Positions 1 to 44,509 of a DNA stretch of 44,509 bases are shown one piece after another. A model generated the notes under the pieces. The model did no database searches, was not told the origin of the DNA, and worked only from the letters and a program-made list of their open reading frames with translations. The stretch comes from Peptococcaceae bacterium (GTDB lineage: Bacteria; Bacillota; Peptococcia; DRI-13; UBA5745), in contig JAISDE010000061.1 in NCBI GenBank assembly GCA_031265035.1, forward strand, positions 1 through 44,509, read 5' to 3'. Within the stretch, counting starts at the first letter, position 1, and each line of letters begins with the position of its first letter. Position numbers and translations under genes: made by a program.

Positions 1-800
1 ATTTTGGCATTATCCGTGCCGTCGAAATGTGTATTCGCGCCACAAATGCGTATTTCGGCCAAAATGCGCGCGATTTCTTCCATGTCCGGGATTATGACAG
101 GACCATTATCGGGGTACAACTTATTGAAAATGAGACAGCCGTAGGAGCCTGGCAACTTGCGTGACGCGAAGGCATCCTGATGCTTTTGCAGGAATCGCCA
201 CACTTTAGTCTTTTCCCAACCCCAACGACTGCCCAGGGTTTCCAGTGTCAGCGCGGCGCCGTATTGACCGTACTGGACAATCGGCGCCAAGTCAGAGAAG
301 ATATTGCGCGGATCTCGCCGAACCGTATGGCACCACAGGTCGAGCCAGGCGTCAGCTTCCTCAAAGGTATAGCCGCCCTCCGCGAGCCTTGCTGTGATAT
401 CGCGAGGGAGGCAGAGAAAGCCGTAGCCATCAGTCGCGTATACTGCGCCGGTGCCAAGACAGGGTTCGCCGGAGCATTTCATAACATAATCAAGGATTTT
501 GTAAGTGAGTTTTTTGGTTTTTGGGTCGAGGGTGTATTCGATATAGCCGAGGTAGGCGAGGGTATCTATGATTTCCAACGCCTTCCGGCGATTCTTAACG
601 CCGAGGATATTCTTCAGCCCGACCACGCCGCCCGACCATGTGCCCGCGGCGACTTTGTTGATATAGCCGCAGTATTTGGCCTGCCCTTGGCGAAACGCCG
701 CCTTTGTAGCCAACCGCGCCCAATAACCCATTACGCCCTTGCCGGCGGGCAGGTGGGTGCGCGGCAGCTTGACCCATTGGTATTTGAGCAGGCATTTCAT
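1..800 (-). CDS. hypothetical protein whose C-terminus lies beyond the left window edge; probable gene of an integrated element
   Basis: Absent from the ORF track because it has no stop inside the window. On the minus strand the ATG is the complement of 798-800 and GGAGA is the complement of 809-813 (8-nt spacer). I read all 266 codons down to position 3 and found no stop. Translation starts MKCLLKYQWVKLPRTHLPAGKGVMGYWARLATKAAFRQGQAKYCGYINK with ordinary composition. No family recognised. Confidence 0.6.
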   Translation of the reverse strand, partial: MKCLLKYQWVKLPRTHLPAGKGVMGYWARLATKAAFRQGQAKYCGYINKVAAGTWSGGVVGLKNILGVKNRRKALEIIDTLAYLGYIEYTLDPKTKKLTYKILDYVMKCSGEPCLGTGAVYATDGYGFLCLPRDITARLAEGGYTFEEADAWLDLWCHTVRRDPRNIFSDLAPIVQYGQYGAALTLETLGSRWGWEKTKVWRFLQKHQDAFASRKLPGSYGCLIFNKLYPDNGPVIIPDMEEIARILAEIRICGANTHFDGTDNAK

Positions 801-939
801 AGACGTAATCTCCTTGCGGCGTTATTTAGACAAAAGAAAAGAGCCGCCAATGTGGCAGCTCATGAGCGTCAATGTGCATATAAACGCGCGTATTCAGTTT
901 GATTTGATCTGTTATACGCGCTCGTATCCGGTCAGGTTT

Positions 940-1569
940 TCACTCTACCCAATTCAGCAGACTTCTTGTTAACATATAAACTGTTGTGCAGGATTCAAAG
1001 GCGGATGGCCTGGAAGGGACTGTGGCGGCAACATGACGCTCATATCCCAACCGTGAATGCACGATGGCCGTTTTTACCTTTTCCTCTGTCAAGAGCGCGT
1101 CGCAAACTTTCTTGACGGTGTCCCGGTTCTTATCATATGGAAAGACGAGCAACTTGCCCAATTCTTCTTTATATTTGTTCCGATGCAAGGAAGATTCCAA
1201 CAATCGGAAATGATTGATGAACCACACCTCAAACGCCTGATTGGAAAAAGCGGCGCCGATTTTATGCCGTCCTGCATAGGCGATGGCGTCGTCAAAGTCT
1301 GTGAAATCATCCTTATCGAACACGCACCAAACCGCGTTATAGTCCTCTTTCCGCTGCTGCGCCCTAATGGCATACGCTACGATCTGCATGGGACTTTTTG
1401 CCTCAACTGCCGTGATAACGCTGATATTTCCCAGCGATGGCCGGAATACCTGTTTGAAAAGGTCAAAATATATCTGTTCGGTTTGCCCGCCACAGACAAC
1501 CAACACTTCTTCTTTTGTCTGACGGAACGGGGATTTCCGGCGGTATCGGCTCTCACTCAAAGCTGTCAC
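940..1569 (-). CDS. RloB-like Toprim-type protein, putative nuclease partner of the upstream ABC-type ATPase
   Basis: 209-aa ORF. VLVVCGGQTEQIYF (conserved Glu) and VWCVFDKDDFTDFDD (DxD) fit the Toprim-like core of the RloB family as I remember it. It overlaps the ATPase stop by 17 nt (GTG 1567-1569, or TTG 1558-1560 after GAGGTGA), so translation is probably coupled. Confidence 0.8.
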   Translation of the reverse strand: MTALSESRYRRKSPFRQTKEEVLVVCGGQTEQIYFDLFKQVFRPSLGNISVITAVEAKSPMQIVAYAIRAQQRKEDYNAVWCVFDKDDFTDFDDAIAYAGRHKIGAAFSNQAFEVWFINHFRLLESSLHRNKYKEELGKLLVFPYDKNRDTVKKVCDALLTEEKVKTAIVHSRLGYERHVAATVPSRPSAFESCTTVYMLTRSLLNWVE

Positions 1570-2713
1570 CTCGGTTCAAATCGGGGATAGCGCCGTAAAC
1601 GCCCAACAGATACCGCTTGAGTATATCGCTGTTCTTGCGTACATCCTTGAAATCGCTAAGGGCGTACAGACTGCTGACACTGTGCTCATCTTTGTCCACG
1701 AACCATATCTGGTCGCGCCGGATATCCTCGTCCAGCAGCAAAACGTCGTGCGTGGCGCAGATAAGCTGCGCGTTCAGAGGGTTCCGGTCAATAGAATTGA
1801 TAAGCGCGATCAGATGCCGTACTAAAGCGGGATGCAGATGGAGATCCATCTCGTCTATCACGATCACCGCCGATTCGGTCAATGCCTTGGAAAAGGCGTC
1901 CGACAGATCAAGCATTCGCTTGGTTCCATCCGAAGAGTAATCCGCGAAAGGCACGTCTATGATTCGCCCCGTGTTCCAATCCTCGCCGTATACCTTGTGG
2001 GAGCTGAACAAAGCCCCGCCGGATTGCCGCTTCATCTCCAATATATCACCGTCAGCTTTCTGCACGAATGCCCGGGTGAAATCGCTGATTGCCTTCGGAG
2101 TCACAGCCGCGTCGCCGTTCAACCCGAAGATAATCAGTTTTCGTGATATCCAATCCACAATTTTGATGGCCAGTGAGTTGTTCGCGTAGGCGGCCCATGA
2201 TAGGAACAGCACATCGCCGCGCACATTCTTCCTCAGCGGCTCCACATCGGCCATGTCCGGAGTAAGGCGAATGTTGTCAAACTCGGGGGCCGTCCGTTCA
2301 AACACCACTGTCCGGCGTCGAGATTTCTTATACAGATGCTCTCGACTGATCTGTCCGGCAAGAATAGCAAAGCCATAGTCGTAGACTACGCCGTTTAGCA
2401 GGAATGATATTTCAAACCTGGTCGGCAGTTTCCCTGCGTCCTCCCGGAAGGTAAAGGGCTGACAGGTTTTGATATGCTCTGTTTGCACATCAATAGAAGA
2501 TACGATCATCTTTTTCATGTAGTACAAGGCATGGATCAAGTTTGACTTGCCGCCGGCGTTAGCGCCGTAAATCAGGACGCTTTTCAGCAAATCGTCATGC
2601 TCCGTGGGTATGACGTTGAACTCCCTGTGTTCCTTATCGCCGGTCGCGATCATGCTGAGGGAGGCCTCTCCCAGAAAAGACCGGAAATTCTCGACTGTAA
2701 ATCCAATCAACAT
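1553..2713 (-). CDS. soluble ABC-type ATPase (AAA_21 / OLD-, AriA-, RloA-like ATPase module)
   Basis: 386 aa with no TM segments. Motifs: N-terminal FTVENFRSF, Walker A GANAGGKSN, Walker B VIVIDEMDLHLHP, H-loop ICATHD. GAGGTGA lies 7 nt upstream of ATG 2711-2713. Confidence 0.85.
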   Translation of the reverse strand: MLIGFTVENFRSFLGEASLSMIATGDKEHREFNVIPTEHDDLLKSVLIYGANAGGKSNLIHALYYMKKMIVSSIDVQTEHIKTCQPFTFREDAGKLPTRFEISFLLNGVVYDYGFAILAGQISREHLYKKSRRRTVVFERTAPEFDNIRLTPDMADVEPLRKNVRGDVLFLSWAAYANNSLAIKIVDWISRKLIIFGLNGDAAVTPKAISDFTRAFVQKADGDILEMKRQSGGALFSSHKVYGEDWNTGRIIDVPFADYSSDGTKRMLDLSDAFSKALTESAVIVIDEMDLHLHPALVRHLIALINSIDRNPLNAQLICATHDVLLLDEDIRRDQIWFVDKDEHSVSSLYALSDFKDVRKNSDILKRYLLGVYGAIPDLNRGDSFE

Positions 2714-2734
2714 AGTTCAATCACCTCTGCGCCT

Positions 2735-2763
2735 ATTATATAACTTATCAAGTAAAATTGCAA
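2735..2763 (-). promoter_or_regulatory. SigA/sigma-70-type promoter of the ATPase-RloB operon
   Basis: Minus strand reads TTGCAA (2758-2763), 17 nt, TATAAT (2735-2740), about 20 nt upstream of the ATPase SD. A second TTGCAA lies just upstream. Confidence 0.6.
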
Positions 2764-2818
2764 TAGAATTGCAAAATAGTGATTTAAGAATTTATTTAGA
2801 TTTGGGTTGAGTGGTTAT

Positions 2819-3031
2819 CTACATCCTTACCGGCAGCCCCGGAAGATTCTTGGTCTTGATGCCGACAAGGAACCAGTCGTTGGCCTTTTCGATCCGCGTT
2901 AGAATCCATTCGCCGTCAATCAACACATCGAAAGTCTCTCCGCAATGCAGACCGCCATAGTAGTCCGTCAAACCGAAACGGATGTCTATGCGGCCTTGCT
3001 GCTTATCATAAATGAGCGTCCCAGTTTTCAT
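2819..3031 (-). CDS. DUF5348 family small protein
   Basis: MKTGTLIYDKQQGRIDIRFGLTDYYGGLHCGETFDVLIDGEWILTRIEK matches my memory of the ~70-aa DUF5348 family of Firmicutes. ATG 3029-3031 follows AAGGTG (complement of 3041-3046). The track's longer ORF starts at GTG 3043. Confidence 0.7.
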   Translation of the reverse strand: MKTGTLIYDKQQGRIDIRFGLTDYYGGLHCGETFDVLIDGEWILTRIEKANDWFLVGIKTKNLPGLPVRM

Positions 3032-3452
3032 AATTGAAATCACCTTATCCTTTCATGCTGTGCTATCCACCATTGAACATTATTAGCGGCTGTTCATCCT
3101 GCTAAAAAAACAGAAAACAGGTGTTCAGGTTTTCAAAAAGCTAAATTACTTACTTAATACTCAAATTATTTATAGCTAATTTTTTCAATCTATCTATTGA
3201 ATTTATGGATGCTATATGCTACTATAATCAAAGACCTAACGGGAGTTTCCATCCAAACCGAACGGAAATTCCCGTTAGCAAAAATGTGGAATCTGCTAAT
3301 AAACTGCTAAGTGGACGCCATAAAAACGATGATATTCGGGAGTACGCCAACGCACTTGGAAGTACACTCAGTTTCGGAAAACCTTGCGATTACAAGCATT
3401 TGCCGGTACTGTAGAGTGAGCCAGCGTACTCTGTAAAATACGTGGGGTTCAA

Positions 3453-3497
3453 CTCATAACCGGGTGGTCGCAGGTTCGAGTCCTGCAAGGCCCACCA
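3453..3497 (+). other. tRNA(CAU) 3' half (Met or Ile2 type) with CCA; att-like scar, not a functional tRNA
   Basis: CTCATAA (anticodon loop, CAU) CCGGG TGGTC GCAGG TTCGAGT CCTGC AAGGCCC A CCA. The 5 nt before the loop (TTCAA) cannot pair with CCGGG. No D arm and no GGGCCTT acceptor strand exist upstream. Confidence 0.75.
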
Positions 3498-3509
3498 TCG
3501 CGCTCATCG

Positions 3510-3549
3510 GAAACGCTGTAATATCAATGATTTGCGGCGTTTCTTTTTT
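3510..3549 (+). terminator. candidate rho-independent terminator after the tRNA fragment
   Basis: GAAACGC (3510-3516) pairs with GCGTTTC (3537-3543) and is followed by TTTTTT (3544-3549). The 20-nt loop is long, so confidence is moderate. Confidence 0.45.
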
Positions 3550-3572
3550 GTTTACCCCGTTTTATTACTGTT

Positions 3573-3893
3573 AGCGGCGCCGATTTTATGCCGCCCGGCA
3601 TAGGCGATGGCGTCGTCAAAGTCTGTGAAATCATCCTTATCAAACACGCGCCAAACCGCGTTATAGCTCTCTTTCCGCTGACGCGCCCTAATGGCATACG
3701 CCACGATCTGCATGGGGCTTTTTGCCTCAACTGCCGTGGTAACGCTGATATTCCCCAGCGATGGCCGGAATACCTGTTTGAAAAGGTCAAAATATATCTG
3801 TTCGGTTTGCCCGCCGCAGACGACAAGCACTTCTTCTTTTACTTGACGGAACGGGGCTTTCCGGCGATATCGGCTCTCACTCAAGGCTGTCAC
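3573..3893 (-). pseudogene. truncated second copy of the RloB-like gene (N-terminal ~107 codons only)
   Basis: ORF 3552..3893 matches residues 1-107 of the 940..1569 product with 6 substitutions by eye, then diverges. DNA homology to the intact copy begins at 3573 (AGCGGCGCCGATTTTATGCC). Confidence 0.85.
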
Positions 3894-4510
3894 CTCGGCT
3901 CAAATCGGGGATGGCGCCGTAGACGCCCAACAGATACCGCTTGAGTATATCGCTGTTTTGGCGTACATCCTTGAAATCGCTCAGGGCATACAGACTACTG
4001 ACGCTGTGCTCGTCTTTATCCACAAACCATATCTGGTCGCGTCGGATGCCCTCATCCAGCAGCAAAACGTCGTGCGTGACGCAGATAAGCCGCGCGTTCA
4101 ACGGGTTCCGGTCAATAGAATTGATAAGCGCGATCAAATGCCGCGCCAACGCGGGATGCAGATGAAGATCCATCTCATCTACAGATGCTCTCGACTGATC
4201 TGTCCGGCAAGAATAGCAAAGCCATAGTCGTAGACTACGCCGTTTAGCAGGAATGATATTTCAAATCTGGTCGGCAGCTTCCCCGCGTCCTCTCGAAAGG
4301 TAAAGGGTTGACAGGTCCTGATATGCTCCGTCTGCACGTCAATGGAGGATACGATCATCTTTTTCATGTAGTACAGGGCATGGATCAGGTTGGACTTGCC
4401 GCCGGCGTTCGCGCCGTAAATCAAAACGCTTTTCAGCAAATCGTTATGCTCTGCGGATATAACATTGAACTCCCTGTGTTCCTTGTCGCCGGTCGCGATC
4501 ATGCTGAGGG
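3877..4510 (-). pseudogene. decayed second copy of the ABC-type ATPase (5' truncation plus ~0.48-kb internal deletion)
   Basis: ORF 4179..4514 matches intact residues ~18-127 (5 differences). ORF 3877..4173 matches residues 289-386 (7 differences). The two are out of frame, with a stop at the junction near 4179-4181. Homology ends at 4510, so the first ~17 codons and the promoter are missing. Confidence 0.85.
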
Positions 4511-4514
4511 ACAC

Positions 4515-4558
4515 AAACTCTCCAACTCTCCAAACTCTCCAATTTCTCCAACTTCTCC
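4515..4558. repeat. five tandem 8-9-bp repeats, AA(A)CTCTCC-like
   Basis: AAACTCTCC AACTCTCC AAACTCTCC AATTTCTCC AACTTCTCC read directly. The array starts where ATPase-remnant homology ends and stops 1 nt before a -35 box. Confidence 0.8.
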
Positions 4559-4559
4559 A

Positions 4560-4588
4560 TTGACGGCGGGAGAAAAAGAGAGTATATT
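4560..4588 (+). promoter_or_regulatory. candidate promoter of the AlbA_2-family gene
   Basis: TTGACG (4560-4565), 17 nt, TATATT (4583-4588), 29 nt upstream of ATG 4617. Confidence 0.5.
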
Positions 4589-4616
4589 ATGGACAATATT
4601 CCGAGAGGGTGATTAC

Positions 4617-5975
4617 ATGATTGAAAATCAAACAGTTGAGTACAAACGTGAATATAATCAAAAAGCAAAAAATACAATGCTCGCGTTTCTGAATACGGAC
4701 GGAGGAACGCTTTACCTCGGCATAGACGATGACGCCTCTATATATGGTATAGATGGTGACATCGACATTGAAGCCCGGAGGGTTGCCAGTGGTTTCCGTG
4801 ATTCCGTAACGCCCGATCCATCCGGATATTTCAAAGTAGAGCCGGAAAAACGCGAGGGCAAATATATCATTTTAGTAACCGTGGAACGCGGTTCCGCTAT
4901 TCCCTACTGCTACGCCGCGGACGGTCTTGTCCCGAAAGGCGTCTATGTTCGTGTTGGCAGCAACACGGTGATGGCCACCCGTGAGCATATCCGCCAGATG
5001 ATTAAGGACAACGGCACAGGGCAGTTCATTTCCGAATTGTCGATTGAGCAGAGCCTTACATTCGAGTATGCTGATAGGATTTTCGCCGCGAAGGAAGTCA
5101 AATTCGGTAAGGAGCAAAAGCAGTCTCTTGGGCTGATACGTCCCGATGGGCGTTATACCAACCTTGCTTTGATTCTTTCCGACCAATGCCCCTATACCAC
5201 CAAGGCGGCTATTTTCGAGGGGCTAAACAAGGAGAAGTTCAAAGACCGTAAGGAGTTTACGGGCTCCCTGTTTAAGCAAATAGAAGATGTTCATACCTAT
5301 CTTCACGTTTTTAATCGGTCGCGCAGCACCTTTGAAGGCGCGTACAGGGTGGACCATCCCGATTACCCCGATGTCGCGATCCGGGAAGCGTATGTGAACG
5401 CCCTCATTCACAGGGACTACTATATTGAGGGCAGCGTTCTTGTCAGTATGTTCGGCGACCGCCTTGAGTTTATGTCTTTGGGCGGTGTGATGCCCGGCGT
5501 TACCCATGACTTAATGTTGGCCGGCGTATCGGTTACGAGGAATGAGAAACTGGCGCGAATCTTTTACCGGCTGAATATTATAGAGGCGTTCGGCACAGGT
5601 ATCCCCCGCATTTTCGGCGCGTATGAGCGCAGTGTCCGGCAGCCGGAAATACCTGTCGTGGACGGCGGGTTCCTTATTCGCGTTCCTAATATGAATTACA
5701 GTAACGGACAAGAGACAGCCAATGGTAAAACCGTTGGCATCACAAACGAGCAGCGCTTGCTTGCCACATTTGCCGATGCCAGTTTCAGCAAACAAGACGC
5801 GGCGGGGGTTCTCGGAATAACCGTAAGCGGCGCGTATAAGCTGTTGCAGCGTATGACGGAACAAGGCTTGCTTGTCGCATATAAAGAGGGCAAGCAATGG
5901 ATATACAGCGAACCGTCCAGCATGGCTAAGCTCATTACATCGGGTAAGCCTAAAGGGCGCAAGACTACACACTAA
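4617..5975 (+). CDS. AlbA_2 (Schlafen-like) + HATPase_c_4 + C-terminal wHTH protein, a putative transcriptional regulator often mis-annotated as RecG-like
   Basis: Start chosen at MIENQTVEYKREY (ATG 4617, GAGAGGGTGA upstream), the usual N-terminus of AlbA_2 proteins. The central segment VAIREAYVNALIHRDYYIEGSVLVSMFGDRLEFMSLGG...IIEAFGTGIPRIF is typical HATPase_c_4. The C-terminus is wHTH-like. The track's upstream extension (4308-4616) is antisense to the ATPase remnant. Confidence 0.8.
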   Translation: MIENQTVEYKREYNQKAKNTMLAFLNTDGGTLYLGIDDDASIYGIDGDIDIEARRVASGFRDSVTPDPSGYFKVEPEKREGKYIILVTVERGSAIPYCYAADGLVPKGVYVRVGSNTVMATREHIRQMIKDNGTGQFISELSIEQSLTFEYADRIFAAKEVKFGKEQKQSLGLIRPDGRYTNLALILSDQCPYTTKAAIFEGLNKEKFKDRKEFTGSLFKQIEDVHTYLHVFNRSRSTFEGAYRVDHPDYPDVAIREAYVNALIHRDYYIEGSVLVSMFGDRLEFMSLGGVMPGVTHDLMLAGVSVTRNEKLARIFYRLNIIEAFGTGIPRIFGAYERSVRQPEIPVVDGGFLIRVPNMNYSNGQETANGKTVGITNEQRLLATFADASFSKQDAAGVLGITVSGAYKLLQRMTEQGLLVAYKEGKQWIYSEPSSMAKLITSGKPKGRKTTH

Positions 5976-6070
5976 CTTCCGCTATCGTCCACTCAACGGA
6001 CAACACTCGAAATCATTTTGGCGTCTTCGTCAAAAAACCGTATGCGGATATGTTATCACGAGAAATCGCG

Positions 6071-6111
6071 AAACGCCGCCAATCATCAAAGGATTAGCGG
6101 CGTTTCTTTTT
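6071..6111. terminator. rho-independent terminator between convergent genes
   Basis: AAACGCCGC (6071-6079) pairs with GCGGCGTTT (6097-6105), with CTTTTT following on the + strand. Partial T-run on the other strand. Confidence 0.6.
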
Positions 6112-6134
6112 CGCCAGGGGCTTCTTCATGATCT

Positions 6135-6583
6135 TCATCGAACCACCCATTTCCCGCCTTTATTGGCGCCCTCTCGGTAAATAATTTGCCTTTGCTTGAG
6201 TTCGAAAATAACGCGGTCTACTGTCCGAGTGGCAATTCCGGTCTTTTCCGATATGCGTTTTTTGGAAATCGACGGATTCTCGCGCATACAGGAAACAATC
6301 TCCTAAGCGCCTCCGCTTGCCGCGCCGCTTCCGGATCGGTCAGGCTGTATTCCCGCTTGAGGTCGTCCGCGTTGACATAAGTTTCGAACACAGGCAGACC
6401 GCGCGTAAGCGTGCTTTTCCCGGAGCCGTTCGGTCCCGCGAACGCGAGAACCTTGGGCCGGCGCGTCACGTCAGCGCCCATTACCGACATATTCTTTTTT
6501 TCCATCCGCGTTTTCCAAATAGGCGCGACCGGTGGCGGCGTCATATCGCGCCACGGGGAAACCCCGGCTTTCGTTACACTCAT
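6135..6583 (-). pseudogene. chimeric remnant: N-terminal fragment of a zeta-toxin/COG4185-like P-loop protein joined out of frame to the C-terminal wHTH of an AlbA_2/HATPase_c_4-type regulator
   Basis: ORF 6218..6583 contains PKVLAFAGPNGSGKSTLTRGLPVFETYVNADDLKREYSL (Walker A), but only ~60 residues look native. A second minus-strand frame from ~6305 to stop 6135-6137 reads EIVSCMRENPSISKKRISEKTGIATRTVDRVIFELKQRQIIYREGANKGGKWVVR, a typical wHTH tail. Confidence 0.5.
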
Positions 6584-6674
6584 TCTATACTGTCCAATAA
6601 GTCAACCATTATGCGTCTGTTGTATGTGTTTTGGTATCATTTTGCAGACGGTCGAAGTTTGCTGACGGAATAAC

Positions 6675-6705
6675 TGTAATAGCGATTGTGTGTAATAGCG
6701 ATTGT
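6675..6705. repeat. 15-bp direct repeat x2 (TGTAATAGCGATTGT) abutting the kinase promoter
   Basis: Copies at 6675-6689 and 6691-6705, 1 nt apart. The second copy ends 1 nt before the -35 box. Confidence 0.85.
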
Positions 6706-6706
6706 A

Positions 6707-6735
6707 TTGCAAAACACCCCGGGCGGCTGTATAAT
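6707..6735 (+). promoter_or_regulatory. candidate promoter of the two-component operon
   Basis: TTGCAA (6707-6712), 17 nt, TATAAT (6730-6735), ~100 nt upstream of ATG 6835. Confidence 0.6.
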
Positions 6736-6754
6736 TTCAACGCGCCGGTCAACA

Positions 6755-6798
6755 AAATTTATCGCGAAATTTATCGCGTGGGGTATTATGGGGTATTA
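6755..6798. repeat. two back-to-back tandem duplications in the kinase leader
   Basis: AAATTTATCGCG x2 (6755-6766, 6767-6778) followed immediately by TGGGGTATTA x2 (6779-6788, 6789-6798). Confidence 0.85.
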
Positions 6799-6834
6799 AA
6801 ACGCGACAGGATCAGAAGAAGGAGGCGCCCGCGC

Positions 6835-8823
6835 ATGACTAATAAACATAACGCGAAGGCCCGCTTTCCGCTCACCTTGCTCGCCATCCTGCTTATATCC
6901 GGAGCGGCGTTTTACGCCGTTTCCGTCCCCCGCCATATGGGGGCGGTGGCGGCGGTGGGTGGCGTTCTCGACCTCACAGACGCGGACTTTGACAGCCTGA
7001 TCTACCCCCTTGACGGCGAGTGGGAGTTTTACTTTGGTCATCTTTACATGCCGGAAGACTTTACGGCGGGCTCGCCGCCTGGAGGAACATTCATCGCCGC
7101 GCCGCCCTCGTGGACGAGCGCGGGCTATCCCGCGCGAGGACACGCCACCTACCGCCTGACGCTCAAAACAGCGCGGGACACGCCGCTTATGCTCCATATC
7201 CCCGAAATCATGACGGCCGCCATTGTTTACATCAATGGCGAAAAAGTCCATGAGGCCGGGGGATTGGGTGTCAGCGGCGAGTTTCAAATAGCTCTGCGCA
7301 ATGATTTTATCAGCTTTACGCCACGGAGCGGCGAAACGGAGATCGTCGCGCAAGCCGCCCGTTATCTGGCGGACGGGCGGGGCGGCCTGAATTACAGCGT
7401 CCATGTAGGCTCGGAGAGCCTTATGCTCAAGGACGCCATGCTGCGCCGCGCGCTGCTGGCCGCCGCGATAGGCATGATACTGATGATGGCTCTCTATCAT
7501 CTCGCGCTGTTTCTGTTCAATCGCCGGGAATTTACCTATCTGTGGTATGTTCTGTATGTCCTGGTTACCGCCTCGCGGATGGCGATGGAAACCAACGGGC
7601 TTGTTCAGCTTTTGGCGCCGGGCGGCGTTACCGACCTTCTGTTTCGCGTGTATATGTCCTGCTTCGCCGGGCAGCTGCTGTTTTTGACGCTCTTTACCCT
7701 GGCGGCGTTTCAGATGCCCTATTGGCCCCGGGAGAAGCGTTGGCGCGTCGTGTACCTGGTGAGCGGCGCCATCTTCGCGGCGAACTTTTTGGTTTACCTC
7801 TCCCAGCCCGTCGCCCAAAGCTATTTGCCCACTGTTTCCTTAATACCTCTCGCTGTTGTAACCGCCGCCGCCGGTCGGCGGCTGTGGGTAAAGCGGGAAG
7901 AATACGCCGGTCGGTTTAGGGGCTTGTATATAATAGCCTTGCTGTTTTTCCTGGTTTGGGGGACGTTGGCGAAAGGGCTGGGGGATAATGCCCTGTTTGT
8001 TCCCGCCGTGTTATCTAACCTTTTTATGGCGATGGCCCAGGCCGTCATGCTGTCCCAAACCTATGCCGACGCTCTGGCGAAGGAGCAGTTCCTGCTCGCC
8101 GACAACGCCGCTCTGGAGCGGGTGAATCGGCTCAAAACGGATTTGATGAACACCATATCCCATGAGATGCGGACGCCGCTGGCGGTGATGTCGGGTTACA
8201 CCGAGCTGATCTCCCGGGAGCTGAAAAAATCCGGGGCTGACCCGCGAACCGTCCGGGATCTCGACGCGATCACGTCGGAAGCGGAGCGGCTGGCCAATAT
8301 GGTGTCCAATACGCGAGAACTGACTCTCGCCCGGGACGAGCCGGCCCGCCAAGCGCCGCTGTCGCCGGGGGGCGTAATTGAGCAAGTCGCTCGCCTATAC
8401 CGCCCCATGATGGAACGCCAAGGAACCGCGCTGACCGTTGGGATTGAGGACGGTTTGCCGGATATTTTCGGCAGCCCGGCGGAAATCACCCAGGTGCTTT
8501 TCAATCTCCTGTCCAACGCCGGAAAATACGCCGAGAGCGCGGCAGTCGCCGTTGAGGCGCGGCGGGTGGGGGATGATATTGAGATCACCGTCGCCGACAC
8601 GGGCAAAGGCATAGCGCCCGATTTCCTGCCCCGGGCCTTCGAGCGCTATCAAAGCGGCGAGAGCGGCGGCACCGGGGTAGGCCTCGCCGTCTGCAAAGAA
8701 ATCGCGGAGAGTCACGGGGGCAGTATCGCTCTGGAAAGCGAGCTTGGCAAAGGAACGACGGCGCGGGTTCGACTCCCCATGTATAAAAGTAGTGATGATA
8801 AAGGTGGCGACGCCGGTGCCTGA
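6835..8823 (+). CDS. sensor histidine kinase with 7TMR-DISMED2-like extracellular domain and 7TM module
   Basis: Start at ATG 6835 (AAGGAGG 6819-6825, 9-nt spacer; MTNKHNAKARFPLTLLAILLISG signal/TM). LDGEWEFYFGHLYMPEDF is typical of 7TMR-DISMED2. Multiple hydrophobic helices follow. H-box ISHEMRTPL, N-box LLSNAGKYA, G-boxes DTGKGI and GTGVGLAV. Confidence 0.9.
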   Translation: MTNKHNAKARFPLTLLAILLISGAAFYAVSVPRHMGAVAAVGGVLDLTDADFDSLIYPLDGEWEFYFGHLYMPEDFTAGSPPGGTFIAAPPSWTSAGYPARGHATYRLTLKTARDTPLMLHIPEIMTAAIVYINGEKVHEAGGLGVSGEFQIALRNDFISFTPRSGETEIVAQAARYLADGRGGLNYSVHVGSESLMLKDAMLRRALLAAAIGMILMMALYHLALFLFNRREFTYLWYVLYVLVTASRMAMETNGLVQLLAPGGVTDLLFRVYMSCFAGQLLFLTLFTLAAFQMPYWPREKRWRVVYLVSGAIFAANFLVYLSQPVAQSYLPTVSLIPLAVVTAAAGRRLWVKREEYAGRFRGLYIIALLFFLVWGTLAKGLGDNALFVPAVLSNLFMAMAQAVMLSQTYADALAKEQFLLADNAALERVNRLKTDLMNTISHEMRTPLAVMSGYTELISRELKKSGADPRTVRDLDAITSEAERLANMVSNTRELTLARDEPARQAPLSPGGVIEQVARLYRPMMERQGTALTVGIEDGLPDIFGSPAEITQVLFNLLSNAGKYAESAAVAVEARRVGDDIEITVADTGKGIAPDFLPRAFERYQSGESGGTGVGLAVCKEIAESHGGSIALESELGKGTTARVRLPMYKSSDDKGGDAGA

Positions 8824-9544
8824 CAAAAATTTGATTTTGCTGGTCGAGGATAATAAACACCTCAACGAGATCAACCGCCGCAACCTACGATCGGCGGGCT
8901 ATGAGGTGCTGACGGCGCTGAGTCTGGCCCGGGCGCGGGAATGTTTGCGGGATCACAGCCCGGACGTGATCTTGTTGGATGTGTTCCTGCCGGACGGCAG
9001 CGGCATGGATTTTTGCCGCGAGATTCGCGGGCGAACCTCGGCGCATATTCTATTCCTGACCTCGCTGGATGAGCACAACGAAAAAATCAAGGGTCTGGAT
9101 ATGGGCGGCGACGATTATATCACCAAGCCATACAGGCTGGATGAGCTGCTCTCCCGGGTGGGCGCGGCGATACGCCGCCGGGGGATGGGGGAGGCCAATC
9201 CCGCCGCCGAGACCGTCAAGCGAGGCGCGCTCACCCTCAATATAGTCCTGAAACGGGCCTATCTGGGCGAGGCCGATATGTCGCTAGCCCCGAAAGAGTT
9301 TGAGTTGTTGTATCTTTTCGCGAAAAACGAGGGTAAAATCCTGACCGCCGACGCGATCTATAAAGCGGTCTGGGTACAGCCTGGCATCGGCGACGCCAAC
9401 GCTCTGCGGGTCGCGGTATCAAGGCTACGCAAGAAGCTGGGTTCTGAGGAAAACGGCGGGTTTATCATTGAGTCCGTTCGGAACGAGGGTTATCTTTTTA
9501 CCGCCCCGTCCTGGCCGCCCGGGAATTTCCCGCAAGAAAATTAG
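8795..9544 (+). CDS. OmpR/PhoB-family response regulator
   Basis: Receiver domain (LILLVEDN, DVILLDVFLPDGSG, ITKPY) plus winged-helix Trans_reg_C (LRVAVSRLRKKL...VRNEGYLF). It overlaps the kinase 3' end. The start is ambiguous between ATG 8795 and GTG 8804. Confidence 0.9.
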   Translation: MIKVATPVPDKNLILLVEDNKHLNEINRRNLRSAGYEVLTALSLARARECLRDHSPDVILLDVFLPDGSGMDFCREIRGRTSAHILFLTSLDEHNEKIKGLDMGGDDYITKPYRLDELLSRVGAAIRRRGMGEANPAAETVKRGALTLNIVLKRAYLGEADMSLAPKEFELLYLFAKNEGKILTADAIYKAVWVQPGIGDANALRVAVSRLRKKLGSEENGGFIIESVRNEGYLFTAPSWPPGNFPQEN

Positions 9545-9590
9545 CGTCCGGAAAATTAGCGCAAGAAAATTAACGTCCGGGAATTTCCCG
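9518..9590. promoter_or_regulatory. repeat cluster between the regulator gene and the giant surface-protein gene
   Basis: GCAAGAAAATTAGCGTCCGG (9532-9551) and GCAAGAAAATTAACGTCCGG (9561-9580) are 29 bp apart. GAAAATTARCG occurs 3x, starting at 9536, 9551 and 9565. Near-palindromic CCGGGAATTTCCCG brackets both ends. Confidence 0.6.
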
Positions 9591-9736
9591 GGAAATATTA
9601 CAATTTGGAAATGTTCCCCCTTTCTTTGTTTTTCTCATGCTAAAATCAGGATGATTTTGCCGGCGATCCTCGCGTACGGGGCGCCGGCAAGCGCCGGAAA
9701 AAGTTGAGGAAACCGCAAAAAAGGGGGTTCACAAAA

Positions 9737-12700
9737 ATGAGGAATCACAAAAAGCATCAAACCATATCCCGCCTGTTGTCATGGCTGCTTATCTCGGCCA
9801 TGACGCTGACGCTGCTACCGCTTCAAGGCTTCGCGGCGGCAGGGGAGCGGCCCTCCGATTCGCCGGGAAACGGCGGCGTGACGGATTCGATCTATCAGGT
9901 GGCCGAGGATAGCCTGGCGATGGCTGAGTTGCTCTCCCGCATCGGGCTTATGTCCGCGGACAAGGGCAATACGGCCCAGAGCGACGACCTCTATATCATT
10001 GACGGCCGCCGCTACAAGGTGATCTACAACGATTATATCGCCTGTTATGTCGAGGCGGCGACCGGCGGTTACACCATTTTGCCCACCGCGATCGGGCTGA
10101 CCTCGCCCTCGGCCCTGGGCATAAGCCTGGCGGACTCCCTTGGCGGGGCGGTGTTCAATATTGACGGCGGGGAATACGTTTTCGGCGGGGATTACCCGGC
10201 GAAAAACTCCTATCTGTTTCGGCCCGAGGTGCGGGGCGACATGCTTGTGACCCACTGGAACCTCGGCGATTATATCATTTCCCAGTATCAGGCCATTACA
10301 CAGGATGTGAGCCGGGAAAACTCTTACGCGGTCAAGGTGGCCTACGCCGCCGAGTATTTCGGCCCGTCGGATACGCCCTCCGAGATTTCCGGCCGGCTGA
10401 TTCTGCCCGCTCGCCTGGGCGACGACGGGAAAGCCCCGCTCGTCACCGGCGACGGCGGCCTTTTGCTGGGCGGCACGGTGCTGGCGCCGGTGCCCGACGA
10501 AATCTGGATGAATGGCGGGGACGGCCCGCGGACCTTCTTTGTCCTGAACGAGCACCAAAGCGATCTGCCCGCGCCGGAGCGTATGGCGCTGGGCGACAGG
10601 GCGGAACTGCTGGCCGGCGGGGAACCGGAGCAGTTCGCGGAGCTGAGTGACCCCGCCGCGTCCTTTACCTTCGCGCCCCGGACGCTGATAATACCTAAGG
10701 AAGGCGCGGCAGATCTCAATTCCAATCTTTGCGCCTTTTTGGTCAACTACGGTTACTACAATCTGATCCCGGCGGAATTGAGCCTGACGGTGGACGAGGC
10801 AGCCGCGCGGGAAAGCGCGGCGCTCTCCGAGTTGACGCTGGGTCTTTTGGCGGCGGGTGAAACCGCGTCGCTGTATTTCGATATATACGCGAATTATGCC
10901 GACAAAAATCCTGTCCCGGGCATGGACGCCAATGAGGCGGTCAAGCTGACCGACCTGACCTGGCAGCGCCCCGACGACGAGAACCCCACCCGCGTCAGTG
11001 TTTCCGGCGAGGGACTGCGTTCGGGTACGCTCGCCACAACTCAGCAGACGTTTGACATACCCACCGGCGCGACCGTCCGTTTCGGGGTGGATTGGGTCAG
11101 CCCGGGCGACGGGGAGCGCCTTGACCTCGGGGTGAATCAGAATTATCACTGGCCGTCCGGGTCGGAAGGAAACACGGAATTTCGCGCCCTCGCGCCGGAC
11201 GCCGACGGCATGTACGAGTTTGTGATGCAGTCTGCCGCCGACGAGGCCACGGTGGAATTTCGCGTCGCGCCCAAGCCCGGTTACGCGGCGCTGAACTGGA
11301 ACCATGCCGCGGTCTACTGGTCTCCCGTCCCGGTGACGGTATCGGATTGGAACCCGTCCCGCTTCGCGGTGGCGCCCGGGGAAACCGTAAGCATGACGCT
11401 GAACGGCGATGTGCCCTTCTATCTGTACGACGCCGCCGCCTCGCCGGAGCATTATCCCGGGCTGTATTACTACAAGACCGGCGACGACCACTATGACCCC
11501 GCCGCCGCTGTCGCCTTTGACAGTGCCCAGGCGCGTTACCCCGACGAGTACGGCGTTTTGCCGCTTTCGTTCACCGTGCCGAATGCGCAGGGTATCACGG
11601 AAGTCGGCATCGACTGGTACCCGGAAGAATCTGACTATCATAACACCAACTACGGCAACTGGCGTTACGCCTCCGTCAGCGTGATTCCCCGGGACGCGGT
11701 GGCGGGCGGGCTGCTGAGCCTGTCGGGCGGCAGCTGGATGAACGGCATCTTCCGAGCGGCCTCCGGCACGACCATTACCGTTGCCGTACCGACCTTGGCG
11801 AACGGCTATGACGCGAACAGCACCTATCTGTCGGTGTTCGACACGTATTTCGGGGAGGCCGTGGCCATATCCTACGGTTCAAGCCCGACGACTACAGACG
11901 AGCCTGTTTCCCTGCAAACTCTCAACAGCGCTAGCGCCGGCGTCGTCACGTTCACCATGCCGGATTCCGACGTGGCGGTACGTCTGGCGGCGGCGACCTA
12001 TCCCAATGTGCTCACCGAGGTAAAGTACACGAACAGCAGCGACACTGCCATCAGCCTAGCCGACTATGACGGCCCCAAGGTCGCCGTGACCCTGCTGCCG
12101 GATCCGGCGTCAACCAACGAGACCGTCGCCCTGCGCTTGGAGCATCTGCTGGAAGGCGGCGGCGAGCCCTTTGATCTAGGCGCGACGACAGTCGCGATAA
12201 CAAAAAATGGCGAAACCAATACAACAATCACACCCGTGACGAATCTCGCGGGACGGGAGTATTCCTTTACCATGCCCGCCTACGACGTCAAAGTCACCGT
12301 GACCATGAAGCAGGCGGCGGAGCCTACGCCCGTACACACCCTGTCCACCCGTCCGCTGGTGGAGGGCGGCGAGATTCGCGGCGGCATTTGGGCGCGGGAA
12401 CAGTATACGACGCAGTCCGAGCGCCCCGCGTTCGCTCAGGACGGTACCTCGGCGCGAATCCCCCAGGGCGCGACGGTGGAATACTACGCCTACGAGCCGG
12501 ATTATACCGACACATGGGTGATCGACGCGGTGTATCTCGCTCGGGCCGACGACCCGGAGTTGAAGCCGATAAGCAGCTATAATTTGGAGCCGGGCTACGC
12601 CAGCGGCGGCGGGGGCCAAGGTTCCATCACCTACCGTACTTTCACCATGCCAAACTACGATGCGGTGATCGTGGTGCGGGGCGGCAACTATCCCTACCCG

Positions 12701-15700
12701 GTAAAAACCGAATCCGTCTACGTGGTGGGCAGCGAGGTGACGGGGGGCGACTACCTGAACGCCCCCTACCACCCCTTGACGAACAATTATGTCGCGGCCT
12801 ACGGTAAGGAGTTTACGTTAGCTAACGCCGGAACCCTCGCGCCCATTGACGCCATCATGCCCGGCGAGGCGGTGTATGTGGACGCCAAGCTGATTGCTGG
12901 TTACTACCTGAAAGAGGTTTGGCTGCTCATGGAGGGCTGGGCGCCCCGGAAATTGGATTTGACGCCGAACTATTCCATCGGATGGCATTATACGGGCGGC
13001 TTTCTCATGTCCGGCATAGGGCGGGGCGCGACAGTGCGCGCGATCTACGAAATAATCAATCCCGTAAAAATCACCTACACCCTGCCCGCCAACAGCGCCG
13101 GCCTGCGCCTTGACGAAGGCGGCCCGGTACGGTACCGGACGGCCAACGCGGAGCAGGATCCCTATACAGGCCAGGTCACAGGCGGCACATACTTCGCGCA
13201 AGATATCGTCTACCTCTACAACGATAATCCCTATGAACGGGCTTACAAGCTGCGGGAGGGAACGAACATAGATCTGGGCGGCGGCGTCAAGGCTGATATT
13301 ACCAGGAATGACTACATCGGCTGCGTCGGCTACGACGTGCGGCTCACCTGGCCCACAAGCGGCGGGTTTCCGGCCAATATCCCAATCCCCATTGAGGGTC
13401 AGGATGTGGATTTCAAGCCGGCCCGTTTCGACAGCGCCGTCCCCAACCACACCAACCCGGAGAAATTCGAGAGCGTCACTGTATCCGGCCAATTCAGCGC
13501 CGAGACGATTGAGACGGGCGAGATCCATCTGGTGGTCTACGAGCCGAGCGGCGCCTACGTCAGCGGCGCCTCGCCTATTCTGAATACCTACAAAATCGAT
13601 TGGACGAAGGCGGGAGGCGCCATCACCCCCGCTGCCGGGGATGAGCCGGCGACCCTGACGCTGAACCTGAAAGCTTCCGGCGCCATAATAGGCGGTCCGC
13701 CCGCTTTCAGCGAGATGGGGGCGACGGATGTATACGAGAACGGCTCCCTTGTCGGCACAAAACCCAATACCAAACGGGCCTGGGGCATACAGGTCGGCTA
13801 CCGGCCCCTGTTCACCTCAAATGCCGGGGCGGGTGTGGAATACGGCACAGGCGGCAAGGCCATCCTCGCCTTCAACCTGCACGCGGCCGAGGTCAATTAC
13901 GCCGCGCCGCCCAAGTATTACATGAGCATTGCGCGGGACGACTGGGGCAATTACGCCATGAAGGTGGGCGCGACGGAAGCGGAAGCCCGGGGCAACGGGA
14001 GCTATCCCACTACCGTGCTGACCTTTTACAACGAAAAGGGCTTTTTCGCCGACGATCCCGCCAACCCGGCCACGGTGCAAATCTCCGACGAGGGCGCCCA
14101 GAAGGTCAGCTTCAACGGCGCCATGTTCCTGGAAACCTACGGCCTGGGCACGCTGAAATTCACCAAAGACAGCGCGGGCGTCCATATGGAAGCCGAGAAT
14201 ATGCGGCTGCAAGCCCTGAACACGCCTATCTTTGTCCCCAGCTACATGTTCGCCGAAAGCCGCACACTGATGATGCATATGTATAACGGCTGGTGGTACT
14301 CGCTCAACCCCAAAAGCTCCGAAGAGCCTATAACCTTCGCGCCCTGGGGCGACATCAGCATGGAGATCGCGGGCTGGACGGGCTTCGCGGCCGGCATTGA
14401 CGAAATAAAGGTGACAAAAAACACCATCAATATCAAGGGCGGCCTGTGGATGACCTGGCCCTTTGCCCAAGAGCCTTTCGGCGGTTTCGGCGTGGAGCGC
14501 CTGGAGCTGGAAATCAACAGCGGACAGGAGTATTTCGCGAAGTTTCGCGGCATTGAGGCGGAGGGCAAAATGGAGTTGCCCCAGCTCTACATTATCGGCG
14601 GCAGCGCCTACGCCCGGATCAACACCTTTGAGAACGATTATTACTTTGAGACGGAGGCTTCGCTGGGGCCGGCCAGCCTGGGCGGCTTCCTGCACCTGAA
14701 GGAATCAGAGCGGCTGGGCATCTGGCTGCCCAACAGCTTCTACTTCGACGTCGATCTCGGCGAAGTGGGCGTGCCCCTGGTGCCCCCCGCCATTGTGGCC
14801 TGGATCACCGGCGTTTCCGGCGGCATCAGCAATATGGTGGACACCATCGACTATGACTGGCGCGCCACCTTTTTTCCGCCAATTACGGTCACGATAGGAG
14901 CCCACTTCAAGCTGGTGCAGCTTTTGAGCTTCCACGCGGAAATCACCAGCGGCTTCTACAGCATGGTAGGCACGCTGACCGGCAGCGTGGAAATCGGCAA
15001 GGTCGGCGTTGACATCCTGGACTACCTGACCTTTGAGTTCGGCCTGTTCAACGAGCCGAAACGGGCGGACTCCAACTGCTCCCGGGTCTTTGCCAAGATC
15101 GGCGTACACGTCGGCCTGGCCCTGTCCAACCAATATGTGAAGGATATCATCAAAGGACAGCTGGGCGGCGCTTTCGGGCTGAAATTCGACAACCCCCTGC
15201 AAACGGGCTGGGACGCCATAATCTCCTATATGGAGGATCAAAGTACGAAGCTCTCCGTGACGGATCTAATCAATAAGTTTGCCCTGGAATACGCCGGCTA
15301 CGCCTACGGCGGCGTGGAGGTCTACTTCCCGCAAATCCTGGTTTTCGGGCCTTTCCATCTTGCCAGCGTATACGCGCATATGAATTTCAGCGTCAAGCTC
15401 AACATCCAGCCCGAAGGCATGTTTGCCTCCCAGGGCTGGGTGGCGGGCCGCGCCCAGTTGCTGGAAGATCTGCGGGGCTGGTTCGCCTACAATATGGGGA
15501 ACGAATATTTGGCTTTCGGCCACGGCGACCTGCCGGACAACTACGCGAATCTGGCCGGTATCACTACGTACAGCATGGCGGCGATGTCCATGTCGGCCTC
15601 GTCCGGCGCGGCGAAGGAATTGGGCGAAGGTCTGCGGGTGCTGGCGGATACGGAAAGCGCCGGCGCCTGGTCGCCGGCGCCGGATGCCGGATCCCTCTCC

Positions 15701-18700
15701 CTGTTCGCGGCCGGGTCGGACGCGGCCGGCGTCAAGATATACAGCGGCAAGGAAGGCGATATTTTTACCCGGCGCTTCACCCTGCCCGCGGGCAGCGCGG
15801 ATTACTTCCTGGCCCTCCGTCAGCTTGAGTCGGGCACCGCGGACGCCGCGGGCGCCGATACCGTCGCTGACGCGGATCTGCGGCTTTACGCCCCGAATGG
15901 CGCGGAAATCACCCTGAACGTGTGGGACGCGGAGGATACCGTCACCGAAAACGACGCCCGTTTCGTCTACAACACCCTCGCGGGCAGGGATGATAGCGGC
16001 AACAGGACGTGGCTCATCGCCCTGCCGGAGGATACAGGCGTGGTGGGCGCGGGTGAGTGGACGCTACGATCCAGCCGCGACGTGTCCGCGCAGCTCTGGC
16101 AGCAGGACGCGATGCCCGGCATCGGCGGCGTCGCCCTGAGCGGCGGAGCGAGCGCGAACGGGGGAGTGAGCCTCAACAAAGGTACGCTTACGATTGACCT
16201 GGAAAACCTCAAACCGGAAGGCAGCGGGAACGGACAGCAGAATTACCAATATTCCATAGACTTGGTGCGCCGGGCCGCCCCCGACGGTGAAGCCCTGGCC
16301 ACTATAAATGTGCCGCTGGGTAAAATAAATTCAGACAGTGTCGCCGGAAATGACCAGGAAGGTAATACGTCAATGGTCGGCGACTACTACGGCGACGTGG
16401 CGCAGGGCGGTAGCAGCGGCAACGGTAGCGGCTACGAATCCAAAACCCTCACGGCAGCGCTGAGCGCCGCCATGTTCCCTGATGACGCGACACCCGGCGA
16501 TTACTACCCCGAGGTAGTGCTCTACCGTTATTACGGCACGGATGCCGAGGGCGAGGCCCTGCGTATGCCCCTGGACCGGGCGCCGGGCTACGAGCCGGTC
16601 AAAGTGACGAACGGCACCTTCGCGGACGTGACTGTGGGCAGCCTGACGGCTGTGGCCGGCCAGAACCAAAGCATAGAGGTGACCTTTGAGGGCGTTTCAA
16701 AAGATAGTGATTACGCAGACTTGGAATCTGCGGGTTATCTGATTACAGGCTACACAGTCGCCGCTTACGGCGGGGACGGGCTGCCCGCCCAGGCCATGCC
16801 CGCCAACCCCTCCGCCGGCGGGGGCAGCCTGAAAGGGCAGCCCGCGGATGGCGGCCCGGCGGCGGGGCCCGGCTATGTCGCCACCGGGCTAACGCTCTCC
16901 TACGACAGCGACGGCGATCTGCCCGCCCTGCCCGCCGGCGCGGACGACAGCCACACCGCGATCCTCACCGGGCTGACGCCGGGGCAATACACCGCGGGCG
17001 TCACGCCCATCTTCGCCGCCCAAGCGAACATCGCCGTACAGAGCAACGGCGTTGAGACGAGAACCTCCGGCGCTGTATCGGTCATAAAAGCGGTCGCGCC
17101 GGCGCTGACGCTGAGTCTCGCGGGCGGCGTCATCAGGGACGGCGACGGCAGTAGCAAGGTTCTCTGCGTCAGCCCCGGTTTTGAGCTGACGGTCAGCACA
17201 GCCGCCAACGCGGACATCAGCGTAATCCGCTACCGGGACAAAGAGGAAATGGCGGCGGCGACGAACGCGACATCACTCGCGCTGTCCGCGGCAACCTATT
17301 TCGGCAAAAACAGCGCGACCGTGAATGGCCAGCAGATCATCGGCGGCTATGAGACCCTGATGATCACCGCCGTGGACAGCGCCACGCTGGGCAGTGTCAA
17401 CCAAGTCGTCACCCTTGTGCCGGATTTGACGCCGCCCACGCTGATTGTGGACAATCTGGCGGGGGACGCGCGGGTCGTCGCCACCACAGACAGCAGTTTC
17501 ACCATCCAAGGGCGCACCCAGCCCGGCCTGACCGCCAGTTTGCTGAACGCCGGGGCGCCGATGTCGGCGACGTCGGACGACGCGGGGCGCTTCTCACTGA
17601 ACGGTACTCTGCCCCAGGACAGCGACGGGCAAATCGCGGTCGCCGTCATGGGGGCTTCCGGGCTTACGGCGTCGCAGACGCTGAAAGTCGAGCAGGTCAG
17701 CGCGGCGGACTTCACGGCCCTGGAATTGACCCCGGCGGGTACGCTTGCCATGACACAGGGCGACACGCTGGCCTTGACGGTGCTGGGCGCGAGAGCGGAC
17801 GGCAGTAAAATCAGCCTGTCCCCTGACAGCCTGACCTTTACCGCGGCCGGTTCCGTGACGGTCGACCCGGGCGGTGTGTTGACAGTCATCGGCGCCGGCG
17901 CGGGAACAGTCGCCGCCCGGTTGGGCGCTCTGCAATCTAATACTCTGCAGATTCAGGCCCAGGCCCTGGCGGGCGGCGACAGCGGGACGCCCACTCCCGG
18001 CTCCGGCCGCTCAGGCGGCGGCGGCGCCGGGGCGGCCACCACTAACCGCCCGCGCGGCTATATCATCACAACCCCGGACGGCAAGTCCGCCGTGACGGGA
18101 GCGGACGGCACTATCACCCTGCCGGGGGGCGGCGGGATCAAAACGCCGGCGGGCCTGACCGTCACCGCGCCGGCGGGCACGACCATAACGCTGAACGACG
18201 TAGTGACGCCGCCTCGATCGGCCGCCCTGTCGGTAACGCTGCCCTCCGGTTTGGCGCTGAATATCAGGCAAGGGACAGCCATCATCCTTGATGAGAGCGT
18301 CCCGCTGGGCTACCTGGCGGTCTTTGAGAATCAGTTCGCCGATGTGAGAGCGGGCAACTGGTTCTTTGACGATGTGGGCTTCGCCTATACCAACGGCCTG
18401 TTCGCCGGCACGGGGGCGGCCGCGTTCAGCCCCAACGCGCCTATGACCCGGGGCATGCTCGTCACCGTATTGGGCAGGCTTCACGGCATCGACACCAGCG
18501 GCCTCAAAAACGGTACATTCAGCGATGTGGACGCCGCCGCGTACTACGCCGCCTATGTTGAGTGGGCCCGGGAGGCCGGCGTCGTGAGCGGCGTGGGCGG
18601 CAACAATTTCGCCCCGGGCGCCCCGATTTCCCGGCAGGATTTGGCGGTCATCCTCCACAACTACATGCGGTTCGCGGACAAAGAGCTTCCAAGGAAACGG

Positions 18701-18883
18701 GAATATGGGGGATTTATTGATGACGGGGACATCGTGGCCTACGCCCGCGAGGCGGTGAGCGTCCTTTACCGGAGCGGCGTGATTGGCGGCAAGCCCGGCA
18801 ACCTCTTTGACCCGAAAGGCCCGGCCACCCGGGCCGAGGCCGCGGCCATGCTGCGCAGGTTTATCATCGCCGTCAGTGGGTGA
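9737..18883 (+). CDS. giant (3,048-aa) secreted, SLH-anchored cell-surface protein
   Basis: Start at ATG 9737 (AAGGGGG 9721-9727). Signal peptide MRNHKKHQTISRLLSWLLISAMTLTLLPLQGFAAAGE. A Big_2-like Ig segment (LELTPAGTLAMTQGDTLALTVLGARADGSKISL) lies near the C-terminus, then a Gly/Pro/Thr linker. Three SLH repeats follow (FADVRAGNWFFDDVGFAYTNGLFAG, FSDVDAAAYYAAYVEWAREAGVVSG, FIDDGDIVAYAREAVSVLYRSGVIGG). I recognise no domain in the first ~2,500 residues. Confidence 0.9.
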   Translation: MRNHKKHQTISRLLSWLLISAMTLTLLPLQGFAAAGERPSDSPGNGGVTDSIYQVAEDSLAMAELLSRIGLMSADKGNTAQSDDLYIIDGRRYKVIYNDYIACYVEAATGGYTILPTAIGLTSPSALGISLADSLGGAVFNIDGGEYVFGGDYPAKNSYLFRPEVRGDMLVTHWNLGDYIISQYQAITQDVSRENSYAVKVAYAAEYFGPSDTPSEISGRLILPARLGDDGKAPLVTGDGGLLLGGTVLAPVPDEIWMNGGDGPRTFFVLNEHQSDLPAPERMALGDRAELLAGGEPEQFAELSDPAASFTFAPRTLIIPKEGAADLNSNLCAFLVNYGYYNLIPAELSLTVDEAAARESAALSELTLGLLAAGETASLYFDIYANYADKNPVPGMDANEAVKLTDLTWQRPDDENPTRVSVSGEGLRSGTLATTQQTFDIPTGATVRFGVDWVSPGDGERLDLGVNQNYHWPSGSEGNTEFRALAPDADGMYEFVMQSAADEATVEFRVAPKPGYAALNWNHAAVYWSPVPVTVSDWNPSRFAVAPGETVSMTLNGDVPFYLYDAAASPEHYPGLYYYKTGDDHYDPAAAVAFDSAQARYPDEYGVLPLSFTVPNAQGITEVGIDWYPEESDYHNTNYGNWRYASVSVIPRDAVAGGLLSLSGGSWMNGIFRAASGTTITVAVPTLANGYDANSTYLSVFDTYFGEAVAISYGSSPTTTDEPVSLQTLNSASAGVVTFTMPDSDVAVRLAAATYPNVLTEVKYTNSSDTAISLADYDGPKVAVTLLPDPASTNETVALRLEHLLEGGGEPFDLGATTVAITKNGETNTTITPVTNLAGREYSFTMPAYDVKVTVTMKQAAEPTPVHTLSTRPLVEGGEIRGGIWAREQYTTQSERPAFAQDGTSARIPQGATVEYYAYEPDYTDTWVIDAVYLARADDPELKPISSYNLEPGYASGGGGQGSITYRTFTMPNYDAVIVVRGGNYPYPVKTESVYVVGSEVTGGDYLNAPYHPLTNNYVAAYGKEFTLANAGTLAPIDAIMPGEAVYVDAKLIAGYYLKEVWLLMEGWAPRKLDLTPNYSIGWHYTGGFLMSGIGRGATVRAIYEIINPVKITYTLPANSAGLRLDEGGPVRYRTANAEQDPYTGQVTGGTYFAQDIVYLYNDNPYERAYKLREGTNIDLGGGVKADITRNDYIGCVGYDVRLTWPTSGGFPANIPIPIEGQDVDFKPARFDSAVPNHTNPEKFESVTVSGQFSAETIETGEIHLVVYEPSGAYVSGASPILNTYKIDWTKAGGAITPAAGDEPATLTLNLKASGAIIGGPPAFSEMGATDVYENGSLVGTKPNTKRAWGIQVGYRPLFTSNAGAGVEYGTGGKAILAFNLHAAEVNYAAPPKYYMSIARDDWGNYAMKVGATEAEARGNGSYPTTVLTFYNEKGFFADDPANPATVQISDEGAQKVSFNGAMFLETYGLGTLKFTKDSAGVHMEAENMRLQALNTPIFVPSYMFAESRTLMMHMYNGWWYSLNPKSSEEPITFAPWGDISMEIAGWTGFAAGIDEIKVTKNTINIKGGLWMTWPFAQEPFGGFGVERLELEINSGQEYFAKFRGIEAEGKMELPQLYIIGGSAYARINTFENDYYFETEASLGPASLGGFLHLKESERLGIWLPNSFYFDVDLGEVGVPLVPPAIVAWITGVSGGISNMVDTIDYDWRATFFPPITVTIGAHFKLVQLLSFHAEITSGFYSMVGTLTGSVEIGKVGVDILDYLTFEFGLFNEPKRADSNCSRVFAKIGVHVGLALSNQYVKDIIKGQLGGAFGLKFDNPLQTGWDAIISYMEDQSTKLSVTDLINKFALEYAGYAYGGVEVYFPQILVFGPFHLASVYAHMNFSVKLNIQPEGMFASQGWVAGRAQLLEDLRGWFAYNMGNEYLAFGHGDLPDNYANLAGITTYSMAAMSMSASSGAAKELGEGLRVLADTESAGAWSPAPDAGSLSLFAAGSDAAGVKIYSGKEGDIFTRRFTLPAGSADYFLALRQLESGTADAAGADTVADADLRLYAPNGAEITLNVWDAEDTVTENDARFVYNTLAGRDDSGNRTWLIALPEDTGVVGAGEWTLRSSRDVSAQLWQQDAMPGIGGVALSGGASANGGVSLNKGTLTIDLENLKPEGSGNGQQNYQYSIDLVRRAAPDGEALATINVPLGKINSDSVAGNDQEGNTSMVGDYYGDVAQGGSSGNGSGYESKTLTAALSAAMFPDDATPGDYYPEVVLYRYYGTDAEGEALRMPLDRAPGYEPVKVTNGTFADVTVGSLTAVAGQNQSIEVTFEGVSKDSDYADLESAGYLITGYTVAAYGGDGLPAQAMPANPSAGGGSLKGQPADGGPAAGPGYVATGLTLSYDSDGDLPALPAGADDSHTAILTGLTPGQYTAGVTPIFAAQANIAVQSNGVETRTSGAVSVIKAVAPALTLSLAGGVIRDGDGSSKVLCVSPGFELTVSTAANADISVIRYRDKEEMAAATNATSLALSAATYFGKNSATVNGQQIIGGYETLMITAVDSATLGSVNQVVTLVPDLTPPTLIVDNLAGDARVVATTDSSFTIQGRTQPGLTASLLNAGAPMSATSDDAGRFSLNGTLPQDSDGQIAVAVMGASGLTASQTLKVEQVSAADFTALELTPAGTLAMTQGDTLALTVLGARADGSKISLSPDSLTFTAAGSVTVDPGGVLTVIGAGAGTVAARLGALQSNTLQIQAQALAGGDSGTPTPGSGRSGGGGAGAATTNRPRGYIITTPDGKSAVTGADGTITLPGGGGIKTPAGLTVTAPAGTTITLNDVVTPPRSAALSVTLPSGLALNIRQGTAIILDESVPLGYLAVFENQFADVRAGNWFFDDVGFAYTNGLFAGTGAAAFSPNAPMTRGMLVTVLGRLHGIDTSGLKNGTFSDVDAAAYYAAYVEWAREAGVVSGVGGNNFAPGAPISRQDLAVILHNYMRFADKELPRKREYGGFIDDGDIVAYAREAVSVLYRSGVIGGKPGNLFDPKGPATRAEAAAMLRRFIIAVSG

Positions 18884-18936
18884 GATTCCGTTCTGTTCCT
18901 GTTCCAGATGGAACGGCTCGCCAGTATATGTCGTTT

Positions 18937-20322
18937 CTAAAAGTCCTCAAAGCGGATTAGCGCCACATTTCCCCGCCCGGCCGCTTCCGCCTGTATGCCA
19001 TCCGTAAACCCGGTTTTAGCGAATACGTAGTAATACTTCTTTTTATGCGGGAACAGCGCGCTTCTTTCAATCAGTGTCCTCAAAACGCCAGAGCCAACGG
19101 CATCATTTGTCCATTTGCACTCGCAGAATATCCCGCTCTCTTTGTCGTCGGCGATAATGTCAATTTCACATTCTTCGCGTTTCTTGGGGTTATTACCCCA
19201 CCAACGCCCGGCGTCGGTGAACAAAATCGGCGCGCGCTTGGCGACATTCTGCCGCCAAAGATATTGCTTGCAGATCTCCTCAAAAACAGCGCCCATAAAC
19301 CCGGATATCTGGGACTCTATACGCTCATAAGACAGGCCGGTCTCTCCCCGTTGAATCAGCGACATATTATCCGGGACGAAACGATACCAAAACCGGAACA
19401 TGTTGTCCTCCAGGCGATAAACGGTTTTTTTGCTTGTTTCCTCGCGAAACGGGTACTCTTTTTTGATGATGCCGATAGAAATCAGTTTGGCGATATAGGT
19501 AGAACACAAGGCCGTCTCAAGCCCAACTTTGCCCGCTATTTCCGATAACCTGGACGCGCCGTTCGCGATCGCCTTGATAATGGTGTTATACCGCGCCGGT
19601 TCCCGACACTCCTGCTTAATCAAGTTGCCCGGTTCCTCGAAAAGATAGCCGGAGGGGGTCAGAAAGTTAAGTTTGATGTTGTCGGCCACGCTCAAATTCC
19701 TGTCAATCAGTGACATGTACAACGGCACACCGCCCGTAACGCCGTATAAAACGGCGGTATCAATATCGTTGAAACTGTCGCCGAAATAATCCCTGGCTTG
19801 TGTGTAGTCAAAAGGCAATATCTTGAACTGCGCCGTCCTGCGTCCGTAAAGCGGGCTTTTATAGCCCAGTATCTGGTTCTCCATGAAAGACAGCGACGAG
19901 CCGCAGAGAATGATAAATAGTTTTGACGTTTCCTTGTATTTGTCAATATAAGTTTGCAGAAGCGAGGATATAGCCTGATAACTCGCCGCCAGGTAAGGGT
20001 ACTCGTCAATGGCCAGCGCCACGCGCCGCGTCTTTGCCAACTCGAATACCGCCTCAAGCGCGTCCTTGTAACTGGCGAAGACTGGCGACGCGGCGGAGAA
20101 ATCCCGCGCGAGCGCGAAAATACTCTGGCTGAGATTTTCCAGATTCTCTTTGGCGTTGGTCTCCTGCCCTGTGAAATAGATAGATTCCTTATCTTTGATA
20201 AACTCGGCGATCAGCGCCGTTTTACCGACGCGCCGACGCCCGTATATGATCGCGCACTGAAACTTATCCGTATTGTACAATCGCGCTAGCTCATTCAGTT
20301 CTCGTTGCCTGCCGACAAACAT
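18937..20322 (-). CDS. ATP-binding protein (Arch_ATPase/ATPase_2 + DUF234-like C-terminus with PD-(D/E)xK-like motif)
   Basis: Start at ATG 20320-20322 (MFVGRQRELNEL; GGAGG is the complement of 20330-20334). Walker A GRRRVGKTAL, Walker B LAIDEYPYL. The C-terminal ECEIDIIADDKESGIFCECKW looks like E-x-D...E-x-K. Visibly AT-richer than its neighbours. Confidence 0.8.
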   Translation of the reverse strand: MFVGRQRELNELARLYNTDKFQCAIIYGRRRVGKTALIAEFIKDKESIYFTGQETNAKENLENLSQSIFALARDFSAASPVFASYKDALEAVFELAKTRRVALAIDEYPYLAASYQAISSLLQTYIDKYKETSKLFIILCGSSLSFMENQILGYKSPLYGRRTAQFKILPFDYTQARDYFGDSFNDIDTAVLYGVTGGVPLYMSLIDRNLSVADNIKLNFLTPSGYLFEEPGNLIKQECREPARYNTIIKAIANGASRLSEIAGKVGLETALCSTYIAKLISIGIIKKEYPFREETSKKTVYRLEDNMFRFWYRFVPDNMSLIQRGETGLSYERIESQISGFMGAVFEEICKQYLWRQNVAKRAPILFTDAGRWWGNNPKKREECEIDIIADDKESGIFCECKWTNDAVGSGVLRTLIERSALFPHKKKYYYVFAKTGFTDGIQAEAAGRGNVALIRFEDF

Positions 20323-20367
20323 AATATGGCCTCCAGAAAAATGCTCTATCACGATATACTATATCAT

Positions 20368-20402
20368 AATAGAGCAATAATGACAAATAGAGCAATAATG
20401 AC
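20368..20402. repeat. 17-bp tandem direct repeat x2 (AATAGAGCAATAATGAC)
   Basis: Copies at 20368-20384 and 20386-20402, between the kinase-like gene stop (20414) and the ATPase start (20322). Confidence 0.85.
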
Positions 20403-20413
20403 GACTGGGTCGG

Positions 20414-21673
20414 TCAGGCCAGGGAACGAACCATGTCCATGGTTTTCAGGATCCATTCCAGGGCGCCGGCAAAGCGGTAGCCCGCGAGGCCGGCCGCCGT
20501 CAGGATGGCCCGGACGTCTTTTTTGCTGACATCAAGACGAATCAGCTCGCCCAGACCGCCCCGCTCCCGCGCGATCTCCCGGGTGTAATCCCAATATGTG
20601 CCCGCGTAGCCGAAGCCCGTGGCGTAGCCGGCCGGATCGGCGATCGCCGCCTTCACCGTCTCCGCTGTGTCCTCATAAAACAGGCTGCGGCCGTTGTCAT
20701 AGAGCGCGTAGAAGGATTCCTCGCCGCCGCTGATCTTGATAGCCATGTTGGACAGGTGCCGATCCTCTTGCCGGGTGATGAAGTCCAGCAGGATCATGCG
20801 GGCGATATCATCCCGATATTGGGGCCGAACGCCGATGAGATTTTGGTACTCGTTGTCTGAGCGGGCGCCGTCAAACAGGCTGCGGAAGTGCACAAGGTGC
20901 TCGCTGGAAAAATCGTAGCGGAAGGTGGAGAATATCGTGTCTTTATCCGACATGACCGCGGCGCAGACGGATACGCCCAGCTTTTTCCCCAGCAAATACA
21001 CAGCGACCTCGGATTCCGCGTCGGTGGTAAGTGGGCTGATACGCCGCTTATAGACGCCGTATTGGCCCCCCTGCGCGCCGTACCTTTTGATATTGCCGCC
21101 CTCCGGCGTGTCTACGCTGTCGCCCGTAAGGTCGGTTTGCCGCAGGAATACTGACGCGTGCGCGTCGGTCATGGCGTCTTCCAGACGCTCGGCCCGGGAT
21201 TTGGCGATCCACAGCAGATCCTTGGGATGGATGCCCCGGGTAAGTTCCGCGATGAGCGGCGCGTCATACCTGGACAGGCCCAGGCGAAACAAGATCCGCT
21301 CAATGTCCCGCCGCCCGCGGCCGACGACGCGCTCGGCGAGAAATTCGTTGAATTGTTCCGGCGGCCAATTAGACTGGCCCCGGGTATATATGGACATAAC
21401 CTCATTGAATTCCGGGGCGTTGAAATAGACGGCGTTATTTTTGTAGATTACGCCAACGACCTCGTTATCCCATTTCAGATAACGCTTGTCCGACGCGGCG
21501 GGATTGTCCGCCCGCTCCCGGCCGTCCGCCGGCTTACGCGCCCCGGCGGGAATCTGATAAGACTTGCCCGGCTTCAAGATGCCTGGTATTTTCCCCTCAG
21601 TACACAGCATACGCACGCGCCGGTCGGAAATATGCCATTTTTCGCCGGCCTGTTTGGTAGTAATGTAATCCAT
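20414..21673 (-). CDS. HTH (excisionase/MerR-like) fused to a HipA-like Ser/Thr kinase domain
   Basis: The N-terminus YITTKQAGEKWHISDRRVRMLCTEGKIPG is a typical HTH_17-type motif. In the C-terminal half, RYGAQGGQYG resembles the HipA G-A-Q loop. ITRQEDRHLSNMAIK matches the HipA catalytic D-x-H-x-x-N, and ALYDNGRSL matches the Mg-binding YD. Call rests on motif memory only. Confidence 0.6.
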   Translation of the reverse strand: MDYITTKQAGEKWHISDRRVRMLCTEGKIPGILKPGKSYQIPAGARKPADGRERADNPAASDKRYLKWDNEVVGVIYKNNAVYFNAPEFNEVMSIYTRGQSNWPPEQFNEFLAERVVGRGRRDIERILFRLGLSRYDAPLIAELTRGIHPKDLLWIAKSRAERLEDAMTDAHASVFLRQTDLTGDSVDTPEGGNIKRYGAQGGQYGVYKRRISPLTTDAESEVAVYLLGKKLGVSVCAAVMSDKDTIFSTFRYDFSSEHLVHFRSLFDGARSDNEYQNLIGVRPQYRDDIARMILLDFITRQEDRHLSNMAIKISGGEESFYALYDNGRSLFYEDTAETVKAAIADPAGYATGFGYAGTYWDYTREIARERGGLGELIRLDVSKKDVRAILTAAGLAGYRFAGALEWILKTMDMVRSLA

Positions 21674-21700
21674 CTTTTTCCCCTCACTCTCCTGTATTAT

Positions 21701-21750
21701 ATTATACTACAGTTCGGAATAATATCAAGACGCCAACCGCATTATTCCGA
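21701..21750 (-). promoter_or_regulatory. kinase-gene promoter with overlapping 10-bp perfect inverted repeat (candidate operator)
   Basis: Minus strand: TTGATA (complement of 21723-21728), 16 nt, TATAAT (complement of 21701-21706). The inverted repeat is TCGGAATAAT (21714-21723) / ATTATTCCGA (21741-21750) with a 17-nt spacer. One arm lies inside the promoter spacer. Confidence 0.55.
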
Positions 21751-21783
21751 TTTTCGCGTCATTTTTTTGTGTCATTTTTTTTG

Positions 21784-21812
21784 TTGACAACGCCGGCGAA
21801 CTGTGTTATCAT
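21784..21812 (+). promoter_or_regulatory. candidate promoter of the DUF3793-flavodoxin operon
   Basis: TTGACA (21784-21789), 17 nt, TATCAT (21807-21812). It is preceded by GTCATTTTTTT x2 (21758-21768, 21771-21782), an UP-element-like T tract. Confidence 0.55.
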
Positions 21813-21874
21813 GCAGTAACATTAGCGTTTACTAATATAAGCGTCTTCTAACCATGAAGCGACAGGAGTTGTGG

Positions 21875-22438
21875 ATGAGTCGTTCCTTTGAGCAGCTACT
21901 GGCCGTTCATTGCGGCCCTACCTTCGCGGGGATCAAGCCCGCCTGCCTGTTTTCCTGCGAAAAACGACATTGCCCCGTTTACCCGGCGTCGATTTGGGAG
22001 TACGGCCGCCTTTTCCAGAGCCGTAAAATTCATTTTGAGATCTTGGGAGAGAGGGCGGAGCGATTCTTATTGCTGGTCTATCACCGGGATAAGCTGTCGG
22101 CGCAGTTGGCGGGGGCCGGCCAGCAGGCTATTCTGCGGCGGCAAGGCTATCCGGCGACGGCGGATTTGCCGGCCGCTCTGGCGCATTTGAAAAAGCGCGT
22201 GGCCGGGCAAGAGGATTTTCCTCATGAGATAGGGATTTTCCTAGGCTATCCGCCGGCGGATGTCGCGGGGTTTCAGGAAAACCGAGGGAAAAATTATCTG
22301 CTGTGCGGCTATTGGAAGGTTTACGCCAACGCGGGGGAAGCCAAGTCTATGTTTGAGCGGTATGATCGGTGCCGGGAAACGATAGCCCGGCGGCTGTCGG
22401 CGGGGTTGTCCATCGCGCAATTATTTCGCGCGGTATAA
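21875..22438 (+). CDS. DUF3793 family protein
   Basis: Start at ATG 21875 (AGGAG 21864-21868). Motifs LLAVHCGPTFAGIKPACLFS and FPHEIGIFLGYPPADVAGF...CGYWKVY match my memory of DUF3793. Confidence 0.75.
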   Translation: MSRSFEQLLAVHCGPTFAGIKPACLFSCEKRHCPVYPASIWEYGRLFQSRKIHFEILGERAERFLLLVYHRDKLSAQLAGAGQQAILRRQGYPATADLPAALAHLKKRVAGQEDFPHEIGIFLGYPPADVAGFQENRGKNYLLCGYWKVYANAGEAKSMFERYDRCRETIARRLSAGLSIAQLFRAV

Positions 22439-22481
22439 GGCAATAAGGCGAATAAGTCAATAATTTGAGGAGGTAATTAAC

Positions 22482-22913
22482 ATGGGCAAATTGGCAGTTA
22501 TTTATTGGTCTTCCACCGGCAATACGGAAGCGATGGCGAACGCGATCGTGAAAGGCGCCCAGGGAGTGGGCGCCGACGTCGCGCTTTTCGCTGTCGCCGA
22601 TATCTCGCCTGAACAGGCGGCGGGATATGACCTGTTGGCCCTGGGCTGCCCCGCCATGGGGGCGGAGGTGCTGGAGGAAGGCGAGTTTGAGCCGTTTTTC
22701 ACACAGCTGGAGGGCAAGCTAGCCGGCAAAAAGACAGCTTTGTTTGGCTCCTACGGCTGGGGGGACGGCCAATGGATGCGGGACTGGCAGGAGCGGACGG
22801 CGGCCGCCGGCGCTCAACTTTATCGAAACGAGGGGCTGATTATCAATGAGACGCCGGACGCCGATGGGATCAGCGCCTGCGAGTCTTTCGGGGCCGGCTT
22901 CGCCAAAGCTTAG
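22482..22913 (+). CDS. short-chain flavodoxin
   Basis: 143 aa. FMN phosphate loop VIYWSSTGNTE. GAGGAGG lies upstream of the ATG. Confidence 0.9.
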   Translation: MGKLAVIYWSSTGNTEAMANAIVKGAQGVGADVALFAVADISPEQAAGYDLLALGCPAMGAEVLEEGEFEPFFTQLEGKLAGKKTALFGSYGWGDGQWMRDWQERTAAAGAQLYRNEGLIINETPDADGISACESFGAGFAKA

Positions 22914-22995
22914 GGCCAGCGCGACAATAACTTGAGTTTCTCGCTTGCCATTTTGTTGTCAGACCGCGTTGTCGTCAGTCGCCATACCGTTGATA

Positions 22996-24747
22996 TCAGG
23001 CGTCAATGACCTTGACGATATCGTCGCCAAAAATGGCTTTGGCTTTTTCCACCGGATCGAGGGGGTCTTCTTTTTTCTTGAAATCACAGGTGATTGTCAC
23101 CGGGCGGCCCAGCGCTTGCCCGGTGATTTTTGTCAGCAATTCCAGGTTTTCTTTTTCCTGACAGCGTTCTTTGTGGAAGCGCCCCTTTTCCGGATCAAAT
23201 AGCAGGAGCAGGGTGTCAGCCGCGAGGGACTGTTCCTCCACTGCTTTTAGGAACGCGTGCAGGGTGACTTTTTGCTCTTTGACCTGCCGCAAAATCTCTG
23301 ACCACCAGTCGGTGGGCGGGACGGGCGCCGGCGCTGTAGCGAAAGGCGGCGCCGCGGGCGCCGGTTCTGTGGCGCGGGGCGGCTCACTGGCGAAGGGCGG
23401 CGCGGTTGGCGCCTGGGAGGCAGGCAAGGCCGCGGCGGCGGCGCCGCCCTTTTTGCCGGCGGCGGGCGCTTTTCTGCCTGCCGTCGGCAAGGGGGTCGGG
23501 GCAGCGGCGGTCGGCGGGCTGGGCGCCGTTGCAGGCATAGCGCTCGCGCCAAGGGCGGTGCCTGCGCCAGCAGGCGCGCCGGAACCGGCGCCAACGCCAG
23601 CGCCAGCGCCTGTGCCAACGCCAGCGCCAGCCCCGGTTCCAGCTCCAGCGCCCGGCCCCGCTTGCTCCAGCAGCAGGCCCGCGAACAGCGCCTCCGCCAT
23701 AAAGCGGCTGCTGCCCCGGCCCCGGCCGCCGACCGCTCCCTGATCCAGCCGGCTCACCAGCGCTTGCAGCCGGGCCGAACCCAAACGGCGGCTTTGCGCG
23801 ATCATCAACTGCCGCTGCTCACCGGCGGCGGCGACCAAATCCGTATACTCGCCGCAAATCGCCAGCAGCAGCAGATCCCGGCAATACCCGGCGAATTCCC
23901 GCAGCAATTGGTTAGGCTCCGCGCCCTGGGCGAACAAATCCGCCAGCGTCTGAAACAGTTGTTGGGGCTGCTCGCCGACAATCGCCGCCAGCAAAGCTCC
24001 CAGGATATCCTGCCGTACCAGACCAAGAATCTGGCAGGCCCCGTCCAGTGTCAGCCGCTCCGGGCTGAAAGACAGGCACTGATCCAAAAGGTTGATAGCG
24101 TCCCGCAGACCGCCGTCGGCCTGGCGGATAATCAGGGCCAACGCCTCCGGCTCCACCGCTGTCGGCTGGCTGGCGATAATCTCCGTCAGCCGTTTTTGGA
24201 TGGCCTCATAAGACAGCTTGCGAAAATCAAACCGCTGACAGCGGGACAAGACCGTGGGCGGCAGTTTTTGGGGGTCGGTGGTCGCCAGCACAAAAATCAC
24301 ATGGGCCGGCGGTTCTTCCAACGTTTTCAGCAAGGCGTTGAACGCCTCGTTGGTCAGCATATGAACCTCGTCCACGATATAGACCTTATATTTCCCCAGC
24401 GCCGGCAAATAACCGATCTTATCTTTCAATTCCCGGATTTCCTCGATACCCCGGTTGGAGGCGCCGTCGATCTCCAGCACATCCAGCGAATGACCCTGGG
24501 CAATGCTTCGGCAGCTTTCGCAATCGCCGCAGGGATGGGCGCCCTGACGCCGGGCGCAATTCAGGGCCTTGGCCAAAATCCGGGCCGCGCTGGTTTTGCC
24601 CGTGCCCCGAGGACCGGTGAATAAATAGGCGTGGCTGATCCGATCCAGCTCAATGGCGTTCTCCAGGGTGCGCCTGATGTGCTCTTGCCCTACCAACTCT
24701 TGAAAATCCTGTGGCCGCCAAACCCGGTATAATACTTGATAAGTCAT
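22996..24747 (-). CDS. dnaX: DNA polymerase III subunit gamma/tau
   Basis: Walker A GPRGTGKTS, Zn module CGDCESCRSI, Walker B YIVDEVHML, sensor VLSRCQRF. A long Gly/Ala/Pro linker separates it from the C-terminal domain. Confidence 0.95.
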   Translation of the reverse strand: MTYQVLYRVWRPQDFQELVGQEHIRRTLENAIELDRISHAYLFTGPRGTGKTSAARILAKALNCARRQGAHPCGDCESCRSIAQGHSLDVLEIDGASNRGIEEIRELKDKIGYLPALGKYKVYIVDEVHMLTNEAFNALLKTLEEPPAHVIFVLATTDPQKLPPTVLSRCQRFDFRKLSYEAIQKRLTEIIASQPTAVEPEALALIIRQADGGLRDAINLLDQCLSFSPERLTLDGACQILGLVRQDILGALLAAIVGEQPQQLFQTLADLFAQGAEPNQLLREFAGYCRDLLLLAICGEYTDLVAAAGEQRQLMIAQSRRLGSARLQALVSRLDQGAVGGRGRGSSRFMAEALFAGLLLEQAGPGAGAGTGAGAGVGTGAGAGVGAGSGAPAGAGTALGASAMPATAPSPPTAAAPTPLPTAGRKAPAAGKKGGAAAAALPASQAPTAPPFASEPPRATEPAPAAPPFATAPAPVPPTDWWSEILRQVKEQKVTLHAFLKAVEEQSLAADTLLLLFDPEKGRFHKERCQEKENLELLTKITGQALGRPVTITCDFKKKEDPLDPVEKAKAIFGDDIVKVIDA

Positions 24748-24812
24748 CGTGCCCTCCCCTCCGCCGCGGGTTATTGTTTAATAATCATCAAGGCCGCGCG
24801 GGCGAAAAAACT

Positions 24813-26369
24813 TTATGCCCAAATGCCGTCCGGGTCTTGGGGCGCCCATTTTTGGCGCAACTCGCCCACCAGATAAAACGAGCCGGTACAAAGCACCAGA
24901 TCCCCTTTGACCGCCCGCCCCATAGCGACGTCCAGCGCCGCCAGGCAATCTTCAATATACTCTGCCTGCCCGCTAACCCGAAATCCCTCGGCCAGCGCCC
25001 GCCAGTCCCCGGCCCTGTCCGACAGCGGCTTGGTAATGATTACCTGTGAGACCAAACCGTCCAGATAACCGGCGGCCGCGAGCCGATCCTTATCGGCGAC
25101 CATGCCCATTACCAGGATTACTTTTTGGTAGGCCGCGCGGTTTTCCGACAGCCACAGAGCCAGATGACGTATGCCGTCGGGATTGTGGGAGCCGTCCAGC
25201 ACCACCGCTGGATCCTCCTGTACCTTCTCCAGCCGGCAGGGCCAGCGTACCGCCGCCACTCCCCGGTACAGAGCCTCCCGCCCCAGGCCGGGCAATACCG
25301 GCGACAAGATTTCCCAGGCGCGGACGACACAGGCCAAATTGACACACTGATGCTGGCCGGCCAGCGGCAGCGACAGATCCGGATACGTATCCCCCGGCGT
25401 GGACAGATTTACTATCTGGCCGTCCAGGCCCAGGCTAGTCGTCGTCCAGGAGCATTCCTCCCATACCGACGCCAAAAGCGGCGCCGGGCCAGCGGCGCGG
25501 GGATTTACCCCGCCGGAACTGGCTTCGTTGGGCCTGACACCGCCGGGACTGGCGTCGCCAAGGCTCGCCCCGCCGGAACTAGCCTCGTCGGGGCTGGCGC
25601 CGCCGGCGCTTGCCCCAACGGCCGCCGCCTGAGCCGCGGCGAAGGTCGCCTTTATAATCGCCATCGCCGCCGGATCCCCGGCAGCGCAGACCAGCGGCGC
25701 GCCCGCCTTGATAATGCCAGCCTTTTCCCTGGCTATCGCCGGGATCGTATCGCCCAGGAATTGCTCATGATCTAAGCTGACATTCGTGATGATCGTCAGC
25801 AGCGGCCGGGTGATGATGTTGGTGGCGTCAAAGCGCCCGCCCATGCCGGTCTCCAGGATCGCGACCTCGGCTTTTTCCTGGCTGAGCCACAAAAACGCCA
25901 TGGCGGTCAGCATCTCAAATTGCGTGGGCCTTTTGCCCAGCGCCCGCTCCACCCGCTCCGCCGCCGCCGTCGCCGTCGCCAGCAGCGTCAGCAATTCCCC
26001 GTCGGTGGCCAGCCGGCCGCCCAGGCGAAAGCGCTCGTTGTAACGTATGATATGGGGGGAGGTATACAGGCCGGTTTTGTAACCCGCTTCCCGCAGACAA
26101 CGCTCCAGCATGGCGCTGACGGAGCCTTTACCGTTGGTGCCGGCGATGTGAATGATCCGCTGATTGGTTTGGGGATTGCCCAGCTGACGCAAAAGCTCTG
26201 CCGTCACCGCCAGCCCCGGCTCAATGCCGTGAGCGGAGACCCTGTCCAGCGCCGCCCCGAAGGGTTCACCCACCTCCGGCGTCCGCTCCGGCGGCGTCAG
26301 CCCTGGCGCCTGGGCCTGCCTTAGCTTAGGAGCGCCTGGCCGCCCCTGCCTTGTCAGCTTATCTGTCAC
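24813..26369 (-). CDS. folC: folylpolyglutamate synthase / dihydrofolate synthase
   Basis: P-loop IAGTNGKGSV and Mur-ligase-family layout. The GTG start lies 4 nt after the valS stop and is preceded by GGAGGA. It contains a ~45-aa low-complexity insert. Confidence 0.9.
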   Translation of the reverse strand: MTDKLTRQGRPGAPKLRQAQAPGLTPPERTPEVGEPFGAALDRVSAHGIEPGLAVTAELLRQLGNPQTNQRIIHIAGTNGKGSVSAMLERCLREAGYKTGLYTSPHIIRYNERFRLGGRLATDGELLTLLATATAAAERVERALGKRPTQFEMLTAMAFLWLSQEKAEVAILETGMGGRFDATNIITRPLLTIITNVSLDHEQFLGDTIPAIAREKAGIIKAGAPLVCAAGDPAAMAIIKATFAAAQAAAVGASAGGASPDEASSGGASLGDASPGGVRPNEASSGGVNPRAAGPAPLLASVWEECSWTTTSLGLDGQIVNLSTPGDTYPDLSLPLAGQHQCVNLACVVRAWEILSPVLPGLGREALYRGVAAVRWPCRLEKVQEDPAVVLDGSHNPDGIRHLALWLSENRAAYQKVILVMGMVADKDRLAAAGYLDGLVSQVIITKPLSDRAGDWRALAEGFRVSGQAEYIEDCLAALDVAMGRAVKGDLVLCTGSFYLVGELRQKWAPQDPDGIWA

Positions 26370-26373
26370 AGGC

Positions 26374-29337
26374 TCAATCCTCCAGCATGGTCAGACGGGC
26401 TTCCAGCGCCGCCAACCGATAACGGGCGTCCGCCAGCTTGGCTTCCTCTTTGGCGATTACCTCCGCCGGCGCCTTGGCCAGAAAGGCGCCGTTAGCCAAT
26501 TTGCCCTCCAAGGCCCTGGTCTCGCCTTTGATCTTTTCCGCCTCTTTTTTCAGCCGGGCCGCCTCAGCCGCCATATCCACCAATCCCGCCAAAGGCAGAA
26601 AGATCTCTACGCCGCTGACCACAGCTGTCGCCGCTTGCCGGGGCCTCTCCCGCCGGCTGTCGCCCAGGGTGATATGACCGGCGGCGGCCAGGTGGGCGAT
26701 GTAGCCTTGGCAAATCGCCAGATCCCCGGCGATTCCCGGGTCGTCGGTCAAAAGAATCAAGTCCGCTTTCTTGCCGGGGCCGATATTGAACTGGCTCCGC
26801 AGGTTGCGGGCCGCTTTTACCGTTTCCATCACCAGACCCATGGCCGCTTCCGCCTTCTCATCTAGCAGCGCCGGATCGCCGGCCGGCCAGGGCGTCAGCA
26901 TAATGGTTTCCCCCTCGTGGGGCAGGTGCTGCCATAATTCCTCCGTAATAAAGGGCATAAACGGATGGAGCAGGGACAAAGTACCCCGCAAGGTCTCCGT
27001 CAGAGTTCTTTGAGCCAGGGCGCGGCTGGCCGGCGTTTCCTTGCCGTAAAGCCGGGGCTTGATCAACTCGATATACCAATCGCATAGCTCGTCCCACAGA
27101 AATTCGTAGACCCGTTGGGCGGCGGCGCCCAAATCATAGGCTTCCAGGGACGCCGTTACTTCCAGGGCGCAGCGATGGAAGCGGCTGGTGATCCAGCGAT
27201 CAGCCAAGGCAAGCTGGCCGCCGGCGCAAGCCTCAGCGCCAGTCTCCCCCCCGGCGGCGATGCCTGTGCCAGCTTCGCCAGCGTTGCCGCTCGCGCCAGT
27301 CTCAGTACCAGCATCAGCATCAGCATCAGCATCAGTCTCAGCGCCAGTTCCAGTACCAGCCCTAGCCCCAGCCTCAGCGCCAGCCTCAGCCCCGGCGCCA
27401 GTCTCAGCCGCCGCCAAATTCATCAGGGTAAAGCGGCTGGCGTTCCAGATCTTATTGCAAAAATTTCGGGTCGCCTCCAGGCGTTCCCGCTGAAAGCGCA
27501 GATCATTGCCCGGCGTAGTGCCGGTCATTAGCGTAAACCTCAGGGTGTCCGCCCCATAGGCGTCAATCAGCTCAATAGGATCGATGCCATTGCCCAGGGA
27601 CTTGCTCATTTTCCGGCCCTGGCTGTCCAGGATCAGCCCATGGATCAGCACATCCCGGAAAGGCACCTCCCCCATAAATTCCAGGCCCAAAAAAGCCATC
27701 CGGGCCACCCAGAAAAAGATGATATCCCGGCCGGTGACCAACACGGAGGTGGGGTAATAAGCCCGCAGATCGGCGGTATTTTCCGGCCAGCCCAGGGTGG
27801 AGAATGGCCACAGGCCGGAGCTGAACCAGGTGTCCAGCACATCCGGGTCCTGCTTCAGGTTGGGACGGCCGCATTCCGGGCAGATCGCCGGCGTCTCCCG
27901 GCGGCAGATCGCGGCGCCGCAGTCCCCGCAATACCAAACCGGTATCCGGTGCCCCCACCACAATTGCCGGCTGACACACCAATCCCGGACGTTTTCCATC
28001 CAATTCAGGTACACCTTCGCGAAACGGGCGGGCACAAAGCGGAGCCGACCGTCTTTTACCGCCTGGATCGCGGGCGCCGCCAAGGGCCGCATTTTCACAA
28101 ACCATTGCCGGGAAATCCTGGGTTCCACCACGGTATCGCAGCGGTAGCAATGCCCTACCGCGTGTTGGTGATCCTCAATTTTTTCCAGCAGGCCCAGAGC
28201 CGTCAAATCCGCGACGATCCTCTCCCTGGCCGCGTACCGATCCAAGCCGGCGTAAGGGCCGGCCAGCTCCGTCATCCGGGCGTTCTCATCCAGTACGGTA
28301 ATCTGCGCCAGACCGTGGCGCAGGCCGGTCTCGAAGTCGTTGATATCGTGGGCGGGGGTGATTTTCACCGCCCCGGTGCCAAATGCCGGATCGACCATCC
28401 TGTCGGCGATAATCGGGATTTCCCGGTTCAACAGCGGCAGAATCACGGTCTTGCCCACCAGATCGGCGTAACGGGCGTCCTCGGGATGCACCGCCACAGC
28501 CGTATCGCCCAGCATCGTTTCCGGCCGGGTCGTGGCCACCACCGCGAAACAGCCTGGCTCGCCTTTCACCGGGTAGCGGATATGCCAAAGGAAGCCGCTC
28601 TCATTTTCATGCTCCACCTCAATGTCGGAAATCGTCGTCCGGCATTTGGGGCACCAATTGACCAGATAATCGCCTTGGTAGATCAGATTTTTTTCGTATA
28701 GGGTGACAAATACCTCCCGCACGGCCCTGGAGCAGCCCTCGTCAAGGGTAAACCGTTCCCGTCCCCAGTCGCAGCTACAGCCCAGGGTGCCCAATTGCCG
28801 GGCGATACGGTCATGATATTGATCTTTCCATTGCCAGACCTGCCGTAAAAATTCTTCCCGGCCCAGGTCATATTTGCTTTTGCCCTCCTGGGCCAATTTT
28901 TCCTCCACCTTGGCCTGGGTGGCGATGCCGGCGTGATCGGTTCCCGGCAGCCACAAAACGTCCCGGCCCTGCATCCGCCGCCACCGGGTCAGGATATCCT
29001 GCTCCGTCTCATCCATGGCGTGGCCCAAATGCAAGGAGCCGGTGACATTGGGCGGCGGCATCACGATGGCAAATCGTTCCCGGCTGTCGCCGGCCGCGCC
29101 TGCCGTCGTTCCGGCGTCCGCCGCCGCCCCGGCAGCGGCTGCCCCGGCAGTCACCCCGGCTAGGGTTCCGGCAGCTGACCCAGCCGCGCTTCCGCCGGCC
29201 GCGCCTGCCGTCGTTCCGGCATCCGCCGTAGCCCCGGCCCGAAAATATCCCCTTTGCCGCCACCGCTCATACAGCCGGTTCTCCACTTGCTTTGGCCCGT
29301 ACACGGTGGCCAAATTTTCCTTATCCTTTTGACACAT
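26374..29337 (-). CDS. valS: valine--tRNA ligase
   Basis: HIGH region [19 protein letters not shown] (RKMSKSLGN), C-terminal coiled coil. GGAGG lies 9 nt upstream of the ATG. At 987 aa it is about 100 aa longer than usual because of two low-complexity inserts. Confidence 0.97.
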
Positions 29338-29470
29338 TCATTTCTGCCTCCCCGATATGACAAATCGTCGTTTTTTTCTTGTTTGGCCGCATAACTTTAC
29401 AGAATGTCAAACCTTATTTTTTCCGGCTGCCTAAAATAAAATAAGGGAAGCGACCAACAAGGAGGAACCC

Positions 29471-30160
29471 GTGGCCAACAAATTAGCCGAAATGCTGTTT
29501 AAGCTTCGTAAAGAGCTCCAATTGAGCCAGTCTCAATTGGGGCAGTCTGTCGGCCTGGAGGGCGCCGCGATCTCTTTATATGAATCAGGCAAACGGGCGC
29601 CGAGTTATGATACCGCGATAGAAATTGCCCGGCTTTTTGACGTTTCCCTGGACTATCTCTTTGGCATTTCCCCTGTTCGGTCGCCCGCGCGGTATGAGTA
29701 CGGCGAAAACATTCCCTTCTTGAGCGATCACGATATCCTGGCGCCGCCGAAAATCACCGTCGGCGACGTTGCCGCCGAAGACCCGTCTTTTGAGGAATCG
29801 ACCCCGGAAACAGTCTACGGGGCCGTACAAGCCCCGGCGGAGCAGATCTGGCGGGCGGCGAAATTCTTTTATAAGGTCAATCACAACAGCTTCGCTCAAT
29901 ACAGTATTCTGAAGGATGACGTACTTCTGGTGGATGATCGGCCGGAAAAAATCGAGAATCTGAATAAAGGCGATTTGATTCTGACGCAGCTGAGAGAAGA
30001 CGATGATATCAAAGTTTACCGCATTGTCCAGAAGGCCAATCCTCTGCTTCTGCTGCCGGCGGACGCGCCGCAAAACGCGGTTACCCTGACGGCGAAAAGC
30101 CTGGCGCGGGCGCCGGTTTTGGGCAAAATCCTGGAACTGCATCGCCAATATAACAGTTAA
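29471..30160 (+). CDS. XRE-family HTH + S24 (LexA/CI-like) peptidase-domain repressor
   Basis: GTG start after AAGGAGG. HTH_3 segment (LRKELQLSQSQLGQSVGLEGAAISLYESGKRAPS). In the C-terminus, VNHNSF...DDVLLVD and DIKVYRIV sit where the S24 Ser/Lys dyad is expected. Confidence 0.75.
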   Translation: MANKLAEMLFKLRKELQLSQSQLGQSVGLEGAAISLYESGKRAPSYDTAIEIARLFDVSLDYLFGISPVRSPARYEYGENIPFLSDHDILAPPKITVGDVAAEDPSFEESTPETVYGAVQAPAEQIWRAAKFFYKVNHNSFAQYSILKDDVLLVDDRPEKIENLNKGDLILTQLREDDDIKVYRIVQKANPLLLLPADAPQNAVTLTAKSLARAPVLGKILELHRQYNS

Positions 30161-30211
30161 TAGTGTATGACGCCTAAAATTCCAAATTTCACCCAAAACG
30201 GGCTTTCTTGA

Positions 30212-30823
30212 TCATTTCTTTTCCCCGCCGCCGCTCCTGGCGGTCAGCCGCTCCGTCAGCCAGCCGGCCAATTCCTCCCGGCCCTGACCGGTCTCGGCGG
30301 AAAAAGGGATCACCGCCGTCGCCGGCGCCAGCGCCAATTCCCGCCGGATTTCCCCGACCTGCTTTTGCCAGCGCCCTTTGGGCAATTTGTCCGCCTTCGA
30401 GCCAGCCACGACAAAAGGAATCGCCTGATACCGCAGCCATTCCACCATCAGTTGATCCGACTCCATCGGCGGGTGCCGAAAGTCCACCAATTGGATCACC
30501 CCCGCCAGTTCCTCGCGGCCGGTAAGATAAGCCTCAATAAATTGGCCCCAGCGAGCGCGATCGGTCTTTGAGGTTTTGGCGTAGCCGTAGCCGGGCAAAT
30601 CCACAAAAAACCAGGCTTGGTTGATAGCGTAAAAATTCAGGGTCTGGGTCTTACCGGGCTGTCCGCTGGTACGGGCCAGATTTTTTCGTTGCAGCAGGTT
30701 ATTGATCAAGGAGGACTTGCCGACGTTGGAACGGCCGGACAGGGCGATTTCCGGCCGGCCGCCCGGCGGGTACTGCTCCGGTCTCACCGCGGCGGCGAAC
30801 ATCGCCGCTTCCCGTATGATCAT
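30212..30823 (-). CDS. engB: ribosome biogenesis GTPase YsxC/EngB
   Basis: G1 motif [12 protein letters not shown] and typical N-terminus. 4-nt ATGA overlap with the lon stop. Confidence 0.93.
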
Positions 30824-33381
30824 TTCTCACCGCTCTCGCCGCCGGGAGCGCTTTTTTTTGCCCCGGCGTCGGCCTTTATCTCGGCGTCGGCACCGGCTTT
30901 TGCCCTAGCCGCAGCCTTTACCCCGGCGGCGGCCTCAGCCTTTGCGGCGGCCGCTTTGCCCTTCGCCCCAGCGCTTTTTTTTGCCCCGGCCTCAGCCTTC
31001 GCCGCCCCGCCGGCGCCTTTTTTTGCCCCGGCCTCAGCCTTCGCCGTCGCCTCCCCCGGCGCCATCAGCGCCAGGGCCAACACCTCATCCATCGTTTCCA
31101 CCAGCTGAAATTCCAGGGACTGCCGGACATTGGCCGGAATATCCTCCAGATCCTTCTCGTTTTCCGCCGGCAGGATGATGACGGAGCAGCCGGCCCGATG
31201 GGCGGCCAGCACCTTTTCTTTGATCCCGCCCACCGGTAGCACCCGGCCCCGCAGGGTGATCTCCCCGGTCATAGCGATATGGCCCCGCACCTGCCGCTTG
31301 GACAAGGCGGAGGCCAGCGCCGTCGCCATGGTGATCCCGGCGGACGGCCCGTCCTTGGGGATGGCCCCCTCCGGGATGTGAATATGGATGTCCAAATCCT
31401 TGTAAAATTTCTCCCCAATCCCCAATTCGGCGGCCCGGGAGCGGATAAAGCTGTAGCCCGCCTGAGCGGATTCCTTCATCACGTCGCCCAGCTTGCCGGT
31501 GAGGATCAGCTTGCCGCCGCCTTTCATCGGGCTGACCTCGATCTGCAATACCTCGCCGCCCACCTCCGTCCAAGCCAGGCCGTTGGCCATGCCGGCCAGG
31601 TTCTCCTGGAGCGCCGTCCGATGCCGGTAACGGGGAATCCCTAAAAATTCCCGCAATACCTTAGGCCCGATCACCACGGAATTTTTGGAGCCGTCGGCGA
31701 TCTGCCGGGCGGCCTTGCGGCAAAGCCGGGCCACCTCCCGTTCCAGGCCCCGGATGCCGGCCTCCCTGGTATAAGACTCAATCACTTGTCGCAGCTCCGG
31801 CACACCGACCCGCAGCTGACTTTTTTTCAGCCCATTTTCCTGCCTCTGCTTGGGCACCAGATAGCGTCGGGCAATTTCCAGTTTTTCCACTTCCGTATAG
31901 CCGGAAATCGGGATCAACTCCATCCGATCCATCAAGGGTGGGGGAATATTGTACGCCACGTTGGCGGTGACGATAAACAACACCTTGGACAAATCCACGG
32001 GCATCTCGATATAATGATCGCTGAAGCTGAAATTTTGCTCCGGATCCAATACCTCCAGCAACGCCGACGAGGGGTCGCCCCGAAAATCCATGCTCATTTT
32101 ATCCACCTCGTCCAGCAAAAAAACGGGGTTTTTGGTGCCCGCCGTCCGCAGGCCTTGGATGATTCGGCCTGGCATCGCCCCTACATAAGTCCGCCGATGG
32201 CCCCGGATCTCCGCCTCATCCCGCACGCCGCCCAGGGACATGCGGACAAATTTCCGATTCAAGGCCCGGGCCACCGACTTGGCCAGCGAGGTCTTGCCCA
32301 CCCCCGGCGGCCCCACCAGGCAGAGGATCGGCCCCTTGATGGTCTGGGTCAGCTTGCGCACCGCCAAATATTCCAGAATCCGCTCCTTGGGCTTTTCCAG
32401 GCCGTAATGATCCGCCTCCAATATTTCTTCCGCCACCCGCAGATCCAGATTGTCCGTCGTCTCCGCCTGCCAGGGCACCATCAGCAGCCAATCCAGATAA
32501 TTGCGCACCACGGTGGCCTCGGCGGTCATCGGCGGCATTTTCTCCAGCCGCTCCACTTCCTTGATCGCCTTTTCCAGGCTGTCCTCCGGCATACCGGCTT
32601 TCTCCAAATTTTCCCGGTATTCCTCCGTCTCCGTCTGCCGTTCCTCTTTTTCCCCCAGTTCTTTTTGGATGACCTTTACTTGTTCCCGCAGATAATACTC
32701 TTTTTGATTTTTGTCCAATTGCTGCCGTACCTGAGCGTTGATTTTCCGCTCAATGTCCAAAATTTCCAGCTCTCGGCCCAGAATCTCCCCCAAGAGCCTT
32801 ACCCGCTGGCCGATGGACAAGGTTTCCAGTATGTGTTGTCGTTCCGGCAGCTTCAAATTGACGTGGGAAGCCACAAAATCGCAGAGGCGGCCCGGCTCGT
32901 CAATCGACGTGATCGCGATCATCGTTTCCGGCGTCACCTTCTTGCCCAACCGCACATACTTCTCGAATTGCTCCGTCAATGTGCGCATGGCCGCCTCCAG
33001 CGACAGATCCTTGCCGGTTTGATCCGGCAAGGGGGCAAAGGACGCCTCCATATGCGGCTCTGTCTGCAATATATCCCGCAGCGCCGCCCGGACGACACCT
33101 TCCACCAGCACCCGCACCGTATCGCCCGGCAATTTCAGCATTTGCTTGATTTCCGCCACTGTGCCCAGATGATAGAGATCGTCCGCGCCAGGGTCGTCCA
33201 CCTCGGTATCCCGCTGCGCCAACAAAAAAATCTGCCGCTGATTGAGCATCGCCGATTCCATAGCCTTAACGGACTTTTCCCGTCCCACGTCCAAATGCAT
33301 CATCATACCCGGAAAAACAATGATCCCCCGCAAAGGCAGCAGGGGCAGTCTTTGTATCGGCCTGTTGTCGTTTTGATCCAT
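30820..33381 (-). CDS. lon: ATP-dependent Lon protease (LonA)
   Basis: Start at [25 protein letters not shown] (ATG 33379-33381; GTG 33393 after GAAGGTGA is an alternative). Walker [10 protein letters not shown], catalytic Ser in [12 protein letters not shown]. An 80-aa Ala/Lys/Gly tail follows the normal C-terminus. Confidence 0.95.
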
Positions 33382-33415
33382 GTTATCCGTCACGGTATCA
33401 CCTTCTTTAGTTATT

Positions 33416-33444
33416 ATTATACGCCCAAACCGGGGCGGCGGCAA
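33416..33444 (-). promoter_or_regulatory. candidate lon promoter
   Basis: Minus strand: TTGCCG (complement of 33439-33444), 17 nt, TATAAT (complement of 33416-33421). Confidence 0.5.
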
Positions 33445-33468
33445 TGGGGAGGCCAACCGGCGCCTGGG

Positions 33469-33503
33469 AAATTTCGACGGAATTTCGACGGCAGATTTCG
33501 GCG
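33469..33503. repeat. 11-12-bp tandem repeat x3 upstream of the lon promoter
   Basis: AAATTTCGACGG (33469-33480), AATTTCGACGG (33481-33491), and a degenerate CAGATTTCGGCG (33492-33503). Confidence 0.8.
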
Positions 33504-33569
33504 CCTCACTCAACAACCATGCTATAAACTTTCAAAAATAAAAAGTTTTTCAACATCAACACTATAAAC

Positions 33570-33599
33570 TTGATCATTTAGGGCGCTTTTTGGTATAAT
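33570..33599 (+). promoter_or_regulatory. candidate extended -10 promoter of the AAA_14 ATPase gene
   Basis: TTGATC (33570-33575), 18 nt, TGGTATAAT (33591-33599). Confidence 0.5.
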
Positions 33600-33618
33600 A
33601 ACCTACGGAGGCGATCCT

Positions 33619-34944
33619 ATGCTGAAAAACGAGGGCCAACTGCGGGACCGCGATCTTTACCTGAACCGTCTGATCGCGTTTCAAGATACCGAGTCAGTTA
33701 AGATCATCACGGGAATCCGCCGCTGCGGCAAGTCCAGCCTGATGAGGCTGATGGCCCGGCGCTTGCGCCAAAACGGTGCCGCGGGCGATCAAATCATTGA
33801 GCTCAACTTTGAGTCAATGGAGTTTCGGGGGATGAGTCCGGAGGGCCTGTATCAATATGTGAAAGGGCGGCTGCCGGCAAACAGGCGGGCCTATCTGTTT
33901 TTTGACGAGATACAGCGGATCGACCGCTGGCAGGACGCGGTCAATTCCTTGCGGGTCGATTGCGATTGCGATATCTACGTGACCGGTTCCAACGCCTTCC
34001 TGCTCTCGTCGGAGTACGCGACCTATCTGGCCGGGAGAAGCGTGGAAATCAAGATGCTGCCCCTCTCCTTCCTGGAGTTCCTGGATTTTCACGGCTATGA
34101 GGCCCGGGAAACCGGCGGCCCTGCCGGCGGCGCGCGCTGGCGGGTCTATGACGCCAAAAACGAAAGCTACGAGCCAAAGGAATTGCTGGAAGCGTATATG
34201 AGGTTTGGCGGCATGCCGGGGATCGCCGATGTGGGCCTGGATACGGACAAGGCGCTGACGCTGCTTGACGGCGTTTACTCCACTGTTGTCGTCCGGGATA
34301 TCCTGGAGCGGGAGAGGCGCCGGGGACAAAGGCAGATCACCGATCCGGAGCTGCTCCGAAAGATCATCATGTTCCTGGCGGACAATATCGGCAACAGCAC
34401 CTCCATCACCTCAATCGGCAACACGCTGACGAGCGGGAAGCTGCTTGAGAGCGGCGGGCGAAAGGGCAGGCCAGCGGCGCAGACCGTCCAGGCATATGTG
34501 GGCGCCCTACTGGAAGCCTTTGTGTTTTATGAGATCAAGCGTTTTGATATCAAAGGGAAAGAGTATCTGCGCACCCTTGGTAAATATTATATAGTGGACA
34601 TCGGCCTGCGAAATTACCTGCTCGGTTTTCGCGACATGGACACCGGTCATATTATCGAGAACATCGTCTATTTCGAGCTGCTTCGCCGGGGTTACGATGT
34701 GGCGATCGGCAAGGCCGGCGACAGGGAAGTGGATTTTATCGCCGCCGGCGCCAACGAAAAGCGGTATATTCAGGTGACGGAGTCCATGAACGATCCCGCC
34801 GCGAGAGAGCGGGAGTTGGCGCCGCTTCGTAGCATAAGGGACAACTACGAGAAGCTCATCATCGCCGGCGAGTGTGATTATCCCGCGACACAGGACGGGA
34901 TCAAGCTGATCAAGCTAACCGATTTTCTGCTGGGCGCTTTTTGA
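33619..34944 (+). CDS. AAA_14 ATPase + DUF4143 protein (COG1373-like)
   Basis: Walker A GIRRCGKSSL, Walker B YLFFDEIQRI. The C-terminal ENIVYFELLRRGYDVAIGKAGDREVDFIAAG...YIQVT looks like a restriction-endonuclease-fold tail. GGAGG lies 7 nt upstream. Confidence 0.8.
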   Translation: MLKNEGQLRDRDLYLNRLIAFQDTESVKIITGIRRCGKSSLMRLMARRLRQNGAAGDQIIELNFESMEFRGMSPEGLYQYVKGRLPANRRAYLFFDEIQRIDRWQDAVNSLRVDCDCDIYVTGSNAFLLSSEYATYLAGRSVEIKMLPLSFLEFLDFHGYEARETGGPAGGARWRVYDAKNESYEPKELLEAYMRFGGMPGIADVGLDTDKALTLLDGVYSTVVVRDILERERRRGQRQITDPELLRKIIMFLADNIGNSTSITSIGNTLTSGKLLESGGRKGRPAAQTVQAYVGALLEAFVFYEIKRFDIKGKEYLRTLGKYYIVDIGLRNYLLGFRDMDTGHIIENIVYFELLRRGYDVAIGKAGDREVDFIAAGANEKRYIQVTESMNDPAARERELAPLRSIRDNYEKLIIAGECDYPATQDGIKLIKLTDFLLGAF

Positions 34945-35027
34945 TTTCCCGACATTACCACAGCCCTTACCCACAGCTATTTCCCCAACCTTTACAAAAA
35001 TATTCATTTACGCCTTCGTGAATAATT

Positions 35028-35086
35028 CAGGATATGATATACTCATTTCAGGATATGATGTACTGATCAGGATATGATATACTGAT
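35028..35086. repeat. three 19-bp direct repeats (CAGGATATGATRTACTSAT) upstream of the SNF2 gene
   Basis: Copies at 35028-35046, 35049-35067 and 35068-35086, ending 36 nt before ATG 35122. Confidence 0.85.
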
Positions 35087-35121
35087 TTCCGGCAAGGAAA
35101 GTGAAAGGCGAGGTTGATGTT

Positions 35122-37836
35122 ATGAATCTCAAACCCGTTAAAGAGGAAGTATTGTCCCAGTTGCGCTATGAAGAAATCGCCTATGGTGAGATCCTGTTTA
35201 ATAATTGTGATTGCCAAATCCTGTCCCAATCGCCAGTGTCCATTGATTTTCTGGTAAATACCGCTGGCGGGAATGAGTCCGCGGAATACTCCCTGCTGAT
35301 TGACGGCGACCAAGACGACGTTTTCAGATTGACGCCGGCGGTAAACAATAAATCGGTGGGGTGGGATCGCTTTTCCTACGCCTGTTTGCTGCAATATGAG
35401 CAGGAATTGAGCCTGCTTGACCCCAAGGTAAAAATCGATCACAAAAAATACACCCGCCGGGGCATGATCAAGCGGGTGCTGAGTGAGCGCCGCCAGAAAG
35501 CCGATAAGGCGGCATACAGCGTCCGGTGGGCAAACAACATCTATGGGGATCATTACTTGACCAACGAGCGGGGCGCGAGATACAAGGTATTCCTGCGGGA
35601 TTTCACGGCGGAAACCGGCTATAGCGACAGCTGGGACGCGAGGCTCAACAAGCTGGGAACCACCAAACATATTATGTTCGCCTTCAACGAGTTAAAGAAA
35701 AACCCCGAGTTGTTCGCGGGGCTGGACAAAACGTACCCCTTTATCGAGGTGTTCTGCGATCCGCTGAATGAATACAAAATCACCTGGTATTATCCGGATA
35801 AATTGCCTGTAGGCGAGCGGCTCCTAATCTCCCGTTACTTCAAAAAGCAGGCTTATATTGAGAATACGGCGGCTGAGATCAAGTCCTTTCTGGGGTTTAT
35901 CGAAAAAGCGGCGGAATTTGAGACTATTCGCGTCCGCCCTGAAGTCAGGGAAAAGGTAGAGCGGGTTTTTGAGCAAGCTTTGCTCAAAGAGCTGGCGCGC
36001 GCCCACAAGCCCGATTATTCGCTGATTAAAGCGGCATTATTCCCCTATCAAAAAGAAGGGGTAGAGTTTGTCCTGTTTAAAAATGTGGCTGTTATCGCGG
36101 ACGAGATGGGCTTGGGGAAAACCTTGCAGGCCATGGCTGCCGCCGTGTTCAAAAAGCAGGTGTTCGGCTTCAAAAAAACACTGGTCGTTTGTCCCGCTAC
36201 TTTAAAATCCCAGTGGAAAAAAGAGATCGCGGCGTTCACAAACGAAAAAGCGCTGATCGTAAATGGCAAACCGGAAGAAAGAGCGGCTCAGTATCTTGAC
36301 GACGGGTACTTTTTCTTTATTGTCAATTATGAGACTATTTTGCGGGACAGCCTGGCCATCAATAAAGCCGGGATTGATTTCCTGATTCTTGACGAGGCCC
36401 AGAAAATTAAAAACTTCGAGACGAAAACCTCATCCGCCATCAAACGGCTGCAAGCCAAACATACGCTGGTCATAACCGGCACGCCGATAGAAAACCGGCT
36501 GATTGACATTTTCTCGGTTATTAGCGCGCTCGACCCATATTTCTTCGGCCCCTTGTGGGAATTCTCCTATCAGCATTGCCTCTTTGATCCTGAGAAAATA
36601 AATAAAATCAACGGGTATTACAATCTGCAAGCCCTTAACGGTAAACTGTCGGATATATTGATCCGGCGCGAGAAAAGAAACGTCTTGGATCAGTTGCCTA
36701 ATGTGCGGCAAATTGATATCCCGGTTGAGTTGTCGCCCCAGCAGGCCGAGTATCACGCGTCCTACGCCAAGGGCATCGCCGCTATTTTGCGCAAGAAATT
36801 TCTTACCGCTTACGACATGCAGCGATTGCAGCTGCTGCTTAGTAATATGCGGATGGTTTGCGACTCGACTTACCTGATAGACGAGGAAACCAACGTATCG
36901 CCTAAAATGGTGGAATTGGAAAATATCCTTTTCGAGCAGTTTGACCTGAAAAATACCGACCGGAAAATAATCATTTTTTCCGAGTGGATCAAGGTGCATA
37001 AACTAGTTGGGCAGCTGCTCAGGCAAAACAAAATCGGTTTTGTGGAGCTTAACGGGAAGGTCCCCGTTAAATCAAGAGGCGACCTTATCAAGAAATTTGA
37101 GAGCAGCCCGGACTGTAAAGTTTTCCTGTCCACAGAGGCCGGCGGCGCTGGGCTGAATCTGCAGGTCGCGGACACGCTGATCAATTTCGAGTTGCCCTGG
37201 AATCCCGCTAAAAAGAATCAGCGCATCGGGCGTATCGACCGGCTGGGGCAAAAGAGCGATAAGCTCACTATTTACAATATGATCACCAACGGCTCAATTG
37301 AGCGGCAGATCGCCGCCGGTTTGCTGGTAAAACAAAATCTCTTTGAGAGTGTTTTAGATAGCGGCAGCACAACGGACTACGTTGATTTCTCGTCCAAAGG
37401 ACGCTCGCAGTTTATCGACCAGTTGGAAAACTTCATCAGCCAGACAGAAGATGAAGGCCAGGCAGATGACGAGACGGGCGCGGGCGATATTTCCGTTGAC
37501 CAGCGCGAGGAAGATATAATCCATGAGGAAGATATAATCCATGAGGAGGCAGTTAAATGCGAAGAAACTGTGGAATATGAGGATGAAGACGAATATGAAT
37601 TGGAATATGAAGACGAGGACAAAGACGAATTGGAAGTGACCGAAAAGCAAAAAACCAGATCGGGCGAAAGCGAGTCAAAAGCGGTTGAGATGGAGCAGGT
37701 GATGACCAGCGGTATGCAATTTCTGGCCGGGCTGTTTAAAATGTCCACAGGTAAAGACTTGGGCTTGGAAAACCGGCAAATAGCGTTCAATAAAGAAACG
37801 GGCGAAGTCACCATGACCTTCAAATTGCCGATATGA
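35122..37836 (+). CDS. SNF2/RAD54-family helicase (YwqA-like) with an acidic C-terminal region
   Basis: Start at ATG 35122. Motif I ADEMGLGKTLQ, II LILDEAQKIKN, III VITGTPIEN, V STEAGGAGLNLQ, VI WNPAKKNQRIGRIDRLGQ. ~300-aa N-terminal domain. The acidic tail carries a perfect 18-bp duplication (37507-37524 / 37525-37542, EEDIIH x2). Confidence 0.9.
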   Translation: MNLKPVKEEVLSQLRYEEIAYGEILFNNCDCQILSQSPVSIDFLVNTAGGNESAEYSLLIDGDQDDVFRLTPAVNNKSVGWDRFSYACLLQYEQELSLLDPKVKIDHKKYTRRGMIKRVLSERRQKADKAAYSVRWANNIYGDHYLTNERGARYKVFLRDFTAETGYSDSWDARLNKLGTTKHIMFAFNELKKNPELFAGLDKTYPFIEVFCDPLNEYKITWYYPDKLPVGERLLISRYFKKQAYIENTAAEIKSFLGFIEKAAEFETIRVRPEVREKVERVFEQALLKELARAHKPDYSLIKAALFPYQKEGVEFVLFKNVAVIADEMGLGKTLQAMAAAVFKKQVFGFKKTLVVCPATLKSQWKKEIAAFTNEKALIVNGKPEERAAQYLDDGYFFFIVNYETILRDSLAINKAGIDFLILDEAQKIKNFETKTSSAIKRLQAKHTLVITGTPIENRLIDIFSVISALDPYFFGPLWEFSYQHCLFDPEKINKINGYYNLQALNGKLSDILIRREKRNVLDQLPNVRQIDIPVELSPQQAEYHASYAKGIAAILRKKFLTAYDMQRLQLLLSNMRMVCDSTYLIDEETNVSPKMVELENILFEQFDLKNTDRKIIIFSEWIKVHKLVGQLLRQNKIGFVELNGKVPVKSRGDLIKKFESSPDCKVFLSTEAGGAGLNLQVADTLINFELPWNPAKKNQRIGRIDRLGQKSDKLTIYNMITNGSIERQIAAGLLVKQNLFESVLDSGSTTDYVDFSSKGRSQFIDQLENFISQTEDEGQADDETGAGDISVDQREEDIIHEEDIIHEEAVKCEETVEYEDEDEYELEYEDEDKDELEVTEKQKTRSGESESKAVEMEQVMTSGMQFLAGLFKMSTGKDLGLENRQIAFNKETGEVTMTFKLPI

Positions 37837-37859
37837 ATCTGCTGGATTTACCTGGACTT

Positions 37860-37897
37860 GCCTGAATTTGCCTGAATTTGCGAATTTGCCTGAATTT
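37860..37897. repeat. 10-bp-phased GCCTGAATTT repeats (about 3.5 copies)
   Basis: GCCTGAATTT at 37860, 37870 and 37888, with GCGAATTT at 37880. The array ends 20 bp upstream of the -35 box of the tRNA-Ser promoter. Confidence 0.8.
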
Positions 37898-37917
37898 ACG
37901 GTGGGCGAAAAAGTAGA

Positions 37918-37946
37918 TTGACTTTCCGGGCCGGGAAACATATAAT
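37918..37946 (+). promoter_or_regulatory. near-consensus promoter of tRNA-Ser
   Basis: TTGACT (37918-37923), 17 nt, TATAAT (37941-37946), 35 nt upstream of the mature tRNA 5' end. Confidence 0.7.
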
Positions 37947-37981
37947 ATCTAACGAGCGGTTGCTCATGGACGTCAGGGCGC

Positions 37982-38075
37982 GGAGAGATGGCCGAGTCGG
38001 CTGAAGGCGGTCGCCTGCTAAGCGATTATACGGGGTCAACCTGTATCGAGGGTTCGAATCCCTCTCTCTCCGCCA
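37982..38075 (+). tRNA. tRNA-Ser (anticodon GCU), class II with long variable arm and encoded CCA
   Basis: Acceptor GGAGAGA/TCTCTCC, D stem GCC/GGC, anticodon arm GTCGC-CTGCTAA-GCGAT, long variable arm, T arm GAGGG-TTCGAAT-CCCTC, discriminator G, CCA. Confidence 0.9.
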
Positions 38076-38235
38076 TTTTTCCAAATTTTAACCCAAACGC
38101 CGTCGGGCGCCAGCGCGAACCTGAACCGGTTTTTTTGTCGGGGAGGCGTTCATGGCGGTGTTTATGTTTGGTGACTTACTGTAAAAAAAATAGCGATCGC
38201 AAAGGAGGGGGGCGATACCACTGAAAAAGAATAAG

Positions 38236-39057
38236 TTGGTTGCTCCCGTACTTAAATGGGTTGGTGGCAAACGTCAGTTGCTGGATGTCCTCATGCCCTT
38301 GCTTCCCAGTAAGGTTAGTACATACTGTGAGCCATTTGTAGGCGGTGGCGCGTTGCTGTTTGATTTGCAACCTAAGGTCGCCTATGTGAATGATATAAAT
38401 AATGAGTTAATCCATGTCTATGAGGTAATCAAAAGCGATGTTGAGGCCCTCATTACCGCTTTGCGAGACTTTGAGAATAAAGCCGATTATTTCTATGCCG
38501 TTAGGGATTGGGATAGAGATAAGGTAAAGTACTCTACGTTATCGGATATCAAAAAAGCTGCCCGCGTACTGTATCTAAATAAGACTTGCTATAATGGCTT
38601 GTTTAGGGTGAACAACGCGGGAGAATTTAATTCGCCTTTCGGAAATTATCGCAACCCAAATATCGTTAATGCCCCTATATTGCGGGCAGTTAGCTCGTAC
38701 TTAAACACCGCTACAGTTCATTTAACTTCCCTTGACTATTGGGAAGTTTTGCGGACATTGCCGAAAGGGGCTTTTGTTTATCTTGACCCACCGTATGATC
38801 CAGTTTCGGATACAGCTAGCTTTACGGGTTATGCCAAAGGAGGCTTTTCGCGTGAAGCGCAAATACGGCTTCGCGAGTGTTGCGATGAATTGCATAAATG
38901 CGGTTTGAAATTTATGCTTTCCAATTCCGCGACAGATTTCATAAAAAAACAGTACGCCGCCTATCATATTACGATTGTACAGGCGAAACGCGCTATAAAT
39001 TCCGACGCCGCGAAGCGCGGTGAGGTTGAAGAAGTAGTTGTGAGAAATTATGAGTAA
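38236..39057 (+). CDS. D12-class (Dam-like) N6-adenine DNA methyltransferase
   Basis: LKWVGGKRQLL, motif I EPFVGGGALL, motif IV LDPPYDP. The track start is TTG 38236. The true start may be upstream (ATA 38215 or CTG 38221), just after AGGAGG 38203-38208. Confidence 0.88.
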   Translation: MVAPVLKWVGGKRQLLDVLMPLLPSKVSTYCEPFVGGGALLFDLQPKVAYVNDINNELIHVYEVIKSDVEALITALRDFENKADYFYAVRDWDRDKVKYSTLSDIKKAARVLYLNKTCYNGLFRVNNAGEFNSPFGNYRNPNIVNAPILRAVSSYLNTATVHLTSLDYWEVLRTLPKGAFVYLDPPYDPVSDTASFTGYAKGGFSREAQIRLRECCDELHKCGLKFMLSNSATDFIKKQYAAYHITIVQAKRAINSDAAKRGEVEEVVVRNYE

Positions 39058-40342
39058 CTCACCGAAAAACCTTAACGATACCGCGTGGGAGCAATTATTT
39101 ACAAAGTATGACATTCTAAAGCAAGTTGATACCCATGGTCGGTTTGAAATTTCGGCTACACAAATAAAAGATTTCCGGGAACCGCGTCTTATGGCAAAAT
39201 TTGACCACACTATAAATTTGCCGAAAATTTTTGCCGATAACCGTTTGGCTATTCTGCCAATTACGCGAGGAGACTACGTTATCTCACATTTCGAAGCATA
39301 CCATAAATTTGAGAAAGATGATGCGCCCATAACAAGAGTATCGTTGCCGACATACATTCAAAGTCTTGATTCCTCAAATATCCCCAGCGAAGCTATTGCC
39401 TTAAATTGTGCCGTTGCCGCGGGTATTGTAGCCGAATTTCTTCAAGATGAGGATATTGTCCCTACCGTTTCGGGGCGTATGGGTTCTGGTTCTTTTGCTT
39501 TTAATATAGCAAATTCAAGAGCAAACGCGCTCTGTTGTATACATGTTACTAACTCACAAATAGAAATTGACGCTGCCTATGAGGGTGTTGAAGGGTTAGC
39601 TCTGTTTGAAGCCAAACGCGACTTGTCGGAGGATTTTTTAGTCCGACAGCTTTATTATCCGTATAGGGTATGGAGAAACCGTGTGACAAAAATAGTTCGT
39701 CCGCTGTTTCTTGTGTATTCTAACGGAATTTATAGGTTATATGAGTACGCTTTTCAGGACTTGAATAATTACAGTTCGCTTGTACTTATTAGCCAAAAAA
39801 ACTACTCTGTTGAAGATACGACTATTGAGATAACCGACATTCAAGGGATACTTAGTCAAGCAATAACAGCACAAGAGCCAGAAATACCTTTCCCCCAAGC
39901 GGATAGTTTTGAGCGGGTTATAAATATATGCGAATTGCTGAATGGACAAGAATTAAGCCGAAACGATGTAACGGAACAATACGCTTTCGACGCAAGACAG
40001 ACGAATTACTACACCGATGCGGCACGGTATCTCGGCTTGCTTGAGAAGACTAAATATGGCTTAACGCCTGTCTATTCGTTGAGCGATAAAGGGAAACGCA
40101 TACTGAATTTAAGATTTAAGCAACGCCAACTGGCATATTGTGATTGTATTTTATCCCATAAAGCGTTTAGCGACGCGCTCCGAAAATATCTTGAAATTGG
40201 TAACATGCCACAAACGGGAGATATTGTCGAAATTATGAAACAGGCTGATCTTTACCATGTTGAAAGCGATAGTACCTTTGAACGCCGTTCTTCCACAGTC
40301 AAGTGTTGGCTTAATTGGATAATAGGACTTATTAACGAATAG
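39050..40342 (+). CDS. putative type II restriction endonuclease (PD-(D/E)xK) cognate to the D12 methyltransferase; family not recognised
   Basis: 8-nt overlap with the methyltransferase stop. SQIEIDAAYEGVEGLALFEAKRD gives D174...E187-A-K189 (39563-39616). The C-terminal ~120 aa look wHTH-like. Confidence 0.6.
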   Translation: MSNSPKNLNDTAWEQLFTKYDILKQVDTHGRFEISATQIKDFREPRLMAKFDHTINLPKIFADNRLAILPITRGDYVISHFEAYHKFEKDDAPITRVSLPTYIQSLDSSNIPSEAIALNCAVAAGIVAEFLQDEDIVPTVSGRMGSGSFAFNIANSRANALCCIHVTNSQIEIDAAYEGVEGLALFEAKRDLSEDFLVRQLYYPYRVWRNRVTKIVRPLFLVYSNGIYRLYEYAFQDLNNYSSLVLISQKNYSVEDTTIEITDIQGILSQAITAQEPEIPFPQADSFERVINICELLNGQELSRNDVTEQYAFDARQTNYYTDAARYLGLLEKTKYGLTPVYSLSDKGKRILNLRFKQRQLAYCDCILSHKAFSDALRKYLEIGNMPQTGDIVEIMKQADLYHVESDSTFERRSSTVKCWLNWIIGLINE

Positions 40343-40426
40343 CAGTCTAATATAAATAATGAAGTACGGTTTAAAAATGCAAACAGCGCCATGCGCTGAC
40401 TGATTAATTCTTCGAGAGGCAGGAAC

Positions 40427-41932
40427 ATGAAAGCGACCGATGTAACGGTTCAAGATTTTATAGGCGGTCTTAAAAAAGCCTTTATCATCCCGCCATATCA
40501 ACGTAATTACGCTTGGGGTGAAGACCAGTGCCGTGAGTTCTATGATGATATCATGCGCTGTGTAGAGACTGGCGGGAACCATTATATCGGCAATGTGGTT
40601 TACTATCTTGGCGAAAATAGCGGCGGCGCATTCCAAGAGATGATCCTTGTGGACGGACAGCAGCGCATAACCACCATCTTACTTTTGCTGTGCGCTTTGC
40701 GTGATATCACGGATGATGAGGACTTAGAGGGTGACATTGATGAGCAATACTTGTGTAACAAACGCGCAAATGAAGTTTATCGTATCCGATTGAAACAGAC
40801 AGTTTCTGATGGAGAGAGTTTTACTGCAATTATTGATGGCGCCGATACACAGGATATGAGTTGTAATGTTGCAAAGAATTACCGTTTCTTTAGAAAAAAA
40901 CTGCTAAGTTATTCAGGCGAATTATCTGCGGTACTTGATGCGGTAGCGCGAATGCAATTGGTAGACGTTAATCTACAAATCGCATCAGATACAAAAGACA
41001 GTCTACGTATTGTCCAAACCATATTCGAGAAAATAAATTCAACCGGAAAACCTTTGAGCCAAGCCGATTTAATTAGAAATTATTTGCTTATCGCTCCTTC
41101 AGATGAAAAGCAGAGCAAATGGCATAAAGATTACTGGTTGAAAATCGAAAGAAATCTTGGCGTGGACAATATATCGGCTTTTTCCCGCGATTTTCTTCGA
41201 ATGACAGATTGTGAAGAAATACGCGAAAATGACACATATCGAGAGTTTAAGAATTATGTCTCGAAAGACATGCAAGATGATCAGGAACTCGTTCTCAAGA
41301 CACTGCTCCGTTTTTCAAAATCATATTCATGGCTGATAAATCTCGATTGTCCTGATGAAGAATTGAACCGTGAGTTAACAATGTTGCGCAATCTGAAGAG
41401 TAACGACTTCGCTCCTCTTGCTCTATATCTACTGGATAGACTCTACGATATAGCTCTATCGGAATTGAGACTGATAATTCACCTGATAGTTGATTATCTT
41501 CTTCGCATGAGAATTGCCTCGCCGACTACAGGTAGCGGAACCACACGAAGTTTATCGTTTGAACTGATTCGAAAAATGCGAGATGATGGCGAAAATAGCA
41601 TTGCCTGCTCATATGACGCCATACTATTCGAACTCTCAAATAGTCCTACTATTGCTAGCGAGTTTCCATCTGATGAAAGATTTATCGCGGCGCTTCAAGG
41701 TATTTTTTATCATTTGTACGCCCGGGAGTTGCTGCTTAGGGTAGAAGAATACGAAACAAAAAATATCCCTGTAGACATATCGAAGGTTACAGTTGAACAC
41801 CTTATGCCACGAACCATTTCTGATTGGTGGAAACAGAATTTAGGCGGCAACGAAGAAGCCGAACGTATCCGGCTCACTTATACAAACCCCAGCTCTTTTT
41901 GCCGAATCGGCCAACGATGTTGGTTGGTATAG
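40427..41932 (+). CDS. DUF262 (GmrSD-type N-terminal domain) protein, apparently truncated within the C-terminal DUF1524/His-Me finger region
   Basis: IPPYQRNYAW and LVDGQQRITT are DUF262 hallmarks. The C-terminal VTVEHLMP starts the DUF1524 motif, but the expected downstream H..GNL..L..N segment is absent and the ORF ends in PSSFCRIGQRCWLV. Confidence 0.75.
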   Translation: MKATDVTVQDFIGGLKKAFIIPPYQRNYAWGEDQCREFYDDIMRCVETGGNHYIGNVVYYLGENSGGAFQEMILVDGQQRITTILLLLCALRDITDDEDLEGDIDEQYLCNKRANEVYRIRLKQTVSDGESFTAIIDGADTQDMSCNVAKNYRFFRKKLLSYSGELSAVLDAVARMQLVDVNLQIASDTKDSLRIVQTIFEKINSTGKPLSQADLIRNYLLIAPSDEKQSKWHKDYWLKIERNLGVDNISAFSRDFLRMTDCEEIRENDTYREFKNYVSKDMQDDQELVLKTLLRFSKSYSWLINLDCPDEELNRELTMLRNLKSNDFAPLALYLLDRLYDIALSELRLIIHLIVDYLLRMRIASPTTGSGTTRSLSFELIRKMRDDGENSIACSYDAILFELSNSPTIASEFPSDERFIAALQGIFYHLYARELLLRVEEYETKNIPVDISKVTVEHLMPRTISDWWKQNLGGNEEAERIRLTYTNPSSFCRIGQRCWLV

Positions 41933-42122
41933 CAAAGACAAAAATGCTTTTAAGAAGACTGTTCAGATCCCTGATTCTCCTTGGTTTTGCTGTGGTGGAG
42001 GATATGACGGAAAACATTTCCGTAACGTGGCGGCAAAGCTCGCGGAAAAGATGGGTTGCCTAGATGGTATTCAGTTGGAGGTTGTCAATCCTGTGGGAGA
42101 TGAATAAGAGGAATAGTAATTA

Positions 42123-42419
42123 ATGGCGGTGATTATTATGCTTACGCTTGAAACAATCCGCGACAGGGTGAAACCCGTCGCGAAGAAATACGCTGTTGTT
42201 CGTCTTGAGCTTTTCGGCTCGTACGCGGACGGCACGGCGGATGAAAATTCAGACGCGGATTTCCTTGCCCGGTTTGCCGCGCCCGTGCCGTCGATATTTA
42301 AAGTTATGGGGTTCCGCGAGGAACTATCGCAATCACTCGGTCTGCCTGTTGATGTGGTGACGCTGCCGCTCGCTCATCCTGAAAAACTGCGCGTGTCGCG
42401 TACGGAGAAAATTCTATGA
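42123..42419 (+). CDS. MntA-type nucleotidyltransferase (antitoxin of HepT/MntA)
   Basis: LFGSYADGTADENSDADF is the GSx(n)DxD minimal nucleotidyltransferase motif. 4-nt ATGA overlap with the next gene. Confidence 0.85.
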   Translation: MAVIIMLTLETIRDRVKPVAKKYAVVRLELFGSYADGTADENSDADFLARFAAPVPSIFKVMGFREELSQSLGLPVDVVTLPLAHPEKLRVSRTEKIL

Positions 42420-42751
42420 ATGAGCGTGATCGAGCAAACATTGAACGCATTGCCGAAGAATTGCGTTACATCAAAAGCGTGACCGAAAAAATTTCACGCG
42501 AAGAGTTTCTGCGCGATGATACATTGCAACATGCGTTGTCAATGTCGATACTGACAATCGGGGAATGCGCCAATCATCTGTCCGATGAGTTTAAAGACTG
42601 TAACCAACAAATTGAGTGGGTTCAGATTGTCGCGGTCAGGAATATCGCGGCGCACGGTTACTGGCAACTTGATATGCGGCAGGTATGGCAAGCTATTGAA
42701 GAAGATATTCCGGAGCTTGACACGTTTATACGCGGGCTGTCAGGTGAGTAA
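42416..42751 (+). CDS. HepT-type HEPN (DUF86) toxin
   Basis: VRNIAAHGY is the Rx4H HEPN motif. Size (111 aa) and pairing with the nucleotidyltransferase are typical. Confidence 0.85.
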   Translation: MNERDRANIERIAEELRYIKSVTEKISREEFLRDDTLQHALSMSILTIGECANHLSDEFKDCNQQIEWVQIVAVRNIAAHGYWQLDMRQVWQAIEEDIPELDTFIRGLSGE

Positions 42752-42756
42752 ATTCC

Positions 42757-44509
42757 TCAGCCTGTCGCCGCGAATTGGCTCATGTAAAGCTCGGCGTAAA
42801 AGCCTTTTTGGGCCAAAAGGCCCTCGTGGGTGCCCTGCTCCACAATATCGCCGTCCCGCATAACCAGAATCAGGTCGGCGTCCCGGATGGTGGACAGGCG
42901 GTGCGCGATCACAAAGCTGGTGCGGCCCCGCAGCAGCCTGGCCATCGCTTGCTGCACCAGGATTTCCGTCCGGGTATCCACGGAGCTGGTCGCCTCATCC
43001 AGAATCAGGATTGGCGGATCCGCCAAAAAGGTGCGGGCGATGGTTAGCAGCTGCTTTTGCCCTTGGGAAATATTGTCGGCCTCCTCGCTGATCACCATAT
43101 CGTAGCCCTTGGGCAATTGCCGGATAAACTCGTCGCAATGGGCGGCCTGGGCCGCGGCGATCACCGCCTCGTCGTTTTTGTCAAAGCTGCCGTAACGGAT
43201 ATTCTCCCTGACGCTGGCGTGATAAAGCCAGGCGTCTTGCAGCACCATGCCTAAAAGGCCGCGGGATGAGCGGCGGGAAAGGCTGTTGATATCATAGCCG
43301 TCGATATAAATGCCGCCGCCGTCCAGGTCATAAAAGCGCATCAGCAGCTTTACTATAGTAGTTTTGCCCGCGCCGGTAGGCCCCACGATGGCCACCTTGC
43401 GGCCAGGCTCGATCACCGCCGAGAAATTGTGAATGACTGTCTTGTCCGGGCTGTAGCCAAAACGAACGCCATCAAAAACCACCCGCCCCTTGATCCGCTC
43501 CGGTTCTGGCTCGGCCTGTTTTTCCGGGCTTTCCTCCGCCTCGTTGAGGAAGGCGAAAACCCGTTCCGCCGCCGCCGCGGTAGATTGCAGGATGTTGGAG
43601 ATATTGGCCAATTGGCTCATGGGCTGGGTGAAGGAGCGGGAATATTGGACAAACGCCTGAATATCCCCGATCGCGATGACCCGACTGGCGGCCAGATAGC
43701 CGCCCAGGATACAAATCGCCACATAGCCCAGATTACCGACAAAATTCATGATCGGCATCATCAGGCCGGAAAGGAACTGAGATTTCCAGGCGACCTGATA
43801 CAGCTCGTCATTCAGCAGGTTGAAATCAGCGATGGTGTTTTCCTCCTGATTAAACGCCTGAACGACGTTGTGCCCGGCGTAGGCTTCCTCCACCTGGCCG
43901 TTGACTCGCCCCAAATATTCCTGCTGCCGCCGGAAAAATTTTTGGGACTGCCTGACCACCAGCGTGATGAAAAGCAGGGAAAGGGGCAGAATCAGCAGAA
44001 AAACCAGGGTCATCAGCCAACTGATGCTCAACATCATCGCGCTAATGCCCACGACCATGGTGACAGAGGTGATCATCTGCGCCAGGGATTGGTTCAGGGT
44101 CTGGCTCAGGGTATCGACGTCATTGGTGACCCGGGACAAGACCTCGCCCCGGGTCTGACGGTCAAAATAACTCAAGGGCAGGCGATGGGTTTTGGCCGAG
44201 ATATCCTGGCGGAAACGGTAGGATATCCTCATCGCTACCCCGGACAGGGCAAAGCCCTGGATATAGGAAAAAATCGCCGTCAGGATATAAAGGCCGACCA
44301 GAAACAGGATACGGCGGCTGATGTAGGCGAAATCTACCCCGCCGCCCCCCGCCATAGCCGCGGTCAGGCCGTCAAAGAGCTTGGTGGTCACCTGCCCCAG
44401 TATTTTGGGGCCGACGATGGAAAAGGCCGTGGAAAACACCGCCAGAATCATCACGGCGCCGATTTGTATCCTGTAGGCCCCGAGATAATTCAGCAGGGTC
44501 AGCATCGTG
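42757..44509 (-). CDS. ABC exporter, fused permease/ATPase (MsbA/MdlB-like), N-terminus probably beyond the right window edge
   Basis: Six-TM ABC_membrane region, Walker A GPTGAGKTT, signature ISQGQKQLL, Walker B ILILDEATS. Homologues usually carry ~20-30 more residues before the LLNYLGAYR segment. Confidence 0.9.
   Translation of the reverse strand, partial: TMLTLLNYLGAYRIQIGAVMILAVFSTAFSIVGPKILGQVTTKLFDGLTAAMAGGGGVDFAYISRRILFLVGLYILTAIFSYIQGFALSGVAMRISYRFRQDISAKTHRLPLSYFDRQTRGEVLSRVTNDVDTLSQTLNQSLAQMITSVTMVVGISAMMLSISWLMTLVFLLILPLSLLFITLVVRQSQKFFRRQQEYLGRVNGQVEEAYAGHNVVQAFNQEENTIADFNLLNDELYQVAWKSQFLSGLMMPIMNFVGNLGYVAICILGGYLAASRVIAIGDIQAFVQYSRSFTQPMSQLANISNILQSTAAAAERVFAFLNEAEESPEKQAEPEPERIKGRVVFDGVRFGYSPDKTVIHNFSAVIEPGRKVAIVGPTGAGKTTIVKLLMRFYDLDGGGIYIDGYDINSLSRRSSRGLLGMVLQDAWLYHASVRENIRYGSFDKNDEAVIAAAQAAHCDEFIRQLPKGYDMVISEEADNISQGQKQLLTIARTFLADPPILILDEATSSVDTRTEILVQQAMARLLRGRTSFVIAHRLSTIRDADLILVMRDGDIVEQGTHEGLLAQKGFYAELYMSQFAATG

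Follow-up and report, generated by a model that had tools for sequence, protein, structure and literature searches.

Close to one end of the 44,509-nt contig analysed here (the window, which is the entire contig; the rest of the mobile element that it samples lies beyond the contig end), two overlapping genes encode an ATPase (ORF 1553–2713) and an RloB protein (ORF 940–1569). What is this pair, and what is it doing at the edge of a conjugative element? An earlier note, made from the letters of the sequence, took it for an anti-phage or abortive-infection module carried at the variable end of a mobile element; it did not state that both genes lie on the minus strand. From PADLOC matches to both proteins (AbiLi and AbiLii) and the literature on AbiL, we arrive at a similar answer and consider it quite probable that the pair is an intact AbiL-family (AbiLi/AbiLii; RloA/RloB-like) anti-phage abortive-infection module. 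It is also an ordinary member of an already known family and nothing conceptually new, and standard defence-annotation tools would label it AbiL.

The AbiL-like gene pair and its operon

The 386-aa product of the upstream gene matches Pfam AAA_21 (5.2e-32) and PADLOC AbiLi (8e-82, 272.9 bits), while the small protein matches Pfam RloB over profile positions 1–195 of 195 (3.5e-35) and, as its sole PADLOC match, AbiLii (1.4e-20). All four E-values are far beyond chance. The AAA_21 and RloB searches were among the checks proposed in the earlier note, which had also allowed that profiles might place the small protein outside RloB; the match to that family is full-length. The note had described the split ABC ATPase + RloB defence family correctly, though without the name AbiL, and the novelty that it implied for the pair is not supported. 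AbiL is an experimentally established lactococcal abortive-infection system (Deng, 1999, as cited in PMC13064643), whose founding member was isolated through its phage-resistance phenotype (PMC13064643). Recent papers group it with PARIS, OLD and Gabija (PMC13064643; PMC11464382; PMC12409363), and with PARIS among split ABC-ATPase + TOPRIM systems (PMC11464382; PMC12409363).

The ATPase (1553–2713, minus strand) is a soluble, AbiLi-like ABC protein with a Rad50/SMC-type head. As noticed earlier, it carries Walker A (GANAGGKS, residues 50–57), Walker B (VIVIDE, 283–288) and an H-loop (H322), and it is predicted to have no transmembrane segment because its Kyte-Doolittle 19-residue mean peaks at only 1.39. 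The Walker A lysine, however, is K56 and not K57 as had been claimed, residue 57 being Ser. A signature-like SxGT motif lies at 261–264. In an alignment of 26 homologues G50, G55, K56, S261, G263, T264, D287 and H322 are invariant, and D287/E288 are among the catalytic residues that do not vary across homologues. The AF2 model (pLDDT 87.9) finds its top PDB matches in Rad50, PtuA and SMC heads and in Ts OLD (6P74), with E 6e-10 to 5e-8, and AriA is absent from its best 50 structural matches. PADLOC also returns its ‘AriA’ model PDLC02980 for this protein at 2e-32, far below the AbiLi match; the 304 positions of that model and the range that it matches coincide with the generic Pfam AAA_21 match.

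The AbiLii-like RloB protein (940–1569, minus strand) is 209 aa long when read from GTG 1569, the start of the longest ORF. In that numbering CGGQTE lies at 26–31 and FDKDD at 84–88, where the earlier note had seen the conserved Glu and DxD of a Toprim-like protein, and E31, D85, D87, S109 and N110 are invariant in 26 homologues. The AF2 model (pLDDT 88.5) has a beta-alpha-beta-alpha-beta-alpha-beta core in which E31 follows strand 20–26 and strand 77–85 ends at D85-x-D87. The Toprim domain, as Aravind is said to have defined it in 1998, has a Glu after strand 1, a DxD after strand 3 and a four-stranded parallel sheet flanked by helices. The RloB model shows the Glu after strand 1, the DxD after strand 3 and the order E-H-E-H-E-H-E, and its best viral structural match is an ‘RloB-like protein’ (E 8e-12, TM 0.76).

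Searches for a Toprim relationship of RloB gave no significant match. Foldseek of the model against the PDB returned nothing at E ≤ 0.001 and no OLD or Toprim structure among the best 50, the matches being generic alpha/beta folds (lumazine synthase, Rossmann-like domains) that we set aside; the RloB profile HMM had zero matches to PDB sequences at E ≤ 10. A Pfam scan of the 26 RloB homologues at E ≤ 10, in which few matches above about 0.1 pass the HMMER filters, listed 25 families and among them no Toprim family. With hhalign, RloB aligned to P2 Old alone at E 0.17 and to a 38-sequence Old-Toprim profile at E 0.12, neither of which is significant, and both alignments cover only the VLVVCGGQTE / VLLVEGKTE motif. 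The 38-sequence alignment was built from a representative search; the Old Toprim region, used as query in a word-indexed search for homologues, gave 5 proteins only. RloB has been placed in the Toprim superfamily by others (PMC12065111; PMC10440598), and on its motifs, its predicted topology and three published analyses we propose that it is a Toprim-type protein.

For RloB the gene caller picked the in-frame TTG 1560, which gives 206 aa and an 8-nt overlap with the ATPase stop (TTGAGTGA), as against the 17 nt obtained from GTG 1569. Because the rloB ATG of homologous cassettes stands at the position equivalent to TTG 1560, and because GTG 1569 sits within the conserved GAGGTG ribosome-binding site upstream of it, the true product is probably the 206-aa one with the 8-nt overlap. 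The 17-nt overlap and 209-aa protein given earlier are correct as read from the GTG, but the shorter values are the likelier; counted from the TTG, E31, D85 and D87 become E28, D82 and D84.

The regulatory signals are compact. A sigma-70-type promoter, TTGCAA-17-TATAAT (2735–2763, minus strand; 10 of 12 consensus positions), precedes the pair as previously reported, and its position and sequence are kept in six homologous cassettes of differing genomic context; promoter-like sites as such are in no excess in the region (three, versus a mean of 3.4 in shuffled sequence). The TTGCA(A) motif occurs a second time, 11 nt upstream of the −35. The ribosome-binding site GAGGTGA (2721–2727, minus strand), conserved in homologous cassettes, lies 7 nt 5′ of the ATPase ATG. 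Seventy-nine nucleotides past the RloB stop there is a predicted intrinsic terminator (841–861, minus strand), a 9-bp stem followed by the T-run TTTTCTTTTG (fold −16.8 kcal/mol, z = −4.9); a weak Rfam match to ctRNA_p42d (25.7 bits versus a gathering score of 50) is this operon terminator hairpin only and was discarded. Adjacent, co-oriented and overlapping by 8 or 17 nt, the two genes share a single promoter and a single terminator, which shows the pair to be a self-contained, translationally coupled cassette that carries its own signals for both.

Exact-protein look-ups with both proteins matched no other contig. Among homologues, five metagenomic or genomic contexts show the ATPase gene first, rloB second and an 8-nt overlap between them; the pairing is kept in all metagenomic loci examined, and an ATPase lies directly upstream in 44 of the 48 IMG/VR contigs that contain an RloB relative. 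Plasmid homologues are annotated ‘ATP-binding protein’ followed by ‘RloB family protein’, and the pair is also found in Clostridia chromosomes, including contexts without an integrative and conjugative element (ICE).

The end of a probable conjugative element and a decayed second copy

On one side of the cassette lies p266 (3–800, minus strand), the 5′ 266 codons of a gene cut by the contig end, whose relatives are about 357–363 aa long. On the other is a DUF5348 gene (2819–3043, minus strand; Pfam DUF5348, 2.3e-26), which synteny points to as the terminal gene of a conjugative element. Judged by its 242 relatives, at 64–81% identity in genome contigs, p266 is a conserved core gene of a conjugative element widespread in Clostridia: in one locus (L013) NlpC/P60 and TraG/AAA_10 conjugation genes come after it, and in most relatives DUF5348 lies immediately upstream of it. 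A 268-aa gene downstream of AbiL in another locus (L006) was considered as p266 and ruled out by tblastn. Comparison with 80 related loci shows that the interval between DUF5348 and p266 is a slot for variable cargo, here occupied by the cassette and located near the att end of a probable ICE, in support of the earlier claim that the pair is cargo at a mobile element's variable end.

About 0.7 kb from the cassette is the 3′ half of a tRNA(CAT) gene (45 nt, 3453–3497, plus strand), which runs from the loop CTCATAA through CCA and whose anticodon CAT is that of Met or Ile2; ARAGORN made no call on this 45-nt half. Two related elements (L080 and L082) carry, at the corresponding end, tRNA fragments that begin at the identical position in the loop, and 3453–3497 is probably the attR core. 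The att scar before which the pair had been described as the last cargo is real, but DUF5348 intervenes between the two. What the window holds of the element is its end (p266, DUF5348 and the tRNA half); the integrase, attL and the intact tRNA lie past the contig end. The att fragment has no relation to a tRNA-Ser at 37982. Hairpins at 3509–3545 and 6070–6113 were considered as direct repeats of an older island and rejected, since the 15-mer that they share is expected about once in 44 kb.

Other elements carry other genes in this slot. In L080 an AbiEii gene, which belongs to a different Abi/TA system, lies between the tRNA fragment and p266, matching the stretch of DUF5348 and AbiL in the window. 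Among further cargo are genes resembling an SOS-response peptidase and a Y-family polymerase, each recognized by eye from N-terminal sequence only, and the other cargo of the slot, read in this way, is not consistently defensive.

Just beyond the att site, outside the att fragment and 0.9 kb from the intact pair (copy A), we found a decayed AbiL pair (copy B; 3573–4511, minus strand) that has 91–93% nucleotide identity to copy A and went unmentioned in the earlier note. Pfam matches on its fragments identify rloB′ codons 1–107 (3573–3893), the C-terminus of ATPase′ (3877–4173) and an N-terminal fragment of ATPase′ (4179–4511). It is without the promoter and the first 17 codons, has a frame-shifting internal deletion of 475 nt and is truncated at its 3′ end; aligned with copy A, it is a diverged allele that three deletions have inactivated. 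Copy B is unlikely to be a recent in-situ duplication, because dS between the copies is 0.20–0.39 and dN/dS 0.04–0.20; the latter range is the mark of purifying selection. An insertion hot spot in rloB was also considered and set aside: the copy B breakpoint and an insertion in a metagenome homologue (L007) lie 9 nt apart, which for two events has a chance of about 3%, and their junction sequences are unrelated.

Proposed mechanism and alternative readings

How might such a pair act? The steps proposed here are drawn from PARIS and P2 Old and from NetFlax assays of toxicity for an RloB:AAA pair of a Clostridium, with PARIS as the probable template for a logic in which a sensor sequesters a nuclease. 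RloB would be a Toprim-type nuclease, dependent on metal and toxic in its free form. Produced from the coupled message first, and probably in excess, the ATPase would oligomerise and keep RloB inactive until it sensed a phage-derived cue, upon which RloB would be released or activated. RloB might then cut host nucleic acid, most likely tRNA/RNA like AriB and P2 Old, which are tRNases (PMC12409363), and less likely DNA; cleavage would bring growth to a stop and abort the infection. The same toxin/antitoxin logic would also aid retention of the element. The PARIS mechanism is used here as an analogy and not as effector homology, because RloB lacks a DUF4435 or AriB match: DUF4435 is not among the 25 families listed at E ≤ 10 for the 26 RloB homologues, and PADLOC gave no AriB match. 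For related pairs, no convincing AlphaFold interface between AAA protein and toxin was found (PMC10440598). That the trigger and target of RloB-type systems are uncharacterised, as the earlier note had it, is likewise the view of a 2026 review (PMC13064643).

An RloB-type:AAA pair acts as a toxin–antitoxin in E. coli (PMC10440598), and the pair in the window could be mainly an addiction (type II toxin-antitoxin) module that stabilises the conjugative element through the death of cells from which it is lost, with phage defence absent or secondary. Its antitoxin-first, translationally coupled architecture and its location inside an ICE beside the att site are consistent with such a role. So is the frequency of broken toxin genes, which occur in many metagenome homologues (P0054, P0056, P0058 and the L007 insertion) as well as in copy B. 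Screening a related AAA-neutralised pair against phages yielded no hits (PMC10440598). However, it was a phage-resistance phenotype that revealed the founding AbiL (PMC13064643), and the pair turns up often in viral contigs as well as in ICE-free chromosomal contexts. We regard a primarily addictive role as unlikely, and the two roles are in any case mutually compatible.

Still less likely, in our estimate, is a more speculative combination in which AbiL works unlike PARIS and Old (e.g. as an ATP-driven nuclease on a non-tRNA substrate), the TTGCA(A) pair is an autorepression operator, and the ICE allele made the resident copy dispensable. Here the strictly conserved TTGCA(A) pair over the −35 might serve as an operator for self-repression by the complex; neither protein has a recognisable DNA-binding domain. 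The incoming ICE-borne ATPase may have cross-neutralised the old toxin, and the resident copy by the tRNA would thereby have become dispensable.

A direct attack on invading phage or plasmid DNA, by an ATP-regulated, OLD/Gabija-like nuclease that degrades or nicks it without host suicide, seems improbable. The ATPase model does resemble Ts OLD and the Rad50/SMC heads, which handle DNA; GajA, in which these two domains are fused, is a DNA endonuclease (PMC10440598); and Toprim enzymes classically act on DNA (PMC12409363). Yet the closest mechanistically resolved relatives in logic, the split PARIS AriB and P2 Old, are abortive tRNases, the AbiL of Lactococcus reportedly acts at a stage later than phage transcription (Table 1 of PMC13064643), and RloB-type proteins expressed alone are toxic to the host (PMC10440598). 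Finally, it is exceedingly improbable that the pair is a type I restriction-modification accessory in the original RloA/RloB sense or a non-functional remnant: the RloB family name does derive from type I R-M loci (PMC10440598) and a decayed copy exists nearby, but no hsd gene is found among the profiled flanking ORFs within about 5 kb, and copy A keeps both ORFs intact and every catalytic residue, is flanked by a promoter and a terminator of its own, and bears the trace of purifying selection.

The preferred reading, an AbiL abortive-infection module, concerns an OLD-like ABC-ATPase + Toprim system that lacks a described trigger, target and assembly, whereas PARIS, Gabija and P2 Old have now been worked out; for this reason a well-defined AbiL member is a possible experimental handle. 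The one in the window is small (386 + 206 aa), with clean cassette boundaries and a conserved promoter, and its many close homologues could be used for covariation or complex modelling. It also suggests that in conjugative elements of gut Clostridia the final cargo slot ahead of the tRNA att site houses Abi/TA modules, AbiL in this case and AbiE in a relative. Displacement of a resident copy by an ICE allele, if true, would amount to defence-allele turnover driven by conjugative elements.

Comparison with known systems

The nearest named relative is lactococcal AbiL, from Lactococcus lactis plasmid pND861 (Deng, Liu & Dunn, 1999), in which the two genes have the same order, an ABC/AAA_21 ATPase followed by an RloB-family protein. 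The likeness is at the level of PADLOC profiles only, and tblastn against plasmids recovered no Lactococcus sequence. The ATPase in the window has 386 aa, as compared with the 453 aa quoted in a review's comparison of AbiLi and AriA (PMC13064643). One pair is carried by a plasmid and the other by an ICE, both of them mobile, and the host here has a Clostridia genome of roughly 60% GC, unlike the L. lactis host of AbiL.

RloA/RloB of the Campylobacter jejuni type I R-M loci, reportedly described by Miller in 2005, likewise combine the RloB family (Pfam PF13707) with an ATPase partner. Unlike them, the pair in the window is a stand-alone cassette and not within an hsd locus: its profiled neighbours within about 5 kb are p266, DUF5348, Schlafen/AlbA_2, an orf69 ORF and a P-loop pseudogene, and no profiled ORF has an hsd domain, several large ORFs further along being identified by eye or unidentified.

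PARIS (AriA/AriB) is also a split ABC ATPase + Toprim-type effector carried on mobile elements (PMC11464382; PMC12409363), with DUF4435 as the effector in place of RloB. The ATPase in the window is about 100 aa shorter than AriA, and an AriA-like hexameric propeller is for that reason not assured. In P2 Old, class 1 OLD and GajA the same two domains occur, an ABC ATPase along with a Toprim that has Glu and DxD, but as single fused polypeptides, whereas here they are two ORFs with a stop and restart. Among defence systems the closest structure to the ATPase is PtuA of Septu and retron I-A (8EEA, 8EE4, 8SUX, 9N6C), although its sequence matches to PtuA are weak (NCBIfam PtuA, 40 bits versus a 500-bit cut-off) and the Septu partner is the HNH nuclease PtuB, not RloB.

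In architecture, the pair resembles one from Clostridium algidicarnis, TOPRIM_OLD(D44, the RloB node):AAA(D29), that was validated by NetFlax as a toxin:antitoxin (PMC10440598). There an RloB-homologous toxin is neutralised by the adjacent AAA ATPase; what was shown is toxin-antitoxin activity, and it is the only direct experimental support for such behaviour of this architecture (PMC10440598).

Family assignment and operon anatomy of the AbiL pair

The pair lies on the minus strand, with an ABC ATPase gene (1553–2713, 386 aa) upstream of a small rloB gene (940–1569), and its family and operon anatomy are clear. Pfam identifies the ATPase as AAA_21 (5.2e-32) and the small protein, over the full profile, as RloB (3.5e-35), as the earlier note had proposed; the best PADLOC matches are AbiLi for the former (8e-82) and AbiLii for the latter (1.4e-20, its sole PADLOC match). 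PHROGs has families for both proteins, and NCBIfam has no specific model for either. These profiles place the pair in AbiL, a family already known and flaggable by standard defence-annotation tools, and support its reading as an anti-phage or abortive-infection module. The first observation was confirmed overall, with small corrections to the strand (minus), the Walker A lysine and the probable start codon. The pair also occurs in differing gene neighbourhoods on the chromosomes of Oscillospiraceae and other Clostridia, on plasmids from many phyla (~30–35% identity), and in 44 of the 48 IMG/VR contigs that bear an RloB relative.

Each motif claimed for the ATPase was found: Walker A (GANAGGKS, residues 50–57), Walker B (VIVIDE, 283–288) and the H-loop His (322), along with a signature-like SSDGT (260–264); no part of the 386-aa ORF is hydrophobic enough to form a membrane helix. 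The Walker A lysine is K56, rather than the K57 that had been named for mutagenesis. Among 26 aligned homologues K56, D287, H322 and S261/G263/T264 are invariant, and E288 nearly so. The AlphaFold model (pLDDT 87.9) resembles Rad50 heads, PtuA (Septu/retron I-A), SMC heads and Thermus OLD (E 6e-10 to 5e-8).

Read from a GTG, the small protein has 209 aa with CGGQTE (26–31) and FDKDD (84–88), and its gene overlaps that of the ATPase by 17 nt, as previously described. However, in homologous cassettes the rloB ATG, preceded by a conserved GAGGTG, matches an in-frame TTG here (1560), and the GTG falls within this ribosome-binding site, so the product is likely 206 aa long, with the 8-nt overlap (TTGAGTGA) common to all relatives. 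The alignment of 26 homologues leaves E31, D85, D87, S109 and N110 of RloB invariant.

Significance tests did not establish the suggested Toprim likeness of this protein. In its AlphaFold model (pLDDT 88.5) strands and helices follow one another as in a Toprim core, with the Glu after strand 1 and the DxD at the end of strand 3, and a viral ‘RloB-like protein’ is the one structure that matches it significantly. Foldseek gave no match to the model in the PDB at E ≤ 0.001, the family profile matched no PDB sequence at E ≤ 10, a Pfam scan returned no Toprim family, and hhalign fell short of significance against P2 Old alone (E 0.17) and against a 38-sequence Old-Toprim alignment (E 0.12), both alignments spanning only VLVVCGGQTE/VLLVEGKTE.

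The promoter noticed ahead of the pair (TTGCAA-17-TATAAT, 2763–2735, minus) is present in the sequence and conserved across six AbiL cassettes of unrelated contexts; the region has three promoter-like sites and shuffled sequence 3.4 on average, so they are not enriched overall. A second TTGCA(A) motif, 11 nt upstream of the −35 hexamer, is conserved in the same six cassettes, and the two motifs (within 2735–2780, minus) could form an operator, yet neither the ATPase nor RloB has a recognizable DNA-binding domain. A strong terminator hairpin (861–841, minus) closes the operon, and a weak Rfam ctRNA match at this position reflects nothing more than the hairpin itself.

A cargo slot in a Clostridia conjugative element

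The window is one whole contig. Its first 6000 nt have 46–52% GC, and most of the remainder 55–67%. Running off the left end of the window is p266 (3–800, minus), a core gene of the element with 242 relatives in Clostridia genomes; in one related locus (L013) NlpC/P60 and TraG/AAA_10 conjugation genes come after it, and the element end adjoins lysS. In 43 of 80 loci DUF5348 lies no more than 300 nt upstream of p266 and the slot is empty; in eight of the 80 the two are separated by 2.1–9 kb of other cargo, including SRAP-like and Y-family-polymerase-like genes, named by eye alone. In this widespread conjugative element the DUF5348–p266 intergenic region serves as a slot for variable cargo. Its counterpart in the window, a 2.0-kb gap (800–2819), is exactly filled by the AbiL cassette, which is inserted after the DUF5348 stop and before the terminator preceding p266, and the DUF5348–AbiL–terminator block is shared with contig L006.

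Some 410 nt beyond DUF5348 is the 45-nt 3′ half of a tRNA(CAT) (3453–3497, plus), which spans the anticodon loop through CCA. Two related loci, L080 (7213–7257) and L082 (7311–7355), carry tRNA halves at the same element end and in the same orientation, and all three begin exactly at anticodon-loop position 32; they are CAT Met/Ile2-like in the window, CAT initiator-like in L080 and CCT in L082. Members of this family that target tRNA genes probably have these halves as their attR cores, which supports the ‘att scar’ of the earlier note. Of the variable cargo, AbiL lies last before this site, and DUF5348, which stands between them, is the terminal core gene. L080 lacks DUF5348 and has an AbiEii gene between tRNA fragment and p266, where the window has DUF5348 and AbiL.

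A decayed second copy and its surroundings

Directly outside the att fragment is an AbiL remnant (copy B, 3573–4511, minus) with 91–93% DNA identity to the intact operon (copy A). It is inactivated by three lesions: absence of the promoter together with ATPase codons 1–17, a 475-nt frame-shifting deletion inside the ATPase, and an rloB that ends after codon 107. Divergence between the copies (dS 0.20–0.39, dN/dS 0.04–0.20) rules out a recent duplication and shows diverged alleles long under selection, copy B having once been a separate functional allele. What decayed was either a resident island downstream of the tRNA or an older element. Broken rloB genes are frequent in metagenomes (P0054, P0056, P0058, L007). 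In L007 a 1.7-kb insertion (1620–3331) at codon 110, flanked by duplicated CTAAC and 9 nt away from the copy-B rloB breakpoint, encodes a 521-aa ORF with no Pfam match; other homologues have an internal deletion removing the DxD, or C-terminal replacements.

Abutting the truncated 5′ end of the copy-B ATPase is a gene (4617–5975, plus) with its own promoter (TTGACG-17-TATATT) for a 452-aa Schlafen/AlbA_2 and HATPase_c_4 protein. PADLOC matches it weakly to pAgo-associated domains, and the gene may also belong to the defence island. At the low-GC island edge a P-loop NTPase fragment (GPNGSGKST, 6218–6583, minus), followed by an out-of-frame helix-turn-helix-like sequence, is apparently a pseudogene. 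Terminator-like hairpins at 3509–3545 and 6070–6113 (both plus) share GATTnGCGGCGTTTCTTTTT; at this window size chance alone would yield about one exact repeat of 15 nt, and we assign no meaning to it.

A second low-GC island (37982–42751, 41–45% GC), downstream of tRNA-Ser(GCT), encodes a D12 adenine methyltransferase, a DUF6996/6997/7226 protein (a possible restriction partner), a GmrSD-family protein and an MNT/HepT toxin-antitoxin pair. The chromosome part has defence-like genes at 18937–21673 (minus) and 33619–37836 (plus), namely an ATPase_2/DUF234 gene whose Mrr_cat match is marginal (E 3.9e-4, right at the cut-off), an AAA_14/DUF4143 gene, an SNF2 helicase and a weakly HipA-like protein (HipA_C 19.9 bits against a 30.5-bit cut-off, with HTH matches likewise under theirs). 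Elsewhere in the window are an ORF of 3059 aa whose N-terminus resembles a signal peptide (9704–18883, plus) and several imperfect, GC-rich direct repeats (27224–31041, families D3–D6).

Mechanism and comparison with known systems

The pair is a compact, well-delimited representative of AbiL, and its interest is limited to that and to the element and tRNA context, in which an intact allele lies beside a dead one. In the best-supported model the ATPase would double as sensor and antitoxin, and the toxin, freed upon infection, would be RloB, a metal-dependent nuclease; for this pair we infer the sequestration, trigger and substrate. Rival readings are that the pair serves mainly as an addictive toxin-antitoxin for the conjugative element or is a Gabija-like DNA nuclease; a restriction-modification accessory or dead locus is disfavoured. 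The sensor–toxin model draws on what is known of relatives: AbiL itself was isolated as a two-gene abortive-infection system (Deng 1999, via PMC13064643, a 2026 review that leaves it to be determined whether AbiL works like PARIS); abortive tRNase activity has recently been reported for P2 Old; an RloB-like protein from a Clostridium shows toxicity in E. coli that its AAA partner neutralizes (PMC10440598); and in PARIS the Toprim tRNase AriB is sequestered by AriA until a phage protein binds (PMC11464382, PMC12409363).

Follow-up and report, generated by a model that had tools for sequence, protein, structure and literature searches.

Organization of the locus

Given that, at this locus, a gene coding for a HipA-like kinase with a fused HTH is followed by one coding for an ATPase with a nuclease-like tail, we asked whether the two form a toxin/defence pair or are neighbours by chance. 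The original prediction, made from the sequence of the window (the whole stretch of 44509 nt that was analysed), had raised a sensor ATPase/nuclease acting together with a kinase effector. The genes lie on the minus strand, with the kinase gene upstream:

20414..21673, minus strand: HTH-kinase gene (419 aa), with its stop codon at 20414-20416
20323..20413, minus strand: intergenic region of 91 nt with the ATPase gene's own control elements
18937..20322, minus strand: ATPase gene (461 aa), ATPase_2 + winged HTH + DUF234/PD-(D/E)xK (Pfam; PADLOC PDC-S27)

Both ORFs and the 91-nt gap between them are as first described, and the claim that no separate antitoxin ORF precedes the kinase was borne out by the ORF listing upstream on the kinase strand, where no ORF of 50 aa or more was found. 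The 180-nt divergent region wholly contains a single ORF of at least 20 aa, a chance one of 21 aa over the promoter, and an ORF of 37 aa runs out of frame across the kinase start; an upstream antitoxin ORF was rejected. An Rfam scan of 18800-22000 gave no matches.

The ATPase gene is, as had been noted, AT-richer than the kinase gene, with a GC content of 0.48-0.50 compared with 0.59, and the flanking core of the window lies at 0.62-0.68. The suggestion that the two genes arrived separately is supported by our analysis as a whole: the genes were acquired separately and are not a conserved toxin/defence pair. We also observed that the DUF3793 orthologues have at most 44% identity, and no same-genus genome was found for an empty-site or synteny comparison.

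The 419-aa protein as a predicted HipA/CtkA-type kinase

By its domains and conserved residues, the 419-aa protein is predicted to be a complete HipA/CtkA-type Ser/Thr kinase. The elements on which this assignment rests are:

21548..21667, minus strand: excisionase/MerR-type HTH, residues 3-42
21104..21487, minus strand: conserved middle region (residues 63-190) made up of a beta-hairpin, YLKWDNEVVGVI..., and the helices after it, defined by invariant columns
21086..21109, minus strand: equivalent of the Gly-rich loop, T189-P-E-G192-G-N-I-K196, with G192 and K196 invariant in a diverse 30-sequence alignment
21047..21049, minus strand: K209, the predicted ATP-binding lysine, invariant and equivalent to HipA K181 by hhalign
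20747..20764, minus strand: catalytic loop D304-R-H306-L-S-N309, near-invariant, aligned with HipA D309-G-H-A-K-N314 and CtkA DRHNGN
20690..20701, minus strand: Mg-binding motif Y325-D326-N-G328, with N327 and G328 invariant and D326 near-invariant

The N-terminal excisionase-type HTH was recovered by HTH_17 (Pfam E 3e-3, below the gathering score) and by a PHROG DNA-binding protein profile (2.6e-5), and many homologues carry a precomputed PF12728 annotation. A HipA_C match (Pfam PF07804) does exist at residues 217-340, though at E 6e-4 it scores 19.9 bits against a cut-off of 30.5 and does not reach the gathering score; a PI3_PI4_kinase match (E 1.5e-3) is likewise below threshold. The distant family members P0260, P0261 and P0251, which match the profile of the kinase family at E 1e-16 to 1e-18, exceed the HipA_C gathering score (31-38 bits). 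Because these relatives pass the threshold and the window protein fails it, its HipA_C membership is transitive rather than direct, and the family is placed by these profiles at the edge of the HipA_C superfamily.

Using hhalign, the kinase profile aligned with HipA with an E value of 3e-4 and with every catalytic element in register. The alignment begins at kinase residue 164, opposite HipA residue 125, and the middle region is the positional equivalent of the HipA N-terminal domain; by inspection only, kinase residues 65-90 resemble HipA residues 4-32. Within it, T189-P-E-G192-x-x-x-K196 aligns with HipA S150-V-A-G153-A-Q-E-K157 and YDNG (325-328) with HipA Y331-D332 and CtkA FDCG, so that D304, H306 and N309 correspond to HipA D309, H311 and N314, D326 to D332, K209 to K181, and G192 and K196 to G153 and K157. 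All of the HipA-type catalytic residues are kept in the family as invariant or near-invariant positions. The HipA motifs originally named therefore stood in part: DRHLSN (304-309) and YDNG are near-invariant, but the 'GAQ loop' at 199-201 is not conserved and was rejected as a family motif, since the family has GVY or GVH there.

Searches of PDB sequences with the single kinase protein or with a shallow profile (A1) returned nothing relevant; a profile of 30 diverse members (A2) matched CtkA with an E value of 2e-7. An AF2 model built from 76 sequences reached a pLDDT of 79.6 (67.8 for an earlier 18-sequence model), and Foldseek placed CtkA at the top (E 7e-7, TM 0.58-0.60 normalized to the target), followed by HipA and HipT. 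All 29 matches at E<=1e-3 were CtkA, HipA or HipT-type kinases, with moderate TM-scores of 0.3-0.6. In the model the linker (residues 52-61) has a pLDDT below 50 and pTM is 0.60, so the HTH-kinase interface is not confident. In addition, PADLOC PDC-M03 gave a partial M03A match (3e-10) covering only the catalytic core, residues 215-348, with its partner models absent among the neighbours.

Promoter and operator of the kinase gene

Upstream of the kinase gene we identified the following elements:

21701..21728, minus strand: kinase promoter TTGATA-16-TATAAT, 11 of 12 consensus positions, with the same layout in homologues
21714..21750, unstranded: palindromic operator TCGGAATAAT-N17-ATTATTCCGA around the -35 box, with perfect 10-bp arms at 21714-21723 (TCGGAATAAT) and 21741-21750 (ATTATTCCGA)

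The palindromic operator reported at this gene was thus confirmed as a perfect 10-bp inverted repeat, and in 57 of the 61 HTH-bearing homologues the -35 box lies between the arms of the consensus CGGAAYAAT-N9-11-ATTRTTCCG, against a background of ~12 loose palindrome matches in 848 kb of flanks. As the half-sites at this locus are 17 nt apart, and not 9-11 nt as in the homologues, repression here may be weakened. In the 2.57-Mb host genome the palindrome is found at two sites only, the kinase promoter and the region upstream of an HTH-Fic gene (contig C120) whose HTH is 64% identical with that of the kinase; a reversed-pattern control gave 0. The conservation of the palindrome, together with its having only two genomic sites, argues for autorepression by the kinase's own HTH, and since the operator occurs only at genes encoding this HTH, the HTH appears to have no regulon beyond itself.

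The same HTH type is present on Fic proteins (51-66% identity), which match the PADLOC defence models SoFic and PDC-S04, and the promoter string TTGATATTRTTCCGA is common to the HTH-Fic genes and the kinase gene. The -35/half-site string precedes HTH-Fic genes on seven viral contigs, in Streptococcus phage Javan422 and in Mycoplasmopsis. A scan of viral contigs with an 18-mer operator string gave 33 matches, seven of which were genuine HTH-Fic promoters; the others were set aside as chance or as unrelated repeated phage sequence. A Butyrivibrio plasmid encodes this HTH type in direct fusion with an AAA-PD-(D/E)xK protein.

The ATPase gene and its own control region

The start codon of the ATPase ORF is ATG 20322, preceded by a GGAGG ribosome-binding site, and a GTG at 20352 is an alternative. 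The predicted DUF234 region and PD-(D/E)xK-type tail were both recovered, with Pfam matches to ATPase_2 (8e-25), DUF234 (3e-25) and Mrr_cat (3.7e-4, exactly at the cut-off), and a winged HTH lies at residues 247-289. PADLOC PDC-S27 (PDLC04984), described as a single-gene ATPase + PD-(D/E)xK phage-defence candidate that is unvalidated experimentally (PMC12988326), matched residues 2-428 at 4.8e-62. With at least 8000 homologues, and with five DUF234 and 18 DUF4143 paralogues scattered in the host genome, the protein is a typical representative of the very large ATPase_2-wHTH-DUF234 family. Its control region contains:

20358..20386, minus strand: ATPase promoter TTGTCA-17-(TG)TATAGT, 10 of 12 consensus positions, with an extended -10
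20342..20376, unstranded: palindrome with 17-bp arms, TGCTCTAT...ATAGAGCA, over the ATPase -10 box (repeat search)
20368..20402, unstranded: two copies of a 17-nt direct repeat, AATAGAGCAATAATGAC, duplicating the left half of the ATPase operator (repeat search)

The ATPase gene would be transcribed from this promoter, which is in the same place in ATPase orthologues that have no upstream kinase, and the palindrome is probably bound by the protein's own winged HTH. As RNA, the palindrome forms a hairpin followed by UUUUU (-25.8 kcal/mol, z -3.3), and this stable hairpin and T-run between the genes could terminate the kinase transcript. An equivalent palindrome, GCTATAT...ATATAGC, is kept in the orthologues at loci L104-L110, and each in-genome paralogue has its own short repeats at that promoter position. 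Because orthologues and paralogues carry such equivalents at the same place, we rejected the possibility that the 17-bp repeat is an insertion scar.

Distribution and neighbourhood of the kinase family

The kinase has more than 1000 full-length homologues with 63-73% identity, and no curated Pfam or NCBIfam model captures this family. Its hosts are mostly gut and termite-gut Clostridia, and homologues with 57-70% identity are spread over Bacillota, Coriobacteriia, Spirochaetota and Synergistota, the non-Bacillota members being nested inside Bacillota clades in the tree and the taxonomy of many homologues depending on MAG binning. The gene is found in two of 88 genomes of the host's class, and Anaerobacterium chartisolvens DSM 27016 is a cultured carrier. 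It is an accessory, horizontally spread gene. In phage and plasmid collections searched by tblastn there was no full-length homologue, and the HTH alone was matched.

No neighbour family was conserved at more than 8 of 80 kinase loci; the majority of immediate neighbours are housekeeping genes, and ~14% match PADLOC models at E<=1e-10. The kinase tree shows ~12 independent losses of the HTH that left solitary kinase ORFs intact, and the operator is retained upstream of 6 of 13 HTH-less kinases. As these solitary HTH-less kinases persist, we argue that the kinase is not lethal without an HTH in cis; it may be weakly toxic, or under another form of control.

Relationship between the kinase and the ATPase

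Whether the two genes nevertheless work as a two-gene toxin/defence system, co-transcribed or acting together as sensor and kinase effector, was judged from the neighbourhoods of the 80 kinase loci, four orthologue contexts and four paralogues of the ATPase, and this now seems very improbable. Such a system would account for the shared strand and the 91-nt spacing, and an AAA/PD-(D/E)xK ATPase is indeed the immediate neighbour of 7 of the 80 kinase homologues against ~0.6-2 expected, including 4 of the 13 HTH-less kinases, at two of which (L063 and L071) the ATPase gene precedes the kinase gene on the same strand, by 86 and 42 nt; in the fusion on the Butyrivibrio plasmid, the kinase's HTH type is joined to an AAA-PD-(D/E)xK protein. 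However, ~90% of kinase loci have no such neighbour, and an ATPase of the DUF234 type adjoins only one of the 80, where it lies on the opposite side and has 25% identity. In the kinase tree the adjacencies are all separate events, and the ATPases involved come from at least three subfamilies and stand in all orientations; neither four of the closest ATPase orthologues (69-76% identity) nor the four in-genome paralogues have a kinase neighbour, and the two genes differ in GC and have separate promoters and operators with the terminator-like hairpin between them. The recurrent co-occurrence that a pair calls for is essentially absent, and the ATPase has no need of a kinase beside it and usually lacks one. 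A sign test for an association of HTH loss with an adjacent ATPase was not significant, and that idea was dropped. Across the 80 loci, AAA/PD-(D/E)xK ATPases in general adjoin the kinase family ~4-10× as often as random placement would predict, so a loose functional link is possible. We conclude that the kinase and ATPase genes are probably two independent one-gene cassettes that are neighbours by chance.

Possible function of the kinase

For the kinase as an independent cassette, we infer that an HTH dimer most likely binds the CGGAAYAAT/ATTRTTCCG half-sites around its own -35 box, and the operator bound in this way would keep expression of the kinase low. Were its level or activity to rise, an essential cellular target would be phosphorylated and growth arrested, by analogy with HipA, HipT and HipH, and such arrest would amount to a toxin or abortive-infection type of action with a putative target and trigger; T189 is a candidate site for self-limiting autophosphorylation. 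Toxicity and a role in defence are both proposed on this analogy.

A benign alternative, in which the protein is a one-component regulator, or a signalling or small-molecule kinase, whose HTH sets its own level with neither arrest nor defence, is in our judgement rather unlikely. It would sit well with the repeated HTH losses that leave solitary kinases without an antitoxin, with the predominance of housekeeping neighbours, with the weak PI3/PI4-kinase matches and with the fact that CtkA, the closest solved relative, is not a classical TA toxin, but it has to contend with the conservation of all HipA-type protein-kinase residues, an operator confined to genes with this HTH with no wider regulon, the same HTH/operator cassette on Fic proteins that match SoFic and PDC-S04, the patchy, horizontally transferred distribution and the PADLOC matches among neighbours. 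Equally, the HTH could be an antitoxin in cis, such that the DNA-bound or HTH-docked kinase is silent, release from the operator activates it and one polypeptide constitutes the whole hipBA module. The layout is analogous to that of HipH, for whose HTH a cis-acting antitoxin role has been suggested (Gerdes et al., PMC8262856), the operator is conserved across the family, and the HTH, linker and HipA-like body are all full-length; against this, HTH-less variants persist and the AF2 model has no confident HTH-kinase interface, and we consider this arrangement unlikely. A broader idea, which we put forward only as speculation, is that a portable cassette (a ~55-aa HTH plus TTCCG-type half-sites around a TTGAYA -35 box) makes dangerous enzymes, namely the HipA/CtkA-type kinase, the Fic AMPylase and possibly the AAA-PD-(D/E)xK nuclease, into self-repressed one-gene growth-arrest or abortive-infection modules. 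If this were true, the family of HTH-kinases would be a new anti-phage system of a single gene, found preferentially near PDC-S01/S27 ATPase-nucleases.

Solitary HTH-fused HipA-type kinases have one studied example, E. coli HipH, and our analysis defines a separate and abundant family of more than 1000 proteins with a clear conserved operator. This family offers a directly testable system for one polypeptide as both effector and its own repressor, and for asking if such genes defend against phage. A tempting false positive is also removed, the ATPase-nuclease next door being probably no partner of the kinase.

Comparison with known systems

By both sequence profile and fold, the closest solved relative of the kinase is CtkA (JHP940) from Helicobacter pylori (PDB 3AKJ/3AKK/3AKL), with which it shares the DRHxxN and D-x-G motifs. 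However, CtkA lacks both an HTH and a counterpart of the kinase N-terminal region, and has been described as secreted and proinflammatory, unlike a self-regulated cassette. With HipBA (E. coli HipA, PDB 3DNT/3TPT and others) the protein has in common the kinase fold, the catalytic residues and the S/T-x-x-G-x-x-x-K loop, as well as a promoter with a palindromic operator, here a predicted one; in contrast, a separate HipB is missing, the DNA-binding domain is of another HTH class and part of the kinase polypeptide, and the HipA_C score is sub-threshold. The HTH-Fic proteins, e.g. Streptococcus phage Javan422 gp20, have the same N-terminal HTH behind the same promoter string, whereas their effector is a Fic AMPylase (HPFIDGNGR) and the half-sites in Javan422 and Mycoplasmopsis are direct rather than inverted repeats. 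PADLOC PDC-S27 and PDC-S01 are single-gene phage-defence candidates made of an AAA ATPase fused to a PD-(D/E)xK nuclease; the window ATPase matches PDC-S27 over its full length, with nothing notable different.

The analogy with HipH (YjjJ), which had been drawn at the outset, holds for the layout, as a solitary HTH-fused HipA-superfamily kinase with a palindromic operator and no antitoxin is arranged like E. coli HipH/YjjJ. In the tree of Hip kinases, E. coli K-12 HipH falls in clade X (Gerdes et al. 2021, PMC8262856; Gratani et al. 2022, PMC9948734) and is colinear with HipT after an extension of ~100 aa (PMC8262856). Like HipH, the window kinase is monocistronic, carries an N-terminal HTH, lacks an antitoxin gene next to it and conserves the D-x-H-x-x-N and Mg-binding D motifs. 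Its HTH differs, however, being of the excisionase/HTH_17 type and followed by ~130 residues that stand where HipA has its N-domain, its family hosts are mainly Clostridia and its operator has another palindromic sequence. When the family profile was compared with HipH by hhalign, the catalytic loop only was aligned (E 0.14, probability 0.4%), and membership in the monophyletic HipH clade was rejected. The HTH-kinase is a new version of the HipH-like 'one-gene' kinase theme, standing beside an ordinary PDC-S27 gene.

Organization of the locus

The kinase and the ATPase proposed in the original prediction as a two-gene system are arranged as follows.

20414-21673, minus strand: kinase ORF, 419 aa
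18937-20322, minus strand: ATPase ORF, 461 aa, running from an ATG at 20322, 91 nt past the kinase ORF
21714-21723 and 21741-21750: inverted repeat with perfect 10-bp arms, bracketing the -35 box of a TTGATA-16-TATAAT promoter of the kinase gene
20342-20376: palindrome over the -10 box of the ATPase gene's own predicted promoter, TTGTCA-17-TGnTATAGT

A 180-nt divergent region lies 5' of the kinase gene and is shared with a DUF3793-flavodoxin pair. No ORF of ≥20 aa is fully contained in it apart from a chance frame of 21 aa, which leaves no antitoxin candidate 5' of the kinase. The GC content is 0.48-0.50 in the ATPase gene, 0.59 in the kinase gene and 0.62-0.68 in the surrounding core, and an Rfam search of the locus gave zero matches. 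ORF and GC checks thus bore out the gene layout, the GC contrast and the absence of an antitoxin ORF as originally described. We also observed a 13-nt tandem repeat (TTTTCGCGTCATT / TTTTTGTGTCATT) at 21751-21776, where it separates the kinase promoter from the divergent DUF3793 promoter and closely precedes the -35 box (TTGACA) of the DUF3793-flavodoxin operon.

Identity of the kinase

Searched as a single protein, the kinase gave only sub-threshold Pfam matches, i.e. HTH_17 (residues 3-42, E 3e-3), HipA_C (residues 217-340, 19.9 bits where 30.5 are required) and PI3_PI4_kinase (E 1.5e-3), and its sole NCBIfam match, an excisionase domain at the HTH, was likewise sub-threshold. The family is large and tightly conserved, with more than 1000 full-length proteins at 63-73% identity, the majority unannotated, and an exhaustive profile search recovered 3875 relatives at E<=1e-3, many of them versions of ~360 aa without the HTH. 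Among the more distant relatives, P0260, P0261 and P0251 score above the gathering threshold of HipA_C. A profile built from 30 diverse family sequences matched the CtkA sequence of H. pylori at E 2e-7 and aligned with E. coli HipA (hhalign, E 3e-4) with all catalytic elements in register.

Catalytic elements of the kinase and their HipA equivalents (hhalign)
T189-x-x-G192-x-x-x-K196: S150-x-x-G153-x-x-x-K157 of HipA
K209: K181 of HipA
D304-R-H-L-S-N309: D309-G-H-A-K-N314 of HipA
D326: D332 of HipA

These residues are invariant or near-invariant family-wide, and the protein combines an HTH with a kinase domain whose catalytic residues are conserved. The closest structural match of its AF2 model (76 sequences, pLDDT 79.6) was CtkA (E 7e-7, TM 0.58-0.60 on the target), followed by HipA and HipT, and all 29 structural matches at E<=1e-3 were HipA-type kinases. 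Several lines of evidence, namely profile, alignment, conserved residues and AF2 model, place the kinase core in the HipA superfamily, in agreement with the predicted HipA-type kinase with a DRHLSN loop. The 'GAQ loop' that had also been proposed as a HipA motif (residues 199-201) proved to be a local coincidence, the family reading GVY or GVH at this position.

The kinase operator and its HTH

Kinase homologues were located at 80 genomic loci, and 61 HTH-bearing genes among them had sufficient upstream sequence. In 57 of these 61, the motif CGGAAYAAT-N-ATTRTTCCG is present within 200 nt of the start, which, together with the perfect 10-bp inverted repeat at the window's kinase promoter, supports the suspected palindromic operator. 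The arms are 9-11 nt apart in 58 of the 60 homologues with the motif, with the -35 hexamer in between, and the 848 kb of flanking DNA otherwise contain only about a dozen loose matches. The palindrome was found twice in the 2.57-Mb assembly to which the window belongs (reversed-pattern control, zero), at the kinase promoter and at an HTH-Fic gene on contig C120 (locus L083, 1366-1803). This second gene is truncated by the contig end, encodes an HTH 64% identical to that of the kinase and carries AGGAATAAT-N28-ATTATTCCT around a TTGATA. In addition, TTGAYATTRTTCCGAWAA precedes HTH-Fic genes in seven viral contigs, Streptococcus phage Javan422 and Mycoplasmopsis cynos; the proteins encoded behind it retain an intact HPFIDGNGR, and HTH-Fic proteins match the PADLOC models PDC-S04 (6.5e-40) and SoFic (2.6e-30).

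The operator is thus conserved and exclusive to genes encoding the same HTH and, since it is shared by kinase and Fic genes, HTH and half-site form a cassette that moves as a unit and is joined to different effector domains. The sole target of the HTH appears to be its own promoter, a pattern as expected for autorepression, with binding predicted. The window's copy of the operator has 17 nt between its arms, a spacing atypical of the family that might make repression weaker. The additional 7-8 nt (GCGGTTG/GCGTCTTG) have the appearance of a small duplication, and the half-sites would leave helical phase.

Further occurrences of these elements were also seen. An operator-like CGGGAYATTGAGCGGATMTTGTTYCG inside the kinase gene (21300-21325) consists of the codons of an invariant peptide, RDIERILFR, is also present at four other loci (L017, L023, L065 and L067), and may be either a coincidence or a second, intragenic site. 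In four proteins of the representative library (P0183, P0184, P0239 and P0242) the HTH (~50 aa) is repeated 4-7 times in tandem, the array either making up the protein by itself or forming the C-terminal end of a longer one. On the Butyrivibrio fibrisolvens plasmid pNP243 (locus L102, 2495-4405), a related HTH (36% identity) forms part of an AAA-ATPase of 637 aa that carries a PD-(D/E)xK tail and whose gene is preceded by four direct repeats of GATATATTGCCGC, so that an ATPase-nuclease, too, combines such an HTH with repeats.

Distribution and neighbourhood of the kinase

The kinase is patchily distributed: of 88 genomes in the host's class only 2 carry it, and the other copy (G001:C32:73613-74875, 67% identity) carries an in-frame TAG and is probably decaying. 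Homologues at 57-70% identity were found in MAGs of Oscillospiraceae, Acutalibacteraceae, Coriobacteriia, Spirochaetota and Synergistota, and termite guts are the source of many of these MAGs. Anaerobacterium chartisolvens DSM 27016 likewise encodes a homologue (locus L023). In a maximum-likelihood tree the non-Bacillota sequences nest inside Bacillota clades, which points to horizontal spread of the kinase, the taxonomy of the homologues resting on MAG binning.

As no neighbour family recurs in more than 8 of the 80 loci, the kinase is a solitary cassette. Approximately 14% of its 131 immediate neighbours match PADLOC models at E<=1e-10 (PDC-S01 six times, SoFic/PDC-S04 three times, PDC-S24 twice, and PDC-S27, RmrT, WYL, pAgo and a type IV restriction enzyme once each) and the remainder are housekeeping genes, so that the kinase is moderately associated with neighbourhoods of a defence type.

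Loss of the HTH has occurred ~12 independent times with the kinase gene left intact, and the operator still lies 5' in 6 of 13 cases. One HTH-less paralogue is on contig C61 of the window's own assembly (locus L082, 1498-2622; 374 aa, 76% identity) and also lacks the operator. It is preceded by two copies of a 14-nt direct repeat, GATATAATAACCGG, and directly followed by a RelB/DinJ-like and ParE/RelE-like pair (L082, 2750-3372).

The ATPase and its relationship to the kinase

The ATPase contains ATPase_2 (Pfam, 8e-25), a winged HTH (residues 247-289) and DUF234 (3e-25), with Mrr_cat at threshold, and has a full-length match (4.8e-62) to PDC-S27, a single-gene candidate of PADLOC; the PD-(D/E)xK-like tail noted earlier is supported. 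Its family comprises at least 8000 proteins at E<=1e-50, and the 2.57-Mb assembly encodes 5 DUF234 and 18 DUF4143 ATPase-nucleases, ~1% of its genes.

The palindrome at 20342-20376 is kept in the closest orthologues (69-76% identity) as GCTATAT...ATATAGC; these are flanked by unrelated housekeeping genes, with no kinase nearby. Each of five in-genome ATPase_2/DUF234 paralogues (L086-L089, upstream 60-120 nt) has its own sigma-70-type promoter, beside which lies a 15-17-nt tandem or inverted repeat whose sequence differs per paralogue (e.g. AATTGTACAGTTAGT twice, TGAAGTATAATAATC twice). This suggests paralogue-specific auto-operators that would be read by the internal winged HTH. Orthologues and paralogues have equivalent elements in the corresponding part of their promoters, and both the hairpin and the 17-nt tandem repeat within the 91 nt between the two genes are therefore assigned to the ATPase cassette, which thus has a predicted promoter and operator separate from those of the kinase. 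Once transcribed, the hairpin might also act as a terminator for the kinase transcript, with a folding energy of -25.8 kcal/mol (z -3.3) and a U5 run behind it.

A DUF234-type ATPase adjoins a kinase homologue at 1 of 80 loci, with 25% identity and on the opposite side. Any AAA/PD-(D/E)xK ATPase is immediately adjacent at 7 of 80, in every orientation and from at least three subfamilies, and each adjacency is a separate event on the kinase tree. Other kinase-carrying genomes hold 0-23 copies of such ATPases, for which ~0.6-2 adjacencies would be expected at random compared with the 7 observed, and ATPase density is 3-4-fold lower in the farther flanks. We read this excess as both gene families settling in the same permissive or defence-type hotspots and not as a partnership, although a loose synergy is conceivable. 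Given the single DUF234 neighbour, the orthologues without a kinase and the separate predicted promoters, the kinase and ATPase are most probably neighbours without partnership, and the suspicion that they arrived separately is supported by their GC contents and own promoters. Of the original interpretation, the solitary HipA-type HTH-kinase with its operator is supported, and the pairing is not.

Possible function and comparison with known systems

In a working model, an HTH dimer would occlude the -35 box and repress its own kinase gene; a rise in kinase level or activity would lead to phosphorylation of an essential protein and growth arrest, and autophosphorylation at T189 might act as a brake. 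The role might then be abortive infection or addiction-like stabilization. The chief alternative, a regulatory kinase without toxicity, is favoured by the repeated survival of HTH-less copies; the same losses weaken the idea of the HTH as an indispensable in-cis antitoxin.

PDC-S27 and PDC-S01 have been described as very common single-gene candidates that combine an ATPase with a PD-(D/E)xK domain and are so far not validated experimentally (PMC12988326). With its full-length match and its ATPase_2 and DUF234 domains, the ATPase is, by sequence, an ordinary PDC-S27 gene with a candidate role in defence. The kinase shares the one-gene HTH-kinase theme with E. coli HipH (YjjJ), but its family is separate by sequence, the family profile giving E 0.14 against HipH, and membership of HipH was rejected. 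It is a new variant on this HipH-like theme, belonging to an unnamed family with a well-defined operator that is common to HTH-Fic proteins.
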